Shown here piece by piece: positions 1 through 64,000 of a stretch of 64,000 nt of DNA; position 1 is the stretch's first letter; each line of letters starts with the position of its first letter. This stretch comes from a virus (Duplodnaviria; Heunggongvirae; Uroviricota; Caudoviricetes): IMG/VR virus record IMGVR_UViG_3300037852_000238. The stretch is one strand, 5' to 3'. Below the pieces are notes generated by a model. The model saw only the letters and a list, made by a program, of their open reading frames with translations, had not been told where the DNA came from and made no database searches. The translations under genes and the position numbers were made by a program.

Positions 1-1
1 C

Positions 2-310
2 AGCATCCCGTACAACCAGGCCGGCAACGGGTTGATCGCCGCGGCGTGCTCCGATGTTATTGCTGCAGGGATCTTTAACGGCATAATCCAGCCCGGTGTG
101 ACCCTCTCTGCGGCACAGGCTGCTGAGGTCAACGCGGCGTCCGGTGGCAACGATATCGCGCCGATTCTTTCCACCCGCGGATGGTATCTTCAGGTCTTGC
201 CGGCCTCTGCTGCAGTGCGGGCAGCGCGTGGTAGTCCGCCGATCAATTTCTGGTGGACCAGCGGGCAGAGCGTGAATCAGATCTCCCTCAACTCTATCCT
301 CGTCCAGTAG
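2..310 (+). CDS. phage structural protein, C-terminal fragment (gene starts upstream of window; possibly tail sheath by position)
   Basis: Open frame from window start to stop at 310; followed by tube/chaperone/tape-measure order. Confidence 0.35.
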   Translation, partial: SIPYNQAGNGLIAAACSDVIAAGIFNGIIQPGVTLSAAQAAEVNAASGGNDIAPILSTRGWYLQVLPASAAVRAARGSPPINFWWTSGQSVNQISLNSILVQ

Positions 311-321
311 CGGAGGCAACA

Positions 322-771
322 ATGCCCACGATCACCTCCGCCAACTCGGTCTTCGTCTTGACAATTCCTAACGTGTTCGGGAACGGCGTGCAGTTGCAAG
401 GGTTCGGTCCAGACGAGGCGTTCGACACCGCCGACGTTGACGCGATCGAGACTCAGGTCGGCGTCGACGGTACCGGCGTTGGCGGCTGGCTGCCGCGCGA
501 GGTCGAGCAGACGATCACGCTGCTGGCCTCCAGCCCGAGCAACGCGGTGTTCGACCAGTGGATCGCGGCGCAGGACGCGATCCAGGACGTTATCTACGCC
601 TCGGGCGTCATCCGGCTGCCGTCGCTCTCGATCCAGTACGCGCTGGCCCAGGGCGTACTGCGCCGTTACAACACAACGCCGAACGCGCGCCGCGTGCTTC
701 AGCCGCGCCGTCAGATGATCCGCTGGCTGCCCCAGCCCGGCTCGCCGGCCGTCACCGTCTCGCCGCTGTAA
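322..771 (+). CDS. putative tail tube / major tail protein (149 aa)
   Basis: ATG with GGAGG RBS upstream; position immediately before chaperone and tape measure; TAATG overlap with next gene. Confidence 0.45.
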   Translation: MPTITSANSVFVLTIPNVFGNGVQLQGFGPDEAFDTADVDAIETQVGVDGTGVGGWLPREVEQTITLLASSPSNAVFDQWIAAQDAIQDVIYASGVIRLPSLSIQYALAQGVLRRYNTTPNARRVLQPRRQMIRWLPQPGSPAVTVSPL

Positions 772-1340
772 TGCGCAAGACCAAAGACGTTACGATCACG
801 CCGGAGACCTGCCCCTCAGCCGAGGGGCGCGACTACGGTAAGACCTTCCGCTTGACCGAGATGTCGGCGTTCGACGCCGAGGAGTGGGGCACGCAGGCGA
901 CGTTGGCTCTGATCCCGCGGCTCTCGCGCGAGGTTTCGCCGGAGATCGCCGAGGAGCTGCGCGAGAACCCCGGCATGGCGCCGGTGTCGCGCGTCGGGCT
1001 CTTGCTCTCCGGCATCTCGTTCCCCGAGACCAAGGCGCTGATGGACCGCCTTATGAAGTGTGTCCAGGTGGTTACCTCGCCGGACGCGCGTATCCCGCCG
1101 CGTGCGCTCAACGGGGCCGGCGCGGAGGACATCGAGGAGGTCGAGACCATCCGCTACCTGCGTGAGGAGGTGCTCCAACTGCACACGGGTTTTACGCTGG
1201 CCGCCAGCCTCTTCTCCTTGCTGGCGGTGGCGGCGACGACCCCGGCCTACGAACCTACGTCAACCTCCCGCAATCCGTCGGCGCCGTTCTCTCCGCCCGC
1301 CTCGCCACGCTCGCCGAGCTCCAGACGGTCTACGGGCTAG
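771..1340 (+). CDS. tail assembly chaperone, unshifted frame-0 product
   Basis: Starts at TAATG overlap; located directly upstream of tape measure; contains slippery heptamer. Confidence 0.5.
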   Translation: MRKTKDVTITPETCPSAEGRDYGKTFRLTEMSAFDAEEWGTQATLALIPRLSREVSPEIAEELRENPGMAPVSRVGLLLSGISFPETKALMDRLMKCVQVVTSPDARIPPRALNGAGAEDIEEVETIRYLREEVLQLHTGFTLAASLFSLLAVAATTPAYEPTSTSRNPSAPFSPPASPRSPSSRRSTG

Positions 1341-1414
1341 AGGACCTCGCGAACATGCTGGAGGTGCTTGCGGTCGACGCGCACAACCAGCGCATCCTGA
1401 TGAAGCAGGACTGA
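771..1414 (+). CDS. tail assembly chaperone, -1 frameshift fusion product (frame 0 to frame 2 at 1187-1193)
   Basis: Heptamer G GGT TTT in X XXY YYZ register; frame-2 ORF is open from 1166 to TGA at 1412-1414, ending 1 nt before tape-measure start, and reads protein-like (…LATLAELQTVYGLEDLANMLEVLAVDAHNQRILMKQD). Confidence 0.5.
1187..1193 (+). other. programmed -1 ribosomal frameshift slippery site GGGTTTT
   Basis: Canonical X XXY YYZ heptamer in chaperone gene upstream of tape measure. Confidence 0.5.
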
Positions 1415-1415
1415 A

Positions 1416-3752
1416 TTGCCGACCATTTTGGACTCGCTTGTAGTCGAGCTTGCGCTTGATCCAACGCGCTTTAACGAGGGCGAGCGCGAGGCGATCCGCT
1501 CGCTGGCGAAGATGCGCGAGTCGGCCGAGCGCGGGGTCGACGCGCTCGGCACCACGACGAAGCGGGGGCTGAAGGATTACCTCGCGTCGTTTGACGAACA
1601 ACTCAAGACCGTCCAGCTCGCGCTTGTCAATCTCGGCGCGCAGTCGCGCCGCTCCGGCGAGACCGTCCGCTCGGGCGCGATGGCTGGGGCCGAGGGTTTC
1701 TCGGCGCTGGCTACAGCGGGCCTGGCGGCCTACGCCGCGCTCAAGACGGTTCAGGAGACGCTCGGCAAGATCGGGCAGACGGTTGGCGGGGCGGTACAGA
1801 CCGGGCGCTCGGCCTTCTTCACCGGGTTGCCGGTCCAGTGGCTCTCGGCCTTCGGTCAGTATGCCTTTGCCACCGGCAACGTGCCGCAGGCCCAGACCGA
1901 GGCGCTGCTCAACCAGTTCCAGCAGCAACGTGAGACCTACAAGCTAACCGGGCAGTACCCCGCGGAGTTTTCCACGCTCTCGCGGTTTTTCGGGATGGGC
2001 GAGGCGGACCTTGCCAACTTGCCGATGCCCGAGTTGCTCCAACGAATTTCCGCGGGATTGCAATCGCGCCGCGGGCCGGAGATCCAGAACCTCCTAAGCC
2101 GGCTCAATCTGGGCCAGCTAGCGCCAACGCTCGCACGCGGCCCGGAGGCACTCCAGCGTGGCGTCGCGGAGCACCTGCCGACGGCGGTGACGCCGGGGCA
2201 ATACGAGGCATTCCAGAAGCTTCAGGAGGCGATCAACAACGTCGAGACCGCGTGGGACGGCCTCGTGCGCCGTGTCATCGAGGCTAACCCGCAATGGTTG
2301 ACCATCGTCACGACCTGGCGCGACTGGCTTGTCCAGTTGCAGTCGACCCCGGAGGGCCTCCGGGCGGTCGAGGCCGCGGCGACGGCCGTCTCGATCGTCA
2401 TCGGGTTCACTATCGTCGCGGCGGTTGAGAAGTTTGTGCTCGCGGTAATCGCAGCCAACGCGCGTATGCTGGCGACGCCGCTCGGGCGCCTTCTCCTGAT
2501 CGGTTATGGCGCCTACGAGGGGGCCAAGGAACTCTACCAGCACCCGTTGCAGCACCTGATCCCCGAGACGCCGGAGCAGTACCGCAAGCGCATCGAGGGA
2601 TATAAGCAAGAGCAGGGGATCGACGACGCCAAGTCTGGTTGGACGTGGTGGAAGCCTTGGACATGGGGGAATACGGTTAAGGATACGCAGGCGGTGCCGG
2701 CTCCCCAGAGTGGTATCTTTCCCGCCGGAAGATTATCGGTCGCGCAGATGCGTGACCTCGCGCTCCAGACCGGGTTCAGCCCGCAGGATGCGCCGACGAT
2801 CGCCGCCATTGCGATGGCCGAGAGCGGTGGGAACCCGAACGCCAGGGGTGCCGCTGGGGAGTACGGGATAACGCAGATCCTACCCGGTTCGACGGGTGCG
2901 CACGTCCAAGCGGCCGAGGCCTACGGCAACCCGCTGCGCGCAATGCAGCTGGCGCACGAGATCTTCCAGTCGGAAGGCTGGAGGGCTTGGTCCGTCTACA
3001 AGAGCGGCGCTTATCAAAGTTATATGGGGGCCGCGGCTCAGGCCGCTCCTGCCGCTGCAGCTCTGGTGACCCCGGCCGCCGGCACCTACGCCGCCGCGCT
3101 GGGTGACAGCATCGCGGTCGGCCTCGCCGCGGCGGGGGCTGGGGGCGGCAGTTACCGCGACGATCCGGCGTTCCGCCGCGACCTCGCGATCGACGCGGTC
3201 TCCGGCCGCACGCCGGCCGAGGTGCTGGCGCAGATCCAAGGATCGGACCTCTCGCGCTGGCGTGGCCGGAACGTGCTGCTGTCCTCCGGGGCCAGTAACG
3301 ACCCGTCGCAGATCGGGCTTGTCGCACAGCAGATCGCTGCGCTGCGCACCGCGGGGGCCAACCCGACGCTGCTCGGCGTCGGGGAAGGTGTGCAGGGTTA
3401 TGGACAGGTCAACAAGCAGCTTGCGGCCATCGCCGCGGGAGCCGGAGCGAACTTCTCGCTCGGTCGTCCGACTTCCACTGGAGCGCTGGAGGGGACCGAG
3501 GGCGGTCGGGTTCATCCCGGTTCTTACGGGACGGATTTACGCGACTTGAACAACAACCTCGCCGTCATCCGCTCCGGAACCGGCGCCCCGCACCGCAGCG
3601 TCACCAACGACAACAGCGTTGACAACGACGTGAACGCGACGATCTACATGACGCCGCCGAACACGGCCGACCCGCGGGCTTGGGGGCACGCCGCGGCGGC
3701 GCAGCTGAAATCTTCGCTGACCGTCACCTCGGCCAATACGGGGCTGGAGTAA
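1416..3752 (+). CDS. tail tape measure protein with lytic transglycosylase (SLT-like) and SGNH/GDSL-like segments
   Basis: 778 aa, Ala/Gln-rich coiled regions; segment GITQILPGSTGAHVQAAEAYGNPLRAMQLAHEIFQSEGWRAWSVYKSGAY resembles SLT lysozyme-like domain; GDSIAVG…SSGASND resembles SGNH hydrolase blocks; TTG start. Confidence 0.85.
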   Translation: MPTILDSLVVELALDPTRFNEGEREAIRSLAKMRESAERGVDALGTTTKRGLKDYLASFDEQLKTVQLALVNLGAQSRRSGETVRSGAMAGAEGFSALATAGLAAYAALKTVQETLGKIGQTVGGAVQTGRSAFFTGLPVQWLSAFGQYAFATGNVPQAQTEALLNQFQQQRETYKLTGQYPAEFSTLSRFFGMGEADLANLPMPELLQRISAGLQSRRGPEIQNLLSRLNLGQLAPTLARGPEALQRGVAEHLPTAVTPGQYEAFQKLQEAINNVETAWDGLVRRVIEANPQWLTIVTTWRDWLVQLQSTPEGLRAVEAAATAVSIVIGFTIVAAVEKFVLAVIAANARMLATPLGRLLLIGYGAYEGAKELYQHPLQHLIPETPEQYRKRIEGYKQEQGIDDAKSGWTWWKPWTWGNTVKDTQAVPAPQSGIFPAGRLSVAQMRDLALQTGFSPQDAPTIAAIAMAESGGNPNARGAAGEYGITQILPGSTGAHVQAAEAYGNPLRAMQLAHEIFQSEGWRAWSVYKSGAYQSYMGAAAQAAPAAAALVTPAAGTYAAALGDSIAVGLAAAGAGGGSYRDDPAFRRDLAIDAVSGRTPAEVLAQIQGSDLSRWRGRNVLLSSGASNDPSQIGLVAQQIAALRTAGANPTLLGVGEGVQGYGQVNKQLAAIAAGAGANFSLGRPTSTGALEGTEGGRVHPGSYGTDLRDLNNNLAVIRSGTGAPHRSVTNDNSVDNDVNATIYMTPPNTADPRAWGHAAAAQLKSSLTVTSANTGLE

Positions 3753-4634
3753 GTGCCCTCGCCGCTCGTCCCGTTCGTCCCGCCGATCCTCCCTTTCGCG
3801 CCGGGCATCCCGGCGCTTTTCGCATCCGCCGGCGTCCCGCCGTCGTTGGCGCTGGCTACGGCCGACGGCCCCGGCATCCTGAGCCTGTTCGGCCAGGAGC
3901 AGTGGGGTATCTTTGATGCTTCCGGCAACCCGGTGCTGACCGTCGATGCCGTGGCCTCGGTGGAGTATGCGCGGGATTATCGCATCTCCGATTATCCGCA
4001 GGAGCAGGGGGCGTTCGAGAGCTACAACAAGGTCCAGGTTCCGTTTCAGGCCAAGGTCGGTTTTCTGCTAAACCAGAGCCGGGTCGCTTTCCTCAACGAG
4101 ATCGAGGCGCAGCTCGCGACGCTCTCGCTGGTCTCGGTGGTGACGCCGGAGGTCAGCTACCCCTCGGCCAACCTGACGCACTACGGCTACCGCCGCGTCG
4201 CGCGCAACGGCGTGACAATGGTCCTGGTCGAGGTGTGGTGCGAGGAGGTTCGCGTGACTGCCTCCACGGACCTCACTGGTGGTGGTGGCACCGCCGGCGG
4301 CGCCACCACGCAAAGCGTCAACGGCGCGACCGCGCTCCAGGGTGGCACGGTTCAGGCCCAGCCGACCACGACGACGCCGACCAACCTGGTGACGGGTCTG
4401 CCGGACCAGACGGTTTCGCCGTCACCGCCGCCCACCTCGCTGACCACGCCGAACGTGGGGCCGGCGTACTATACCGCGGACAACTTGCCGACCGTGCCGA
4501 ATTTCGCGTCGCAGCTGACGCCGCAGCAGCTCTCCGGCGCGACGGCGCAGAGCCAGGCGACGGACGCCGCGCAGGCGCAGGTCACGTCGCCGGACGCGAA
4601 CGGTAATATCACCTGGTCTTTCGTCGGCCCGTAA
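3753..4634 (+). CDS. phage tail protein (Thr/Gly/Pro-rich C-terminus)
   Basis: GTG start adjacent to tape-measure stop; position in tail module. Confidence 0.45.
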   Translation: MPSPLVPFVPPILPFAPGIPALFASAGVPPSLALATADGPGILSLFGQEQWGIFDASGNPVLTVDAVASVEYARDYRISDYPQEQGAFESYNKVQVPFQAKVGFLLNQSRVAFLNEIEAQLATLSLVSVVTPEVSYPSANLTHYGYRRVARNGVTMVLVEVWCEEVRVTASTDLTGGGGTAGGATTQSVNGATALQGGTVQAQPTTTTPTNLVTGLPDQTVSPSPPPTSLTTPNVGPAYYTADNLPTVPNFASQLTPQQLSGATAQSQATDAAQAQVTSPDANGNITWSFVGP

Positions 4635-4635
4635 G

Positions 4636-5106
4636 ATGGCCTCACCTTCCGTCCTGATAACGCCCTCGGGGCAGATCCTTGGTGCGGGCCTCTCGCCGCT
4701 CACCGGCGTGCCGACGACGTTGTTGCTGGCGAACGGCGCCGTTACGCTCAGCACGCCTTCGGTGGTCCCGTTACAGCCGCTCCCGGCGCAACTACTGCGG
4801 GTCTCGCTCGGGGGGCAGGCGACCACTATCAAGGTCTACTTCAAACAGATCACGGTTCCTCTGGCCGCGCAGATCCCGACCGTGCCGCCGCCCTACGGGG
4901 CGATCACCCCGTGTTTCCTCGATCTTTACGTCAACGACGCGCTGGTGATCGGCGGGGTGTTGTGTCAGCATGAGAACTTGATCGTGAGGGATTCATATCT
5001 TGGATTCATCGGTGATCTATCGATGATCGATACACAGGGCTCTGAAGACCCTCAAGTGGCGGGACTTGGTTCGCGCTGGATTTTGAGTTATTGGCCCGAC
5101 TTGTAG
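4636..5106 (+). CDS. phage tail protein, 156 aa
   Basis: Tightly packed between tail genes. Confidence 0.4.
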   Translation: MASPSVLITPSGQILGAGLSPLTGVPTTLLLANGAVTLSTPSVVPLQPLPAQLLRVSLGGQATTIKVYFKQITVPLAAQIPTVPPPYGAITPCFLDLYVNDALVIGGVLCQHENLIVRDSYLGFIGDLSMIDTQGSEDPQVAGLGSRWILSYWPDL

Positions 5107-6030
5107 ATGGTCTCCTCCCCTTATGCCAAGCGCCAGATTGTCCTGACCTTCAAGCTGGGTGCCGCGCAGGTGGCCGGTAACGTCGCTGGGGGGATCGCGG
5201 GGAGCAACACTGGCGCTGCGTCGGGCTTCAGCCAGATGACTGTCTCCGGTTTGCGCACCTTTGTCCAGGTTAGCCAGGCGATGACGCCGCAGCCGTCGCA
5301 GTGCCAGATCAGGGTCTTCGGGCTCACCCTCGACCAGATCAACACGCTGACCAAGACAGGTTCGGTGTTCCAGGTGCGTAACAACCAGGTCGCGGTGCAG
5401 GCCGGGGACGACCAGTCGGGCCTGGCGACGATCTTCAACGGGATCATCTACTGGGCCGTCCCAGAGTTCGGCGAGCAGCCCGAGACCTCGTTCCTGATCA
5501 AGGCCAACCCCGGCGGTACGATCCAGCTCAAGCCGACGCCGGCGGTCTCGTTCCCCAAGTCGGTCGCGGCCGATGTGGCGCTGAAGCAGATACTGCAGCC
5601 AGCCGGCGTGACGCTGGAAGCGAACGGCACGATGCCGACCCTGGCCAGCCCGTACTTCCCCGGCACGGTCTGGCAGCAGGCCATGCGCGCGCTCGCCGCT
5701 GGCGACCTGTTCGGCTATTACGACGGTGTCGCGCAGAAGCTGGCCGTGTGGCCCAAGACCGGCAACCGCTCCACCTCGCCGATCACGATCTCCCCGGCGA
5801 CGGGCATGATTGGCTACCCGGAATACATGGAGAACCAGATCCGCGTGCGCACGCTGTTTGATCCAAGTTTCCAGAACGCGACGCCGGGGACGCAGATCCA
5901 GGTTCAGAGTCAGTTGACCCCGGCCAGCGGCAAGTTTGTGCTAAACGTGGTGGACTACAACCTTTCCTCCGAGGCGCCTGGTGGCCCCTGGGAGATGGTA
6001 CTGACCGCAGCGCCGACCGGGACCGAATAG
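5107..6030 (+). CDS. phage tail/baseplate hub-like protein (307 aa)
   Basis: Position between tape measure and baseplate V/W/J-like genes. Confidence 0.45.
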   Translation: MVSSPYAKRQIVLTFKLGAAQVAGNVAGGIAGSNTGAASGFSQMTVSGLRTFVQVSQAMTPQPSQCQIRVFGLTLDQINTLTKTGSVFQVRNNQVAVQAGDDQSGLATIFNGIIYWAVPEFGEQPETSFLIKANPGGTIQLKPTPAVSFPKSVAADVALKQILQPAGVTLEANGTMPTLASPYFPGTVWQQAMRALAAGDLFGYYDGVAQKLAVWPKTGNRSTSPITISPATGMIGYPEYMENQIRVRTLFDPSFQNATPGTQIQVQSQLTPASGKFVLNVVDYNLSSEAPGGPWEMVLTAAPTGTE

Positions 6031-6696
6031 GTGTCCGACGCTCTCCAGGGTGCGGCCGACTCGCGCTCGGTCTCGACCGACTTCCACGCCAGCCAGTTCC
6101 ACATCCAGCAGGCGCTGGCACAGATCTCGACCGCGACTTTGGTCAAGGTGGTCAAGGCGCCGTACGACAAGAACGGCGCAGCACTGACGCCCGGCGCGGC
6201 GGTACCGATTGGATTTATTGACGTCCAGCCACTCGTCAATCAACTGGACGGGTTCGGCAACGCGACGCCGCACGGCACGGTCTATCGGCTCTCCTACTAC
6301 CGCCATTCTGGTGGCAACGGCGCGTTTATTACTGACCCGGTTGTTGGCGATATTGGCAAGATGGTCGTCGCCGACCGCGACACTTCGGTCGTGCGCTCGA
6401 CCAACGCGGCGGCTAATCCGGGGTCGCGGCGGAAGTTCAGCAAAGAAGATGGTACATATTTCGGAACGACGCAGGGCGCAACGGCGCCGACGCAGTATTT
6501 CGCGTGGCTTGCAAAGGGCTTCAATATAACTGACGCCTACGGGAACACGATGGTCGGAACCCAGAATGGCGTATTGATCAATGGTTGTCTGATCAATAAG
6601 TCAGGTGACGTTATAACTAAAAATGGCAAGAACCTCGATACGCACATCCATACGGGAGTTACTTCTGGCAACTCTAATAGCGGTCCTCCAGTTTAA
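6031..6696 (+). CDS. baseplate assembly/spike protein (gpV / Mu gp45-like)
   Basis: 221 aa; position immediately before W-like and J-like baseplate genes. Confidence 0.45.
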   Translation: MSDALQGAADSRSVSTDFHASQFHIQQALAQISTATLVKVVKAPYDKNGAALTPGAAVPIGFIDVQPLVNQLDGFGNATPHGTVYRLSYYRHSGGNGAFITDPVVGDIGKMVVADRDTSVVRSTNAAANPGSRRKFSKEDGTYFGTTQGATAPTQYFAWLAKGFNITDAYGNTMVGTQNGVLINGCLINKSGDVITKNGKNLDTHIHTGVTSGNSNSGPPV

Positions 6697-6698
6697 CT

Positions 6699-7127
6699 GT
6701 GGATACTTTACTCCTCGGGCTTAATACTTGGGATTTGACGATTGACGCATCGGCTAATATCGCTGTTGCGACGGAGCCTTACGCGGTCGCCCAGGACGTG
6801 GCTTCGGCGTGCCGGACCTTTCTCGGTGAGCCATGGTATTCCAAAAATTTGGGAATCCCGTACTTCCAACAGATCCTTGGCAAACTGCCGCCGGCATCGC
6901 TGGTCAAGGCACTGGAGGAGGCCACCGCGCTGACCGTCCCCGGCGTCGTGTCAGCGACGTGCCTGCTTACCGCCCTCGCCAGGCGTGCTCTGGGCGGCCA
7001 GATCAAGCTTATGCTCGATGACGGTACGGTGGCCGTGGTGAACGCTTCGACGCTCCAGGGGCCGACGCCGTGGTACGTGACGGCGGTTTCGCCGCAGGCG
7101 GCCGGTAGCCAGGCGGGTGGTCCGTAG
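6699..7127 (+). CDS. baseplate wedge protein (gpW / GP46 / gp25-like)
   Basis: 142 aa; size and position typical of gp25/W family preceding J-like protein. Confidence 0.5.
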   Translation: MDTLLLGLNTWDLTIDASANIAVATEPYAVAQDVASACRTFLGEPWYSKNLGIPYFQQILGKLPPASLVKALEEATALTVPGVVSATCLLTALARRALGGQIKLMLDDGTVAVVNASTLQGPTPWYVTAVSPQAAGSQAGGP

Positions 7128-8599
7128 TGTCTTCGCCGTTTCCGCCCAACACCGCATGCCCTTTCCCCACACTCGGGCCGCAGGGCTTCATAGTCCCCTC
7201 CGAGTCCGCGATCCTGGCCGGTGTGATGGCCGACATCAACGCGGCTTTCGGCAACAACCTAAACCCCGCGCTGACGACGCCGCAGGGGCAGCTCGCGTCG
7301 AGCGAGGCGGCGGTCATCGGCGACTCGTTCGCGGTGTTCGCGTGGTTCTGCAACATGGTCGACCCGGCCTACTCGGTCGGGCGCATGCAGGACGCGATCG
7401 GGCGCATCTACTTCATTAAGCGCATCGCGGGGGAGCCGACCGTCCAGCCTTGCGTCTGCGCGGGGCTGGACGGGACCACGGTGCCGAACGGCGCGCTGGC
7501 GCAGGACCCGGCGGGCAACCTTTGGGTGGCCCAGGCGAACGGCACGATCGCCGCCGGTTCGGTGACGCTGAACTTCGCGTGCGCGACGAATGGTCCGACG
7601 CCGGGGCCGCCGAGCCTTATCATCTACCAGGCGGTGTTCGGCCTGGAGAGCATCACGCCAACCGGCCCCGCGGCGCTCGGCCGGTTGGTCGAGACCCCGG
7701 CGCAGTTCGAAGCGCGCCGGGCCGCGTCCACCGGGATAAACTCGCTGGGGCCGCTTAACGCGATCCTGGCGGCGGTGCTCCAGGTGCCCGGCGTGCTCGA
7801 CGCATTGGCGCTGGAGAACGATAACTCGACGAGCCAGACGGTTGGTGGGGTATTGCTCCTTGCTAATTCGATCTTCATCTCTGTGGTCGGCGGCAGCGAC
7901 GCGGCGGTGGCGTTCGCAATCTGGTCGCGTAAGGCGCCGGGGTGCAATTACTCCGGCAATACGACCGTGGTGATCACCGACCCGAACCCGGCCTACCAGC
8001 CGCCGGCACCGACGTACAACGTCTCTTTTGGACGCCCGCCGCTGGTACCGTTCGCGGTTGTCGTGACCCTGAAAAACAGCTCGCAAGTCCCGTCCGATGC
8101 GTTGACGCTCGTCCAGAACGCGGTGATTGCGGCCTTTGCCGGACTAGACGGCGGACCGCGTGCCAAGATCGGTTCGCTGGTCTACGCCAGCCGCTATTAC
8201 GCGCCGGTCGCCGCGCTCGGGAACACCTACAACGGCACCACTGGGCAGGTTACACCGGGGTGGTCCGCGCCGATCGTTTCCATCCAGCTCGGGGTTGACG
8301 CTGCGGCGGCGACGATCACCGGGACGATAAACGGTACGACGCTCGCGGTCTCCGCGGTCTCGTCCGGCACGGTCGCGGTTGGCGACCTGGTCGAGGGCTC
8401 CGGCGTGGCGCCGGGGACGATCATCAACGCACTGGCCGGCGGCACGGGGTTAACCGGCAACTACCTGGTCAACCTCTCGCAGACGACTGGTACCGCTAGC
8501 CAGACAATGAACCTGACTGCGCTGCTCAACGACGTGCCGCTCAACGCGCTGCAGGCGCCGGTGGTGAGCGCGGCTAATATATACTTGAACCTGGTTTAA
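7127..8599 (+). CDS. baseplate J-like protein
   Basis: 490 aa; follows W-like gene, precedes I-like and fiber genes (Mu/P2 order). Confidence 0.6.
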   Translation: MSSPFPPNTACPFPTLGPQGFIVPSESAILAGVMADINAAFGNNLNPALTTPQGQLASSEAAVIGDSFAVFAWFCNMVDPAYSVGRMQDAIGRIYFIKRIAGEPTVQPCVCAGLDGTTVPNGALAQDPAGNLWVAQANGTIAAGSVTLNFACATNGPTPGPPSLIIYQAVFGLESITPTGPAALGRLVETPAQFEARRAASTGINSLGPLNAILAAVLQVPGVLDALALENDNSTSQTVGGVLLLANSIFISVVGGSDAAVAFAIWSRKAPGCNYSGNTTVVITDPNPAYQPPAPTYNVSFGRPPLVPFAVVVTLKNSSQVPSDALTLVQNAVIAAFAGLDGGPRAKIGSLVYASRYYAPVAALGNTYNGTTGQVTPGWSAPIVSIQLGVDAAAATITGTINGTTLAVSAVSSGTVAVGDLVEGSGVAPGTIINALAGGTGLTGNYLVNLSQTTGTASQTMNLTALLNDVPLNALQAPVVSAANIYLNLV

Positions 8600-8601
8600 C
8601 A

Positions 8602-9174
8602 GTGCTCGACGTTGATAAGACGGTAATCAGCCAGTACAGCAACAGTCCTGTACTGACGCAGTTAATTGAAAATTTTAATACTTGTGTCGATCCGACGGTA
8701 GATCTACAACAGTTCTACGATTTAATCTGGAACATAGACACCGCACAGGGGGTCGGTCTCGACATTTGGGGACGAATTGTGGGAATCGGCCGAGTTTTAA
8801 CGGTAACCAGCGGCGTTTACTTAGGCATGACCGGCGCTGGCGGCGCCAGCGGCGAGACCTTCAACACCGGCATCTTCTACTCCGGCCAGACGATCACCAG
8901 CAACTACCGGCTGACCGACGAGGCTTACCGCCTGCTGATCCTGGCCAAGGCGGCGGCCAACATCTCGAACGGTTCGGTCCAGTCGATCAACGCGATCCTG
9001 ATGAACCTTTTCCCCAATCGTGGCAACTGCTACGTGACCGATAATGGCAACATGAGCCTGACTTACACCTTCCAGTTCCCGCTCCAGCCGTTCGAGGTAG
9101 CGATCATCAACACTTCCGGTGTGCTGCCCAAGCCGGCCGGCGTCGCCGCGGGCATCAGCTACCCGATACTCTGA
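8602..9174 (+). CDS. tail protein I-like (Mu gp48 / DUF2313-like)
   Basis: 190 aa; between J-like gene and tail fiber. Confidence 0.45.
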   Translation: MLDVDKTVISQYSNSPVLTQLIENFNTCVDPTVDLQQFYDLIWNIDTAQGVGLDIWGRIVGIGRVLTVTSGVYLGMTGAGGASGETFNTGIFYSGQTITSNYRLTDEAYRLLILAKAAANISNGSVQSINAILMNLFPNRGNCYVTDNGNMSLTYTFQFPLQPFEVAIINTSGVLPKPAGVAAGISYPIL

Positions 9175-10841
9175 TGAACGACTCCCAAATTCCCGCTAAA
9201 TTTGCGGCGATCTTCGCTAACGCCGCCCCGGCCGGGAACGTCACTAGCCCGTTCCCGGTCACGGCGCAATCCGGCGGCCTGGCTTCCCTAAACACCGGCT
9301 TCACGACCGTCAACTTCACGCCGATCGCGGGCGGTGGCGTGCCGCCCTGGGGCAAGGACTTCAACGGCCTGTTGCAGCTCCTGACCGCCTGGGACCAGTG
9401 GTTCCAGGCCGGCGGCCCTATCCCGTACGACGGCGCTTTCCAGACCGCGATCGGCGGCTACCCGAAGAACGCGATCGTCGCTTCGGCCGTCACCTCGGGC
9501 CTGTGGTGGCGCTCGACGGTCGAGAACAACGCGACCAACCCGGACACCGGCGGCGCCGGCTGGGTCACCTGGCCGATCACTTATCCGCTGACCGCGCACG
9601 CTGTCGTAGTGGGCGAGGGCACCAACCCGCTGGCCGCGGTTGGCCCCGGCGCGCAGGGCGTGCCGCTGCTCGGCAACGGCGCCAGTAGTGACCCACAGTT
9701 CGCCGCGCTCAACCTGTCTGGCGGCGCGGCGGTCGTAACTGGTGACCTACCGATCGCGAACGGTGGCACCAACGCTACGTCTTTCGTCTCCGGTGGCGTG
9801 GTCTTCTACGACGGCACGCGGCTGACCCAGAATGCGCCGCTGCTGTTCTGGTCGGTCGGTTCCGGCTTCCTTGGGGTGGGCACCAACGCGCCGACCGCGA
9901 CGCTGCACGTCGCCGGAACCGCGCTGGTGACGGGGACCTTCACGGCGAATAGTACGGCTACGTTCGGTAGCTCCTTGAGCGTCGCCGGCGCCGCCGCTTT
10001 TAGCTCCACGCTTTCGGTCGGTGCGTCGGTAACGTTTAATAGCTCCTTGAGCGTCGCTGGCGCGGCCGTTTTTAGCAGTACCATCTCGGTCGCGTCGTCG
10101 GCCACCCTTAATGGTTCCTTGACGGTCGCCGGTGCGGCCAGCTTGAACTCCACTCTCAACGTCGCCGGCGCGGCGGCGTTGAATTCCACGCTAAGCGTCA
10201 CCGGCGCGACGACGCTCAGCCAGAGCCTGCTGGTCGGAAACGGTGCCACGATTACTGGCGTCGTCGGCTCAGGTTATGGGTTGGAGGTCCTCTCCGGTGG
10301 CATATTCGCCACTGGTAACGTCAACTACGTCGGCACCACGACTGGTTTCGGTCTCGGCGCGATCGGCCCGAGCCCGGTGGTCGAGTGGCAGAACGGCGTC
10401 GGCGGCAACACTTGGGTCGTTCAGCACAATAACGCCGCGTCGCTGACCTTTTCGTTCAATACCCTGGGCAAAGCGACGCTTGACCAGTTCGGTAATTTGA
10501 ACATCCAGGGCACGCTGACCCAGGCCTCGGATCGCGCGCTGAAGGACCGGATCGAACTTCTCGACCCAGTGACGGACGTGATCGCGGCGCTACGCCCGGT
10601 GCGCTGCGTCTACCGCGACGAGCCGGACCGCGAGCGCTGGTCGTTGGTGGCGCAGGAGATCCCCGCCGGCCTGGCGCACGCGGTGCGGCCGATGGAGCAG
10701 TGGCGCGTGGTGCGCGGCGAGGAGCCGGAGCGGCAGGAGGATGTGCTGGGTGTGACCTACAACGATATCGTCGTGGCGCTAGTCCGCGAGGTTCAAGACC
10801 TGCGGCGCGAGCTCGACGCGCTACGGAAAATCGCCGCATGA
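9174..10841 (+). CDS. tail fiber protein with C-terminal intramolecular chaperone (peptidase S74-like) domain
   Basis: 12-aa Ala/Ser/Thr-rich shaft repeats; C-terminus DRALKDRIELLDP…WSLVAQEI…VTYNDIVVALVREVQDLRRELDALR matches the auto-cleaving chaperone domain of fibers/endosialidases. Confidence 0.8.
   Translation: MNDSQIPAKFAAIFANAAPAGNVTSPFPVTAQSGGLASLNTGFTTVNFTPIAGGGVPPWGKDFNGLLQLLTAWDQWFQAGGPIPYDGAFQTAIGGYPKNAIVASAVTSGLWWRSTVENNATNPDTGGAGWVTWPITYPLTAHAVVVGEGTNPLAAVGPGAQGVPLLGNGASSDPQFAALNLSGGAAVVTGDLPIANGGTNATSFVSGGVVFYDGTRLTQNAPLLFWSVGSGFLGVGTNAPTATLHVAGTALVTGTFTANSTATFGSSLSVAGAAAFSSTLSVGASVTFNSSLSVAGAAVFSSTISVASSATLNGSLTVAGAASLNSTLNVAGAAALNSTLSVTGATTLSQSLLVGNGATITGVVGSGYGLEVLSGGIFATGNVNYVGTTTGFGLGAIGPSPVVEWQNGVGGNTWVVQHNNAASLTFSFNTLGKATLDQFGNLNIQGTLTQASDRALKDRIELLDPVTDVIAALRPVRCVYRDEPDRERWSLVAQEIPAGLAHAVRPMEQWRVVRGEEPERQEDVLGVTYNDIVVALVREVQDLRRELDALRKIAA
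9960..10211 (+). repeat. about seven tandem 36-bp (12-aa) coding repeats (N/S-S-T-L-S-V-A-G-A-A-x-F/L) in fiber shaft
   Basis: Direct reading of translated repeats SSLSVAGAAAF / SSTLSVGASVTF / NSSLSVAGAAVF …. Confidence 0.6.
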
Positions 10842-12322
10842 GACGCCTTCTCCTCGCCGCCGCGTTCCTTGTCCTTGCCACTGCCCCGGCCGCGGCGCAG
10901 TCCACGCCGCAGTTTACGGCGGGCGGCCAGGTCTTCGGCTTTTTCGCGCCGAGCTGGAACCAGTTCTTCGGCGCGAAGGTCGACGTGAACGGCGGCACGG
11001 CGCACAACCTGACGCTGACCGGCACGGTCAACGGTGCCAACGCGCAGCTGATCCTGCCGACGTTCTCCTCGATATCTGCGACGCAGAACCTGACGACCTT
11101 GCCGCTCGGCCTGACCGGGTGGATCATCCAGGCCGGCGCGCAGGACGGCGTCATCGCGCGCGCCGAGCTCGACTCGTTCGGCAACACGGGGGTTTTCACC
11201 TGCCGCCGGGCGGACGGGACGAACCTCAACAAGACCGTGTTGGTCAACGGCGACGAGATCTGCTCGATCAACGCCTGGGGCTATAACGGTTCGGCCAGCA
11301 ACGTGGGTTACACTTCCGGTGGCCGCATCAGTTTCTTCGCGACCGGCACGTGGTCGCTGACAAGCACGCCGCTGGAGATCCGTTTCTCGACGACGCCGGT
11401 GGGTAGCGTCACGTTGGTTGACCGTTTCCACGTCGGCCCGGACGGCGGGTTCTACGCCGACGGCGTGACCGGCGGCAGCAAGGGCGCTGGCACCGGGAAC
11501 TTCGCCGGGCTGTACATCAACAACGTCGCGCTCTCGGCGATAAGCACTCCGGTCTCGGGGGCGAACGGCGGAACCGGGATCGCGAACACCGGCTCGACGC
11601 TGAGCCTGAACGGCGCGCACAACTACGGCTTTACGGCCAGCGTCGATACCACTGTGACGCTCCCCGCCGGTTCGTCGTCGACCTTAGCGAGCCTCGCCGG
11701 CACGGAGGCGTTAACTAATAAAACCATAAACGGCCTCACGATCACGACCTCGACCGGTACGTTGACGGTTGCCAACGGTAAGGTCGCGACGATCAACAAC
11801 ACGCTGACCTTCACGGGCACCGACGGCAGCAGCGTCGCCTTCGGCGCGGGTGGGACGATCGGCGGCGTAGGCTACGCCAGCAATGGGCAAGTCCCCGGCG
11901 TTGCCTCTAACACCGCTGCAACCGCCGGCAACTTCGGGGAGATCATCAAATCGGTAGTTACTTCTGGATCGGCGGTTCCCCTAGTAAGCTCTACATCAAA
12001 GACTGTAACATCAATTACATTAACTGCCGGTGAGTGGAATATCACAGGATGTGTATATATTTTGCCCGCAGCTACAACTTCTACTACAACAGAAGCCGTT
12101 TCAATCGGAGATGCCGATAATACTTTTATTACCACTCCTGGACGATACGCCGAACTTACTACATCCGCTGTTGTAACAGGTGGGGTTGAAGACACCTATT
12201 GTGTGCCTGCATATTACCTGTCTCTTTCTGGGAATTCTACTAAATACCTGATTGCTAATGCGGCCTTCTCCGTAAGTACCGCGTCGGCATTCGGTTATAT
12301 ACAAGCTGTTAGGATACACTAA
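10838..12322 (+). CDS. second fiber-like protein with N-terminal Sec-type signal peptide and low-GC C-terminal domain
   Basis: ATGA overlap with fiber 1; MRRLLLAAAFLVLATAPAAAQ signal-like N-terminus; Gly/Thr/Asn-rich beta-helix-like repeats; last ~400 nt markedly AT-rich. Confidence 0.65.
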   Translation: MRRLLLAAAFLVLATAPAAAQSTPQFTAGGQVFGFFAPSWNQFFGAKVDVNGGTAHNLTLTGTVNGANAQLILPTFSSISATQNLTTLPLGLTGWIIQAGAQDGVIARAELDSFGNTGVFTCRRADGTNLNKTVLVNGDEICSINAWGYNGSASNVGYTSGGRISFFATGTWSLTSTPLEIRFSTTPVGSVTLVDRFHVGPDGGFYADGVTGGSKGAGTGNFAGLYINNVALSAISTPVSGANGGTGIANTGSTLSLNGAHNYGFTASVDTTVTLPAGSSSTLASLAGTEALTNKTINGLTITTSTGTLTVANGKVATINNTLTFTGTDGSSVAFGAGGTIGGVGYASNGQVPGVASNTAATAGNFGEIIKSVVTSGSAVPLVSSTSKTVTSITLTAGEWNITGCVYILPAATTSTTTEAVSIGDADNTFITTPGRYAELTTSAVVTGGVEDTYCVPAYYLSLSGNSTKYLIANAAFSVSTASAFGYIQAVRIH

Positions 12323-12324
12323 CA

Positions 12325-12771
12325 ATGGCAATCATTCCCTTGCAAAACGTGACCGCTGACTTCGTTACCGGCACTGACGCAACGAACGGGAACACACTGG
12401 TTATCTTCTGGGGGCCGATGAACGGCGGCGATGAAGGGGAACCTATCTCAGTTTATGCCTTCGACGATCCCTCATGGCAGTTTACCGGAGCGCCAGAAGG
12501 CGGGCAACTGTCGAACCCGAACGTGCCTGTCTCTCCCGACCGCACAGTGACCCTGCTAGGATCGAATGATGGCCACTGCTGGGGGAAGGTCTTTACCCTC
12601 CCCGCCGATCCGGCCGGCATGGCCGCGCGCACTGGCGATCCGCTCCGTGTAGGCTATCCCGATGGCAAGTATATCAGCATCAAGCCCGTCGTGGGCGGCG
12701 CCGTGAATTTAGTTGCTCCCGACTGCGGACTGTTGCTCTTCTGCGCTAAGTCATATGGATCAAGGAGCTAA
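12325..12771 (+). CDS. hypothetical protein (148 aa)
   Basis: ORF immediately after fiber gene. Confidence 0.4.
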   Translation: MAIIPLQNVTADFVTGTDATNGNTLVIFWGPMNGGDEGEPISVYAFDDPSWQFTGAPEGGQLSNPNVPVSPDRTVTLLGSNDGHCWGKVFTLPADPAGMAARTGDPLRVGYPDGKYISIKPVVGGAVNLVAPDCGLLLFCAKSYGSRS

Positions 12772-12772
12772 G

Positions 12773-13279
12773 ATGTTCATAAGGCTAGCGACGACCGCCG
12801 CCATCCTCGTCTTCCTCGCCTTCCCCGCCCTCGCCGACCCTGTCAAGATTTCCGTCGTGCAGGCGCAGGAGGTCGTCGCCGCGGTGAGTGACCTAGACCG
12901 CGTCGAGCGGGTCAAGAAGGTTGACGGGAAAGACGTGACCGTCCACGGCGCGGACCTCACCGTGGCGGTGCGCACGCGGCTGGCGATCGACGTGACGCGG
13001 CTCAAGCCGCTGGTTGATGCCTACGCGGAGGCGCACAACAAGCGCCTGATGGAGCTGAGCGACGGCGGCAAGCGCGAGGTCAAGCCGGATTCACCCGATG
13101 GGATCAAGCTGCAGTACGAGTCCCTGGCCCAGATGAACCGGCGGGACCCTGTCGAGCTGCTGCGCGTCACCCTGGCGGACCTCAGCATGGACGTCAACCC
13201 GATCCCACCGGAGACGCTAGCGCGATTGGCGCCGCTGATTTCCGACCTCGACTCGGTCGAGCCGCAGGCGAAGCAGTAG
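12773..13279 (+). CDS. secreted hypothetical protein (signal peptide MFIRLATTAAILVFLAFPALA)
   Basis: ATG inside listed ORF 12713..13279; hydrophobic N-terminus with AxA site. Confidence 0.45.
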   Translation: MFIRLATTAAILVFLAFPALADPVKISVVQAQEVVAAVSDLDRVERVKKVDGKDVTVHGADLTVAVRTRLAIDVTRLKPLVDAYAEAHNKRLMELSDGGKREVKPDSPDGIKLQYESLAQMNRRDPVELLRVTLADLSMDVNPIPPETLARLAPLISDLDSVEPQAKQ

Positions 13280-13280
13280 C

Positions 13281-13958
13281 GTGACCTTTCGCCCCGACGT
13301 ACTGGCCGAGTTCCTGCGCTCGCCGCTGCCGCCTTCGGCGGTGGCATTCGTGATGGATATTGCATCGGGCGAGATCAACTCGGCCCAGGGCTTCGAGACG
13401 CTGGCCGGCGGTGGCGCGATGACCGCCGCGATGTGCGGCGGCACGCTGTTCGCGCGCTACCCCGTCTGGGACGGCATCCCCGACTCGGCTGGCACCAGCC
13501 ACGGCGCCGGGGCGTTCCAGTGGGAGCGCCGTACCGCGGCGAGCATCACTGCCGGCACCGGCGTCACGACCTTCTACTCGCAGGACCAGATCAACGGCTC
13601 GTGGTGGTGGGCGAAGCTGTGCTACCACGCCGCTACCGAGCGCGACCTCGGCGCGGACCTGGCGGCCGGCTACTTCGACTCGCCGGGGCACGGCCCTGCT
13701 GGCCTCGGCAACCAGTGGGACCGTGGCAAGGTCGCAGGGCCGGGCAGCGACCGCTATGCCGGGTTCCTGGCGCAGGTTAATCAGGGACGTACGACGCCGG
13801 CTTCGCCAGCGCCGCCCGTCGTGCCGCTGACGCCGATCCAGGTCATCCTCGCCGGGGCGAACTTCAAGGACGGCGTGCGCGCGTTTCAGGCAGCGCGCGG
13901 GCTCGGGGTGGACGGCGTGATCGGCCCACACACGCTCGCGGCGCTGAACGCGGGGTGA
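13281..13958 (+). CDS. putative endolysin with C-terminal peptidoglycan-binding (PG_binding_1-like) domain
   Basis: C-terminal FKDGVRAFQAARGLGVDGVIGPHTLAALNAG motif; precedes membrane-protein genes (lysis cassette). Confidence 0.6.
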   Translation: MTFRPDVLAEFLRSPLPPSAVAFVMDIASGEINSAQGFETLAGGGAMTAAMCGGTLFARYPVWDGIPDSAGTSHGAGAFQWERRTAASITAGTGVTTFYSQDQINGSWWWAKLCYHAATERDLGADLAAGYFDSPGHGPAGLGNQWDRGKVAGPGSDRYAGFLAQVNQGRTTPASPAPPVVPLTPIQVILAGANFKDGVRAFQAARGLGVDGVIGPHTLAALNAG

Positions 13959-14233
13959 CCTGGTTCTTCCTTTCTGGCGGCGCTTTCATGGCGTTCGCTG
14001 CGGTCGTCACGCTGCTGATCGCGGCTTCGCTTATCGCGCCGTTCTTCAACGCCGAGCCCGAGCCGCCTCCGCCCGCGCCGGGGCCGCGGCTTGACACGCT
14101 GCCGCGGCGCAACTTCGTCCTTCACCCGCGGACGCCGTATCATCGGCACGTCCTGGTCGAGCGGACGCGCATCGTGCGGTATCGCGGCCAGTACTACGTC
14201 GAGGTCACCGAGTTCGACTATGAGATTGCGTAG
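13955..14233 (+). CDS. single-TM membrane protein (holin/lysis-associated candidate)
   Basis: GTGA overlap with endolysin stop; one hydrophobic helix then charged tail. Confidence 0.35.
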   Translation: MTWFFLSGGAFMAFAAVVTLLIAASLIAPFFNAEPEPPPPAPGPRLDTLPRRNFVLHPRTPYHRHVLVERTRIVRYRGQYYVEVTEFDYEIA

Positions 14234-14242
14234 GAGTCACTT

Positions 14243-14407
14243 ATGTCGCTTGGTCTAACACTCGTCATTATTCTCGTTCTCGCGCTGTTCGGTGGGTTCT
14301 TTCCCATCGGCGGCAACTACGGGTATGGATTCGGGGGAGGGGGCATCGGGGTTGTCGGCATCATCCTGATCATCCTCGTTGTGCTATTGCTCACGGGACG
14401 GTTGTAG
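14243..14407 (+). CDS. DUF3309-like small membrane protein (55 aa, two TM helices around a Gly-rich loop)
   Basis: AGGAG RBS 6 nt upstream; hand translation MSLGLTLVIILVLALFGGFFPIGGNYGYGFGGGGIGVVGIILIILVVLLLTGRL; not in ORF track (<60 aa). Confidence 0.5.
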   Translation: MSLGLTLVIILVLALFGGFFPIGGNYGYGFGGGGIGVVGIILIILVVLLLTGRL

Positions 14408-14829
14408 TGACTGGTCGCGTCTCATTACTCGCTCTGCTTTTTGTCGCCGGCTGTGCGCAGACGCCGGCGACCGCACCGCCGCAGGCGATGCCGCTGCTCC
14501 CGCTGCCGGCTCCGGCCAGGGCACCCATCGTCGAGACGCCTTCCGCGTGCCCACTCGGCCAGGTACTGCGCCGCGTTCGTGTTCGCCATGGCACTTACCA
14601 GACCGCCAGGTGCATCCCTCTCGATCGCCAGGTGCGGGGCGCGGTGCCGCTAGAGGACCCGATCAACGTCGCGTGCAAGGAGCTGGTCGTCGCGGAGCGT
14701 GGGAAGCCTCCTCTCGATAAGCCCGCGCCCGCGGTGGTGTTCTGCGACGACACCAAGCGCTACCACTCGGGCGACCCCGAGGCGGATGCGCGCTGGATAC
14801 ACGGTGAGACCAAGGCACTATCGCGGTAG
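14407..14829 (+). CDS. lipoprotein (lipobox LFVAGC); o-spanin candidate
   Basis: N-terminal signal plus Cys lipobox; inside the lysis cassette. Confidence 0.55.
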   Translation: MTGRVSLLALLFVAGCAQTPATAPPQAMPLLPLPAPARAPIVETPSACPLGQVLRRVRVRHGTYQTARCIPLDRQVRGAVPLEDPINVACKELVVAERGKPPLDKPAPAVVFCDDTKRYHSGDPEADARWIHGETKALSR

Positions 14830-14832
14830 ACG

Positions 14833-15153
14833 ATGGCCGACGCTCCGCGCATCAACGGCTCCGGCGGGTGGGCTATCCCGTTAGCCTCGCTCGTAGTAAC
14901 GGTCCTTGCGCTGATGTTTGCCATGTACGAGTCCTCCAACTCCACTTCAGCTAGCTCGGCGACGGCCTTTCAGAATCTCCAGTCCAGGGTGGCGGTCCTG
15001 GAGAATGAGATCGCCCGCTCGAACCAGGACGCCGGCCAGGATCGCTCGGAATACAGGCAGGGATTCAACGATATCTCCAAGAGATTCGAGTCCGTCCAGA
15101 CAGCAATCGCCGACTTGTATACGAAACTGGCGAGCAAGGCTGACCGCAAATGA
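14833..15153 (+). CDS. N-terminal TM plus coiled-coil protein; i-spanin-like candidate
   Basis: TM helix residues ~14-32, then heptad-like QNLQSRVAVLENEIARSNQ. Confidence 0.4.
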   Translation: MADAPRINGSGGWAIPLASLVVTVLALMFAMYESSNSTSASSATAFQNLQSRVAVLENEIARSNQDAGQDRSEYRQGFNDISKRFESVQTAIADLYTKLASKADRK

Positions 15154-15605
15154 ACTGGAATTGGCCGCTTATCATAAGCTTCGGGGCGGTGATACTTCTG
15201 CAGATCGTCTCGTATTGGTACGACCGGCGACAGTACTCGGTACTTAACAAGCAATTTCAAGAGATGGCGGATCGGGTCAGCATCATTAACGCGGGTTATA
15301 CGCCAATGTTCACGGCGTTACTCAAGGTCGTCGTCCCGGAATTGACGCATTTTCACACGCCCGAAGCCGATGATCTCCTGGCGCGGATCGCCACTCTCAA
15401 AGACGACGAGATGGATCGACTTGAAGTGCTCATGCGCGAGCGGGAGAGCGTGGTGGACCCCCAAATTTCTCCGAAAGAACGCGCGACCGCGCGAGCGCTG
15501 CCGTGGATTGCCCGGCGTGCCCGCGAGGAGGCCCAGGTCGGCCCGGACGTTCGCGTCGTCGTGCAGATGGTCTCGACTTCGTTGGAGGTGCAGGAGCCCA
15601 AGTGA
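15150..15605 (+). CDS. membrane-anchored hypothetical protein (151 aa)
   Basis: N-terminal TM helix; ATGA-coupled to preceding gene. Confidence 0.4.
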   Translation: MNWNWPLIISFGAVILLQIVSYWYDRRQYSVLNKQFQEMADRVSIINAGYTPMFTALLKVVVPELTHFHTPEADDLLARIATLKDDEMDRLEVLMRERESVVDPQISPKERATARALPWIARRAREEAQVGPDVRVVVQMVSTSLEVQEPK

Positions 15606-16081
15606 ACCGCCCAGACTCCCGAAAGATAGTCCTCCCCAACTTCGCCAAGGTTGACGCGACGCTGTGGCGCGGCGGCCGGCCGGACGAGGCCGGCGCGCGC
15701 TGGCTGGTCGCCGAGGGCGTACGCACGGTCGTCAACCTGGAGTGGGAGCAGGAGGACGACGACGTGTTCGGTTACGCGCCCGCGGTTCGCTTCGTGCGGG
15801 TCAAAGATTTTGAGCCGCTGCCCTGGTTCGCGCCGTCGGTGTCGGATCATCACGCCCGGCGGTTTCTCGCCGTCGTGCGCTCCGGTTCTACGCCGGTCTA
15901 CGTCCACTGCCGCTCGGGCGAGAACCGCACCGGCGTCATGGTCGCGGCGTACCAGCTGATCGTGAAGGGCCTGCTGCTCGACGACGTGCTAGATGAGTTT
16001 GACCGCTTCCGCGGCTTCTGGGCGTGGGGTGATTTTCGCTACATCCGCTCGCTCGACGCGCGCCGGTTGAGCTTCCGGTGA
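15602..16081 (+). CDS. protein-tyrosine / dual-specificity phosphatase family protein (CX5R active site)
   Basis: GTG start overlapping previous stop; VHCRSGENRTG = HCx5R P-loop; upstream DxxN-like acid region. Confidence 0.7.
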   Translation: MNRPDSRKIVLPNFAKVDATLWRGGRPDEAGARWLVAEGVRTVVNLEWEQEDDDVFGYAPAVRFVRVKDFEPLPWFAPSVSDHHARRFLAVVRSGSTPVYVHCRSGENRTGVMVAAYQLIVKGLLLDDVLDEFDRFRGFWAWGDFRYIRSLDARRLSFR

Positions 16082-16254
16082 CCCGCCGACCCCGCTACTT
16101 CACGCGCGCCCTCGGCGCCGTGGCGTTGCTATTGGCCGTGGGGAACGGCATCCAGAAGTGCTCGGCCGATTTGGTGGCCGACGCCGACGCCGCGACGGCG
16201 GAGTACTGGCGGCTCTGGGTCGTCGGCGACGTGGCTAAGTGCCCGCGGCCCTAG
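16078..16254 (+). CDS. small hypothetical membrane/secreted protein (58 aa)
   Basis: GTGA overlap with phosphatase stop; hydrophobic core ALGAVALLLAVG. Confidence 0.25.
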   Translation: MTRRPRYFTRALGAVALLLAVGNGIQKCSADLVADADAATAEYWRLWVVGDVAKCPRP

Positions 16255-16466
16255 AGCGACAGCGCCGCGAACGCCGCGCGCAGCTCGGCCAGCCGCGCGC
16301 GGATGAGGTCGCGCAGCTCGGCCGCGACGCCGGCCGGCACCGGCGCGGTCCCGGCGCACCAGCGGCGCACCGCGCGTGCGTCGACGCCGAGCGCCGCCGC
16401 GAGCTGCGGGCGGAACTCGGCGCCGAAGAGCGCGGTGCCGGTCTGGGTTAGGAGGGCGGGGGTCAC
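16251..16466 (-). CDS. small HTH-like protein
   Basis: C-terminal part of listed ORF; AALGVDARAVRRWCAG helix-turn-helix-like; probable GTG start near 16464. Confidence 0.4.
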   Translation of the reverse strand: MTPALLTQTGTALFGAEFRPQLAAALGVDARAVRRWCAGTAPVPAGVAAELRDLIRARLAELRAAFAALSL

Positions 16467-17125
16467 AGCGCTACCACCCGGTTGACGATCGTTTGCCGTT
16501 CGCCGCGGTAATCCGAGTGGTCCTTTACCGTCGCCTTGATCGTCAGCTTCGAGCCTTCCTTGCGGTAGAAGCTCGCCGACTTCGAGACCAGCAAGTTGCC
16601 CGTCGCGTCGCGCATATTGACGATGTAGACGGTCTCGTAGCCGTCGCCGTTGAACTGAATTCGGCCGAACGAGTGGACGCGTTCGACCTCGACCTCCGCT
16701 GTGATGCGGTTCCTGACGGCGCCGACGTAGTCGGACGCCGCACGCTTGGCGGCGCGCTCCGCATCCGTCATGATGCGGTTGCGGACCGCATTTAGCTGGG
16801 CGTCGCTTAGGGCCGCTTCGCGCGCGGCGCGGCGTAGTAGGCTCGCGGCGAACTCGTTGTCCTCGGGCTGAGCGCGGAGCCACGCTAATACGTCGCCGTT
16901 CGCGACCTCAAACGCCTCGCGACGAACCGCCGCTTCAGCGGCAATCTCGGCAGCCTTTACCGCGACGACCGCCAGCTTCTTCGCGTTGCGCTTTTCGGCC
17001 GCGGCGTTCAGCTTCGCCAGCTTCTCCGCCGTGTGGAGCCGCTCCGAGGCGGCGCTGCCGAGGCCGGAGCCGGCGCAGTCGTAGCAGGTATAGCCGGTGT
17101 GGCGCCACTGCTCGCCGCCGCCCAA
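16463..17125 (-). CDS. hypothetical protein (220 aa) with N-terminal CxxC pair
   Basis: Long ORF with protein-like composition opposite the late operon. Confidence 0.5.
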   Translation of the reverse strand: MGGGEQWRHTGYTCYDCAGSGLGSAASERLHTAEKLAKLNAAAEKRNAKKLAVVAVKAAEIAAEAAVRREAFEVANGDVLAWLRAQPEDNEFAASLLRRAAREAALSDAQLNAVRNRIMTDAERAAKRAASDYVGAVRNRITAEVEVERVHSFGRIQFNGDGYETVYIVNMRDATGNLLVSKSASFYRKEGSKLTIKATVKDHSDYRGERQTIVNRVVAL

Positions 17126-17227
17126 GCCACCGCACCGACGACACTTGGCCGTATAGACGTAGAACGGAACGCCTTTCGCGTCTTCGTGATTCGGGTTGCG
17201 GACCTTACTGTGGCGGTTGAAAAGGGC

Positions 17228-17262
17228 GGTCGTTCTTATGCCCTCCGGTCATAAGAACGACC
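17228..17262 (-). terminator. 13-bp perfect stem hairpin (GGTCGTTCTTATG / CATAAGAACGACC, 9-nt loop), weak T-run on minus strand
   Basis: Seen directly; overlaps stop of gene 17236..17442; followed on minus strand by GCCCTTTTC. Confidence 0.3.
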
Positions 17263-17442
17263 AACTTCGGCGATTTCCGTTACACCATCCACCGGCGGAT
17301 AGCGCCGCGCGATGGCGACGTACTCGGCGTCACCAAGCCCGGTGTCGTCTCCGAGGTTCAGGTAGCTGTAAACGTAGCGGCACTCCTCGTCCGGGTCGAC
17401 GGCTAGGAAATAGACGGTTATCGTGGCGATTTCGTGCGTCAT
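17236..17442 (-). CDS. hypothetical protein (68 aa)
   Basis: ATG with GGAGGG RBS; first gene downstream of motif copy 1. Confidence 0.45.
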   Translation of the reverse strand: MTHEIATITVYFLAVDPDEECRYVYSYLNLGDDTGLGDAEYVAIARRYPPVDGVTEIAEVGRSYDRRA

Positions 17443-17491
17443 CTCGGTCCCTCCAAGGGCGGGTCGGCCCAGCGCCAACCCCAACGATCAC

Positions 17492-17525
17492 TAACTTACG
17501 CGCTTTACTCAGCGGAGTAAATAGC
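17492..17525 (-). promoter_or_regulatory. copy 1 of 34-nt two-box motif TAACTTACGCGC-N13-GTAAATAGC
   Basis: Five same-orientation, same-spacing copies in the window, all 5' of minus-strand genes; on minus strand reads TTTACT-N17-TAAGTT. Confidence 0.55.
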
Positions 17526-17539
17526 AAAAAGGAGCCAAC

Positions 17540-18163
17540 GTGGAAAAAAGATTGACCCGCCGCTGGCTGCTGGCCGGCGCCTCGACGGTTGCGCTGGCGG
17601 GGTGCGCGCAGCCCCTAGTAGGCCCACCGGGACCAAGCCCTGTACCGCCGAGCAACACCCTCGGTCAGTATCTCGCTGCGATCATCTCCGGGCTCTCCGG
17701 CGAACTCGGAGCGTTAGGGCAGGTCGTCGGGATCACTCCGGCGGCCGTGGCGCAGATCTCTGACATTACCACCAAGCTGTTATCCGGGCAGCAGGTAAGC
17801 GCCGCCGAAGTGGTCGGAGCGGTTAACACGATCGTCGGCATCCTGGCGCCGCTCGGCGAGGCCGCGCTGGGGCCGTACGGTCTGGCACTCGCTGCAGCCG
17901 TAGCGTTGCTTCCGCTCGTCGAGCGGCTTGCAGGGCTTCCGGTTGCTGCGTCGCTACCATTACGCGCCGCGGCGCTTATGGACGAGCAGCAGGCGCTCAA
18001 TATATTGCGCCGAGCAGCTTCCGGATCACTGTCCGTGACCCCTGTTCCAGCCCCCGGCGCTTCTGCGCGCTTCCCCTCGCGCCGCCAGTGCGTCAGCTCG
18101 CGCACCGGGGCGATGTTTACGCCGCGGCACGCCAACGCGCGGTGCAAGATCCCGGTGCAATGA
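17540..18163 (+). CDS. lipoprotein (lipobox LAGC), 207 aa
   Basis: GTG start with AAAGGAG RBS; signal peptide plus Cys. Confidence 0.55.
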   Translation: MEKRLTRRWLLAGASTVALAGCAQPLVGPPGPSPVPPSNTLGQYLAAIISGLSGELGALGQVVGITPAAVAQISDITTKLLSGQQVSAAEVVGAVNTIVGILAPLGEAALGPYGLALAAAVALLPLVERLAGLPVAASLPLRAAALMDEQQALNILRRAASGSLSVTPVPAPGASARFPSRRQCVSSRTGAMFTPRHANARCKIPVQ

Positions 18164-18351
18164 AATCTCCGTCATTTGGCGCGCTCCCCCCTCCAAATTT
18201 GGAGTGGCAAATAGGTAAATCTGTGGCTGAAATATCGCTGATAGTACGTCTGGAACGAGTGCTTCAGTTTATGGATCGGCCAACAAGCCCGGCGGGAGAA
18301 TTGCTTCGGGAGATAATTGAAGAACGTAAGTGCTCGCCTGCGACCCGCTGA
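18160..18351 (+). CDS. small hypothetical protein (63 aa), low-GC
   Basis: ATGA overlap with lipoprotein stop; AT-rich relative to genome. Confidence 0.35.
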   Translation: MKSPSFGALPPPNLEWQIGKSVAEISLIVRLERVLQFMDRPTSPAGELLREIIEERKCSPATR

Positions 18352-18575
18352 CCTACATCAGTGTCGACGCCCCGGCCTGGGCTCGCGTCAGGATCGCCGC
18401 GGCGCGCTACGTGACGATCGACGCCGACGCCGGCTGGGCTACCTCGCGCGGCTTCGCGTTCGCCTGGGCGTACGACCCGCGCGCCGGGGTGCTAACGATT
18501 CGGGTTGACGACCGGCCGCCCTCCGTGCCTTGTGAGTCGATCGCGACGGTTATTGGCGGGGCGTTGAGCCGCTAG
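18330..18575 (+). CDS. hypothetical protein (81 aa)
   Basis: ORF with typical codon composition; overlaps previous gene end. Confidence 0.3.
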   Translation: MLACDPLTYISVDAPAWARVRIAAARYVTIDADAGWATSRGFAFAWAYDPRAGVLTIRVDDRPPSVPCESIATVIGGALSR

Positions 18576-18703
18576 GAAGCCGTTACGCGCGCGGAAGCGG
18601 TTTTAGGCTAGGGTAACTACGCCCGCGGCCGTTCCGCGCACCTACGGGTTCCCTAGGGGCTCTAGGTTGGCCTTTCTATGAACGAGAGGGAGTTAAGCGT
18701 AAG

Positions 18704-18889
18704 ATGAACCCACGTTGCCCTCATTGCGGCAAGTTTATGAACCTGGGGTGGAATGCCGGCATGATCGTTTGGCAATGCCCCAGCGCGGGTCTTGGTTGGT
18801 CGGACGGGGTGCATCCCGTTTCGATTACGACTACAAGCACCACTGGCAACAGCTTCGCGGGTCTGCCTTACAAGCAACAAACGCAATAG
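18704..18889 (+). CDS. small zinc-ribbon-like protein (CPHCG…WQCP)
   Basis: GAGGGAG RBS upstream; two Cys pairs. Confidence 0.45.
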   Translation: MNPRCPHCGKFMNLGWNAGMIVWQCPSAGLGWSDGVHPVSITTTSTTGNSFAGLPYKQQTQ

Positions 18890-18900
18890 GGGGAACCCCG

Positions 18901-19707
18901 ATGCCCCTCCACCGACAATATGGCCGGCGTCCGCGCCGCTTCAACCCGAATATCCCTCACATGTCGTCCCTCCGCATGATGCGCGGCCGCGCGCCGCTGC
19001 CGCCGATCCCGGACTCCGCCGACTACGGCGCCAAGCTGCCGGCGGATGTTGGCATGCTGATGAACGATTCGTTGGGCGACTGCACGTGTGCTGGCGTCCT
19101 CCACGCCATCCAGACGTGGACCGCGAACGCGGGCACGATCGCCCCGGTAACGGACGCCAACGCGCTGGTGCTGTATGAGGCCTGGGCGGGGTATAATCCG
19201 GGCGCGCCGCGCGCGACCGACGGGACCAACCCGACCGACGCCGGGGCGGACGAGCAGACGATCCTGACCGACTGGGCGACGGAGGGCTTCTACCTGACGG
19301 CCGGCGGGCCGGTAGACCGCCTCGCGGCCTTCGTCGAGCTCGACCCGCGCAACCAGGGCGACGTGCGGCGGGCCATCTACACGGGCGCTGTGGTGTATAT
19401 TGGATTCAACGTGCCAAAGAGCCTGGAGAACACCGACCCGGCGCCGTTCTCCTGGGACGTGGTGCCGGGGCAGACGCAGTCGGTGGGCGGGCACTGCGTT
19501 ATCCTAAATTCCTACACCCTGAGCGACTTCGGCCTCGTGAGCTGGGGATTGAAGTACCGCATGACCAACGCCTTCTTTTCGACTTTTTGCGACGAGGCTT
19601 ATGCCCTGGTCAGTACGGACTGGATCGCGGCCGGCGGCGCGACGCCGCTCGGCATGTCGCTCGCCGACCTGGAGAAGCAGATGGGGGCGCTGCGCCGCGC
19701 CGCCTAG
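18901..19707 (+). CDS. papain-like (C1-like) cysteine peptidase candidate
   Basis: LGDCTCAGVLHAI (Cys nucleophile context like QGxCGSCWAF) and VGGHCVILNSY (His context like GGHAV); start chosen at ATG 18901 with GGGGGA RBS. Confidence 0.55.
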   Translation: MPLHRQYGRRPRRFNPNIPHMSSLRMMRGRAPLPPIPDSADYGAKLPADVGMLMNDSLGDCTCAGVLHAIQTWTANAGTIAPVTDANALVLYEAWAGYNPGAPRATDGTNPTDAGADEQTILTDWATEGFYLTAGGPVDRLAAFVELDPRNQGDVRRAIYTGAVVYIGFNVPKSLENTDPAPFSWDVVPGQTQSVGGHCVILNSYTLSDFGLVSWGLKYRMTNAFFSTFCDEAYALVSTDWIAAGGATPLGMSLADLEKQMGALRRAA

Positions 19708-19733
19708 CTACACGCACCTTAGAGCGCTTCCAA

Positions 19734-19765
19734 CGCCCCGCCTCGCGCGGGGCGTTTTGCGTTTT
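19734..19765 (+). terminator. rho-independent terminator (8-bp GC stem, TTTTGCGTTTT tail) at convergence point
   Basis: CGCCCCGC-ctcgc-GCGGGGCG followed by T-run; lies between convergent genes. Confidence 0.7.
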
Positions 19766-20796
19766 CACTTCCACCCGTTAGGCTGATCCACGACCACCGT
19801 CGAGCCGGCGCGGTCGACCGCGACCGGCACCTCGATCGGGTCACCCAGCGCCACCTTGACGGCCGCGCGGCGCTCGGGCTCGACGACGAGCAGAAAGAAT
19901 CCCCCGCCGCCCGCACCGAGCAGTTTTCCACCGACCGCGCCCGCGGCCCGCGCGCGCCCGTACAGCGCGTCTACGGCGGCGGGCGCGACGCCGGGGGCCA
20001 GCCCGCGCTTAACGCGCCAGGCGGCGTCCAGGAGCGCCCCCAGCTCCGTCACGGGGCATCGGGGGTCGGTCAGGATCGCCTCGGCGTCGTTAACCATCGC
20101 CGCGAGTGCGGCCAGCCCACGCGCATTCTCGTTGATGCGCGCGATCTTCACCGCTTCGACCTCGGCCGCGACCCGCGTCGTGCCGGTGTAGACCAGCATC
20201 AGGTGGGCTAGTATTTCAACCTTACGGCTTGGAGAAATCTCTAACGGATGGATTCCGATAATGTTCGGCTTAAAGCCGGCCTCGATCTCCTCCGGCGTCG
20301 CTCCGAACTGTAACCGATTGAAACCTCCGAACGCCGCGAAGACCTGATCCTGCGACCCCACTGCCTCGCCGATCAGCGCCTGCTCCACGTGGATCGCGTC
20401 GCTCGCCAGCTCCTCCGGCGAGAGCCGGCGGCCGTCCAGCGTCGCCGCGGCGTTGAGCAGCCCCACGGTGAAGGCCGACGACGAGCCCATCCCACTCATG
20501 TGCGGGATGTCGCCGGCGTGGTGGAGCTCGTAGCCCTGGCCGGGCGCGCCGACCGCGCGCAGCACCTCGCGGGCGGCGGGGTGCGCGATCTCGTCGACCT
20601 CGCGCACCAGCTCGGTGCGCGACCACACGATGCGGTGGCGGTGAGCGAAGTAGGGTGGCAGGCGGCGCAGCGAGATCCAGCAGTATTGCGCGAGTGCGAA
20701 GCCGAGCGTGGCGCCGCCGTGGGCGCGGTAGTGCGCGGGCAGGTCGGAGCCGCCGCCGGCGAGGCTGATGCGGTGCGGTGTTCGGGTGATGATCAA
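19765..20796 (-). CDS. hddA: GHMP-family sugar kinase, D-glycero-alpha-D-manno-heptose 7-phosphate kinase (HddA)-like
   Basis: GHMP motif PHMSGMGSSSAF; Gly-rich C-terminal GGKLLGAGGGGF; size 343 aa. Confidence 0.75.
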   Translation of the reverse strand: MIITRTPHRISLAGGGSDLPAHYRAHGGATLGFALAQYCWISLRRLPPYFAHRHRIVWSRTELVREVDEIAHPAAREVLRAVGAPGQGYELHHAGDIPHMSGMGSSSAFTVGLLNAAATLDGRRLSPEELASDAIHVEQALIGEAVGSQDQVFAAFGGFNRLQFGATPEEIEAGFKPNIIGIHPLEISPSRKVEILAHLMLVYTGTTRVAAEVEAVKIARINENARGLAALAAMVNDAEAILTDPRCPVTELGALLDAAWRVKRGLAPGVAPAAVDALYGRARAAGAVGGKLLGAGGGGFFLLVVEPERRAAVKVALGDPIEVPVAVDRAGSTVVVDQPNGWK

Positions 20797-20801
20797 GGTA
20801 T

Positions 20802-21023
20802 TTAACGCTGATAAATTGGGTTCTTTTTCTCAAACTCTTTACGGCGAGCAACGCAAATGCGAACTCGCTCAACGATCCTTAAATCAAAAGGCGCCACGCT
20901 CGTTGGATCAGAGTTAAATTCGGCGTTGATTAAATCGAGTAAGATGTGGGCTTCTTCGTCATTTTTCCAGCTATCTTCCATTTCTCGCTGCCGCTTGCTA
21001 CTCATTCTTGGAGTTTTATCCAT
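20802..21023 (-). CDS. small low-GC hypothetical ORF inserted between hddA-like and hddC-like genes
   Basis: AT-rich island (approx 20800-21020) inside GC-rich operon; 73-aa ORF. Confidence 0.3.
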   Translation of the reverse strand: MDKTPRMSSKRQREMEDSWKNDEEAHILLDLINAEFNSDPTSVAPFDLRIVERVRICVARRKEFEKKNPIYQR

Positions 21024-21028
21024 CTAAG

Positions 21029-21616
21029 TTATGGTGCCTCCCGCTCCGCCCGCGCCAGACCCTCCGGCGAACCGATATCCCAGAACGCGCGGCAGCAGCC
21101 CACCGGCAGCGCGCCCCATGTGGGCTGCCGCCGGTCCAGCCACGCGCGCGGTAGCAGGTGCACGCCAGACTCGACGTGGGCCAACCCTACCGGGGCCACC
21201 GCGACCAACCCGACGGGCACGCGCTGGGAGGTGTAGACCGTCAGCAGGGTCCGCCAGTCCAGATCCACCAGCGTGTCGCCGTTGACGACGGCGACGGGGT
21301 CGGAGAGTTTGGAGAATGCCTCTGCGATGCTGTTCAGCGCGTGTGGGATCGAGCGCGGCTCGGGCTCCTCCCAGTTTACCGTCGGCATCGAGGTTATCAT
21401 CCTCGGAAGCGCGCGCCGGATTTGCTCCGCCCCATAGCCCAACGCCAGCACTGCGCACTGGAACCCGGCCGCGGCGAGCTGGCGCAGTAGTGCCTCGGCG
21501 AACGGCCGGTCGCGGAAGGGCGCGAGGAACTTCGGCACGCCGGGTGGTAATGCCGGCGCTAGGCGCGTGCCTTGGCCGCCGCAGAGGATTATCACATCTA
21601 GGTCAGCGGGGGTCAC
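21029..21616 (-). CDS. sugar-1-phosphate nucleotidyltransferase (heptose-1-P guanylyltransferase HddC-like)
   Basis: N-terminal IILCGGQGTRLAP…PKFL signature of NTP-transferase family; GTG start overlapping next gene. Confidence 0.7.
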   Translation of the reverse strand: MTPADLDVIILCGGQGTRLAPALPPGVPKFLAPFRDRPFAEALLRQLAAAGFQCAVLALGYGAEQIRRALPRMITSMPTVNWEEPEPRSIPHALNSIAEAFSKLSDPVAVVNGDTLVDLDWRTLLTVYTSQRVPVGLVAVAPVGLAHVESGVHLLPRAWLDRRQPTWGALPVGCCRAFWDIGSPEGLARAEREAP

Positions 21617-21903
21617 GGCTTGACCAGCTTGACGACCTTCTCCCGCTCGGGTTCGTCGACCCAGTTCAGGAAGGCTCGGACCCCGGCGTAATCGTCGAAG
21701 ATCTTGGCCGGCGCGCCCTCGTCGCCGGGCTTCAGCATCAGTAACCGGAGATCCACGACGTAGCAGCCGAACTTGTTCGGTTCGCCCGTGCTCGGGTTCA
21801 GCGCGCGGACCAGGTAAAGGTGGCGGGTCTGGCGCCGCTCGAAGCGCGCGAGCTGCCAGTAGTCGTCCGGCATATCGAGCATCAGGTAGAGGCCGATCAT
21901 CGG
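21613..21903 (-). CDS. hypothetical protein (about 96 aa; internal ATG start chosen)
   Basis: C-terminal portion of listed ORF is protein-like; the N-terminal extension is not. Confidence 0.35.
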   Translation of the reverse strand, partial: PMIGLYLMLDMPDDYWQLARFERRQTRHLYLVRALNPSTGEPNKFGCYVVDLRLLMLKPGDEGAPAKIFDDYAGVRAFLNWVDEPEREKVVKLVKP

Positions 21904-23406
21904 AGCAAGTCCCTGTCTAAAGTGTAGGAAAGCATCTTCTCCACCTCCGCCACGGCGCCGGGGCCGAACCGCGCGCGGAGCATCGCGCGGTACTCGGGGG
22001 AGGAGAAGTAAGTGACGTGGGCGGCGTCGCGGAAGCGGAGGATGTCGGCGGCCGAGAGGTGTGCGTTGCGCAGCGGCACCGTGTGCCGGTTGTGCTGCGA
22101 GTACGCCGCCCAGCTCGGTGGCAGATCCTCCGGCCGCTCGCGCGCGACCCGGTCGTAGAGCGGCGAGCCGGGGTACGGCATGGCGCAGTAGAAGTTGGCC
22201 CACTCCGCGTTGAGGCGCTGGGCCAGCGCAAGCGTCTCGCGCATCGACGCTTCGGTGTCGTCGGGCAGCCCGAAGATGTAATTGCCGATAACGTTAATGT
22301 CGGCGCGGCGGATCGCCAACACGGTCGTCTCAATCCCGAGGTTGCCGTCGCCGCGTAAGGCTTTGTTGGTTCCAGCGCGGACCTCGCTCGACCCCGACTC
22401 GATCCCGAGCGCCAGCCAACGGATGCCGGCCGCGCGCATCAGCGGCAGATCCTCCTCGCGCACGGTATCGGTGCGGGCGTAGGCCCAGACGTTGATGTCG
22501 TTACCAATACCAGAATCGACTAGCCATTGGCAGACCGCACGATAATGATTTTTTGATAAAACAAAAAGTTCGTCTACGATCTTGAATGTCCGTACACCAC
22601 GTTCGCGGTAGAGCCAGACCATCTCCTCGACGACCGCCGCGGGCGAGCGGCGGCGGTAGCGGTTCGTGTGCTGAAAGACGTTGATCATGCAGAAGTCGCA
22701 CGTGTAACTGCATCCGAGTGACGTATACACCGCCGCGTAGGGCGACGACCGCGGCCAACCGTCCAGGCACTGCCAGTTGTGGGCGCGGTAACGCGATGGC
22801 TCGGGCAGTAGGTCCCACGTGCGGCCGTGGAGGTCGCGGTCAAGGTCAAGTGGTGGAGCGAGGGGGTTGCGAACGATCTCGGCGCTCCGCCAAACCAGAC
22901 CGGGGATCTCGCCGAGTTTGAAGATGTAGCTACCTCTTTCGGGGTCATCTTTCGAGGGTGACTCCCCTAACCGTAAAAGGGCATCTAGGGTTATCGGTCC
23001 TTCACCGTCGATGACAAAATCACATGGCTCCTCGCGAAGTGTTTGTTCGGGTAGGGCGGAAGGGTGGTTGCCGAGAAGGATTACTTTCGAATGGTCCTTA
23101 TGATTTAAACCTATTTCCCAAGCCACCGCCCGCGCACCCGGTAGAGCCTGCGTGCTGGCGCTGGGCTGGTGGCCGTGGACACAGATCGCAACGACCCGCG
23201 GCCGTAGGAGCGCGACCTTGGCAGCGATCTCCGCCGCGCTCAACCCTTCCACCTCCTGGTCGACGATTGTGACCGACCACCCGCGGTCGCGCAGGTAGCC
23301 GGCGATCAACCGGGGCCATAGTGGTGGCTCGCGCGCGACGAGCTCACCGCCGAGCGGGCCGTATATGCCGTGGACGCCTCCGGGATGTATCAGAACGATA
23401 TCAGTC
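21897..23406 (-). CDS. B12-binding domain radical SAM protein (class B, likely C-methyltransferase)
   Basis: N-terminal B12-binding-like Rossmann segment; CSYTCDFC = CX3CX2C radical SAM motif; GTG start VTDIVLIHPGG. Confidence 0.75.
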
Positions 23407-24190
23407 ACACGAACATCTCCTTCTCCACCGCTGCGCAGATCGTGTGGCCGATCGCCAGGTGGATCTCCTGGATGACCGGCGTCTCGTCGCTCGGGGCGCG
23501 GATCAGGACGGCGACATGCTCGGAGTGCTCCCGTAGGACGTGGCCGCCGTCCGCGCCGGTCATCGCAATCACCTTCATCCCGCGCGCGAAGGCGGTGTCG
23601 ATCGACCGCAAGACGTTCGGGCTCCTGCCCGACGTGCTTATCACCACTAGAACGTCGCCGGAGTTTCCCAGGCCCGCTATCCACCGGGCGAAGGTCCAGT
23701 CGTACCCGTAGTCGTTCCCGAGTGCGGTCAAGGTCGCCGGCTCGGTCAGCGCGATCGCCGCCAGCGGCGCCCGATCCCGCGCGTAGCGCTCGACGAGCTC
23801 GGCCGCCAGGTGCGCCGCCAGTGCCGCGGAGCCGCCGTTGCCGCAGAGCAAGACCTTTCCGCCAGCGCGGAGAGCGGTGGTGATTAGCTGGGCCGCGTTG
23901 TCTACGGAAGTGAGGTAATCGACGTCGACTGCGAGGCGATTGAATGCGGTCATAAAGTCGTTAATATGCTTATTCATGCCTTCAGGTACCTCACGCTTTA
24001 GTGCATCAATTATAGCGCCCGCAGCTTTACCGACCTCGGTTGAGCGGTCTAAATTGGCGGTCATCCGTAATACGAACTCGGCGTTGCCGCCGAGCAATAT
24101 TCGGCGTATCTGTTCCTTCTTGCTCATCCGTTGAAAGTCTTCGTACATCGCTTCTTCAAGGCTCGGAAACGGCATCACACATTCCCCCAC
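23405..24190 (-). CDS. gmhA: SIS-domain phosphoheptose isomerase (GmhA-like); possible shorter start at MNKHI
   Basis: GGKVLLCGNGGSAA…ISTSGRS…GMKVIAMTG SIS motifs; AT-rich N-terminal extension. Confidence 0.7.
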   Translation of the reverse strand: MGECVMPFPSLEEAMYEDFQRMSKKEQIRRILLGGNAEFVLRMTANLDRSTEVGKAAGAIIDALKREVPEGMNKHINDFMTAFNRLAVDVDYLTSVDNAAQLITTALRAGGKVLLCGNGGSAALAAHLAAELVERYARDRAPLAAIALTEPATLTALGNDYGYDWTFARWIAGLGNSGDVLVVISTSGRSPNVLRSIDTAFARGMKVIAMTGADGGHVLREHSEHVAVLIRAPSDETPVIQEIHLAIGHTICAAVEKEMFV

Positions 24191-25125
24191 TGGTGCCGTG
24201 GAAACGCCGCGTAGAGCTTGAGCAACTCATCAATCCCCTCCACCAGCCCGCGTCGCGCGCGGAAGCCGGCCGCGGCCAGCCGCTTGTTGGAGACGAGATA
24301 ATCGCGGGCATCAGGATCGCGCCCCTCGACCTCGAACCAACGGAACCCCGGCACCCGCGTGCGGATCGCCTCGCACAGCCCGCGTTTGGTGATGTTGGCT
24401 TCGTCGTTGCCGAGGTTGAAGATGCGCTCCGCGCTCGGAAGACCTTTCCAGATTACGCGCGGTGGATCGATCGCCCATAAGATTGCGTCCGCCACGTCCC
24501 TGACGTGCACGAAGTTCCGCCGGGCCGCACCGTCATACAGCGCTACCGCCTCGCCGCGCGCGGCCTTCAGCACGAAGTCGTTGACCAGTAAGTCGGTTCT
24601 CATCCGCGGACTAGCACCCATGACGGTCGCCAACCGAAACACCACCGCGTTCGGGTGCTCCAACACCACGGCCTCGCCCTCGCACTTGGTCCGCGCATAT
24701 AGCGACAGCGGCCGCTGCGGCGCGTCCTCGGTCAGCGGCTCGGCGCCGCCGGTGCCGTAGGCGGAGTTGGTGTTGGGGTAGATTAGGAGCTGGCGCGGCG
24801 AGAGCAGGCCGACGAGCGTGCGCACGGCGTCCCGGTTGGTTGAGACGGCAGCAGCGGAGTCAGCGTCACACGCCGGTGCGCCGACGATCGCGGCTAGATT
24901 CACCACCGCGTCCGCACGGGCCACCAGCGGGCGCAGTGTCATGGCGTCCCGCATGTCGCCTCGCACCAGTTCGAACCGCGGGTCGGCGCAGCACGCGGCC
25001 AGCGCGAGAGCCTGGTTGTAGCGGAGGTTGTCGACGATGGTGACGCTATATCCTCTGTCGAGCATCATTCGGGCCATGACGCTCCCCAGATACCCCGCGC
25101 CGCCGAGCAGAAGGACGTGATCCAT
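24175..25125 (-). CDS. NAD-dependent epimerase/dehydratase (SDR) family protein
   Basis: LLLGGAGYLGS Rossmann motif; 316 aa. Confidence 0.8.
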   Translation of the reverse strand: MDHVLLLGGAGYLGSVMARMMLDRGYSVTIVDNLRYNQALALAACCADPRFELVRGDMRDAMTLRPLVARADAVVNLAAIVGAPACDADSAAAVSTNRDAVRTLVGLLSPRQLLIYPNTNSAYGTGGAEPLTEDAPQRPLSLYARTKCEGEAVVLEHPNAVVFRLATVMGASPRMRTDLLVNDFVLKAARGEAVALYDGAARRNFVHVRDVADAILWAIDPPRVIWKGLPSAERIFNLGNDEANITKRGLCEAIRTRVPGFRWFEVEGRDPDARDYLVSNKRLAAAGFRARRGLVEGIDELLKLYAAFPRHQWGNV

Positions 25126-25413
25126 TTATTCCCCCGTGACTCCGAACGAGCCCTTCGACGGTGGCCGCGTCGGTAACGCCGCCTCCCGCCCCGTCAACGG
25201 CCTTCGCGGCCGGCGGAACAACCGCCGCTTCGCCCGGTACGCGGCCGGTAGGCAGTCCCAGCAGCGCCACTCGCCCCGGTACGCGAACAGCCGCCAGCCG
25301 TCACGGTGCGTCCGGCCGCAGGCGCAGGTGGGGGTCACCGGGCGAGGTACCACAATAGTTGACCGAAAGCGAATCCCGCAAACGGGGCCACCAAAGGTAG
25401 CGCCCGTAACCAT
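25126..25413 (-). CDS. small Cys-rich hypothetical protein
   Basis: Abuts SDR gene; CxC…CxxC. Confidence 0.3.
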   Translation of the reverse strand: MVTGATFGGPVCGIRFRSTIVVPRPVTPTCACGRTHRDGWRLFAYRGEWRCWDCLPAAYRAKRRLFRRPRRPLTGREAALPTRPPSKGSFGVTGE

Positions 25414-25446
25414 AAAGGTCGCCGGGTGAGTCGTTTCAGTTCAACC

Positions 25447-26589
25447 TCATAATACCTCCCTCATAACAGCCACCGCCTTCTCGATAAGTTCCGGTATCGG
25501 CCACGGCGCGCAACCCAGGAACATGCCTCGCTCATGCACGAGATCGGCCCGCGGCGTCTTCTGGTCACGCCATGGCACGCCGTATGGATGCTTTAGGAAC
25601 GATCCGCCCGTCGGCGGCCGGCTGTCGATCCCGGCCATGGCCAGCGCTCGCGCCAACGGCGCACGGCGCGTGGGGTCGAGGACCTCAAATGCGAGGCCGA
25701 ACGGTGACGGGGTTCCGCGTTGCTGCTGGTGCTGTATCGGCGCTTCGAGCGTGCAGGCAATGAAATGAGATATGTTTCGGCGCCTGGCAAAAATCATCTC
25801 GTCGAGCCGTTTTAATTGTTTGCGGGCGACCGCGCAATGCGCCTCGACCGGTCTTACATTGTAGCCGAATAGACTGAACGAATAACGCCCCTCGAATTCC
25901 TCCCGCCCCCAGCCCTCGTTCCCGTGGTTGCGCAGCAGGCGGCAGAGCCGCGCCAGCTCGTCGTCGTCGGTGAGTATCCAGCCGAGTTCGACGGCACTAA
26001 TTTGGTGGGAGTAGAAGCCCGAGCCGGTCGAGAGGTCGCCGAACGTGCCGGTCAGTCGGCCTTCCGACGTCCGCCCGCCGATTGATTCGCAATTGTCCTC
26101 AAGGAGTAGCTGCTTTTGCCAGCGGGAGGTCGCGCAACGCCAATCACTTAGGTGGCCAGGACTTCCCAAGATCGACGCGATGACGGTTAGCGGCTCGCTC
26201 CTCGTAAGCGGCGCGTTCCAGGTATCATCCACGTCGATGATCGTTGGCCAATAACGGTGCTGTAGGGCCGGGCTATAGGTTGTTGACCATGCGACTCCGG
26301 GCGCGACGAAGCGTCCCTCGTAAGGACCTTCTTCCTCGTTGATGTATCCTTCATCGACATGCCAATGCCTGATCGCCGCCACCGCCACCAGGTTCGCGCT
26401 CGACCCCGAGTTTACGGCGATAGCGTGCCGCCGGCCATGGTAGGCCGCGATCTCTTCCTCGAACGCCTCGGTCTCAGGTCCCATGGTCAGCCGGCCAGAG
26501 CGCAGCACGCGCTCGTACGCGGCCCATTCGGTGGAGCCGTCATACGGTTTCCACGACGAGAATGCAGCGGGAAAGAGCCAATCTTTCAT
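25447..26589 (-). CDS. DegT/DnrJ/EryC1/StrS-family PLP/PMP sugar aminotransferase or 3-dehydratase
   Basis: Fold-type I sugar aminotransferase blocks (SGSSANLVAV, EDNCESIGG, LRNHG); residue at canonical Lys position unclear (FYSHQIS). Confidence 0.75.
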   Translation of the reverse strand: MKDWLFPAAFSSWKPYDGSTEWAAYERVLRSGRLTMGPETEAFEEEIAAYHGRRHAIAVNSGSSANLVAVAAIRHWHVDEGYINEEEGPYEGRFVAPGVAWSTTYSPALQHRYWPTIIDVDDTWNAPLTRSEPLTVIASILGSPGHLSDWRCATSRWQKQLLLEDNCESIGGRTSEGRLTGTFGDLSTGSGFYSHQISAVELGWILTDDDELARLCRLLRNHGNEGWGREEFEGRYSFSLFGYNVRPVEAHCAVARKQLKRLDEMIFARRRNISHFIACTLEAPIQHQQQRGTPSPFGLAFEVLDPTRRAPLARALAMAGIDSRPPTGGSFLKHPYGVPWRDQKTPRADLVHERGMFLGCAPWPIPELIEKAVAVMREVL

Positions 26590-26894
26590 TATTTTGGCTC
26601 GAAGAACTTAGCGTCGGGGCCGCAAGCACCTTCTGGCCTCCGAAGATCTCTAGGATCTTGGTAGGTGAAGTACGTCCTGCCACTAATTATGCTTTCGGTT
26701 TTGCGGAGGAGCTCTGTCCGGTGGCAGCGAAACCCGATGAATTCGCCACTGATATTCTCGAAGGCGTTGCAGTCCTGGCAACCCTTCGTCGTTTTCGCGG
26801 GAGGTGGGCGGTTATCTTTGACCGCGGTTCTTTGTATAATACTGGGCTCCGTGACTCGACGCTTTAGGAATTTAAACATCGTATCTCTCCGCAT
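26589..26894 (-). CDS. low-GC hypothetical protein (101 aa)
   Basis: AT-rich island 26590-26880. Confidence 0.3.
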   Translation of the reverse strand: MRRDTMFKFLKRRVTEPSIIQRTAVKDNRPPPAKTTKGCQDCNAFENISGEFIGFRCHRTELLRKTESIISGRTYFTYQDPRDLRRPEGACGPDAKFFEPK

Positions 26895-27399
26895 GTTCGA
26901 TCAGCATCGACGACCCCCCGTGCGCCAGCGCCGCGCGGTAAGCCGGCACTACGGCCGCGGCGTCCGTTAGGTCAAACACCAGCACAGTGCGCAGCATCTG
27001 CTGCAGGTGCCACACGAAATTCGGCCCGGTCAGGTGCTGCGGGCCGGGGTCAAGCGGCCGGTCGTGAGCGACCGCGACCCGGATCAGGACGCGCGGCCGG
27101 TAGCCCATCAGCGGCAGCGCGTCGAGGTGGTTCACGAGCTGGTCCATGCAGCGCATCAGGAAGGACGCGCGTGGGTAGCACGACACCACTGGCCGCCCCG
27201 AGGCCAACGAAAGGCCGATGGCCATTCCGAGTTGAAGCTCCTCGCATACAGGCATCTCAACAAGCGCGGCGTCCGGCAGATGATCCAGCGTCCCGCGCAG
27301 CGCCGTGCCGCCGGCCAGGACCGACTGCCCGATTATCGGCGCACCGGCCGCGGCGCACAGCGACATCGCCTCGCGGAGGGCGGCGGCATAGGTCATCGG
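26872..27399 (-). CDS. thiamine-diphosphate enzyme beta-like subunit (transketolase C-terminal / E1 beta-like)
   Basis: Internal ATG start MTYAAALREA; transketolase C-terminal-like blocks. Confidence 0.65.
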   Translation of the reverse strand, partial: PMTYAAALREAMSLCAAAGAPIIGQSVLAGGTALRGTLDHLPDAALVEMPVCEELQLGMAIGLSLASGRPVVSCYPRASFLMRCMDQLVNHLDALPLMGYRPRVLIRVAVAHDRPLDPGPQHLTGPNFVWHLQQMLRTVLVFDLTDAAAVVPAYRAALAHGGSSMLIEHAERYDV

Positions 27400-27590
27400 A
27401 ACGCGCCGAGAAGATTGGCTATGTGAAGTCCGGCGCCGACAGTAACTAACACGCCGAGAACAATTGCGAGTAGGAGCCACCACCCGCCGCGCTCGACCGC
27501 CATAAGTATCGGTGAAACGCAGAACACCGCGAGGATGGCGAGACGCGATACGGACCAAGCGGCGTTTCTAATCATCGAAACCATCCAACG
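27393..27590 (-). CDS. small two-TM membrane protein
   Basis: Hydrophobic segments LAILAVFCVSPILMAV and WLLLAIVLGVLVTVGAGL. Confidence 0.3.
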   Translation of the reverse strand, partial: RWMVSMIRNAAWSVSRLAILAVFCVSPILMAVERGGWWLLLAIVLGVLVTVGAGLHIANLLGAFR

Positions 27591-27708
27591 ACCATGTCGA
27601 TAAACTGGATCACGTCCATCGTTAACCAGACGATAACGACGCGGCCGGCCCAGGCAAGCTCGCGCGGCGTCAGCGACTGACCGGAGAGGATGCGGTGGAG
27701 GGTGTCCA

Positions 27709-28344
27709 TCAGAAATCGATCCAGGTTCCTGCACCGCTATGAGGCCATTCGAGCTTGTAGGTATAAGCTACCGTACGTGCTTCGTCGCTTTCGAACCACA
27801 TGCCATTTGACGTCATTTGCCACCAGTTATTACGATCTGGATCTGATGCCCATTGCCGACCCCAGACGTGTTCTGTGTCTGTCTTCACTGACAGCCCATT
27901 GTCCTCGACCACGAACGTGATTGGCAGATTATGCCCGCAGGCGTACTCCCGACACTCGTAGAATAAGCCTGACCTTGCTGCACTATCTCCGACGAAGCAG
28001 TGCACATGCCGCACCAGCCCGCTGGCCGCCAGCCCCACCGCAATCGGGCACGCCCCGGCGACGATCGCCGACGCCAGGAAGCGATGTTCCGGGAAGCACA
28101 GCGCGATCGAGCGCCCGGCGCGGATCGCGGCCATGACCTCGGCGGGGGGACAACCGGCGAGCAAACAATGATAATGACTCCGCCAGGTTGAGACCACCCA
28201 ATCCCCCGGCTGGAAGCGCTCGGCGAAGTAGCGCAGCAGCGGCGCCTCGTTCCCCCCGCTGAGGTGCACCGGTGCACGGATCTCCCCGCGGTTGTACATC
28301 GCCGCAACCTCGGCCTCGAACTCGATTAGCTCCTCGGCGGTCAC
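27709..28344 (-). CDS. thiamine-diphosphate enzyme alpha-like subunit (dehydrogenase E1 alpha / transketolase N-terminal-like)
   Basis: E1-alpha-like blocks (GGNEAP, HCFVGDSAARSG…NNG-like segment). Confidence 0.65.
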   Translation of the reverse strand: MTAEELIEFEAEVAAMYNRGEIRAPVHLSGGNEAPLLRYFAERFQPGDWVVSTWRSHYHCLLAGCPPAEVMAAIRAGRSIALCFPEHRFLASAIVAGACPIAVGLAASGLVRHVHCFVGDSAARSGLFYECREYACGHNLPITFVVEDNGLSVKTDTEHVWGRQWASDPDRNNWWQMTSNGMWFESDEARTVAYTYKLEWPHSGAGTWIDF

Positions 28345-28550
28345 CGCGGCCCCTCGATCGGCGTCGCCAGCGCCTTACACCTATCCCGCCAAGCGTAAAG
28401 CTGCTCCAGCCGAGCCTCCGGCGCGGCCCGGTCGCGCGGCTCGCCGCGCCGCATGACCTCGCCGATCATGCGCTCGGCGATGGCCCGGAAGTGCGCCGCG
28501 TGGCGGCGGAGATCGGCGGGGGTCACGGTACCGTTCTCACGTTCCGACAC
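28341..28550 (-). CDS. hypothetical protein (69 aa)
   Basis: ATGA-coupled to E1-alpha-like gene. Confidence 0.35.
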   Translation of the reverse strand: MSERENGTVTPADLRRHAAHFRAIAERMIGEVMRRGEPRDRAAPEARLEQLYAWRDRCKALATPIEGPR

Positions 28551-28996
28551 GGGTACAGCTCGTGCTGCACCACGGCCTCGCGCAGCGTCTCGAAGTCGGC
28601 GCGGGTTAATTGAATGCTGTAATCTTTGATCTTAACGAAAACCAACCATTCGGTGTGATCGACGTTAGGCGGTAGGTCGCGCACGGCGAAGTCCTCAGTC
28701 ATCCTTTTAACTCCTCCATTATCGCCCGCGCCGCCGCGTCCGGGTCCGGCGCGCGCCAGATCGGCCGGCCGACGACGACGTAGTCGGCGCCCGCGGCGCG
28801 GGCCCTCCTCCGCGGCGAGCTTGAAGATCGACCCGCCGTCCTTGAAGGTCAGCTTGAGGTAGTCGAGCAGTCCCTCCCTCCGCCTGATCCGGGTCACGTG
28901 CCTCACTATACCCGTCGTCGGCGTCCCGTCGTACCTGAACGCCCGGACCACGTCGCCGGGTTTGTACGGGCATCCGACCGGAACCTCGTCTGTCAT
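28523..28996 (-). CDS. hypothetical protein (possibly two genes or N-terminal over-extension)
   Basis: Protein-like ends flank a low-complexity GC-driven middle. Confidence 0.3.
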
Positions 28997-29221
28997 CGCC
29001 CACACCTGTCGCAGCGCCCGCGGAAGACCGGCCGGCCGTCGGCGCGGACGACGAGGACGTCGGTCCCGTCCGGTCCGGGGAAGCGGTCGATCGATCTGGA
29101 GGAGCGCCAATCGACGGCCGCCTCGTAGGCGGCCGTCGCCTGGACGTACAAAGCGTCCTCGCAGGGTTGGGAGGACGGGAAGGTTGCGGCGACGACGCCG
29201 GCGACGACTAGGTTCCACATA
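28993..29221 (-). CDS. hypothetical protein (about 75 aa)
   Basis: Internal ATG MWNLVVAGVV. Confidence 0.3.
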
Positions 29222-29621
29222 ATGTCACCCCTCCGTGCGCTGCTAAGGCTATGATGCACATCGCGAGCGCCGGGTTTCTCCCTGTCACGCTGTGCTCCCT
29301 AAGTCCCTGCTCGTAAGACTGTCGCAACGAGACACGGAAGGAGTCGTCTCCGAGATCCTCGATTATCCACCTCCAACCCTTCGGAACGATCGTTCGGGCG
29401 GCGTCAAGCGAGGTCGTATAGCGCGGACAACTTTGATAAGCCGTGGAGCCGCAGGCATCGCAGGGATAGTCCCTGCTATATCGCTCGATTACAGCCTTCC
29501 ACTCTTCCGTAGTCAACACCCCCGCATCCCAGCTAGTCGCGGCGTAGATCTCAGCGTCAAGCTCCCGAGAGCCTTTCGTAGCCGCGCTGAGCCGCGCGAG
29601 TAGATCTCCTATAGATTTCAT
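29208..29621 (-). CDS. hypothetical protein (137 aa)
   Basis: ATG MKSIGDLL; ATGA coupling to upstream gene. Confidence 0.4.
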   Translation of the reverse strand: MKSIGDLLARLSAATKGSRELDAEIYAATSWDAGVLTTEEWKAVIERYSRDYPCDACGSTAYQSCPRYTTSLDAARTIVPKGWRWIIEDLGDDSFRVSLRQSYEQGLREHSVTGRNPALAMCIIALAAHGGVTLCGT

Positions 29622-29857
29622 TGTCTCAAATCCTTCGGGTTCTCGCCGTCGAACCCCGGCCCGACGTAGGCGCACTCGGTAGAGCCGCCGTCGCCGTGGG
29701 CGAGCCAGGTCCAGCCGCGCGCGGCGCACTCGTAGCGGCCGAGGTCGGGCTCGACGCCGTCTGCGAGGCGACTGACGTAGCAGCGCCGCCCGCCGAGGAC
29801 GACGAACCGGCGCTCCCGCCCGGCGCGCTGGAAGTCCTCGTAGGTCACCTGAGCCAC
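29618..29857 (-). CDS. hypothetical protein (79 aa)
   Basis: GTG start VAQVTYEDF; rest of listed ORF is GC-shadow. Confidence 0.35.
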   Translation of the reverse strand: MAQVTYEDFQRAGRERRFVVLGGRRCYVSRLADGVEPDLGRYECAARGWTWLAHGDGGSTECAYVGPGFDGENPKDLRQ

Positions 29858-30246
29858 TCCCCGAGGACGAAGAACGCCGAGACCCAGTCGGGGCGTTGGC
29901 CCTCTCGGCTCCGGTCGTAGAGGACCAGGCCGCGAATGTCCCAATGATCGGTGCCGCAGTCCTGTTCCATCGACGCCGCTTTCTCTAGAGAGTTGCCGGT
30001 CGTTAGCACGTCGTCGGCGATTAGGACGATCGTCGCGTCGGTCCGCTCGTACCTCCGCAGAGCCTCCGCGAACCGAGCCCCGGCGCCCGATCCGGCGGCG
30101 ATAACGTGCCTGAACTTGATGCGCGCAGCGGCGACCGCGGCGAACGCCGCCAGGTCCGCGTCGGTGTACGCGTCGCACTCGATCTTGAACGGCAGCCGAA
30201 CGCCCGAGTGCGAGGTGAATGGACGCGGGTCGATGAGGCCGGTCAC
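29845..30246 (-). CDS. phosphoribosyltransferase (type I PRTase) domain protein (133 aa)
   Basis: TIVLIADDVLTTGNSL PRPP-binding motif; GTG start. Confidence 0.6.
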   Translation of the reverse strand: MTGLIDPRPFTSHSGVRLPFKIECDAYTDADLAAFAAVAAARIKFRHVIAAGSGAGARFAEALRRYERTDATIVLIADDVLTTGNSLEKAASMEQDCGTDHWDIRGLVLYDRSREGQRPDWVSAFFVLGEWLR

Positions 30247-30710
30247 TCCGGCACCTCCATCCACTCGGTCGGCGCGAGGCCGCGGTCGGCGAGCGCGTCG
30301 CCGTGGACGTCGCGCCACGGGTCGAGCGGCCGGTACTCCGCATTGTGATAGGCGAGGATCACGTCGTGCTCGACGCCCACCATCCCGGAGGGACCGCGGA
30401 CGAGGACATAGCGGTTCGGCTCGCCGAAGCCGGACCTTGGCGCCGTCTCGATTGGGCGCCAACTGGTCGGCGCGAGCTCGTACGCTATCCGCTTCTCTGG
30501 CCCGCACTTCCAGGTCCGGTCATAGGCGTCGTCGAAGGAGTGGCGGCCAGCCGCCGCCTCCTCCGTTGCGTAACCCGAGCCGCCGGCGCGCCAGTACGCG
30601 CCGTGCTCGAACGAGCGGATCAGGACCAGCCGGTCGCGGAGGGCGTCGAACGCGGCGTGGCCGCGCTCTCGCCTCTCGCCCGTCTCTGGGTCGTAGAGCT
30701 TCAGGAACAT
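30243..30710 (-). CDS. DUF551-like phage protein
   Basis: WRPIETAPRSGFGEPNRYVLV block typical of DUF551. Confidence 0.45.
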   Translation of the reverse strand: MFLKLYDPETGERRERGHAAFDALRDRLVLIRSFEHGAYWRAGGSGYATEEAAAGRHSFDDAYDRTWKCGPEKRIAYELAPTSWRPIETAPRSGFGEPNRYVLVRGPSGMVGVEHDVILAYHNAEYRPLDPWRDVHGDALADRGLAPTEWMEVPE

Positions 30711-30889
30711 TGTGTTGGCCTCGCGTCATAACCCAGCGGATGGCACTCCGCGGGCGGACAATTGCACACCGGGTAGCCCATGATCCTGCCCCAAAAGTGA
30801 AGGCGGTTTCGGCAGTAAACCTGCCACGCGTATATCGGCCGGTTGGGACGGGACCGGCTTCGTAATAGGTTATCTAACCAGCGAGTCAC
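30701..30889 (-). CDS. small Cys-rich hypothetical protein
   Basis: 62-aa ORF, CNCPPAEC. Confidence 0.3.
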   Translation of the reverse strand: MTRWLDNLLRSRSRPNRPIYAWQVYCRNRLHFWGRIMGYPVCNCPPAECHPLGYDARPTQCS

Positions 30890-31107
30890 GATCGCCGCTC
30901 CGGGTTAATGTCCGCCGGCTCTTCCTCCGGCACCGGCACGCCGCCGACCAGCCCGCCGCCTGCGTCGTCGATCGCCGCGCCAAGCTCGGCCGGCCACAGC
31001 GCCACCAGATAGGCGTAGCGCCAGGCCGGCGCCGCGGCGCGCTCGGCGTGGTTGACCGCCGCGCCGAAGCCGACGAGCAGGTAGAGGGCGAGGAGGAGGC
31101 GGATCAC
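30886..31107 (-). CDS. small membrane protein
   Basis: N-terminal TM MIRLLLALYLLVGFGAAV. Confidence 0.35.
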   Translation of the reverse strand: MIRLLLALYLLVGFGAAVNHAERAAAPAWRYAYLVALWPAELGAAIDDAGGGLVGGVPVPEEEPADINPERRS

Positions 31108-31391
31108 TCAACAGCCTCCAGTGCCGCAGCCACCATATCCGGTGTGATGTCCTCCGCGCGCGTGACGTTGTAAAACGTCACGCTATCGCCGATGCCGAAG
31201 ATCTTGTCAAAGAGTGGCTCTTCGAGCCCGAGCCAGTCCGGCCATCTTCCGTCGTCGTCTTCCGGCCCGATGGCAGCTAGCTCGCAGAAGGCGCATCTAC
31301 TCACCAGTCTAAAGTTCCAGGGCAGTCGCCCCGGCGCTGGGTTGCGTAGCGCCGCGGCCAGCCGCGCGCGGTTTTCGGCGGGGGTTGTCAT
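31104..31391 (-). CDS. paralog 1 of small TPxMVAxAL-family protein
   Basis: Shares ALRNP…W.F…C…IFGI…FYNV…TPDMVAAAL blocks with genes at 34213 and 60371. Confidence 0.5.
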   Translation of the reverse strand: MTTPAENRARLAAALRNPAPGRLPWNFRLVSRCAFCELAAIGPEDDDGRWPDWLGLEEPLFDKIFGIGDSVTFYNVTRAEDITPDMVAAALEAVE

Positions 31392-32602
31392 GGTTTCGCC
31401 CCTGGCACCTTTGCGCCCGGTTGCAGACTGCCGATGAAATCGGTGATGAGGCTGCTTACACCGCCTAGCAAGGTCACGCTGGTGGGCAGGTGACGATCCC
31501 AGCCCGAGATCGCGTCGATGCGCGCCTTCTCCTGGAGGGTCGAGATAACCGGTGCTATGTGCTCGGCGGCGAAGCGCGTATTGATCGCGTCGCTGACCTC
31601 CTTCGGATAGGTGAAGCCGCCGGCCCAGCCGACGTACTCGATCGTGATGCCGAAAGTCAGGAAGAATTTGACCGCCTCCCCCTGAATGGCGTCCAGGACG
31701 GCGTTGCCGCTCGCCGCTAAATCCTCGATCGTGTGCTCGTTGATGTGCCGGCAGACGCGGCTCTGGATCTCCCCGCGGCCCCACCCACCCATGACCTGCG
31801 CCAAGGACTTACCCTGGAAGACCGAGGTAAAGATCACCTGCGGGTCGGAGGCGTCGCCTGCCGGCTGGTTGACGCCAAAGTAGAAGAGGAAACGCGCGGC
31901 GTCCTCCTCGGTCACGCTGGCGGCCAGGGACATTTCGGCCGAAACCTCGATGTTATCCTTGGAATGGCAGGGGAAGGATTGGTCGATCGCGGCATCGGTG
32001 CCGCGACCCTTCTTCGTCCACTCGTGGAAGAACGGCGCCCGGTCGACGACGATCAGCCGCCCCGTCGGAATGTACTTGTCCCATCCCATGTAGGTCGAGC
32101 CGGATAGCTTGACGTGCGGGATGATGAAGAACTTACCCGGCACCTTGTTCGCCTTCAGGAAATCCTCGGACTCCATCTGCGCCTGGTTGGCCTTCGTGTC
32201 GCCCATGCCGGGCACCCAGAACGCCGTGTGGTTGGGCAGGATGCCGTAGGCCTCGGTCGTGTCAGTCGAATTGTAGAAGGCATAAGCCGGCGCGGTGCAG
32301 ACACATATGCCCAGCGCGGCCAGGAGACCGGCCGTAATCTCCCGCTTGAGGGCGAGTACGCCGCGGCGTAGGTATTTCCACCAGATCGCCAGGATGAGCA
32401 GGAAGGTCACTGCCGTCACGACGGCGCCGATGCCGCTGAACGCCCTCATCCCCAGGACCGCGAGCACGGCGTTGGCGTCGCTGTTGGTCAGCTGGAGCGC
32501 CGCGGCGTTGCTTGCCCCGATCACAGCCACGGGCATGAGGAACGCTTGTAGCCAGCCGGCAAGCCCCAGGACCAGCACTGTGATAATCAACCGACCTATC
32601 AT
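31388..32602 (-). CDS. membrane protein with SPFH/band-7-like domain candidate
   Basis: Three N-terminal TM helices; KDNIEVSAEMSLAASVTEEDA resembles SPFH core. Confidence 0.45.
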   Translation of the reverse strand: MIGRLIITVLVLGLAGWLQAFLMPVAVIGASNAAALQLTNSDANAVLAVLGMRAFSGIGAVVTAVTFLLILAIWWKYLRRGVLALKREITAGLLAALGICVCTAPAYAFYNSTDTTEAYGILPNHTAFWVPGMGDTKANQAQMESEDFLKANKVPGKFFIIPHVKLSGSTYMGWDKYIPTGRLIVVDRAPFFHEWTKKGRGTDAAIDQSFPCHSKDNIEVSAEMSLAASVTEEDAARFLFYFGVNQPAGDASDPQVIFTSVFQGKSLAQVMGGWGRGEIQSRVCRHINEHTIEDLAASGNAVLDAIQGEAVKFFLTFGITIEYVGWAGGFTYPKEVSDAINTRFAAEHIAPVISTLQEKARIDAISGWDRHLPTSVTLLGGVSSLITDFIGSLQPGAKVPGAKP

Positions 32603-32611
32603 CTCACCCTC

Positions 32612-33691
32612 CTAGAACTGTGTTTCTTCGTCCTTCAGCTTGAAGCCGTTGACCGCGTCGAGCAGCGCTTTCGCCAGGTCGTCGATCTCATCGTCGTCCA
32701 CGGAGTCGGCGATCGAGGCGATGCGATTATCGTTATTGTCCCGAAGGTCGATGCCGTCCTTGTACCACGGCCGCGGCCACCGCGCGAAGGGGTCCGCGCG
32801 CGCCGGCGCCGGCTCGGGGACGTGGGTCACGTAGTAGCGCAGCGCGCTCGGGCTGGCCGCGCCCTTACGGCGTGCCATCACTGCCTTGAACGCCTCGGAG
32901 GGCGCGGTCCACGCGTAATCCCAGTCCAGGTGCTCCTGCTCCCAGGAGCCCTTCGGCGCCGCGACGACACGCTCGATCAGCGCCTCGTCGTCCGAGACAG
33001 CCACGGCCGCGGCGACCAGGTGGTGCACGCGGTAGGTCAGCGACAGCGTGCGGTCCTCGGTGAGCGCCTGCTCCTCCAGTAGGTCGTAGGTCAGCAGCGC
33101 GGGCTTGTCGCCGAGGTCGCGCACCCGCACGCCGCGGTAGTAGAGGTGCGCCGCGGGGTGGTCGAGCACGCGTAGGCTCTCGGTTTCTAGTGCCGCTGGG
33201 CCGGCTTCCGGCGGCAGGAAGATCTCCTCGCGCGCCGCGTGCGCCGCCAGCAGGTCGGGGTGGGAGACGACGATGCGGGTGAAGTTCTCCTCGCCGCAGA
33301 CGGCTCCAAAGGCGCCAGTCGAGATATACGTCTGTCCGCCCTCGTCCTTCGTGTTCGCCTCCAGCTCGCGGTAGAGCATCCACGGTTCCCAGTGCCGGCC
33401 GAGCGCCGTGGTGAACGGCAGCTCCAAAGAGGAGAAGCGGCCGTCGTCCATGACAATGGTCTCGACCTCACGATCGCGGAACTCGACCGGCACCGCGCGG
33501 AAGCGGTAAGTTGTCGCCCCGACATGCATCACCGGCGGCGCATCGAGGCGCACTAAGCCGGCGATTGCGTATTTGAGGCCGGTGCCAAAGCGCCCGAGCG
33601 GCGAGACCGCGTTGGGCTTCGCCGACGCCCCGAACAGCGTCAGTGCCCGCAGGTCCAGCGCGCCTGGCGTTTCGAAGACGAGGGAGGTCAT
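32612..33691 (-). CDS. hypothetical protein (359 aa)
   Basis: Long ORF; LGRFGTGLKYAIAGL resembles a GHKL G-box but no full ATPase signature seen. Confidence 0.5.
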   Translation of the reverse strand: MTSLVFETPGALDLRALTLFGASAKPNAVSPLGRFGTGLKYAIAGLVRLDAPPVMHVGATTYRFRAVPVEFRDREVETIVMDDGRFSSLELPFTTALGRHWEPWMLYRELEANTKDEGGQTYISTGAFGAVCGEENFTRIVVSHPDLLAAHAAREEIFLPPEAGPAALETESLRVLDHPAAHLYYRGVRVRDLGDKPALLTYDLLEEQALTEDRTLSLTYRVHHLVAAAVAVSDDEALIERVVAAPKGSWEQEHLDWDYAWTAPSEAFKAVMARRKGAASPSALRYYVTHVPEPAPARADPFARWPRPWYKDGIDLRDNNDNRIASIADSVDDDEIDDLAKALLDAVNGFKLKDEETQF

Positions 33692-33978
33692 GGGAACGCG
33701 CTCCGCGGTGGCTTACCCTTCGGCGCTTCTTGCTGACCGGTCATTAATCTTTGGACGCAATGCTCGGCTTTGCCGCGGCTGCCATAGGTCGCCAGCAGGC
33801 GCCACCAACCCGCCCCGGCGTTCTCGAAGACTCGGAATAGTGGTCGTGGTCCCGTGCCGGCGATGAAGATGGGTACGGCGGAGAACCGACCCGCCGGCTG
33901 GCGCTTTAATGCCGCAGCGGCGTTCGCCTTCGCGGCCACGTCCTCGGCGTGCTTTCGGGCCTCGGTTATGTGTTTCAC
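33688..33978 (-). CDS. hypothetical protein (96 aa)
   Basis: ATGA-coupled. Confidence 0.35.
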   Translation of the reverse strand: MKHITEARKHAEDVAAKANAAAALKRQPAGRFSAVPIFIAGTGPRPLFRVFENAGAGWWRLLATYGSRGKAEHCVQRLMTGQQEAPKGKPPRSAFP

Positions 33979-34202
33979 CTCAGCCTCCTCACCGCCGCCA
34001 CGAGCGGCACCGGCGCCGCGCCGTCGAGCACCCAGCGCAGCCGGCCGAGCGCGCGGGCGACGACCTCTGGAGCAGTGGTGCTCAGGTGAAGATCGCCGTA
34101 GTGGAGTTCAATCACAGCCACAAGCTCCAGCACCCGACTCGCGCGAGGTCGCGCCGGTAGTAACGCCACGCGGCCTCCCACCAGGAGGCGCGGCACTGCC
34201 AT
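33975..34202 (-). CDS. hypothetical protein (75 aa)
   Basis: Coupled ORF; weak. Confidence 0.2.
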   Translation of the reverse strand: MAVPRLLVGGRVALLPARPRASRVLELVAVIELHYGDLHLSTTAPEVVARALGRLRWVLDGAAPVPLVAAVRRLR

Positions 34203-34212
34203 TCGACGAAGG

Positions 34213-34527
34213 TCATCGCCCGATCGCCCCCAATGCGTCGGCGACCATAGCCGGAGTTACCTCGCGGCGATGTCCCACGTTGTATAGCTGCCTGTAGGGA
34301 GCTTCGATGTCGTCCAAGAAGTATATTCCAAAGATTCCACTGAATTGCCAGCGGGTTAACCCGAGATCTTCACGAGCATCGAATCCTAAACCCCTAGCGT
34401 CGTTAAGAGCGCAGCGGCGGCCGCTGGCGAAGTCCCATGCCACGCGATCGGTCGCCGGGTTGCGCAGCGCCTGGGCGAGCAAGGAGCGATTGAGCGCGGC
34501 GTCGTTGTGCTTGGGGTCGAAGGGCAT
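34213..34527 (-). CDS. paralog 2 of small TPxMVAxAL-family protein
   Basis: ALRNPATDRVAWDF…IFGIYF…LYNV…VTPAMVADAL. Confidence 0.5.
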   Translation of the reverse strand: MPFDPKHNDAALNRSLLAQALRNPATDRVAWDFASGRRCALNDARGLGFDAREDLGLTRWQFSGIFGIYFLDDIEAPYRQLYNVGHRREVTPAMVADALGAIGR

Positions 34528-34539
34528 CTGTTGTTCCTC

Positions 34540-34920
34540 CTAGAAGCAAGTATCACAGCTACAGTGGCTCCGCCGCCCGCTGGCGCACCGCGGGCTCGCG
34601 TCGTGCGGCGGGTGGTGCCGGTTGCCGGCCGCGCGCTCGGCGTCGCAGTAGGCGCACGTCCCCGGCGCGACCTTATGGCGATGGCCGACGGCGCCGACGC
34701 ACGATTCGTCGCAGCGGTCTAGCTTGCGGAAACAGTCGCAAGGAAAGGAGCGGGCCGGGTCGTTGCCGGAGCCGGGCGCCACGACGGACGTTCGATCCCT
34801 ATGCTTTCCCGGAGTCGCGGACCCGGCCCTAGCCGCAGCGCGCCTCTTCCATCGATCGGCACCGGGAGCCGTTTGGTCGGCTGACCGATCGGCCGTCGCG
34901 CGCTGTGGGGTCTCAGCCAC
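34540..34920 (-). CDS. Cys/His-rich hypothetical protein
   Basis: Multiple CxxC/CxC; composition otherwise Arg/Ala-rich (could be GC shadow). Confidence 0.3.
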   Translation of the reverse strand: MAETPQRATADRSADQTAPGADRWKRRAAARAGSATPGKHRDRTSVVAPGSGNDPARSFPCDCFRKLDRCDESCVGAVGHRHKVAPGTCAYCDAERAAGNRHHPPHDASPRCASGRRSHCSCDTCF

Positions 34921-35323
34921 TGCTGTCTACCTCGTAAGTCCAGCCGCACTTCGAGCAGCGATAGCGGTTTAAGCAATTTCCAGTTGTCGCAACGTGCTCG
35001 ATAGCATGCTCGCAGAGGAAGAACTTGTAGAATTTCGGCTCGTACGTCCGGCCGTGGTCGCGCGACGCTGCGGTGATCGCGAAGCCGGCGTCCCCGGCAC
35101 CGAATAGCAGGTGGACCGACTGTATCCACGCCGGCTCGCCCTCCAGCGGAATGACGAATAGGCGGAACTCGCGGCGCTCGGAGAAGCCGTATCTCGCGAA
35201 CTCAGCCCAGAACTCGCTGGGCTCGATTCGCGTCAGGTTCGGCGGCGGATCGTTATAGCTGCCCCACTTGGCGCGGTGCGCCGCGCGCTCGGCGGCCGGG
35301 AGGGAGTTAGGGAGGTTTGTCAC
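34913..35323 (-). CDS. hypothetical protein with C-terminal zinc ribbon (CxxRYRCSKC)
   Basis: 136-aa protein-like ORF. Confidence 0.4.
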   Translation of the reverse strand: MTNLPNSLPAAERAAHRAKWGSYNDPPPNLTRIEPSEFWAEFARYGFSERREFRLFVIPLEGEPAWIQSVHLLFGAGDAGFAITAASRDHGRTYEPKFYKFFLCEHAIEHVATTGNCLNRYRCSKCGWTYEVDSSG

Positions 35324-35553
35324 GACCGAAGCTCCGGGTACCAGTTACGCCAATCCTCGTGGGCCATCCTGGCCGTCTCGAAAGCGGTCTCGTACCACTC
35401 GATGGTGTTAAGAGGGGCGGTGTCGCTGGCGTTCGTCTCGGCTGAGCACTCGACGTGCCACCGCAGATCGCCGTACTCGCTGCGACCGGCGACCGAAACG
35501 TCGATCGCCGCGATGTAAGCTTCGTAGCGGCTGCGGGCTTCAGTCTGCGTCAT
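35320..35553 (-). CDS. hypothetical protein (77 aa)
   Basis: ATG MTQTEAR with GAGGAG RBS; directly downstream of motif copy 2. Confidence 0.4.
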   Translation of the reverse strand: MTQTEARSRYEAYIAAIDVSVAGRSEYGDLRWHVECSAETNASDTAPLNTIEWYETAFETARMAHEDWRNWYPELRS

Positions 35554-35580
35554 CGCGAGTCTCCTCGGTTTCAACGCGCC

Positions 35581-35614
35581 TAACTTACGCGCTTCCCACG
35601 GCGGAGTAAATAGC
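35581..35614 (-). promoter_or_regulatory. copy 2 of 34-nt two-box motif
   Basis: TAACTTACGCGC-N13-GTAAATAGC. Confidence 0.55.
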
Positions 35615-35622
35615 TAATTTCG

Positions 35623-36165
35623 TCACCCGAGCGATTTCCTCCGCTCCGCCTCCCCGGCCCGCCAGCCGGCCAGCCAGTTGAACCGCCACACGCGGCGGAA
35701 GCCGCCGCGGCCGGGCGTGATCGCGTAGGGGCACGACGACGACGGCTCCCCGGCCAGGCCGGCGACCCGGCCGCGCTCATAGGCGCCGCGTAGCTGCGCC
35801 GAGCCGGCGTGAGGCCGCGCGGCGGGCAGCAGTGCCGCGTAGCCCCGCGCGCGCCAGTACTCGATCAGGTAATCCCGGCCGGGGCACGCCCGGCGTTCCC
35901 ATAGGCTAACGGTCATCTTGGCCACGCCGAGGTCGGCCGCGACCTGCGCCTGGGTCAGCCCGGCGCGCAGCCGCGCCAGCGTACAAACCTCGCCGGGGTC
36001 CAGCCGCAAACGCGCTGCGTCGCTTAGCGCTGCGTCGGCCTCGTCGGCGGTCATCGTCGGTAGCCGATCGCCGAGCCGGCCGCCGCGCGCGCGGCGCAGC
36101 GCCAGGCGCAGCCGCTCGCCCGCGGTCGGCGCTGCGGCAGTGGGGAGGGGGAGGAGGTCGTTCAT
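35623..36165 (-). CDS. XRE-type helix-turn-helix transcriptional regulator
   Basis: LTQAQVAADLGVAKMTVSLWERR HTH. Confidence 0.6.
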   Translation of the reverse strand: MNDLLPLPTAAAPTAGERLRLALRRARGGRLGDRLPTMTADEADAALSDAARLRLDPGEVCTLARLRAGLTQAQVAADLGVAKMTVSLWERRACPGRDYLIEYWRARGYAALLPAARPHAGSAQLRGAYERGRVAGLAGEPSSSCPYAITPGRGGFRRVWRFNWLAGWRAGEAERRKSLG

Positions 36166-36171
36166 CGAATC

Positions 36172-36369
36172 CTAACCGATGGTCCCATTTTGGTACAACG
36201 TATAGACAACGTTCCCGGTCCCTTGCCGCAAGATAGACGCCTCAGCAGCGCTTACCTGGCGGTAGTGCTGCCCGTACTCGTCTATCAGGATATCGCCTTC
36301 GCCCGCGGTGGTCTGCGGGCCGGGGATGCGCTGGACGATCCGACGCGTGAAAAGAGGTTGAGATGCCAT
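36172..36369 (-). CDS. hypothetical protein (65 aa)
   Basis: Compact ORF. Confidence 0.35.
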   Translation of the reverse strand: MASQPLFTRRIVQRIPGPQTTAGEGDILIDEYGQHYRQVSAAEASILRQGTGNVVYTLYQNGTIG

Positions 36370-36530
36370 TACAGATCCTTCCCATCCGGCTTCACGCAGG
36401 CCGCCGTCTCCGCCCGCATCTCGATGTAGCCGACGTTAATCATGATCGCGCCAGAGAGCAGCCGGTCGGTCGCGAAGCCCGCGGCGAACACGACGCAGAA
36501 CCCGAGGAAGAGGAGGAGGGTTTTCATCTT

Positions 36531-37145
36531 TCAGAGCCTTTCAAACCTTCCATCTTCAAATTCGTCAGCCGCGCGAATCCATAAACTGCCGTCCACATCG
36601 TCGCGGTAAACGACCATGTCCAAGCCCTCTTCGAGCGTGCCAACGCCATAGCTGCTCTGTAGCTTACCGCGGCCGATCTCGGTATAGGTCGAGCCACGCT
36701 TTTTGTGCCGCCACCTATTAAAGCCGCGAACCTCTCGCCCTGCGGGCTCGCGGTTCGCGTCGCGCGGCGCCAGCACGTCGAGCGCGGCGCGGACGGGGAA
36801 CGGGCCGGGCAGCGCGAACAGCGGCGCGTTGCTGCGTCCGTCGAACAGCGCGCGGGCGCCGGGGGCGTCGTAGGCCACCCACTCGTCGCCACGGCGGCCG
36901 AGCAGGGTCCAGCGGCCGCCGGCGCGGATCTCCTCCTCGCCCCAGATTAATTGATCGAGCGTGAACGCCTCCGGTGCCCTTCCTGAGCGCGGGAAGAGCT
37001 TGGCCTCGATCCACCCACTCACGCCCCTCAGCGTGTAGTGCCAGTCGGGCCACCCAATTTCCAACCGATGCTCGACACGCAGCATCCGGCCGAACGGGCC
37101 GAGGTGCTCGCGGAGGGCGCGGTTGACTTGGTTTGACTCGGTCAT
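36531..37145 (-). CDS. hypothetical protein with DUF1653-like C-terminus
   Basis: GSTYTEIG…MVVYRDDVDGSLWIRAADEFEDGRF. Confidence 0.5.
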   Translation of the reverse strand: MTESNQVNRALREHLGPFGRMLRVEHRLEIGWPDWHYTLRGVSGWIEAKLFPRSGRAPEAFTLDQLIWGEEEIRAGGRWTLLGRRGDEWVAYDAPGARALFDGRSNAPLFALPGPFPVRAALDVLAPRDANREPAGREVRGFNRWRHKKRGSTYTEIGRGKLQSSYGVGTLEEGLDMVVYRDDVDGSLWIRAADEFEDGRFERL

Positions 37146-37399
37146 GATGCTGATGAGTTGTTAGTTGGGGTGGTACCGTTTTTACTTGATAAAGCGACGT
37201 TCTTCTTAACGATTTCCGGTATTCTATCGCCTATAACAGCGCCTAACATCATTGGCCAAATGATTCCACAAAGTAACGATATAAGCATAGGATAAGGAGC
37301 CCAAGATGGCAGGCGAGTAGGGTCGTTTCCGCATTGTAGAGCGAAACCGATGCCGATGCTCGCGTAGATTGCTATAAGCCACGTCACCACGCCTCGCAC
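37142..37399 (-). CDS. low-GC small membrane protein (85 aa)
   Basis: AT-rich island 37150-37340; two TM helices. Confidence 0.4.
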   Translation of the reverse strand: MRGVVTWLIAIYASIGIGFALQCGNDPTRLPSWAPYPMLISLLCGIIWPMMLGAVIGDRIPEIVKKNVALSSKNGTTPTNNSSAS

Positions 37400-37698
37400 T
37401 CCCCCATCGACGACATGCCCAGCCCGGCCTCGGCCCAGGGGCGCGCGGCGATGAACCAGGTTCGCCGCGCTGGCTCCGCGATCGTGCCGCGAGCGTAGTA
37501 GTCGGGCGGGACGCCGCGCTCGGCCGCCGGCGCGCGGTAACGCTTCGCGTTGGGACCGAAATGGCGCCGGTCGAGGCCGCGGAGCCTATTGGCGCAAGCG
37601 GCGCCGCATGTCTTGCGCTTCTCGAAGTTAACGCGCTGCTCGCCCGCGCGGCGGACCAGCGGGCGGGCGCAACCCGCCGCGGCGCAGAGGCGGGTCAC
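37384..37698 (-). CDS. hypothetical Cys-containing protein
   Basis: 104-aa ORF, CAAAGC…CGAAC. Confidence 0.3.
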   Translation of the reverse strand: MTRLCAAAGCARPLVRRAGEQRVNFEKRKTCGAACANRLRGLDRRHFGPNAKRYRAPAAERGVPPDYYARGTIAEPARRTWFIAARPWAEAGLGMSSMGECEAW

Positions 37699-37997
37699 CC
37701 ACCGGCCCTCGCCGCGGCGCGGTCAAGTAGCGCCAGCACCGACTCGACGCTGGTCTGGCGGTCGTTCCAGCGCGTAACCGGCCGACCTTCCCCAACTTCT
37801 TGGGAGATAAAGCTACGCGCCGCGCGAAAGCGGTCTCCGTCATAGTCGGTGGCTCTGCCGAGCGCGACTAGGATACAACGACCGTTGCCTAGCTCGATTT
37901 GACGTTGATCGTTGGACCACCCTTCCTCTATCAACAGCCGTCGAGTAGCGAACAAGTCGCGTTGGACCTGGGTCAGGGGCGTCGCGTCATAGGGCAT
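37695..37997 (-). CDS. hypothetical protein (100 aa)
   Basis: Protein-like composition. Confidence 0.4.
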   Translation of the reverse strand: MPYDATPLTQVQRDLFATRRLLIEEGWSNDQRQIELGNGRCILVALGRATDYDGDRFRAARSFISQEVGEGRPVTRWNDRQTSVESVLALLDRAAARAGG

Positions 37998-38086
37998 TAT
38001 TTATCTCCAGGTCGCCACGAGGAGCAGCAGGACGACGGTCGCGGCGAAGACGATCAGCGCGAGGGCGGGGTCTCGGGTGATAACGG

Positions 38087-38566
38087 TCATCGGAGATGCC
38101 CCTCGATCCAGGCGCGGACGCGTGCGAACCGCTGCTCCGGCGTCTCCTCGCGCCAAGTTCCCTCGTCGTTCTCGTACATGATCTCGCAGGCGAGTGCGTT
38201 GGGGATAGCTAGGTCTGCGACGACCCGATCTCGGTTTACTTCGGCGTCAGAGGGCGGAAGAGTGAGGTACCAGCTAAAACCTTCCGTCATGTTTATCCAC
38301 TCACCGAAGTAGGGGTCATCTCGATCCATCCAAGTGGTTACGTCGAGCCCGCGCGAGCGAGCGACGGCGCCCAGCGCGCAGACCTCGCCCTCGGTAGAAA
38401 AGTCGTTCTTGATCAGTCGCGGGGCCGGCAGCGCGGCAAGCGCGGCCAGCATCTCACGCAGAAACGCCTGGCCGCGCCGGCCGCGGATCGCACTCGCCAC
38501 AGCGCCGCGCCAGCAGATGGAGCACCAGTTATCATCAGTCTCTCCGGTGTAGCCGGAGCGGGACAT
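38087..38566 (-). CDS. hypothetical protein (159 aa)
   Basis: Protein-like ORF. Confidence 0.45.
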   Translation of the reverse strand: MSRSGYTGETDDNWCSICWRGAVASAIRGRRGQAFLREMLAALAALPAPRLIKNDFSTEGEVCALGAVARSRGLDVTTWMDRDDPYFGEWINMTEGFSWYLTLPPSDAEVNRDRVVADLAIPNALACEIMYENDEGTWREETPEQRFARVRAWIEGHLR

Positions 38567-38959
38567 TTACCCCTCCTTCGCGTTCCACGGTTTGAACGCC
38601 AGTAGCCGTTCTGGTGTAAGTGCGGCCCAGTCGCCGTCGAAGGTCAGCGCGCGATCGTCGATCGTCAGGAAGGCTGGGGGCTTTTCGTGGGCGAAATCGA
38701 AGTCGTCTACCGCGATCGGCGTCGGGTTCTCGTATTCGTTACGGATCTGGTCGCCCAGCCACGTCTTCATCTCGGCGACGCCGTTCAGCTCCTTCGATCG
38801 CGATGAGTAGATTACCAGGTGGAAGCGCTCCTTGGCGCGGATCGCCCACTCGAAGAAGCCGGGAACGACGGGGTCATAGATCGAACCGTCCTGCCAGCCA
38901 CGGGAATAGGCGTGGATACAGCCATCAAAATCGAGATATAAGATTGGTTTTGCCATCAA
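38567..38959 (-). CDS. HAD-superfamily phosphatase-like protein (DxDG motif)
   Basis: LYLDFDGCIH motif I of HAD hydrolases; 130 aa. Confidence 0.55.
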   Translation of the reverse strand: MMAKPILYLDFDGCIHAYSRGWQDGSIYDPVVPGFFEWAIRAKERFHLVIYSSRSKELNGVAEMKTWLGDQIRNEYENPTPIAVDDFDFAHEKPPAFLTIDDRALTFDGDWAALTPERLLAFKPWNAKEG

Positions 38960-39222
38960 TCTAACCCCGCAGCTTTCCTGAGTTTATCCATCCAATGCAT
39001 TAGTATTTTTGGGGCTGGAATCATCTCTAGCGCCCGCCGCAGGTCCGTCTCGTCGACGATGACCTCGTTGCATTCCTGGATCGCCTCCATGACGCGGTTC
39101 GCCGCTGGGTCGCACGAGCAGAACGGCCAGTCGCAGTCCTCCGGGTTGGCCTTGGCGCGGCAGGTGAACCGGGGCGCGGTCATGGGTTCGATTTGCGTTA
39201 GGTCGAAATGTTTGTCGCTCAT
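38956..39222 (-). CDS. hypothetical protein (88 aa)
   Basis: Coupled ORF. Confidence 0.4.
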   Translation of the reverse strand: MSDKHFDLTQIEPMTAPRFTCRAKANPEDCDWPFCSCDPAANRVMEAIQECNEVIVDETDLRRALEMIPAPKILMHWMDKLRKAAGLD

Positions 39223-39521
39223 CTCGCCGCAATACTCCCATCGGACAGAACCTCAACCTCGCGTTCGGCCGGGTCGTTTAAGATCGCCTCCAGCTCGGCG
39301 ACCGTTGGCTTACCACCTTCCTTGTAGTCAGGCCGCGCCAGTTCCCTCAATGCGAACTCCAATAGCTCGCGGAGCTCTAGCTCGTTGTCCACGATCACCA
39401 AAGCCATGTCGCCGTCCGTCGCGTTAGCAGCGCCGATCAGCATGAGCGCTTCGAGAAGCGCGGCCGCGCCGCGCAATCGGCGAGCGCGAAGGCTCCTCGT
39501 GTATCGTGTCTTGTCCATCAC
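39219..39521 (-). CDS. hypothetical protein (100 aa)
   Basis: Coupled ORF. Confidence 0.4.
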   Translation of the reverse strand: MMDKTRYTRSLRARRLRGAAALLEALMLIGAANATDGDMALVIVDNELELRELLEFALRELARPDYKEGGKPTVAELEAILNDPAEREVEVLSDGSIAAR

Positions 39522-39928
39522 CTCACCCTCCCTCCACTATGCCGCTCCGCCGCCCGCTCCGCGGCATCGCGCACGACCTCGCGTTGGCGTGGCGAGAGCG
39601 CGCGGCCGTCGCGGTACTGGGCCTCGATCGACAGCAGCACGTCGCGGAACGAACCCGACGACGAGTCGAGTGCTAGCTGGAGGTCGTCGTCGAAGTCGTT
39701 ATCAACGGAATCGTCCGCCGCGCGGAACGATTTCGTTGAACCCGGACCTTCATCGAGAGGTTCGGCCGCCGCGATCACCTTCACCGTCTTGCTCAGGATC
39801 AGGTTCCAGTCCACGTCGCACTGCTTCAGCAGCGCGTTGACCCGGCGCAGCGCCGCTAATGCCTCGGCGTCGACCGGGGAGGTGGTGAGGGCGAGCAGCT
39901 TCTTAAGAAGCTGAAATTCCTGGAGCGT
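39518..39928 (-). CDS. hypothetical protein (GTG start, about 136 aa)
   Basis: GTGA overlap. Confidence 0.4.
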   Translation of the reverse strand, partial: TLQEFQLLKKLLALTTSPVDAEALAALRRVNALLKQCDVDWNLILSKTVKVIAAAEPLDEGPGSTKSFRAADDSVDNDFDDDLQLALDSSSGSFRDVLLSIEAQYRDGRALSPRQREVVRDAAERAAERHSGGRVR

Positions 39929-40236
39929 CACGCCACCTCCTCCGAGTCGACCCGGACCGAGCGGAGCTCGTCGAATTGCGCACAATACTCCGCCTCGGCC
40001 GCGGCCAACTCGTCCGGGCGGCAGGCCACCGTGCGGTGGCCCAGCTCGTAACCGGTGTCGGCGTCGCGGGCGATTTGGCGGTACGAACGAACGGCGCCGT
40101 CAGGCGGTGGTCGGTCGTCACTTATCTCACCGACCAGGTCTGCCAGGTCCGGCACCAGCTCCAGCGCGCGGGTGCGCGCGGCCGGCGTCGCGGTGCGGTA
40201 AAGGGCGACCATTGCTGTAGCTTCGTGGAGGGTCAC
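39928..40236 (-). CDS. hypothetical protein (about 102 aa)
   Basis: GTG start overlapping ribonucleotide reductase stop. Confidence 0.35.
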   Translation of the reverse strand: MTLHEATAMVALYRTATPAARTRALELVPDLADLVGEISDDRPPPDGAVRSYRQIARDADTGYELGHRTVACRPDELAAAEAEYCAQFDELRSVRVDSEEVA

Positions 40237-43200
40237 CCGCAGCCCTCCTCGTAATCGCAGACCTCGCAGTTTACGCAAGTCCCGGTAGTTCGCGCCAACG
40301 CGCCGCAGCGCGGGCAGGTGCGGCCAGTGAGGCTAGAGCGCGCCTCTTTAAGTGCGGCGTGCTCCATGCCGATAATGCCCTGACCGACGACGAACTCGGT
40401 CTGCGGCGCCGGCGTGTTTGCTAGCCGCTCCTCGCCGAGAAACGTAATACCCAGCTCGCGGCCGACGAGGTCGCCGATTGATGAGACGATCTTGATCCGG
40501 TTGTGACCCTCGACGATCCCGGCCGGTTCGAATTTGGTCCCAGTGAAGCGGTCGACGAACTCGCGGACCGGCACGCCGTACTGGAGCCCGACCGAGACGG
40601 CCATGGCGAACAGTCCGGCCATGCCGCGCAAGGTCGAGCCCTCGTGGCCGAGCTCAAAGTAGACCTCGCCGAGCCTGCCGTCGGGGTAGTGGTTCATCGT
40701 CATGAACACGGACTGCCCGTGGTCGCCTATCTTGACCTTCTGCGTCCGGCCCTCGCGGCGCCACGGGAGGTACTCGCGGACGCCCCTCGGTAGGCTGGTG
40801 TCGTGACCGTTCGAGTACATCCGAAGGGTCTCTTCGTCGGCCGCCGGCCTCGACCACTCACCGTTCAACTTCGGCGCGCCGGCGCCGACGCTCAGCGGCT
40901 GCGTCAGCTTAGACCCGTCGCGATAGACCGCCACGGCCTTCAGCCCGAACCGGTGGGCCTCGCGGAGGGCGCGCGACACGTCCTCGACAGTCGCGTCGGC
41001 CGGCAGGCCGATCGTCTTCGAGACCGCGCCCGAGAGGAACGGCTGGACCGCGGCGACCATCCGGACGTGGCCCATCGGGGCGATCGAGCGGCCGCCCTCG
41101 CGCGCCGGGAAGGCGCAGTCGAAGACCGCCTCGTGCACGGGGTCCACGTACCCGGTAAAGCTCCTGACCGAGTCGACGAGCTGCGGAAGGTATCCCTCCG
41201 CCTCGACGAACGACACGATCTTCTCGATCGCGCGCTCGTCGTACCCGAGCCGCCTAAGCGCCTCCGGCACTGCTCGGTTCACGATCGTCATGTCCTCACC
41301 GCCGCCGGCGAGCCTCTTGCGCTTGACGAGCCCGAGGTCCGGCTCGACGCCGGTCGTGTCGCAGTCCATGACGAACGATATCGTCCCGGTCGGCGCGAGC
41401 AGGCTCACCTGAGCGTTGCGGAAGCCGGACGCGCTCCGCTGCACGTCCTCCCAGGCGTTGCGGGCGCGCTCCCACAACTCGGAGCCGTCGCGGGCGACCT
41501 CGTACGGCCTCACGGTCAACCCCTCGTAGCCGATCGAGATGTCCGGACGACCGGCGCCGCAGGCGCGGGCGTGGTTCCGCAGCACGCGCCACATCCCCTC
41601 GGCGTTGGTCCCCCAGCGCGGGAACGGGCCGAGCCGCGGGTCGGCGGCCATCTCGGCGCTCGTCCGGTAGGCGACGCCGGTCATCAGCGCGGTCAGCCCG
41701 GCGGCGAGCGCGCGGCCCTCGTCCGAGTCGTAGGGGATCGCCAGGCGCATCAGCAGCCCGCCGAGGTCGGCGTAACCGAGGCCGATCGTCCGGTACTTGA
41801 TATTGGTCTCGGCGATCGAGCGGCCGGGGAACGAGCCCATCGAGTTCGAGATGTCGAGAATGACCGTCCAGATCCGGAGCGCGTGCTCGTAGGCGTCGAG
41901 GTCGAGCGAGCCGACCGGGAGGAGGAAGGCAGTGAGCCGGAGCGAGGCGAGGTTGCACGCAGTGTCGTCGAGCCACTGGTACTCTCCGCACGGATTGCTT
42001 GAGAGGATCTCTCCGTCGGCGCGACACGTATTCCACTCGTTGATCGTGTTGCCGAACTGGAGCCCGGGATCGCCCGAGGCCCAGGCGGCGCGACAGACTG
42101 AGTCCCAGAGTCCCTTGGCGTTGACTGATCGGACGACCTCGCCGGTCGTCCGGGCGGTCAGGTCCCAGTTCAGCGTTGACGGGTCGCGGGCGCTCAGCTC
42201 CATGAACCGGTTCATCACGCGGATCGAGTTGTTTGCGTTCTGGGCGCTGATGGTCCGGATCGCCTCGCCCTCCCAGTCGATCGGGAGCTCGTCGGGGACG
42301 ATCCCGACGCGGGCGCGGTCGATCACGGCCTCGGGGACGCCGGCTGCGCGAGCGTCGGAGATTGCCTCCATAGACGCCAGCGCGTAACGTAGCGGGTCTT
42401 CAGACAAGCTCGCGGTCGTCTCCGCTACCGTCGCTGCGCGCTCGCGCAGGACGCGCGATCCGACGGCGAGCGCGGCGGCCTTCGCCTCCTCGCGGACCTT
42501 CCACCCGACGAACTCGACGACCTCCGGGTGGTCGGCGTCGAGGACGACCATCTTCGCGGCGCGGCGCGTCGTCCCGCCGGACTGGATCGACCCGGCGTTC
42601 CGGTCGAATACCTCCAGGAACGAGATCAGCCCCGAGGCGACGCCGCCGCCGGAGAGCCGCTCGTCCTTGCTCCTGAGCTTAGAGAAGTTCGACCCGGCGC
42701 CCGAGCCGAACTTGAAGATCCGCGCCTCGCGCGAGAGCAAATCGGCGATCCCGCCCTCGTCGACGAGGTTGTCGGCGATCGAGTTGATGAAGCACGCGTG
42801 GACCTGCGGGCGCTCGTAGGAGTTCTCGACCGTGCGCGGACCGTCGCCGTCGTCGACCCACTGCCCGCCCTCACCCTCGATCCCGTAGGCCCAGTGGAGT
42901 CCGGTGTTGAACCACTGGGGCGAGTTCGGCGCCGCGACCTGGCGCGCGAGCATCAGGTAGATTTCATCGTAGAAGGCGCGCGCGTCCTCCTCGCCGTCGA
43001 AGTACCCGCCGCGCCAGCCCCAGTAGGTCCAACAGCCTGCCATCCGGTGGAAGACCTGCCGCGCGGAGGTCTCGGGGCCGCGATCTGCGTTGACGCTGGT
43101 CGCAGCACAGGGCCAGAGGAACTCGGGCACCCCGACCGATCCGATCGCCTGGAGCCGCACTGGCACCCCCGCCTTCCGGAGGTACTTGTCGTGAATGATG

Positions 43201-43325
43201 CGCGCCGCGTTGTCGGACCAAGCCTCTGGCACCTCGACCGTTCCACTCGGCACCGTCGCGATACGCCATGCGACCTGGTCCTCAGCCGACTTGCCGGCGA
43301 CCGAGTAGCGGCGCTCAAATTTCAT
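40233..43325 (-). CDS. nrdJ: class II (adenosylcobalamin-dependent) ribonucleotide reductase
   Basis: 1030 aa; conserved class II ribonucleotide reductase blocks (active-site Cys regions, long alphaproteobacterial-type architecture); C-terminal Cys-rich tail. Confidence 0.85.
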   Translation of the reverse strand: MKFERRYSVAGKSAEDQVAWRIATVPSGTVEVPEAWSDNAARIIHDKYLRKAGVPVRLQAIGSVGVPEFLWPCAATSVNADRGPETSARQVFHRMAGCWTYWGWRGGYFDGEEDARAFYDEIYLMLARQVAAPNSPQWFNTGLHWAYGIEGEGGQWVDDGDGPRTVENSYERPQVHACFINSIADNLVDEGGIADLLSREARIFKFGSGAGSNFSKLRSKDERLSGGGVASGLISFLEVFDRNAGSIQSGGTTRRAAKMVVLDADHPEVVEFVGWKVREEAKAAALAVGSRVLRERAATVAETTASLSEDPLRYALASMEAISDARAAGVPEAVIDRARVGIVPDELPIDWEGEAIRTISAQNANNSIRVMNRFMELSARDPSTLNWDLTARTTGEVVRSVNAKGLWDSVCRAAWASGDPGLQFGNTINEWNTCRADGEILSSNPCGEYQWLDDTACNLASLRLTAFLLPVGSLDLDAYEHALRIWTVILDISNSMGSFPGRSIAETNIKYRTIGLGYADLGGLLMRLAIPYDSDEGRALAAGLTALMTGVAYRTSAEMAADPRLGPFPRWGTNAEGMWRVLRNHARACGAGRPDISIGYEGLTVRPYEVARDGSELWERARNAWEDVQRSASGFRNAQVSLLAPTGTISFVMDCDTTGVEPDLGLVKRKRLAGGGEDMTIVNRAVPEALRRLGYDERAIEKIVSFVEAEGYLPQLVDSVRSFTGYVDPVHEAVFDCAFPAREGGRSIAPMGHVRMVAAVQPFLSGAVSKTIGLPADATVEDVSRALREAHRFGLKAVAVYRDGSKLTQPLSVGAGAPKLNGEWSRPAADEETLRMYSNGHDTSLPRGVREYLPWRREGRTQKVKIGDHGQSVFMTMNHYPDGRLGEVYFELGHEGSTLRGMAGLFAMAVSVGLQYGVPVREFVDRFTGTKFEPAGIVEGHNRIKIVSSIGDLVGRELGITFLGEERLANTPAPQTEFVVGQGIIGMEHAALKEARSSLTGRTCPRCGALARTTGTCVNCEVCDYEEGCG

Positions 43326-43660
43326 GGTTTTCCCCTCTCGATCCAGTGCTGCGCTGTGAATACCTCGTCCTCCCCAAACGCTTTCTCCCCGGTCTGCCGC
43401 AGCATCCAGGTGAGGTAATTCTTGGGCACCCTAGACCAGGGCAACCCGGCATGCTTGCCGAAGTGGCAGCGCGCGAGCAGCGCTGGACTCTCCGAGACCC
43501 GCACCATATCTTCAACTGTGAGTCCCGCCTCCAGTAGCGCGCCGAAAACGAACGCGGTCGTGGCGGCGTCGTACAGCGCCGAGTGCGGCGCGAGCGCGGT
43601 CAGCCCCTCCGCCTCGAAAAACGCGCGAACCACCTGACGAACGCTAATCATATTATCCAT
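43322..43660 (-). CDS. DnaQ-like 3'-5' exonuclease C-terminal fragment (Exo III motif plus KxxGxPxSxxPxxYLxWxL tail only)
   Basis: HSALYDAATTA motif (Exo III) and HAGLPWSRVPKNYLTWMLRQ; Exo I/II motifs absent in 112 aa. Confidence 0.45.
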   Translation of the reverse strand: MDNMISVRQVVRAFFEAEGLTALAPHSALYDAATTAFVFGALLEAGLTVEDMVRVSESPALLARCHFGKHAGLPWSRVPKNYLTWMLRQTGEKAFGEDEVFTAQHWIERGKP

Positions 43661-43661
43661 A

Positions 43662-43868
43662 TTATGTTGCCTCTAACTTACGCTGGCAGTCAGAGCAGCG
43701 ATGCTTCCCGGCGGCGAGCGGAACCCATCCGGCAGATCTGCTGCGTTCGTCTATGTCGCGGGGAAGGTAAGACCCGTCGGGCCTTCGCGGGCCTATCCCG
43801 GCGGTCCAAACGTTGCCGCAGTGCGGCTCATCGCAGATGATGCTTATACGTGGAGCCTGGACCGTCAT
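43662..43868 (-). CDS. small zinc-ribbon protein
   Basis: CDEPHC…CSDC. Confidence 0.4.
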   Translation of the reverse strand: MTVQAPRISIICDEPHCGNVWTAGIGPRRPDGSYLPRDIDERSRSAGWVPLAAGKHRCSDCQRKLEAT

Positions 43869-44059
43869 CCCACCACCCGATCGTAGAACCCCGTCCGCAC
43901 TAGATCCGCCAGCCGCTCGCGGGCCGCGGCGTCATCGAGCAGGTGCATGCCGTTCAGCTTGATCGGCGGGCCGCCGGGGCGCGCGGCGAGTTCGTAGACG
44001 GGCTCGGAGGCGACGTCCCAGACGCGCAGGCGGAGGCCGTTGCCCTCCAGGAGCTTCAC
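43865..44059 (-). CDS. hypothetical protein (64 aa)
   Basis: Coupled ORF. Confidence 0.3.
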   Translation of the reverse strand: MKLLEGNGLRLRVWDVASEPVYELAARPGGPPIKLNGMHLLDDAAARERLADLVRTGFYDRVVG

Positions 44060-44349
44060 GTCGCCACCTCGTTAGACCCACCGTCGATCGTCACGAAATC
44101 CGGTCGGCGGTTAGCCTCACCGACGACGTAGTAAGCGTTGCCGCCGAAGCGGTCTATCTCCTCGCCAAATTCGGGGAAGCTCGCCGCGTTCTCCGTACAG
44201 CCCGTGATCTCCTGATTGTAGTCGGTAAATGCGACCTCGGCGCCGGAGGGCTCATGGACGATGATCCATAGGTGATCGCGGAAGTTCATGATACCGGGAA
44301 CGTTGCCCTTGTATTTGGCGATTAAACGGTTGGCTTCGTTTTGGGTCAT
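44056..44349 (-). CDS. hypothetical protein (97 aa)
   Basis: Protein-like. Confidence 0.4.
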   Translation of the reverse strand: MTQNEANRLIAKYKGNVPGIMNFRDHLWIIVHEPSGAEVAFTDYNQEITGCTENAASFPEFGEEIDRFGGNAYYVVGEANRRPDFVTIDGGSNEVAT

Positions 44350-44831
44350 CTTTCGTATCTCACCGGCGTGGGCTCCGGTCCCTGGCCGCTGTACTTGCCC
44401 CGGTAGGGTGCTTCAGTCGGTTCGTCCAGCCACTCAAATTTGACCTGGCACAGCGGGTCCCCTTCCTCGTACTCGGCCGGCTCGTCGCCTAGGTTGGCCA
44501 GCTCGACCGTGAGGAATCCGCTCCAACCGGGATCGAGGTGCGTGTTGAACGCCGAGACGAACACCCGCGCCCAGGAGGACTTGTCGAGCACCGAGCCGCA
44601 GATGTCGGTGGGGAAGACGAACCGCTCCAGCGTGACCGCGAGCCGGCATTGGCCGACCGGGATCAGCAGCGGGTGCGCGATGCGGCAGTCGTAGGTACAC
44701 GCTGACAGGCCGTAGCTGCGGCCGCGGATTACGCCGCGCTCGGTGAAGGGCGTCAACAGGGCGTCCTCGCGCCAGGCACCATTTGGGTGTATACAAGCCT
44801 TGCGAACGGACTGGGCCGAGAGGACGGACAT
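44346..44831 (-). CDS. dCTP deaminase / dUTPase-fold family protein
   Basis: LDPGWSGFLTVELANLGDEP resembles IDPGFRGEITLEL block of dCTP deaminases. Confidence 0.6.
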   Translation of the reverse strand: MSVLSAQSVRKACIHPNGAWREDALLTPFTERGVIRGRSYGLSACTYDCRIAHPLLIPVGQCRLAVTLERFVFPTDICGSVLDKSSWARVFVSAFNTHLDPGWSGFLTVELANLGDEPAEYEEGDPLCQVKFEWLDEPTEAPYRGKYSGQGPEPTPVRYER

Positions 44832-44835
44832 CGCG

Positions 44836-46821
44836 TTACCTTACGCTATTCCGGGCGTGAAGTAAATCGACTCCGAGGTCTTCGGCGAGGTGCACGGTCT
44901 CCTCGCAATAGCGCAAGTAATCGATGTCTGGCGGCAGCTCATTGGTGATTTCAAGGAGGGGGCGGCTCCCCTCCGTCTTGGCCACGCGGCGCTTACCGTC
45001 GAGGATCGGCGCGCCGTCAGTTGAATAATAGTAGCGCACGGCGCGGCCCAGCGGGTGTCCACGCCAGGTGCCACCGCCGCCAACCTTTATCACCGTGACG
45101 AACGCGCGCGGGTCGCGGCAACCGCGAATCGTGTCCTCCAGCGGTGCGCCATCTTTGACATAACGGAGGATGGCCTCACTGCACACCGTCATCTGAGGAT
45201 TCTTCATCATCTGCCCGCGTAGGTCGCCCTCGGTCCAGGGGTCCGAGATCCATCCCTTGCGCTTGACCTTGCCGTCCTCGCGCAGTGCGAGGTACGTGTT
45301 GACCGAGCTGTTGTAGATCGCGCGGTAGGAGGTTTCCTCGACCGCGAAGCCGGTTTCCGTTTCCCAGCCGCGCAAAAGGGCGGATAATTCATCCGCTTTG
45401 TTGCGCGAGCAATAAAATAACACCCCATCCGTATTAGCCGACACCACCGGCACCCCGGCCGCCTCGGCGCGCTCGATCAGCATCAAAATTGATAATTGAC
45501 CTGTCAAAGTTGTCGAAATCAGCAGGTGTGGAGCGTAAAGCGGCGAGTATTGCGACCCGAGCTTCCCGTACACCCCATTGAGTGCGATGCGTCCACCGTC
45601 GGCGCGGACCTTGTCGCCGGCCGCCTTGGCCGCCAGGCGCTCCTTGATCAACTTACCGTAGATATCCAGGAACGCTGGGCCGAGGGCCTTGGGGTAGAGC
45701 CCGAGCTTCACGATGATATTAGGGTACTGTGACGCGACGTCGCAATCTATCAACTGATGCTCGGCGTCGGAACGCAGCGCGCGGTGGGCCTCAGTTGAGT
45801 GCAGGCCACCGATGCCGAGCGTGTACGTCGCGGCGCCGATCCGCACGCTAAAGCCCTTCAGCGCCGCGGCCTCGATCTTGCCGAAGGCATTGACGTAGAA
45901 ATCGGTCGCGGTGAAGCGCTCCAATACCGCGACCAGGCGCGGGTCCTCGAACCGAATAAACGGCGGCGCGGTGTAGCGGAAGCCGGCGCGCTCCGGCCCA
46001 GGCTTCTCGACGCGGCGGCCGAGCGCCGCCTCCGCGCGCTTCTTGACGATCGCTTCGCCGATCTGCGCGTCGCTCTTAGAGCGCAGGTCGATCCGGTACT
46101 CGCGCGATAAGGCGATTCGAAGCTCGATCGGCTCGCGCAGCGCGGCGTATAGCCCCTCCGTCGCGTCGAGGTCGTTAAAGCAGTACAGCGTCGCGAAATT
46201 CATCTGTTCGCGAGTGAGCCAGGTGTCTTCCGGGTAGGGCAGGTCCACCATGAACCGGCCATGGAGCCGGCCATGAAGCATCTTCAGCCCTTGTCGCACC
46301 GAGGGATTGGGCTCGATCAGGTCGATATGGTTGTACCGCGGCAGCCGTAGGCCTAGTTCCTTTTCGACAGTCCAGGGCTTCATATCGTGTTTAACGATCT
46401 GATCGCTGGCGGCCTTGAGCCGCGCGTTATCGGCGCTGGCCAGCGCGAGCGCGAGAATCGGCATGTCGTAGGCCAGCCCGTTGAACGAGATCAGCAGGTT
46501 GCTCTGGAGGACGGCCTGCAGTCCCGCGCGGTCGAGTCGGGAGCGCTCGCTCAGCTCGAAAGCTAGTCGCTTGCCGTCTTCGAATCGCTTGAAACAGACG
46601 ACGAAAAAATTGCGGAAGACTTCAACATCGATCCCGACGGCAGAGCGCGAGTCGTGGTTCCAAGCAGCCTCGTCGAAGACGAGCCGTTCTTCGCCTGCGG
46701 CTCGTAACAGCTCGGCGTGATGCGCGCGGAAAGGGTCGTGGAAGCCCTGGCGCGCGGCCGGAGGTGGCGGAGGTGCACTCCACCGCGGCGAAAACAGGCC
46801 GAGCTGTAGAGCGTTGGTCAT
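44836..46821 (-). CDS. family B DNA polymerase
   Basis: Motif A DVASQYPNII (DxxSLYPSII), motif B ALNGVYGKLGS (KxxxNSxYG), motif C SANTDGV (YGDTDS-like). Confidence 0.75.
   Translation of the reverse strand: MTNALQLGLFSPRWSAPPPPPAARQGFHDPFRAHHAELLRAAGEERLVFDEAAWNHDSRSAVGIDVEVFRNFFVVCFKRFEDGKRLAFELSERSRLDRAGLQAVLQSNLLISFNGLAYDMPILALALASADNARLKAASDQIVKHDMKPWTVEKELGLRLPRYNHIDLIEPNPSVRQGLKMLHGRLHGRFMVDLPYPEDTWLTREQMNFATLYCFNDLDATEGLYAALREPIELRIALSREYRIDLRSKSDAQIGEAIVKKRAEAALGRRVEKPGPERAGFRYTAPPFIRFEDPRLVAVLERFTATDFYVNAFGKIEAAALKGFSVRIGAATYTLGIGGLHSTEAHRALRSDAEHQLIDCDVASQYPNIIVKLGLYPKALGPAFLDIYGKLIKERLAAKAAGDKVRADGGRIALNGVYGKLGSQYSPLYAPHLLISTTLTGQLSILMLIERAEAAGVPVVSANTDGVLFYCSRNKADELSALLRGWETETGFAVEETSYRAIYNSSVNTYLALREDGKVKRKGWISDPWTEGDLRGQMMKNPQMTVCSEAILRYVKDGAPLEDTIRGCRDPRAFVTVIKVGGGGTWRGHPLGRAVRYYYSTDGAPILDGKRRVAKTEGSRPLLEITNELPPDIDYLRYCEETVHLAEDLGVDLLHARNSVR
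44837..44870 (-). promoter_or_regulatory. degenerate copy 5 of 34-nt two-box motif (TACCTTACGCTA-N13-GTAAATCGA)
   Basis: Same spacing and orientation; directly 5' of dCTP-deaminase-like gene. Confidence 0.4.
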
Positions 46822-47372
46822 GACCGCCAACGCCGCTCCGGCGCGGCGAAAGTCGGGGTCGCCTCGTGGCCCCAACTTTCCCACCCCGGCCGCTGCTGTC
46901 GCGCAAAGAGTTCTAGGTACGGCCCCGCGAGCAAGGACTCGATCCGCTCGTACGCCTCCTCGGGCTTACGCGAGTGCTCTCGGCGTGGGGCCGTAATCAA
47001 CTTGCGAACCGAAGCCGAGCGCCGGCGCGGGTTGCCGCGCGTCGCCAGCAAGCACGGCTCCGGGTTCGTCCGGGTCCAGTGCCCCAGCCCCATAAACGGC
47101 GAGCCGTCGCGGTTTGTTTTCACCCAATAGAAGCCGACGGTCTTATAGGTAAACCCCCAGGCCGTGATCACATCGAACGCGACGTGAAGCATCGGGTCTA
47201 TCGCCCAGAGTAGAAGCACGCAATCGGGCGCCGCGCGCTCGGCTACCTGGAGGGCCTTTATATCGTCGAGCGACATAGTGTCGTACCACGCGTCGGCGCA
47301 GCGCCCGCGGCCGCGCGCGGACCACGTGCGGAAGTGCCAGGGCGGATCGGCGTAGATTACTGCCGCGGTCAT
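46818..47372 (-). CDS. MT-A70-family DNA N6-adenine methyltransferase
   Basis: IYADPPW motif; 184 aa. Confidence 0.85.
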   Translation of the reverse strand: MTAAVIYADPPWHFRTWSARGRGRCADAWYDTMSLDDIKALQVAERAAPDCVLLLWAIDPMLHVAFDVITAWGFTYKTVGFYWVKTNRDGSPFMGLGHWTRTNPEPCLLATRGNPRRRSASVRKLITAPRREHSRKPEEAYERIESLLAGPYLELFARQQRPGWESWGHEATPTFAAPERRWRS

Positions 47373-47830
47373 TCCGGCCGCAGATCCTGCGCCGGGTCGA
47401 ACCCACGGGGGTTATCTTGGCCGTTGGATGTCCGCGGCTGGGCCGGCCGCGCGACAATACCCTGCTGCATCATGTAGGCTTCGACCAGGAGCAAGTATCG
47501 CCGCAAGTCGCGTATCTCAGCCAATACCGTGCCGTCCTCGCCGCCGGGACCTTCCTCGATCTTGGCGAAGATATCTTCGGCGGTGTAGCTGTTGCGGAGA
47601 TGTTGAATATCTTCCGGGGTACCTGAATCGACTTGAAAAGCTCGCGGCGCAGGCGGCCGGCTCAGCATCGCGATCATACGGTCCATCTTGCGGCGCAGCA
47701 TGAAGTACGCCGACCGGCCGCCGGCCGCCTTCCAGGAGCCGCCATAGGAGCGGTCCTTCACCTTTAGGTAACGTACGTCCTCGGCGGCGATCTCGCTGAG
47801 GCGATCGTGGTAGGCGAAATCTTCGGTCAT
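47369..47830 (-). CDS. DUF1599-like phage protein
   Basis: RSYGGSWKAAGGRSAYFMLRRKMDR block. Confidence 0.4.
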   Translation of the reverse strand: MTEDFAYHDRLSEIAAEDVRYLKVKDRSYGGSWKAAGGRSAYFMLRRKMDRMIAMLSRPPAPRAFQVDSGTPEDIQHLRNSYTAEDIFAKIEEGPGGEDGTVLAEIRDLRRYLLLVEAYMMQQGIVARPAQPRTSNGQDNPRGFDPAQDLRPE

Positions 47831-48237
47831 TTGAAATTCCCCTTCGCTTTTTCGATCAGAACTTCGCCGTCATCAACGTAGCCCGTAAGCCGTTCGGCGA
47901 GGTCGTCCCAGCTTTCGCCTGGCCGCTGGCCGTAGATCCGCTTGCCTTGTATCTGCGCCCACAAGATTTCGCGGGCGGTGGAGAAGCCGACGTAGCCATC
48001 CCCTAGTACCAGGATCGCGTCGCTGTTTTGTATTCTCTGAAAATATAGGAGATCCGCAAGTATTTTGTCGAGCCCGTCGTCAGACCAGTTCTCGTTGGGC
48101 TGGCGGTGCTGCGGCAGGACGGCGAGCGAGAAGCACAGGATGCCGCGGCGGGATAACTCCCTCTGGGCGTCGATGAAGGATTGTTCGAATTTGGTCGATC
48201 CGCAGAGGGTTATTATCATTGCCGGCACACCCGACAT
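47827..48237 (-). CDS. nucleoside 2-deoxyribosyltransferase-like (Rossmann) protein candidate
   Basis: MIITLCGSTKF…AILVLGDG pattern; weak. Confidence 0.35.
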   Translation of the reverse strand: MSGVPAMIITLCGSTKFEQSFIDAQRELSRRGILCFSLAVLPQHRQPNENWSDDGLDKILADLLYFQRIQNSDAILVLGDGYVGFSTAREILWAQIQGKRIYGQRPGESWDDLAERLTGYVDDGEVLIEKAKGNFK

Positions 48238-48932
48238 TGCATTTCGGAAATAGGGTCACGCGTATCGCGCGGCACCCAGCCAGTTTCAAATTTGGCGCGC
48301 AGGTCTTTGAGAGATGTCGGTTGCGTGTCGCGGCCTGGCGAGCGGAATGTGTATCCCGTTAGCGCCTCAAGTTCCTCGCCCCATAGGTAAGCGGTGAGAT
48401 TGTATTTCCACAACTCCCACCATTCGATCAGGCGCTGGAAAAAGCACAGCATACAGTCGGTGCGCTTCGGGATGATTATGCCGTGTTCATCGTTGAACCG
48501 GATAACGTCGGATTTGCACATCCCCGCGTCGCGCAGCGGAAATACCATCTCGACGTTCGGGACTTGCTGGTAGTCGCCGCCCTCCCGTTCCTCTTCGTCA
48601 GCACGTAGGCCAACGTAGAAGCGCGCCGGTGAGTGTTGAGAGAGGTAATCGGCGAACGGCTCGATCTTGAGGACGCGCGTACACCAGCGCTGCCGCCAGT
48701 TGGGCAGGGCTTTCCATTTCTTTATCAATCCGTCAAAACCGCCAGGGTACATGATCGGGATGATCGGCCCGAGCCTCGTGGCCAACTCCCGCATGTGGGC
48801 GAACCACTCAGGCGGCTCATTGCCTGTCGGCGTACAGATCCGCGTGAACTCAATTTTTGGATCCTGTTCGGCCAGCATAACGGCCATCGCCACACTGTCT
48901 TTACCGCCCGAAATAGCGACGATGTGGTTCAC
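48216..48932 (-). CDS. phosphoadenosine-phosphosulfate reductase-family (PP-loop ATP pyrophosphatase) protein
   Basis: VAISGGKDS PP-loop; GTG start overlapping upstream stop. Confidence 0.75.
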   Translation of the reverse strand: MNHIVAISGGKDSVAMAVMLAEQDPKIEFTRICTPTGNEPPEWFAHMRELATRLGPIIPIMYPGGFDGLIKKWKALPNWRQRWCTRVLKIEPFADYLSQHSPARFYVGLRADEEEREGGDYQQVPNVEMVFPLRDAGMCKSDVIRFNDEHGIIIPKRTDCMLCFFQRLIEWWELWKYNLTAYLWGEELEALTGYTFRSPGRDTQPTSLKDLRAKFETGWVPRDTRDPISEMQCRVCRQ

Positions 48933-49783
48933 GCCGTAGGCCTCCACCGCCGCCCCGTACCCTCGCCGGTACGGATGCGCTCGTATTTGTCCCATTCGCA
49001 AAGGTTGTGCTCGGTCTCTAGGAGGTTGGGAAGACCAGACGCTTGCTGGATTTCCCGGAGCGCGTCGCGGGCTTTCGGCGCCAGTCGCATATCCTCTTTG
49101 GTTGGCTGAAAACCGAGGGCTCCATATATCTTGTTGCGCCACTCGCTGCCGGTGCGGTCGCTCCAGTGGTCGCTCTTTACGTATTTTTCCTGAAGGCGAC
49201 TGATCCCTCGAATAGCACCCAGGCCGAGCATGCACCGTTCTTGCTCGTCTTCATAAGGGCCGTAGAGCCAGCGGAGATCCTGCGCGGTTTGGTAGGCAAC
49301 GAAGGCGCCGACGCCGAGCCAGCCGCGGATGGATTGGCAAGTCAACTCGGCTCTCTCTCGCCTTTGGAAGTCGTTCCGACGCGCCGCTTTGTTAGCTCTT
49401 ACGATCACGTCGGCTATACCCGGAAGGTAGAACAGGCCGCCTTTGACCGAGATCTTGTAGGCCAGCGAGTTGATCGCGGGCTCGGGCAACGCCTTCAACA
49501 CCTCGTCGCGCGTTTCGGGCCAGCCCGCAGCGGCCAGCGCTTCGAGTGACTCGACCCGATTATAGATGCGGAAGCCCAGGGCGGCGCTCAGACGGTATTG
49601 CTCCGGCAGGCCCAGGATTATCCTCTTAGCCTCCCGCGACGTACGGTCATCGTCTCGAATCACACAGCAGAACTTGTGCTTCTGTAATATCGGGTCGGTG
49701 GACCAGGGGACAGGCTCGCCGGCCTGACGGCGGTCGAAGATGGCTTGGCGCTCGCGGACGTAGGAGACGAATTGCTGGATCAC
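48929..49783 (-). CDS. paralog A of a phage protein family tentatively related to alpha-glutamyl/putrescinyl thymine pyrophosphorylase (aGPT-Pplase)
   Basis: Shares N-terminal block F..Y..ER.AIF.RR.AG.P.PW(S/T).D.IL.K..FC.V.R.DDR with gene 51078..51944; assignment from memory of thymidine-hypermodification clusters. Confidence 0.45.
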   Translation of the reverse strand: MIQQFVSYVRERQAIFDRRQAGEPVPWSTDPILQKHKFCCVIRDDDRTSREAKRIILGLPEQYRLSAALGFRIYNRVESLEALAAAGWPETRDEVLKALPEPAINSLAYKISVKGGLFYLPGIADVIVRANKAARRNDFQRRERAELTCQSIRGWLGVGAFVAYQTAQDLRWLYGPYEDEQERCMLGLGAIRGISRLQEKYVKSDHWSDRTGSEWRNKIYGALGFQPTKEDMRLAPKARDALREIQQASGLPNLLETEHNLCEWDKYERIRTGEGTGRRWRPTA

Positions 49784-50061
49784 AACGTTTGAACCTCCTC
49801 GATAATCTTACCGCAAGAGGAACAGGCGGTTCCTTTGAAACAATCGGCAAAACTTCCTGGACCGGCACGCTTGTCTACTCGATTATATTGGAAAGTTTGG
49901 CCGTGATCACAAAAGAACGGATGTTTGATTCGATAATCGGGCGTCTCTTTTGCAAAGTCCCAATCTTCCGGATGCCAGTTCTCTTTATCAAAAGAGCGGA
50001 CCGCGGGCACTGTAGCGTAGACCTCGTGGAAAAGGCCGTTTCGGGGAAGCCTCCATCTCAT
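49780..50061 (-). CDS. small Cys-rich (zinc-binding) protein
   Basis: 93 aa; CDH…C…CSSC; coupled on both sides. Confidence 0.45.
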   Translation of the reverse strand: MRWRLPRNGLFHEVYATVPAVRSFDKENWHPEDWDFAKETPDYRIKHPFFCDHGQTFQYNRVDKRAGPGSFADCFKGTACSSCGKIIEEVQTL

Positions 50062-51077
50062 AGCAATCTCTCCTCCGCCATCTCGCGCTTACGCCGAGCC
50101 TGCCATGTCACCTGCCGGCGCTGGAGCCACTCGGTCGCCGCGCGCCGCCAGTCCGTCGCTTCGCATTCGGAAATGATCTCCAGCGCGTTGACGTAAGCGT
50201 GCCGCTTGTGGGCTAAGTGCGCGAACCACATCGGCTTGGCAACGCGCGCGAACCAGCGGTTTACGAACCCGTACGCCCGCGGGTCTTCCAGGAACAAGGC
50301 CAAGTCTCGGTCCCAAGCGGCGGGATCGTCAACAACGGGGTAAGGGGTTACCTCACCCCGCGCGTAGGGGCAAGGTGCCGGGTCGGCGGAGGCTAGGGGG
50401 CGGAGCTTGTTGTACAGATCCAGGTACGCGTGCCAATTCGTCGAGACCTGGTAGTAGGTGCCGATCTCTAGGCCGAGCTGGGCGGCAACATACTCCTGGA
50501 GGAACGCGAAGTGCACTGCATTTGCGCCATAGGCGCCGAGGCAGATGTCATTCGACCGGCAGTTGACCTGCATCTGTAGCCGGCCCGCGAGGTTCCAGAA
50601 GATTGCCTGTTGATTACAGGGCACATCTTTTAACGCCTCATCTGTCCGCAGATCAGTTCGCGGGTCCCACATCTGGAGTATCGCGCGTCGACTCGCTACG
50701 TTCTGGCGTAACAACGTCACCACGCGTTCGATCTGGTCGAATTCAAATTGATGACGCCACCGGTAGCCGTAGGCCCCCTGCAACGTGACGCCGTCGTCGG
50801 AGAAATCCTTGAACCTTGGCAGAAACTGCTCCAAGAAGGCTAGGTCTTTCCGACCAGCAAGCATGTGTAGCGCTTCAAACAGATGGAAAAACGGGTTAGC
50901 GTCGCGCAACGACTCGAACAGCACGCGCTCCGCCGGCCGCGAATAGACCGTCGTCACCGGCTCAGGAAGTACGATTACGTCCCCGGCGCGCGAGGGCGAG
51001 GGCTGGCCGCGGGCGGCGAGCTCGTTTAGGGCGAGGGGGAGGGCTTGATTTACGTTCCGGCAGCGGATTACGAACAA
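50058..51077 (-). CDS. thymidylate synthase-family pyrimidine hydroxymethylase (dUMP hydroxymethylase-like)
   Basis: PCNQQAIFW (ThyA PCHxxxQF nucleophile) and RSNDICLGAYGANAVHF (ThyA RSxDxxLGxPFNIAS); 339 aa with non-canonical N- and C-terminal regions. Confidence 0.7.
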   Translation of the reverse strand: MFVIRCRNVNQALPLALNELAARGQPSPSRAGDVIVLPEPVTTVYSRPAERVLFESLRDANPFFHLFEALHMLAGRKDLAFLEQFLPRFKDFSDDGVTLQGAYGYRWRHQFEFDQIERVVTLLRQNVASRRAILQMWDPRTDLRTDEALKDVPCNQQAIFWNLAGRLQMQVNCRSNDICLGAYGANAVHFAFLQEYVAAQLGLEIGTYYQVSTNWHAYLDLYNKLRPLASADPAPCPYARGEVTPYPVVDDPAAWDRDLALFLEDPRAYGFVNRWFARVAKPMWFAHLAHKRHAYVNALEIISECEATDWRRAATEWLQRRQVTWQARRKREMAEERLL

Positions 51078-51944
51078 CTAAACCTCCCTAGGACGGTATA
51101 GGGCGCGGGGGCGGCCTTCGCCGTTTTGAACACGCAAGTACTTTTCCACCTCACACATCACGTTCCCAGAATCCAGCCAGTCAAAATTTACTTGGCTCTC
51201 TTTAATTAGTAAAGGGTAAACCTCTCGTAACTCCTCTAAAGCTTGCTTTTGACTTAACGGTCGTTTGACTGGACGCTCGTGAAGCCGATTTAATCCACGG
51301 AGCGTCCCTGGACCCGAGGCGAACCAGGTGTTACGGTCTGGTGCGTCGGCGAGTATCGGAGTAAACGCCATGTCGATAATCGCTTGAAAAGCCATAAACG
51401 GACCCCAACCGCAATAAAGCATCAAGGCGGCATGTGCCTTTTGTAATGATTCAGTGAAACTTAACGAAAGAAACTGGCGATCCCTCCACAATCGGCCGAG
51501 GACGATTTCCGCGATATAGCGCGCCTTAGACCAAACGAACCACGGTACACGTTTGTCGCTTTCCGCCCTAATCATGTAGGCACCAGTGTGCCATTTCTCG
51601 CCGCGCTTTGATATCGCCTCGATTACCTCCGTCACAGCCTCCGGCCGAAAGCGCCGAACCGTTGGCCAAGCGCGCGCGTCGATCAACGCTTGGAGCGTCG
51701 TCGGCCAGTTGATCTGCCGCGCCGCGCAACACATCCACCAGAGGTGCGGGTGGTCAGCATAGGGCTCGCGGATGTTGGCCTTAATCCACCGCGTCACGCG
51801 GTCGTCCTCACGGCGAACATTGCAGAAAGAGTACTTCCGCAAGATTAGGTCGTCGGTCCATGGCCAGAGGTCGTGATTTACCTCTTTGCTGATACGGATG
51901 GCTTCGCGCTCCTTGATCCAGTAGATGAATGGATCGAGGTTCAC
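51078..51944 (-). CDS. paralog B of the aGPT-Pplase-like family
   Basis: Same N-terminal block as 48929..49783. Confidence 0.45.
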   Translation of the reverse strand: MNLDPFIYWIKEREAIRISKEVNHDLWPWTDDLILRKYSFCNVRREDDRVTRWIKANIREPYADHPHLWWMCCAARQINWPTTLQALIDARAWPTVRRFRPEAVTEVIEAISKRGEKWHTGAYMIRAESDKRVPWFVWSKARYIAEIVLGRLWRDRQFLSLSFTESLQKAHAALMLYCGWGPFMAFQAIIDMAFTPILADAPDRNTWFASGPGTLRGLNRLHERPVKRPLSQKQALEELREVYPLLIKESQVNFDWLDSGNVMCEVEKYLRVQNGEGRPRALYRPREV

Positions 51945-52390
51945 GACCGCCTCATAACAACACCGAGAGCGTGAAGCGGATAAACGCTTAAACCGAACCC
52001 AAATAGCGCCGAGCCGTGACTAGCGGCCTCCTGTCGTCGATTCTCTCGCAAAACTCCGAAACGCAATCGGGCATTAATGAAAAGAACATCGTCACAATCC
52101 GCAAGAGCGCGCTGGAAGATCCGCGTCTCAGTGCCGGCTGGGATTAGGAGAATGACCCTCCGTTGGCGACCTTCGGTTATACACCTCTCTACCCATCGCT
52201 CCCGCGCCTTAGCGTAAGGAGGGTTGACGAACACCGTCTCAGCGTTCCAGGGGAGGGTCGCGCCGTCCTCGGGCGGCGTATAGAATCGCTCGGCGCCCGT
52301 CGGATTGTCCGGCTCCGTACAAGGATCGAGCCCGATCTGACCGCCAAAGAGCGCGCGGACTGGCTCTAAGACGTAAGCGGGCGTCAACAT
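51941..52390 (-). CDS. phage-type DNA N6-adenine methyltransferase (Dam-like, NPPY)
   Basis: VFVNPPYAKA motif IV; internal ATG start chosen. Confidence 0.65.
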   Translation of the reverse strand: MLTPAYVLEPVRALFGGQIGLDPCTEPDNPTGAERFYTPPEDGATLPWNAETVFVNPPYAKARERWVERCITEGRQRRVILLIPAGTETRIFQRALADCDDVLFINARLRFGVLRENRRQEAASHGSALFGFGLSVYPLHALGVVMRRS

Positions 52391-52452
52391 CGCTTGACGA
52401 ACGTGCGACTCTGGTCGGTAGCGCTTCCCGTTGTCAAAGCGATGAGAGGCGA

Positions 52453-53007
52453 TCACCCCATCACCTCCCGCAGTATCTCCACCGCGTGATCGCCGGGCAG
52501 CGTCAAGACCCGCTCCCCCGCCGCGGCGGCCTTTCGCCGGGTTGCGTCGATCGATTTCACCTTGTCCGCGACGAGCTGCTCCTTGATCGTTTTCCCGCCG
52601 TTCCGGGCCTGTATGCGCGCCAGGCAAACCGCGAGCGGCGTGTCGAGGTACGCCCACAGATAATCCTGGCCGGCGGTGCGGAGCTCCTCGGACAGGGTCA
52701 GGTAGCCCGAAAAGAGAGTCGAGATGATGACGCCCTCGAACAGGACGTGGCGCGCGCGGCGGGCGGCAAGGCGGACGGACTCTTTGACGAGAGCTTGAGT
52801 TGGGATCGCGTCGCAGCCGCCACAGGGGGTGCGGTAGGGGCCGATCACGATTAGGTCCCCGGCCTCATAGCCCATGACGGAGCGCGGGGCGCCTTTCGCC
52901 GTGGTGTAGGGGGCCAGGGCGATCTCGCACGTCCCCGGCGTGGCTAGGAAGGCTCGGGCGATTGCGCTCTTGCCGCTGCCGTTGCATCCTCTGATATTTA
53001 CAATCAT
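52453..53007 (-). CDS. P-loop nucleotide/DNA kinase (5-hmdU DNA kinase-like candidate)
   Basis: Walker A IRGCNGSGKS; paralogous to next gene. Confidence 0.55.
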   Translation of the reverse strand: MIVNIRGCNGSGKSAIARAFLATPGTCEIALAPYTTAKGAPRSVMGYEAGDLIVIGPYRTPCGGCDAIPTQALVKESVRLAARRARHVLFEGVIISTLFSGYLTLSEELRTAGQDYLWAYLDTPLAVCLARIQARNGGKTIKEQLVADKVKSIDATRRKAAAAGERVLTLPGDHAVEILREVMG

Positions 53008-53579
53008 GGTGCCGACACCCATTCCACGATCCGCGCGACGGCGTCCTCGGCGGACATTCGCTTGACCCATAAGCCGCGATCACCAAAATGACGAACCTGG
53101 CGCAAGCCGCGACCGTAATGGTCCTGAATGCTATCTAGCGTCGCTGGGCTCAGCGGGCGCGGGTCATTAACCGCGGCACGGCGAGCAAGCATGTTAGTTT
53201 GGCTCTGCTCGATCGACGTGTTGAGAATCACGAACCGATAAACGGTCCGCGGTGCGAAATTGGAGCACCCGAGATCAACCCAGCGCTGGTGAGCCCCGTG
53301 AACCCGAATGCCCTCGAACAGTACATGCTTACCGGCGGAGTGCTGCCGCTTCACGATCTCGATAACTTGATCCATATCCTTAAACGTGTCACAGCCGCCC
53401 GTGTTGGCCTCATCGTATTTGCCGATCAGGAAAGTTGGCGCAGGCGCCGCGAGGTCGTAGCCCTCGATTTTCTTGCCGTCGGTCCACATGACGGGCGGTC
53501 CAGCCGGGAAGCGCGCTAGCGCCTGGCGCATGACCCAGCTTTTGCCGCTGGCGTTTCCGCCGCGAACGTTGATTATCAC
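53004..53579 (-). CDS. P-loop nucleotide/DNA kinase paralog
   Basis: Walker A VRGGNASGKS. Confidence 0.55.
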   Translation of the reverse strand: MIINVRGGNASGKSWVMRQALARFPAGPPVMWTDGKKIEGYDLAAPAPTFLIGKYDEANTGGCDTFKDMDQVIEIVKRQHSAGKHVLFEGIRVHGAHQRWVDLGCSNFAPRTVYRFVILNTSIEQSQTNMLARRAAVNDPRPLSPATLDSIQDHYGRGLRQVRHFGDRGLWVKRMSAEDAVARIVEWVSAP

Positions 53580-54370
53580 GCCACGTTCTCCGGTAGACAG
53601 CGCTCTAGCCGCTCGGCGAGCGGCCCCCAGCCGGCGAGTCCGTGGCGAATTTCACGGATGTCTTTACCGATGGAGTAATGGCCGCCGAGAGATGACAACC
53701 ACTTACAACACACGGTTTCGGTTTCCTGTGAACCACACGGACGATCGTAACGCGGTGGCGCCTTGAACCCAGAGAAATGCTGAAGCATATGCTCGTAGGC
53801 CCCCGGCGGCAGCCTTCCCAGCGCGGCCCGCGGCGACTCATACATCATCGGGATCGACGGCGAGAACGAGACCCTCGCGCCATAGACCCGCTCCATTACG
53901 TCGGCAATCTTGAACGCGATCCACGGGCCGAACATCGGCCAGCGGACAACCGCGGCTATGAGATCGTCGGCGTTATCTATCCGCGCCAAATCTCGAACGC
54001 GCTCCTCGGCCGAGATTACTGAGAGCCAATTAATTGCCTCGACGCACTTTTGCCCGCGAAAGTGCCGACGTTCGGTTGCCCGAGGCCAGCGTGAGCCGAG
54101 CGGCGAAGGCGTTTGGTTCTCCGCCGCGTGACTCATCCATTGCCAATAATCCGGCCCCTCGTGCTCCGACAACCAGGCGCTCGCGCCTAGGTGATAATAG
54201 CAGAAATAGGTAAGCAACAGCCGACAGAGCTGCGGCTCGGGGATCTGCGCGCCAGCCACCGCGATATAGACCGGGTCTAGGTCGCCGGTGGTAATGAGGC
54301 GCTCGCCGAACGCAATACAGGCGTCGAGGGCGTCGTCCTGTTCGAAGCCGATGGTTTGAAGATCGATCAA
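53576..54370 (-). CDS. hypothetical protein in modification cluster (264 aa)
   Basis: Protein-like ORF. Confidence 0.45.
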   Translation of the reverse strand: MIDLQTIGFEQDDALDACIAFGERLITTGDLDPVYIAVAGAQIPEPQLCRLLLTYFCYYHLGASAWLSEHEGPDYWQWMSHAAENQTPSPLGSRWPRATERRHFRGQKCVEAINWLSVISAEERVRDLARIDNADDLIAAVVRWPMFGPWIAFKIADVMERVYGARVSFSPSIPMMYESPRAALGRLPPGAYEHMLQHFSGFKAPPRYDRPCGSQETETVCCKWLSSLGGHYSIGKDIREIRHGLAGWGPLAERLERCLPENVA

Positions 54371-54684
54371 TTCAGGTGACTCCGGCGGAACGCCTCGAAT
54401 ATCAAGACATCCGAGTAAAAGTTGTCGGCGGTCTTCTTTTTGAAATTCCCTCTCATCATCTTGGGATATGCCTTATCTAAAGCCATCCCCACGGACATCA
54501 ACACCACCAGGCGGTCTCTATGCGAGAGGCCGGCGACGTACTCCTGGGCGTCCTTCAAAGCGCGTGGGTCGACGAGCAGCTCGGTGTCACGAAATCGTAT
54601 CTTGATGCCTTGAGACCGTAGTTGCTCCATCAACTCCGGCAGCTCGGCCTCCGGGATGGCCGGGTCGTGACGGATGTCTGACAT
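54367..54684 (-). CDS. hypothetical protein (105 aa)
   Basis: Internal ATG MSDIRHDP; TGATG overlap with radical SAM stop. Confidence 0.35.
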   Translation of the reverse strand: MSDIRHDPAIPEAELPELMEQLRSQGIKIRFRDTELLVDPRALKDAQEYVAGLSHRDRLVVLMSVGMALDKAYPKMMRGNFKKKTADNFYSDVLIFEAFRRSHLN

Positions 54685-56069
54685 CAGAAGCCAACCTCCT
54701 CGGTGGGAACCACGCCGTCGAAGGGGCGGCGCAGGTCGCTGATCTTGAGTGCCTTGGCGGCACCAAGCAGAGTCGAGCCGCACTGGCCCTTGCCGTCGGT
54801 CGAGGTGTCGGCGCAGGAGAGGCAGCCTGATGGGGGGCAGGTGGAGAGTGGTTGGAAATGGTCGCCGATGCGGGTGAACCAGGGGACGCGACGCCCGTGA
54901 CACTGGTCGCTGGTGATGAACTCTGGGCCCATACTGATCCAGCGGCCGTCGTTCCTTTTGGTATATTCGTAGCAAAGCGAACTGGTTATTCCGACCTCTT
55001 TACACTTTTTGTAGTAACGGGCGTGCCCTTCGCGTCGGTACTCCTCAGAGACCGTGATCTGGTTGCCCGCCTGGTGCTCGACCATGAGATTACGAAAGAT
55101 TTGCATGCGGTTGCCGCCAAACTTTTCGACGAGCCGCTCAACCATGACTTTGGCTGAGCCATGGTTACTTTCCACAAACTTGAAGATCGCGTGGTGAACG
55201 CCGGCTGTGGCGAGGAGTTCGATCAACTCCTCGATGTCGTCGTGCGTGACGACGCCAGGGATCATGGGGTTCACTTGGATGCTTATGTAGATCCCGCGGC
55301 GGCGCGCCTCTCGGATCTGGTCAAAGTGGTCGGCGAGGCTAGCCGCTCCTGGCGAAAGCCTCCGCCAGTCATCCTCGTGTGGCGTGTTGATCGAGCGCTG
55401 CATATAGGAATACTTGTTCTTCGACAGAATGTCCATAGCCCAGTCGGGGTATAGCTTCCGCGAGAGGAAGAATACTGGGAGACCGGCCTCGGTGAACGCT
55501 TCGGCGGCGCCCTGAGAGTTGTGATACAACTCTTCGATGGACTGAAATGGATCAGTGAATGGGGTGATGTAGCCGGCTTGGGCGATCGTCATCTGCGCGA
55601 GATGCTTGCGGATAAAGCCGCCGTAGTTCAGAGGCACGGTCACGAGGCCCGTGTGGCGATAACCGTAAGGTGAGTTCAGGACGTAACAGAATGAAGTGCA
55701 GCCGACTCCACAGTAGCCGCCGTATGGCTCAAGCAGGATTGCGTCCGTCATGCAGGGCCGGTCGCGTTCCCCGCGGCGAGCGCTGTCGCCCTTGGAGGAG
55801 TACCATCCTTGAGGTGGCTTTGGATTAACGCCGCGAATGTGGGGTACGGGGTCGAGGTAGACGGTCGTCTCACGCATATTCTCGGGCTTTGCACCACGAA
55901 TGACCGCAACCCGCATCTCGCGCTGGCGCATCTCACGGCCGAGGAAAGGATCAAACTTGGTTTCTACGGGGCCGAGAGAATCCCGCGCCTCGGGGTCGTT
56001 ATGATAGAAGTACTGGTAGGCCTTCTTCTGAGCCTCTTCTTGGTCAATCCAGTCGGTCTCATTCTGCAT
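54684..56069 (-). CDS. radical SAM protein (SPL/DNA-repair-photolyase-like)
   Basis: Cys cluster GGYCGVGCTSFC; 461 aa. Confidence 0.65.
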   Translation of the reverse strand: MQNETDWIDQEEAQKKAYQYFYHNDPEARDSLGPVETKFDPFLGREMRQREMRVAVIRGAKPENMRETTVYLDPVPHIRGVNPKPPQGWYSSKGDSARRGERDRPCMTDAILLEPYGGYCGVGCTSFCYVLNSPYGYRHTGLVTVPLNYGGFIRKHLAQMTIAQAGYITPFTDPFQSIEELYHNSQGAAEAFTEAGLPVFFLSRKLYPDWAMDILSKNKYSYMQRSINTPHEDDWRRLSPGAASLADHFDQIREARRRGIYISIQVNPMIPGVVTHDDIEELIELLATAGVHHAIFKFVESNHGSAKVMVERLVEKFGGNRMQIFRNLMVEHQAGNQITVSEEYRREGHARYYKKCKEVGITSSLCYEYTKRNDGRWISMGPEFITSDQCHGRRVPWFTRIGDHFQPLSTCPPSGCLSCADTSTDGKGQCGSTLLGAAKALKISDLRRPFDGVVPTEEVGF

Positions 56070-56859
56070 GGCTTCTCTCCACTCGGCGTCTTTCGACCCA
56101 ACGGTAAAAACCCGCGCGCGCGGCTGCTACCTGTTCAGGTGAACGAAGCCTTCTACGGTGTTCAGGGCTTGTGGCTGCCTTCAGCAATCGCTCTAGGTTT
56201 TCGGGCGATCGCAGCGCCTCTTTCCTCTCCGGGGACCTCAGTCTACTGAGGTTTTCCTCGCTAGTCACCCACGCCAACTGAGCCTTTTTTCTAGACTCAG
56301 AGTGTCGGAGGGTCTCTCTTTGAGCCGCCGCTTCCGGGGTATCGTTGTACGCTGCGAGATTCGGAAGACGAGAGGGAGCCTCGTTTAAGCGCTCCAGATT
56401 TTCCGCTGACCTTAACCTCTCCAGCGTCTCTGGGGTCGTCATTCTGTCGGCGTGGCCGGCAAGTCTTTCTGGCGTCCACGCGGAACGCATTTTTTCTTTG
56501 GTCTTATCCGAGTGGTGCGTGCCAAGACGGAATCTTTTTCCTTTCATTCTTTGACGAGTAAGTTCGCGGTGTATATCTCTTAATCGTCTATATTTAAACC
56601 GCGACCGTCGTCCCATGTATCTTTTTGTTCCGAACATACAAATAGCCGCCACAGCCATCGCGCCGCCATAGATCTTGGCCAACAAAATATGAGCAAACAA
56701 ATGCTCTTCTGGAATTAACCTTATAATGTTAGACGGCTCGTTTCCACCACCAAAGTAACGCGGCACAATATGATGTCTCTCGAACCGCTCCAGCCCACCC
56801 TGCTTTCCAAGTCGATCGGCGATGAACTCACGATAGACGCGGGCATAATTCACGGTCAA
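56059..56859 (-). CDS. HNH homing endonuclease with NUMOD3-like repeats (low-GC insertion)
   Basis: HHIVPRYFGGGNEPSNIIRLIPEEHLFAH HNH motif; repeated short helical segments (K..RLRSPE..E.LR); TTG start; AT-rich 56450-56760. Confidence 0.7.
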   Translation of the reverse strand: MTVNYARVYREFIADRLGKQGGLERFERHHIVPRYFGGGNEPSNIIRLIPEEHLFAHILLAKIYGGAMAVAAICMFGTKRYMGRRSRFKYRRLRDIHRELTRQRMKGKRFRLGTHHSDKTKEKMRSAWTPERLAGHADRMTTPETLERLRSAENLERLNEAPSRLPNLAAYNDTPEAAAQRETLRHSESRKKAQLAWVTSEENLSRLRSPERKEALRSPENLERLLKAATSPEHRRRLRSPEQVAAARAGFYRWVERRRVERSHAE

Positions 56860-57020
56860 GCTTCCTTTTTGGTCATCTCGCGGATTATTTCGACGCCTTC
56901 CGCGCGATCGTCGACCGGAATAAGCATGCCATTGCCTACGACGTAGTAACCATCGCGACGGCGTTCTACTCTCAACGGACCATCAAGATTAAACTTGACG
57001 CCATCTGTAAATTCAACCAC
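56856..57020 (-). CDS. small hypothetical protein (54 aa, GTG start)
   Basis: Hand translation; RBS-like GGTGAGGGG adjacent; stop overlaps HNH start. Confidence 0.3.
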   Translation of the reverse strand: MVEFTDGVKFNLDGPLRVERRRDGYYVVGNGMLIPVDDRAEGVEIIREMTKKEA

Positions 57021-57023
57021 CCC

Positions 57024-57857
57024 TCACCCCACATTCCAAAAGAGCACATCCCCGGCACCGTACCACTCGCGGCCGTAACTCATCCACCAACGATAACATT
57101 TGAGATCGTAGTAGGAATTACACGGCCAAGGCGGCGTTGGTCCCGGCCGCGCCTCGTCCTTGTACTCGTAGCCCTCGTCAACGATCTCGACCTCCAAGCC
57201 GCCAAGCGACTCGCCCACCATCTTGTCGATATAGGTCCGGACCGCGCCGGCCGGCCGCGAGTAACCGAGATGGACGATTACGCGGAACACGCTCCGGTGC
57301 CGTAGGAAGCCGCGTATCACTCCGGCGGCGATCGTCCCAGAGCTCGCGCTTACCAGCACCGTATCCACGTCCGGCGGCAACGCCGTGCGCGCTACCTCGC
57401 GCGCGGTCTCGGCGACCGTCTCGGACAGCTTTAGAGCGTTCGGAAACATGTAGCCGCCGCGGCCGGCAATGTCGGCCTTGGCGCGATGATACAACACCGC
57501 CGAGCGCCCGGCGGGCAACACGTGAAGCTCGGCCCCGAGCCGCTCGGCCGCGGCCTGTTGCGGCTTGAGCCAAGGTTCCTCGTGCTTGCGAACTGGATAG
57601 TACAGATGACACCGCTTGCCGAGAAGCGCGCAGGCTCGCGCGACGGCCCATCCCCCCTGACTGTGCGCCGTGTCGAGCACCCCAATGACACTCTCCGGGC
57701 GAGCAAGGGCGTGCGCCCACACCCCACGGGTCTTAGAGAAATTAGGGCCGCCCGGACAAGACAGATCCTCGCGCTTGACCCAGAGCCCCAGCGCGGGGTG
57801 ATGTTCTAGGGAGGTGGAGGTCACGCACATCGGCGTGACCTCCGTGGTGTCGAGCAT
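57024..57857 (-). CDS. PLP-dependent enzyme of tryptophan-synthase-beta superfamily (ACC deaminase / D-cysteine desulfhydrase-like)
   Basis: Fold-type II PLP blocks (SxGGWAVARACALLG, Gly-rich SASSGTIAAG). Confidence 0.65.
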   Translation of the reverse strand: MLDTTEVTPMCVTSTSLEHHPALGLWVKREDLSCPGGPNFSKTRGVWAHALARPESVIGVLDTAHSQGGWAVARACALLGKRCHLYYPVRKHEEPWLKPQQAAAERLGAELHVLPAGRSAVLYHRAKADIAGRGGYMFPNALKLSETVAETAREVARTALPPDVDTVLVSASSGTIAAGVIRGFLRHRSVFRVIVHLGYSRPAGAVRTYIDKMVGESLGGLEVEIVDEGYEYKDEARPGPTPPWPCNSYYDLKCYRWWMSYGREWYGAGDVLFWNVG

Positions 57858-58418
57858 TTATGCGGCGGCGGCGGTCGAGCGGGCCGCGTCGATCTTGGCC
57901 TGGAGCTCGGCAATCTTGCGCTCACCGGCGTCATATTTCTCGAACGACGACGTGTGCTCCTTGGCCTTCAAGCCGAGGTTGATCGCCTCGCGGGCAACCG
58001 CGTTGTAGCGGTCCATCTGCTCGCGACCGCTGGTGCGGCCTTCGACGGGCTTGCGGCCGCGTTTGGCAGGCTCCGTCGCATTGATCTGCTCTTCCGACAT
58101 CTTACTCTCCTTCGCGATTGTGGCAACAACCGGCAACACCGCCATAAGCCGCTTCGCACCGACCTTCCTGTCGGCAAACTTCTTGACCCCGCTGTTAGTA
58201 AGCCCGTTGAACACCGCGAGCAGCGGCCCGAGCGCGCGGGCGTCCTCCTCGGTCTCGACGACGTAGGAGCAGCCGCCAGCGTGGTGGCCGGTCGGGACGC
58301 CGACGTGGTAGGGCGAGCCGGGCCGAGCGGCGGCGAGAGCGGCGGCGCGGTCCGGAAACTGGGTAGCAGCGAGCCGGTCGCTGGGGTCGATGCCGTAGGC
58401 GATCAGGTAGGCGGTCAT
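57858..58418 (-). CDS. hypothetical protein (186 aa)
   Basis: First gene downstream of motif copy 3. Confidence 0.45.
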   Translation of the reverse strand: MTAYLIAYGIDPSDRLAATQFPDRAAALAAARPGSPYHVGVPTGHHAGGCSYVVETEEDARALGPLLAVFNGLTNSGVKKFADRKVGAKRLMAVLPVVATIAKESKMSEEQINATEPAKRGRKPVEGRTSGREQMDRYNAVAREAINLGLKAKEHTSSFEKYDAGERKIAELQAKIDAARSTAAAA

Positions 58419-58458
58419 CGTCTTTCTCCCTCTAGGGTCGGTCCAATCCGACGGGAGC

Positions 58459-58492
58459 TAACTTACGCGCTTTCATCAGCGAGGTAAATAGC
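58459..58492 (-). promoter_or_regulatory. copy 3 of 34-nt two-box motif
   Basis: TAACTTACGCGC-N13-GTAAATAGC. Confidence 0.55.
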
Positions 58493-58581
58493 AAAGATGG
58501 GCGTCGCCCCGAATTTTTCCACCGCATCGGGGCCACCGCGGCTTGGACGGCGCGACGCTGAGGGGGCGCCGCGCTGCTGGA

Positions 58582-59565
58582 TCAGAACGGCACTTCGTCG
58601 TCGGTCTTGGCGGCCGAGTCGTAGTCCGCCTTAACCTGGCCGGCGCGGTACTCAGTGCGGAACTGGCGCGCCAGTTCGTAGAGCGAGTCGGTACGCTTGA
58701 CCATGCTCGGCACTGGCCCGGCGGGGTCGGCCAGCTTCAAGTCGTAATTAAAGAACGTACCTTTCTTATTGGTCTGACTGACCGTGCGGAGCCGCCAGCG
58801 GTAGGCGTAGGGCTGCAGCGCGGTGGGCGGTTTGCCCTTCTCCAGCTCGTAGCGCCACGAGGTGTGACGGGTCCACCAGCCCTGGTAGACCGGCAGCTGG
58901 GTCGACGTGAACGCGACGATGACGCGCTGGGCGTTAGCCGCCGTCAGGGTCGGCGCGCCGTACAGCGCGTAAACCTGGCCGGTCTCGACCAACTCGACCT
59001 CCTCACCCGTATCGGCCAGCGTCGGCGCGTCGTCGGTCCACCGCCCGTCGCGCTTGCGCGGGAAGCGGAAGCGCCCGCTCTGGCCGTACTTCTTGACCAT
59101 CCGCGCCTTGGTTTCCTCGACCAGCGGGTCGTCCGGCGAAAAGATGCCGCGGAAACCGCCACCCTCGTCGCGCGGGATCCACGCCCCGTAGTGATAATCC
59201 TTGGCACAGATCACCAGCTCGACACCCTCGCCGTTCGGCGGTACCGCGCGGTACAGTTCCTGGGTCGCCGTATTATAGAGCATCCCCGGCCGCGCCGCCT
59301 CCAGCCAGGCCGGCTCGCCCTCGACGCACTGAGGCGAGAGCGCCTGCAGGATGCGGAGGAACGGAGTGACCTGCTCCTCGATACGCGAACTCTCGTCCGC
59401 GTCGAGCGCGTCGCCCTCGACGACGGCGAGCGCGGTGCCGGGCTCCTCCCTCTCGGGGCTTAGTCGCGGAATCGCGCGCTCGGGGGCGGCGACCTTGTGG
59501 TCGACGGTGTGGTCCACCACCGCGGCGCCGCGCGGGGCGTCTTCAAAGCCAACATCTGAGGTCAT
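58582..59565 (-). CDS. hypothetical protein (327 aa)
   Basis: CAGGAG RBS; protein-like. Confidence 0.5.
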   Translation of the reverse strand: MTSDVGFEDAPRGAAVVDHTVDHKVAAPERAIPRLSPEREEPGTALAVVEGDALDADESSRIEEQVTPFLRILQALSPQCVEGEPAWLEAARPGMLYNTATQELYRAVPPNGEGVELVICAKDYHYGAWIPRDEGGGFRGIFSPDDPLVEETKARMVKKYGQSGRFRFPRKRDGRWTDDAPTLADTGEEVELVETGQVYALYGAPTLTAANAQRVIVAFTSTQLPVYQGWWTRHTSWRYELEKGKPPTALQPYAYRWRLRTVSQTNKKGTFFNYDLKLADPAGPVPSMVKRTDSLYELARQFRTEYRAGQVKADYDSAAKTDDEVPF

Positions 59566-59745
59566 GGGTTCTCCTGGGTTTATGCTTCGGGATCTGGCTC
59601 GTCGGTTACATAGATACGGTTCTCGCCGGGGATGAACCGGCGAACCTCGTAGGTATTACCCACATGGCCGCCGTATCTCCGGTGGATGTAAGTAAACACC
59701 TCGCATTCTCCGTCAGGATCGGCATCTCGATCAATTCGTGAGTTT

Positions 59746-60378
59746 TTACTCGTCCTCCCCCAACAACCCCTTAAGCTCTACCTTCCGCGGCTGGCGTGAG
59801 CCGACCTGCGCGTAGACCGTGCGGTTTACCTTGAGGGTCGCCAGCTCGTCGGGGTCGACGATGTGCCGCTCCGAGGCCAATGCGCCGGACTTGCCCTGGT
59901 GGCAGTAGCGCTCCAGGGTACAACGCTTAAACGAGTTCGCCGCCGGGTCGGCGCGGACGGTCTCGTAAATCCGCCGGGCGGCCTCCATATCGCCGGCCGG
60001 CAGCTCCACGGTGACGACGGTCGAGATCAGCTCCTCGGCGCCGTGCGCCGAGAGCCAATCTAGGCCGGCCGCGTCGCGCTCCTCCGTCAGCTTGCCCGAA
60101 GAATACGAGTCGAGCAGGCGGAGTTGCCGCCCGGCGATCGTGATCTTGCTCGGCGCGGCGTAGCCGGAAGCGGCCAGCGCGCGCGGTAGGTCCACCTCGG
60201 CCGTCTGGCGGCGCGCCGCTAACGCGGCGCGCAGCGCGGTGGTAGCGGCGATTACTTCCTGGGTCTGTTCCTCCAGGCGGCTGGCGAGGGTAGCGACAGA
60301 CGCCAAGTCCGCGTCCGTGGGCGCGTCAAGCGCGTCGAGGCCGTCTTCGGCGACGGGCTCGACGCTTAAATCAACCAC
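59746..60378 (-). CDS. hypothetical protein (210 aa, coiled-coil-rich N-terminus)
   Basis: Protein-like. Confidence 0.45.
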   Translation of the reverse strand: MVDLSVEPVAEDGLDALDAPTDADLASVATLASRLEEQTQEVIAATTALRAALAARRQTAEVDLPRALAASGYAAPSKITIAGRQLRLLDSYSSGKLTEERDAAGLDWLSAHGAEELISTVVTVELPAGDMEAARRIYETVRADPAANSFKRCTLERYCHQGKSGALASERHIVDPDELATLKVNRTVYAQVGSRQPRKVELKGLLGEDE

Positions 60379-60703
60379 CGACCTTCTCCAACTCGTCCGC
60401 GACCATCGCGGGGGTTACGTTACTGATATAGCGGCCATACGGATTTCCGACGGCGTAGAACACTCTATCGGCGTCCTCCTCCGTGATCCCGAAGAACCTG
60501 GCAACCCGCTCCTCGGGGGTGACGTCGGCGTCGATGCTCCGCGGCCAGAGGATCTGCGCCAGGCCGAGCGCGCAGCCGACCGTGCCGCACCCGCGCTTCT
60601 CATAGACCGTACCGAAGTCCCACTCGAACCGCGCGGGCAGCGGCGCTCGAAGCGCGGCGACCAGGCGGGCGCGGCGCTCGGCCGGGGTGGTTCGTTTGGT
60701 CAT
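60371..60703 (-). CDS. paralog 3 of small TPxMVAxAL-family protein
   Basis: ATG with GGAGG RBS; ALRAPLPARFEWDF…FFGI…FYAV…VTPAMVADEL. Confidence 0.5.
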   Translation of the reverse strand: MTKRTTPAERRARLVAALRAPLPARFEWDFGTVYEKRGCGTVGCALGLAQILWPRSIDADVTPEERVARFFGITEEDADRVFYAVGNPYGRYISNVTPAMVADELEKVGG

Positions 60704-60867
60704 GGTTTTGCCTCCGCGAGATGTTGTTTGCGCTCCGCCAACCAACGCTCGAACTCGGCAGTCCTCCGGAGGAACATCGAAAATCTGCTTTAGCCCGACG
60801 AGGGCCTCGCTGTCCGACCATCCCGCGTCAAAGGTTCCACCACAGCTCTCGCAAAAGTAAATGTTGC

Positions 60868-61092
60868 TCACCGCAGCGCCTCCGGCTCGCCAAACTCCAG
60901 ATCGATGCCAGAGACCTCGAACTCCTGCGAAATGCCGTCGTCCCGGCTCCAGACGCCCGTGACGTAGCCCCGTATAACAACGGGCACGCGAACCTTCTCG
61001 GGCTTCTCAAGGAGCTTCCGCAGCTTAGCACGGCCTCGCTTAACGTCGAGGAGGGTGAAGGTGCTCTTGAACGTGCTGAGCGTAGCATTCAT
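60868..61092 (-). CDS. hypothetical protein (74 aa)
   Basis: ATG with GGAGG RBS; ATGA coupling. Confidence 0.4.
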   Translation of the reverse strand: MNATLSTFKSTFTLLDVKRGRAKLRKLLEKPEKVRVPVVIRGYVTGVWSRDDGISQEFEVSGIDLEFGEPEALR

Positions 61093-61286
61093 CGTTTTTC
61101 CTCCGGCGATAGCCACTCCAGGTCCTTCCGCGCCGTCGCCTTGCTATTGAAGTCACTGCCGTATCGCACAAAGATGGAGTGAGCATTAATCGAGGTAATG
61201 ACACCCTGCTCAAGCTTACCGCCCGGATAGCGGTTGCCGGTGTAGACCACGCTGCGGCCGATATCCTCGTCGATGGGTTCTATCAT
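61089..61286 (-). CDS. hypothetical protein (65 aa)
   Basis: GGAG RBS; downstream of motif copy 4. Confidence 0.4.
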   Translation of the reverse strand: MIEPIDEDIGRSVVYTGNRYPGGKLEQGVITSINAHSIFVRYGSDFNSKATARKDLEWLSPEEKR

Positions 61287-61484
61287 CTCTCCTTCAACCT
61301 CCGCCGGACTTCGTCGAACGACAGCACTCGCACCGGCCGCGCGCGGCGCGCTGGCGCTGGATCGAGGAGTGGTGGCGCATGCGGCCGGACATCGTTACCC
61401 TCCGCGGTGGCGGGGCGTTACCCCGCCTGGCCGCATGGTAGCCTCCGTAGGGACCTATCTGTACCCTTCAAGGTCGAACCCGAT

Positions 61485-61518
61485 TAGCTTACGCGCGAGG
61501 GCGGCGGAAGTAAATAAT
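61485..61518 (-). promoter_or_regulatory. copy 4 of 34-nt two-box motif (TAGCTTACGCGC-N13-GTAAATAAT)
   Basis: Same spacing and orientation. Confidence 0.5.
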
Positions 61519-61523
61519 AAAAG

Positions 61524-61754
61524 TTACGCCGACGCGCGTTCGTTTAAATTATTGATTACGGTCATTGCCATCTCGTAGGATTCATACGTCTGCCCGGCAT
61601 CTGCCGCTGACTCAATGACTTCCCATTTAACCTTTGGAATACGCGACCACCACTTTCTATAAGCAGTTCCGAGTCGCAAGCGACCGTCGCCGCCGATTTG
61701 AAGTAATCGAACCTCCTCACCGCCTTGGAAATAGACTAAACCGTAAAGGATCAT
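61524..61754 (-). CDS. hypothetical protein (76 aa), lower GC
   Basis: ORF. Confidence 0.35.
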   Translation of the reverse strand: MILYGLVYFQGGEEVRLLQIGGDGRLRLGTAYRKWWSRIPKVKWEVIESAADAGQTYESYEMAMTVINNLNERASA

Positions 61755-62082
61755 TGTTCTTCCTTCTCACTAAGTCCTAACACGACGTACCCCGGCTCGA
61801 TCCCGAGCTGGCCGCCGGTCAGCACGTAGGTGATCCGGCGGCGGAGGTCGTAATACGTGGGATCCATCGTAACGTAACGGCTACCGATGCGATCTCCAGT
61901 AAGGGCGACGCCACCAAGGGTCTTTAAGTCAAAATCATACGGCGGCTCGGCTAACGCCCTTCGCAACACTAGCATATCGCCCTTCTGGAAGCCGCGGTCG
62001 TCGCGACGGACCTCGAAGGTCTTGTCGCCGCGCTCGACGGCGTACCAATGCGGGGCGAGGGTCTTAAGGACGTGTTCGGTCA
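61751..62082 (-). CDS. DUF3850 / ASCH-like domain protein (GTG start)
   Basis: GDKTFEVRRDDRGFQKGDMLVLRRA block. Confidence 0.4.
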
Positions 62083-62349
62083 CAACAACCCTCCGTAGTA
62101 CTCTTCCCACCGCTCGTCCCAGTACGCGTCGTTCTCGGCGCGACAGGGCGGACAGAGCGTCACCATGTTCGGATCGTCCGCGTCGCCCGGCCCGCCGTCG
62201 TACCGGTACATGGTACGTTGATGATAGCGGATGACGCCGGAGGTCGCGCCGCAGGCCTGGCACCCGCGGCCCCCCTCGCGCGCGATCTCGGCGCGGCGGG
62301 CGCGGAGCGCGGGGAGGTCGTCCAGGACGCTGGGCCGGGTCACAGCCAT
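62080..62349 (-). CDS. small HNH/zinc-finger-like protein
   Basis: CQAC … VTLCPPCRAEND. Confidence 0.4.
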   Translation of the reverse strand: MAVTRPSVLDDLPALRARRAEIAREGGRGCQACGATSGVIRYHQRTMYRYDGGPGDADDPNMVTLCPPCRAENDAYWDERWEEYYGGLL

Positions 62350-63947
62350 TTCGAGGCGGGGTCCCCCTGTATGAGTTCCGCCACCGACCGCTTGGCGCGC
62401 AGCGCGTTGATCACGTCAACATCTCTTGTATCAGCGGCAACAATGTCAACGATGCCCGTTGAGAACGTCCGGTCTAAGCTCTCCGCCCGGTCCTCATCCT
62501 GCAGCCGGTCGCGCAGCTTGAACGAGTTGGAGTAGAAGATCAGCGTCTCGGCGCGCGTCAAGTCGTGCCCGCGCGAGAGGCCCGAGGAACCCGTCGCGAC
62601 GATCGTGTCCACCTCGCCGGCCTTAAACGCCAGGTAATTCGCCTCGCACGTCGCGTTGGGCAGCGAGCCGTCGTAGCGGAGAGCAGTGCGGCCGAGCGCG
62701 CGGACCCGCTCCAGCGCGTCGGTCACGTCCTGCCGGTAGCAGCACCACACGACCGCCGGACCGCGGCTAGCGCGCAGCTCCTGCTCCATCGCGTCAAGGG
62801 CGGGTGAGGTCTTGTCGATCCGCTCCAGCTCGGTCCACGCGACGGCGATGCCGATCCCCTCGCAGGTCGGACAGTCCTCGCCGAGCAACGCGCCGGAGCC
62901 GGCGCAGGTCGGGCAGGTCTTGCCCTGCCGCTCGGGTGGGTAGTAGTTGCGCGCAGCCATCTGCAGCCGGCACATGCGCCGGAGCACCTCGCCGACCGTG
63001 ACCTCGCCGCGGCTTAGCTCGGCGACATATTCATCTCGCAGCCGGTCGTAGACCGCGCGCTGGCGCGGGGTTAACTCGAAATAGCGAAATTGATACGTGG
63101 GCTCGGGCGCGTTCGACACGTCGCGTCGCCGTACCCGATCGCCGAACCGCGCTAAACGGCGCTCCAAGTGATCCAGGTTGCGGTAGCCCTGGACGATGTC
63201 ATACTCCTGCGGTTTCCACTCACCGTCGACGATCTTGCCCTGTCGATAATTCGTCCCCTTGACGCGGCGCGTGATCTCCACGCCGTCGACCTCGACCGTC
63301 TCCTCCTCGTAGGCGGTGTAGAACTCCTTGAAGATAGCCTTGTCGCGGAAGCCGAGCAGGCCAGGGAGCAGGAAGTTCGTCGGGTGATATAAATCATTCG
63401 GGCCTTCTGCTGCCGGCGTCCCGTCGAGGATCGCGCGAAACACGGCCGGGCGGCGGCCAAGAGCTAAAAAACGCTGAGTACGGGCGCTCCAGTTTGCGGC
63501 GAACGACGCTTCATCACCGACGATTGCCGCGCGGCGCTTGGCAAGAAACTTCTCAATATATTTCCAACCGCGATCGGTCGTTAATGTATCACAGTGAACT
63601 GAGAGAACCGCGAGGCCATTGAACACCAATAGTTCGGCGGCCTTCTCCTTAAACCATTTGGTTCCAGCCTTGCCTGTCTCCCAAACGAGGACTGTCGATG
63701 GAATATTAGCGGGGATGTCCTTTTCCGCTTCATCTCTCCAGACGCGATTCACTCCGTTGGGAGCCGACACAATAAGTAAAGCGTTAAGTTGATTAAGTAA
63801 ATAACGGTAACAAGTAATATCATATACGACCTTTGTCTTGCGCACTCTCTGTTCCCAGAATAATGCCCAATATTGCTCGTCCTTGAAACGCTCGAACGCG
63901 CGCGCCTGGTGCGGCATCATCGGGCGGCCGGGGGTGAAGGTGGTCAT
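62340..63947 (-). CDS. SNF2/DEAD-like superfamily-2 helicase
   Basis: Motif II VGDEASF; helicase C-terminal blocks; internal CxxC pairs (zinc insert). Confidence 0.75.
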   Translation of the reverse strand: MTTFTPGRPMMPHQARAFERFKDEQYWALFWEQRVRKTKVVYDITCYRYLLNQLNALLIVSAPNGVNRVWRDEAEKDIPANIPSTVLVWETGKAGTKWFKEKAAELLVFNGLAVLSVHCDTLTTDRGWKYIEKFLAKRRAAIVGDEASFAANWSARTQRFLALGRRPAVFRAILDGTPAAEGPNDLYHPTNFLLPGLLGFRDKAIFKEFYTAYEEETVEVDGVEITRRVKGTNYRQGKIVDGEWKPQEYDIVQGYRNLDHLERRLARFGDRVRRRDVSNAPEPTYQFRYFELTPRQRAVYDRLRDEYVAELSRGEVTVGEVLRRMCRLQMAARNYYPPERQGKTCPTCAGSGALLGEDCPTCEGIGIAVAWTELERIDKTSPALDAMEQELRASRGPAVVWCCYRQDVTDALERVRALGRTALRYDGSLPNATCEANYLAFKAGEVDTIVATGSSGLSRGHDLTRAETLIFYSNSFKLRDRLQDEDRAESLDRTFSTGIVDIVAADTRDVDVINALRAKRSVAELIQGDPASKWL

Positions 63948-64000
63948 TCCTTCACCAACCTAACGACGCGGTCCTCTGGCGGCGTCCTCACCGTTAGCTG

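What the first reader, a model, noticed from the sequence alone, without database searches (positions are those of the whole stretch)
48216..57857. Thymidine-hypermodification-like gene cluster with duplicated kinases and duplicated pyrophosphorylase-like proteins
The cluster contains a thymidylate-synthase homolog with an intact Cys nucleophile (pyrimidine hydroxymethylase-like) and two paralogous P-loop kinases. It also contains two paralogous proteins that I tentatively relate to aGPT-Pplases, a radical SAM enzyme, a fold-type II PLP enzyme and a PAPS-reductase-family PP-loop protein. This matches the published logic of 5-hmdU DNA hypermodification: hydroxymethylation at nucleotide level, DNA-level phosphorylation by a 5-hmdU kinase, then substitution and tailoring by PLP and radical SAM enzymes. 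The duplicated kinase and Pplase-like genes and the PP-loop enzyme suggest a two-step or two-substituent variant not yet characterised. Two N6-adenine methyltransferases (MT-A70 and Dam-like) lie in the same block.
Basis: partly seen in the sequence, partly recalled or inferred. Interest (0 to 1): 0.8.

Follow-up and report, generated by a model that had tools for sequence, protein, structure and literature searches.

The report
Phage thymidine hypermodification gene cluster
This stretch of an uncultured phage genome carries a complete set of genes for replacing thymine in the phage's own DNA with a bulky amino-bearing base. It is the same pathway already worked out in Pseudomonas phages M6 and YuA, so it is a real but largely known system with a few extra gene copies of unknown role.

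Summary

With it, the cluster holds the whole M6/YuA-type pathway:
- a dUMP hydroxymethylase;
- a 5-hmdU DNA kinase;
- a glycine:DNA transferase;
- a radical SAM isomerase;
- a PLP decarboxylase.

These proteins are 38-51% identical to their YuA counterparts. The gene order matches cyanophage Pam3. The transferase keeps the catalytic Cys, both metal ligands and all six glycine-pocket residues of the solved YuA enzyme. The predicted product is 5-(2-aminoethyl)-deoxyuridine (5-NedU).

The two 284/288-aa proteins are clade-1 aGPT-Pplases (PF18723), not the substituting enzymes. Their function is unknown. They and the two kinases are old paralogs of different lineages. The second clade-1 type tends to occur with extra kinases in about nine metagenomic relatives.

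The PAPS-reductase-like gene, both adenine methyltransferases and the HNH gene are absent from all fetched relatives (one MT-A70 homolog and non-homologous HNH genes aside). I therefore see no support for a two-substituent pathway.

Verdict: a new member of a known kind, of moderate interest, mainly as a handle on the clade-1 question.

The parts
57024..57830 (-). PLP-dependent enzyme (fold type II), predicted C-alpha-glycinylthymidine decarboxylase. Ortholog of M6 gp52 / YuA gp11 / Pam3 gp43. An alternative start lies at 57857.
   Evidence: PF00291 E 5e-18. 46% identity to YuA gp11, with Lys42 in the FSK(T/I)RG motif conserved. 58% to Pam3 gp43. 58-60% in L011 and L020. Called as 268 aa.
56059..56853 (-). 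HNH homing endonuclease inserted between the PLP and radical SAM genes. A selfish insert, not a pathway enzyme.
   Evidence: phrog_655 E 1e-30; weak PF01844 match. Pam3 (gp45) and L020 have annotated HNH genes at this position, but this protein gave no tblastn hit in any fetched locus, those two included.
54684..56069 (-). Radical SAM enzyme, predicted N-alpha-GlyT to C-alpha-GlyT isomerase. Ortholog of M6 gp53 / YuA gp12.
   Evidence: phrog_9252 E 5e-162. 51% identity over 98% of YuA gp12. 58-63% in L009, L010, L011 and L020. NCBIfam rSAM_PA0069 1e-12. The C-terminal Cys cluster is conserved. The cluster motif is CGVGCTSFC rather than CX3CX2C.
54367..54684 (-). Small ORF (105 aa) of unknown function between the radical SAM and ADDT genes.
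   Evidence: Called as a gene. No Pfam or PHROG match. No homolog in related loci.
53576..54370 (-). Amino-acid:DNA transferase (ADDT, formerly aGPT-Pplase2), predicted glycine:5-PmdU-DNA transferase.
   Evidence: PF18724 E 3e-11. PDB hits 8z2m (PaMx11 glycinyltransferase, 1e-55) and 25qc (YuA, 5e-54). YuA glycine-pocket residues D24/E96/K159/K248/Y257/D262 correspond to D32/E100/K154/K223/Y232/D237 here. Catalytic Cys222, metal ligands E218/T219 and base clamp W150 are invariant.
53004..53579 (-). P-loop kinase A, a divergent second 5-hmdU DNA kinase homolog.
   Evidence: PF18748 25.4 bits, below the cut-off of 27. The Walker A motif GNASGKS, the GGCD motif and the FEG motif are kept. 32% identity to kinase B. 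Groups loosely with the 'type X' kinases of two-kinase loci.
52453..53022 (-). P-loop kinase B, 5-hmdU DNA kinase. Ortholog of M6 gp54 / YuA gp13.
   Evidence: PF18748 59 bits, E 6e-16. 38% identity to YuA gp13 and 42% to the RHph_TM26 kinase. Clusters with them in the tree. Called as 189 aa.
51941..52456 (-). Dam-like N6-adenine DNA methyltransferase (171 aa), inserted between kinase B and clade-1 Pplase a. Not a conserved pathway member.
   Evidence: PF05869 E 4e-17; NPPY motif. The GTG start overlaps the kinase B stop (GTGA) with GGAGG upstream. Absent from all relatives.
51078..51944 (-). Clade-1 aGPT-Pplase 'a' (PF18723/HMUDK_hel). Ortholog of YuA gp14 / Pam3 gp50. Biochemical role unknown.
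   Evidence: PF18723 145 bits. phrog_2396 1e-65. 38% identity to YuA gp14, 47% to RHph_TM26, 41% to Pam3 gp50. Invariant Cys264.
50058..51077 (-). Thymidylate-synthase-fold pyrimidine hydroxymethylase, predicted dUMP to 5-hmdUMP.
   Evidence: PF00303 1.5e-22. 49% identity to YuA gp17. Best PDB hit is MilA CMP hydroxymethylase at 2e-20, against 5e-13 for thymidylate synthases. All NCBIfam thymidylate synthase equivalogs score far below their cut-offs. Cys154, Arg174, Asp177 and Asn186 are kept; Trp80/Trp82 are lost; there is a ~100-aa C-terminal extension.
49780..50061 (-). Small Cys-rich ORF (93 aa) of unknown function.
   Evidence: Called as a gene. No family match.
48929..49783 (-). Clade-1 aGPT-Pplase 'b', a rare divergent subclade of PF18723. 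Biochemical role unknown.
48216..48932 (-). PAPS-reductase-family PP-loop protein (238 aa). Co-transcribed neighbour, with no evidence of pathway membership.
   Evidence: PF01507 3e-8, phrog_424 4e-31. Absent from all related loci. The nearest cultured homolog (44%, 'Dunaliella viridis virus SI2') has no annotated hypermodification genes nearby.
47369..47830 (-). Conserved 153-aa helical protein that accompanies the hydroxymethylase gene in relatives. Function unknown.
46818..47372 (-). MT-A70-family N6-adenine methyltransferase.
   Evidence: PF05063 1e-29; DPPW motif. A 35% homolog occurs only in L016/L017.
44346..44831 (-). dCTP-deaminase/dUTPase-fold protein, likely supplier of dUMP/dUTP for the hydroxymethylase.
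   Evidence: PF22769 2e-16. TIGR02274 72.7 bits, below the cut-off of 92.8. Homologs lie beside the hydroxymethylase gene in L004, L009, L010 and L012.

Best explanation
The cluster is the DNA thymidine-hypermodification module of an uncultured phage. The phage assembles on contigs of about 103-104 kb and is related in gene order to cyanophage Pam3. The predicted pathway is the M6/YuA route to 5-(2-aminoethyl)-2'-deoxyuridine (5-NedU).

Before replication (all inferred by homology):
- The dCTP-deaminase-like protein feeds dUMP.
- The thymidylate-synthase-fold enzyme converts dUMP to 5-hydroxymethyl-dUMP.
- Cellular kinases make the triphosphate.
- The phage polymerase incorporates 5-hmdU in place of T.

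After replication:
1. Kinase B, and probably kinase A, phosphorylates the hydroxymethyl group in DNA to give 5-PmdU.
2. The ADDT flips the base out. Cys222 attacks C6, phosphate leaves, and free glycine adds through its amine to give N-alpha-glycinylthymidine.
3. The radical SAM enzyme shifts the glycine from an N-C to a C-C linkage.
4. The PLP enzyme removes the carboxylate to leave 5-NedU.

Shown here by sequence: orthology of each enzyme, and conservation of the catalytic and glycine-binding residues. Inferred: the activities themselves and the final product.

The two clade-1 Pplases share the ADDT fold and keep the equivalent cysteine and aromatic clamp, but they lack the glycine-binding lysines. 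I infer that they bind flipped 5-substituted dU and work with the kinases. The supporting pattern is that kinase and clade-1 genes are adjacent in most phages and fused in SP10 gp186. The extra kinase plus the extra clade-1 protein would then widen or raise the extent of phosphorylation rather than add a second substituent.

The Dam, MT-A70, HNH and PAPS-reductase genes are independent passengers.
For: -
- Identities to YuA: PLP 46%, radical SAM 51%, ADDT 39%, kinase B 38%, Pplase a 38%, hydroxymethylase 49%.
- The gene order PLP-HNH-rSAM-ADDT-kinase-Pplase1-hydroxymethylase matches Pam3, at 35-58% identity.
- The M6 enzyme functions were established biochemically (PMC8989533). YuA Pplase2 uses glycine, and its pocket is D24/E96/K159/K248/Y257/D262 (PMC13458397). 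All six residues are conserved here.
- The catalytic Cys and the E/T metal ligands of PaMx11 PUGT (PMC11472151) are invariant in the ADDT alignment.
- The hydroxymethylase is closer to MilA than to thymidylate synthases and fails every thymidylate synthase equivalog cut-off.
- Nine more loci carry the radical SAM + PLP + ADDT + kinase + hydroxymethylase set.
- The kinase gene sits immediately upstream of the clade-1 gene in ZC01, Lucjan, Simon, YuA and Pam3, with short gaps (about 150 bp or a small ORF) in PaMx11, Epa5 and TM26. The two are fused in SP10 gp186 (PMC5889632).
- Two or more kinases occur in 5 of 9 loci with a Pplase-b-type gene, against 0 of 8 without (Fisher p 0.03).
Against: - No chemistry was measured. 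The product is predicted only from homology at 38-51% identity.
- The radical SAM cluster motif carries a one-residue insertion (CX3CX3C). This is seen in none of 9 homologs and could alter or abolish activity.
- Kinase A is below the Pfam cut-off and could be a nucleotide kinase rather than a DNA kinase.
- The proposed kinase-partner role of clade 1 rests on gene linkage only. M6 gp54 alone phosphorylates DNA in vitro, and lysates of gp54 and gp51 alone made N-alpha-GlyT.
- In L004 and L022 a Pplase-b-type gene occurs with glycosyltransferases and no detectable kinase.
- The co-occurrence statistic uses related, non-independent loci, some of them truncated.
Confidence: 0.75

Rival explanations
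1. Two-branch pathway. Kinase A, Pplase b and perhaps the PP-loop enzyme would form a second branch. That branch would convert part of the 5-hmdU or 5-PmdU into a second, different product, either another substituent or reduction to thymine. The DNA would then carry two T-derived bases.
For: - Both paralog pairs are ancient and belong to distinct lineages that are retained together in several loci.
- Pplase b keeps an ADDT-like fold, the cysteine and many invariant charged residues, as an enzyme would.
- The Pplase b stop overlaps the PP-loop gene start, which suggests translational coupling.
- The clade-1 function is unassigned in the papers read.
Against: - Only one clade-2 transferase, one radical SAM and one PLP enzyme are present.
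- The glycine-binding lysines of ADDT are replaced in clade 1.
- ViI has two active kinases and makes a single modification.
- The PP-loop gene is absent from every relative that has Pplase b.
- Clade-1 proteins were dispensable for product formation in M6 and ViI lysates.
Confidence: 0.12
2. Same early steps but a different end product. Because the radical SAM motif is altered, or because the PLP enzyme has diverged, the pathway would stop at N-alpha-glycinylthymidine or yield another glycine-derived base rather than 5-NedU.
For: - The CX3CX3C spacing is unique among 10 homologs.
- Identities to characterised enzymes are only 46-51%.
- PaMx11 shows that the same N-alpha-GlyT intermediate can be routed elsewhere.
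Against: - The radical SAM gene is full length, with both Cys clusters and 51-63% identity to homologs in loci of the same content.
- It is assembled identically in independent samples.
- No FAD lyase or acetyltransferase of the PaMx11 route is present.
- The PLP Lys is conserved.
Confidence: 0.1
3. Ordinary nucleotide metabolism. On this reading there is a conventional thymidylate synthase plus nucleotide kinases and unrelated enzymes that happen to be neighbours, with no DNA hypermodification.
For: - The genes sit in a replication and nucleotide-metabolism block with a ribonucleotide reductase, a dCTP-deaminase-like gene and a polymerase.
Against: - Thymidylate synthase equivalog models score 26-86 bits against cut-offs of 108-427.
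- The kinases match the 5-hmdU DNA kinase family, not Tmk.
- An ADDT with an intact active site has no role outside DNA base modification.
- The whole set recurs together in many phages.
Confidence: 0.02

Closest known systems
Pseudomonas phages M6 / YuA 5-NedU pathway (gp51-gp55 in M6; gp10-gp17 in YuA)
   Same: The enzyme set is the same: ADDT (glycine), PLP decarboxylase, radical SAM isomerase, 5-HMUDK, clade-1 Pplase and dUMP hydroxymethylase. Identities are 38-51%. The glycine pocket and catalytic Cys are conserved. Nmad5 is also present, just beyond the window end.
   Different: - The gene order is rearranged (PLP-rSAM-ADDT rather than ADDT-PLP-rSAM).
- There is a second kinase and a second clade-1 Pplase.
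- The radical SAM motif is CX3CX3C.
- A family-B-like polymerase replaces PolA.
- The backbone is a myophage-like genome of at least 103 kb, not a 60-kb siphophage.
- Dam, HNH, PAPS-reductase and MT-A70 genes are interspersed.
Pseudanabaena cyanophage Pam3 (ON014755), gp43-gp54
   Same: It is the closest cultured match in gene order: PLP, HNH, rSAM, aGPT-Pplase2, kinase, aGPT-Pplase1, thymidylate-synthase-like gene, then the 153-aa protein homolog (gp54). The window also shares Pam3 gp33-like and gp34-like replication-module genes and baseplate genes.
   Different: - Pam3 has one kinase and one clade-1 Pplase.
- Pam3 keeps Nmad5 inside the cluster and uses PolA.
- Pam3 is 54.5 kb.
- Identities are only 35-58%.
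- I did not find a report of the Pam3 DNA modification chemistry in the one Pam3 genomics paper I searched.
Pseudomonas phage PaMx11 / Rhizobium phage RHph_TM26 (5-NmdU / 5-AcNmdU route)
   Same: The early steps are the same: hydroxymethylase, 5-HMUDK, and a glycine-using ADDT (PDB 8z2m, E 1e-55). The kinase gene neighbours the clade-1 gene. RHph_TM26 gives the best cultured ADDT match at 42%.
   Different: Those phages tailor N-alpha-GlyT with an FAD lyase, with or without an acetyltransferase. The window has radical SAM and PLP enzymes instead and no FAD enzyme.
Salmonella phage ViI (5-NeOmdU)
   Same: ViI carries two paralogous 5-HMUDKs (gp67 and gp243, both active in vitro) plus one clade-1 and one clade-2 Pplase and a PLP decarboxylase. 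This shows that duplicated kinases do not imply two products.
   Different: - The donor is serine, attached through its oxygen.
- There is no radical SAM enzyme.
- The genes are dispersed over a 157-kb genome.
- There is only one clade-1 protein.
Bacillus phage SP10 gp186 (kinase fused to a clade-1 Pplase domain)
   Same: It links a 5-HMUDK kinase domain physically to a PF18723 domain. This is the basis for reading the window's separate kinase and clade-1 genes as working partners.
   Different: Here the two are separate polypeptides, in two copies each. The SP10 product is alpha-glutamylthymidine.

Membership tests
M6-type 5-NedU thymidine hypermodification pathway | Thymidylate-synthase-fold dUMP hydroxymethylase with a Cys nucleophile and uracil-specifying Asn, and not a true thymidylate synthase | tested here: met
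   Cys154 and Asn186 (= E. coli N177) are kept. The best PDB hit is a hydroxymethylase. Thymidylate synthase equivalog cut-offs are missed. 49% identity to YuA gp17.
M6-type 5-NedU thymidine hypermodification pathway | 5-hmdU DNA kinase (PF18748) above the Pfam gathering score | tested here: met
   Kinase B scores 59 bits against a cut-off of 27 and groups with YuA gp13. Kinase A scores 25.4 bits, below the cut-off, but its motifs are conserved.
M6-type 5-NedU thymidine hypermodification pathway | Clade-2 Pplase/ADDT with the catalytic Cys, the metal ligands and the glycine-binding pocket | tested here: met
   PF18724 scores 43.8 bits against 26.2. C222, E218/T219 and all six YuA pocket residues are conserved.
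M6-type 5-NedU thymidine hypermodification pathway | Radical SAM isomerase homologous to M6 gp53 with a CX3CX2C cluster motif | tested here: inconclusive
   Homology is strong (51% to YuA gp12; phrog_9252 5e-162). The motif is CGVGCTSFC (CX3CX3C), unlike 9 homologs.
M6-type 5-NedU thymidine hypermodification pathway | Fold-type II PLP enzyme homologous to M6 gp52 with the Schiff-base Lys | tested here: met
   PF00291 5e-18. 46% identity to YuA gp11. Lys42 is aligned.
M6-type 5-NedU thymidine hypermodification pathway | 5-NedU actually present in virion DNA | not testable with these tools
   This needs nucleoside LC-MS of phage DNA. The phage is known only from metagenome assemblies.
Clade-1 aGPT-Pplase (PF18723, HMUDK_hel) | Full-length match above the gathering score, with the conserved FC(N/C)V..R.DR and LCE.DKY motifs | tested here: met
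   Scores are 145 and 93 bits against a cut-off of 25. The motifs are present in both proteins. The fold matches ADDT and HhH glycosylases.
Clade-2 ADDT (as a filing for the 284/288-aa proteins) | PF18724 match and amino-acid-binding lysines (FKIAD and CKW) | tested here: not met
   Neither protein matches PF18724. The lysines are replaced by Y/F-Q/E and by C-E.
Conventional thymidylate synthase (ThyA) | Score above the NCBIfam equivalog cut-off, with folate-site Trp80/Trp82 and the short C-terminus | tested here: not met
   The best score is 85.8 bits against 174.6; others are 26-64 against 327-427. Both Trp residues are absent. There is a ~100-aa C-terminal extension.
PAPS-reductase protein as a member of the hypermodification pathway | Conserved co-occurrence with 5-HMUDK/ADDT genes in relatives | tested here: not met
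   It is in the PF01507 family (34 bits against 22.5). No homolog exists in any of the related loci. The nearest cultured homolog has no annotated hypermodification genes around it.

The most novel reading that the evidence does not exclude
The two kinase lineages and the two clade-1 Pplase lineages may form two distinct DNA-acting enzyme pairs with different jobs. One pair would feed the glycine transferase. The other, built on the rare Pplase-b subclade, would use its conserved cysteine to process the remaining 5-PmdU differently. Two possibilities are reduction to thymine, the long-unassigned step inferred for phiW-14-type phages, and attachment of an unknown group. That would finally assign a catalytic function to clade-1 aGPT-Pplases.
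Probability: 0.12. Interest if true: 0.7.

Novelty: new member of a known kind. Interest (0 to 1): 0.35.

Why it matters
The cluster adds a well-resolved example of the M6-type thymidine hypermodification pathway in a different and larger phage backbone. That backbone is Pam3-like and myophage-like, is at least 103 kb, and carries a family-B-like polymerase. This supports the published view that these genes move as a module.

The more useful yield concerns clade-1 aGPT-Pplases. They were predicted in 2013, were dispensable in lysate reconstitutions, and still have no assigned function.
- They split into two old lineages.
- The rare lineage (about 1% of family representatives) is almost always accompanied by the common one.
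- The rare lineage tends to occur with extra 5-hmdU DNA kinases.
- Both lineages keep the cysteine that is catalytic in the solved clade-2 transferases.

This gives concrete protein pairs to test together. The practical interest is the usual one: hypermodified DNA resists restriction enzymes, and these enzymes are candidate tools for site-selective DNA derivatisation.

Tried and rejected
- **Megablast against phages.** The 9.6-kb region found nothing among 50,697 phage records. No close cultured relative exists, and all comparisons had to be made at the protein level.
- **PDB sequence searches.** Clade-1 Pplase, kinase B and the radical SAM enzyme found no informative structure.
- **Small ORFs.** 54367-54684, 49780-50061 and the 130-aa ORF at 47827-48219 matched no family.
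- **Promoter and terminator scan of 44-60 kb.** Counts were at the level of shuffled sequence, so I draw no operon boundaries from it.
- **PAPS-reductase gene as a pathway enzyme.** Considered and rejected, because it is absent from all relatives.
- **The 284/288-aa proteins as the substituting enzymes.** Considered and rejected.
- **Conventional thymidylate synthase.** Considered and rejected.

Full report
**What is in the sequence**

The window is a phage genome fragment of about 64% GC. Tail, baseplate and fibre genes lie on the plus strand at 1-20 kb. Replication and nucleotide-metabolism genes lie on the minus strand from about 40 kb onward. The radical SAM protein's exact sequence is found on a 103,149-bp contig in one SRA assembly and a 27,982-bp contig in a second, and Pplase b's on a 104,458-bp JGI metagenome contig. 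It is therefore a real replicon and not an assembly artefact.

The region 44.3-57.9 kb is a tight run of minus-strand genes, many with overlapping stop and start codons.
- a PLP fold-type II enzyme;
- a radical SAM enzyme;
- two P-loop kinases of the 5-hmdU DNA kinase family;
- Dam;
- two PF18723 proteins of 288 and 284 aa;
- a thymidylate-synthase-fold protein;
- a PAPS-reductase PP-loop protein;
- MT-A70.

Two genes were missed. The first is an amino-acid:DNA transferase (ADDT, PF18724, the former aGPT-Pplase2) at 53576-54370. The second is an HNH homing endonuclease at 56059-56853.

Three gene starts needed correction:
- The PAPS-reductase gene is 238 aa, not 339.
- Kinase B is 189 aa.
- Dam starts at a GTG that overlaps the kinase B stop codon and lies behind a GGAGG ribosome-binding site.

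**What the core pathway is**

Lee et al. (PMC8989533) established the pathway in Pseudomonas phage M6:
1. gp54 phosphorylates 5-hmdU in DNA.
2. gp51 (clade-2 Pplase/ADDT) replaces the phosphate with glycine, giving N-alpha-glycinylthymidine.
3. gp53 (radical SAM) isomerises this to the C-linked form.
4. gp52 (PLP) decarboxylates it to 5-NedU.

The window encodes an ortholog of each. Identities to the near-identical phage YuA are as follows.

| Window protein | YuA counterpart | Identity |
|---|---|---|
| PLP enzyme | gp11 | 46% |
| Radical SAM | gp12 | 51% |
| ADDT | gp10 | 39% |
| Kinase B | gp13 | 38% |
| Clade-1 Pplase a | gp14 | 38% |
| Hydroxymethylase | gp17 | 49% |

No nucleotide-level match exists in the phage collection.

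The closest cultured phage in gene order is the cyanophage Pam3. Its order is PLP, HNH, rSAM, aGPT-Pplase2, kinase, aGPT-Pplase1, Nmad5, then the thymidylate-synthase-like gene. Apart from Nmad5, which here lies beyond the window end, this is the order seen here, at 35-58% identity. The window also shares the Pam3 gp33-like and gp34-like genes.

Nine further metagenomic or MAG loci carry the same enzyme set.

**Donor specificity of the transferase**

[quoted passage not shown] Swapping two of these positions is enough to switch a diamine transferase to glycine (PMC13458397). All six residues are conserved in the window protein, as D32, E100, K154, K223, Y232 and D237.

Three further features of the PaMx11 enzyme are also conserved (PMC11472151):
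- the catalytic cysteine;
- the Glu/Thr metal ligands;
- the tryptophan that clamps the flipped base.

The best PDB sequence matches are the PaMx11 and YuA enzymes, at E 1e-55 and 5e-54. Glycine is therefore the predicted donor.

**The hydroxymethylase**

The ThyA-like protein keeps the nucleophile Cys154, the phosphate-binding arginines, Asp177, and the Asn that specifies uracil. It matches the MilA CMP hydroxymethylase better than any thymidylate synthase. It falls far below every NCBIfam thymidylate synthase equivalog cut-off. Together with 49% identity to YuA gp17, this supports a dUMP hydroxymethylase.

A dCTP-deaminase-fold gene at 44346-44831 recurs beside the hydroxymethylase gene in relatives and probably supplies dUMP.

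**The duplicated genes**

The two kinases are 32% identical, and the two PF18723 proteins are 25% identical. These are old paralogs, not recent copies.

In a small neighbour-joining tree the kinases fall into three lineages:
- Kinase B groups with the M6/YuA type.
- Kinase A is a long branch near a second type.
- In the three other two-kinase loci, one gene comes from each of the two non-M6 lineages.

Both kinases keep the Walker A, GGCD and FEG motifs.

The PF18723 proteins split cleanly into a common 'a' type and a 'b' type. The 'a' type includes YuA gp14 and RHph_TM26, and Pam3 gp50 is 41% identical to window Pplase a. The 'b' type is rare: 24 of 2043 family representatives at E<=1e-30. No cultured phage has a match better than about 31%.

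A 'b' gene is accompanied by an 'a' gene in five of the nine loci that have a 'b' gene. Two or more kinases occur in five of the nine loci with a 'b' gene and in none of the eight without (Fisher p 0.03). These loci are related to each other and some are truncated, so I treat this as suggestive only.

**What clade 1 might do**

Lysate reactions consisting only of the kinase and the clade-2 enzyme made the transfer product in M6 and ViI, so the clade-1 proteins were not needed. No function is assigned to clade 1 in the papers read. No structure exists for the family.

The invariant cysteine in LCE(W/F)DKY aligns with the catalytic cysteine of ADDT, and the G-P-F motif aligns with the base-clamping G-P-W. 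The glycine-binding lysines, however, are replaced.

Gene linkage also points to a role with the kinase:
- The kinase gene sits immediately upstream of the clade-1 gene in ZC01, Lucjan, Simon, YuA and Pam3, and nearby in PaMx11, Epa5 and TM26.
- The two are fused in SP10 gp186.
- Pfam now names the family '5-hmdU DNA kinase, helical domain'.

My inference is that clade-1 proteins bind flipped 5-substituted dU and act with the kinases. A catalytic role is not excluded.

**What does not belong**

The PAPS-reductase-like gene has no homolog in any related locus. Its nearest cultured homolog (44%) sits in a phage with no annotated hypermodification genes nearby. Dam and this HNH gene are likewise absent from relatives. 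MT-A70 has one 35% homolog, in L016/L017. Pam3 and L020 have an HNH gene at the same spot, but it is not detectably homologous to this one. The two methyltransferases have intact NPPY and DPPW motifs and probably add N6-methyladenine independently.

Nothing supports a second substituent. There is one transferase, one radical SAM enzyme and one PLP enzyme. ViI shows that two active kinases can serve a single modification.

**Caveat on the product**

The radical SAM cluster motif reads CGVGCTSFC. This is a one-residue insertion relative to the CX3CX2C motif found in nine homologs. The gene is otherwise intact and well conserved, so I still predict 5-NedU. A stalled or altered product remains possible.

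**Verdict**

This is a genuine thymidine hypermodification cluster of the known M6/YuA/Pam3 type. I file it as a new member of a known kind. The residual interest lies in the two-lineage clade-1 and kinase arrangement, which offers a direct experimental route into the unassigned clade-1 function.

Noticed in passing
window 55686-55712 (minus strand; radical SAM residues 120-128): The radical SAM cluster-binding motif is CGVGCTSFC (CX3CX3C). It carries a one-residue insertion relative to the CX3CX2C motif found in YuA, L009, L010, L011 and L014-L018. The same sequence appears in two independent assemblies.
   Followed up: partly
window 44836-46821 (minus strand): The DNA polymerase has no Pfam match, even at E 5. 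Its only PDB sequence hit is the Sulfolobus family-B polymerase 1s5j (2e-6). It shows DxxSxYP, NGVYG and TDG-like motifs. Relatives (L004, L011, L012, L020, L021, Pam3) have a family-A polymerase at the same position.
   Followed up: partly
window 47369-47830 (minus strand): A 153-aa helical protein family has 89 homologs, none with a Pfam domain. It sits downstream of the hydroxymethylase gene in at least nine loci, including Pam3 gp54 (annotated 'nucleotide modification'). The confident AF2 model has no informative structural match. It is a conserved but unexplained accessory of these clusters.
   Followed up: partly
beyond the window end, about 65385-65981 in window numbering (L006 89-685): An Nmad5-domain gene (PF18757) lies inside the modification cassette in M6-like phages and Pam3. 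In this phage it lies just upstream of the helicase gene, outside the 64-kb window.
   Followed up: no
L004 10762-11730 and L022 4359-5150, 7683-8438: Pplase-b-type genes sit next to TET-associated glycosyltransferase (TAGT) genes. In L022 there is also a radical SAM/SPASM enzyme. No 5-hmdU DNA kinase was detected in the fetched stretch. This may be a glycosylated hydroxymethyluracil pathway that uses clade-1 proteins without phosphorylation.
   Followed up: no
L003 11548-14463: A relative has two clade-1 Pplases and two kinases. Its tailoring set is different: a myo-inositol-1-phosphate-synthase-like enzyme and a divergent 350-aa ADDT. This suggests an uncharacterised thymidine modification.
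   Followed up: no
L020 3146-6297: One relative with the M6-type tailoring set (radical SAM 63% identical) carries three 5-hmdU DNA kinase homologs plus a Pplase-b-type gene.
   Followed up: no
window 56059-56853 (minus strand): An HNH homing endonuclease lies between the PLP and radical SAM genes. Pam3 (gp45) and L020 (HNH_3) also have HNH genes at this junction, though not detectably homologous to this one. This hints at a recurrent homing site.
   Followed up: partly
window 35623-36165 (minus strand): A 180-aa protein combines a helix-turn-helix domain with a C-terminal match to ribosome modulation factor (PF04957, E 6.6e-7, above the cut-off). This is an unusual combination for a phage gene.
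   Followed up: no
window 51941-52456 (minus strand): The Dam gene was not called in the public gene calls for this contig. It has a good ribosome-binding site and a GTG start overlapping the upstream stop codon (GTGA). It is inserted between kinase B and Pplase a, which are adjacent in most phages.
   Followed up: yes
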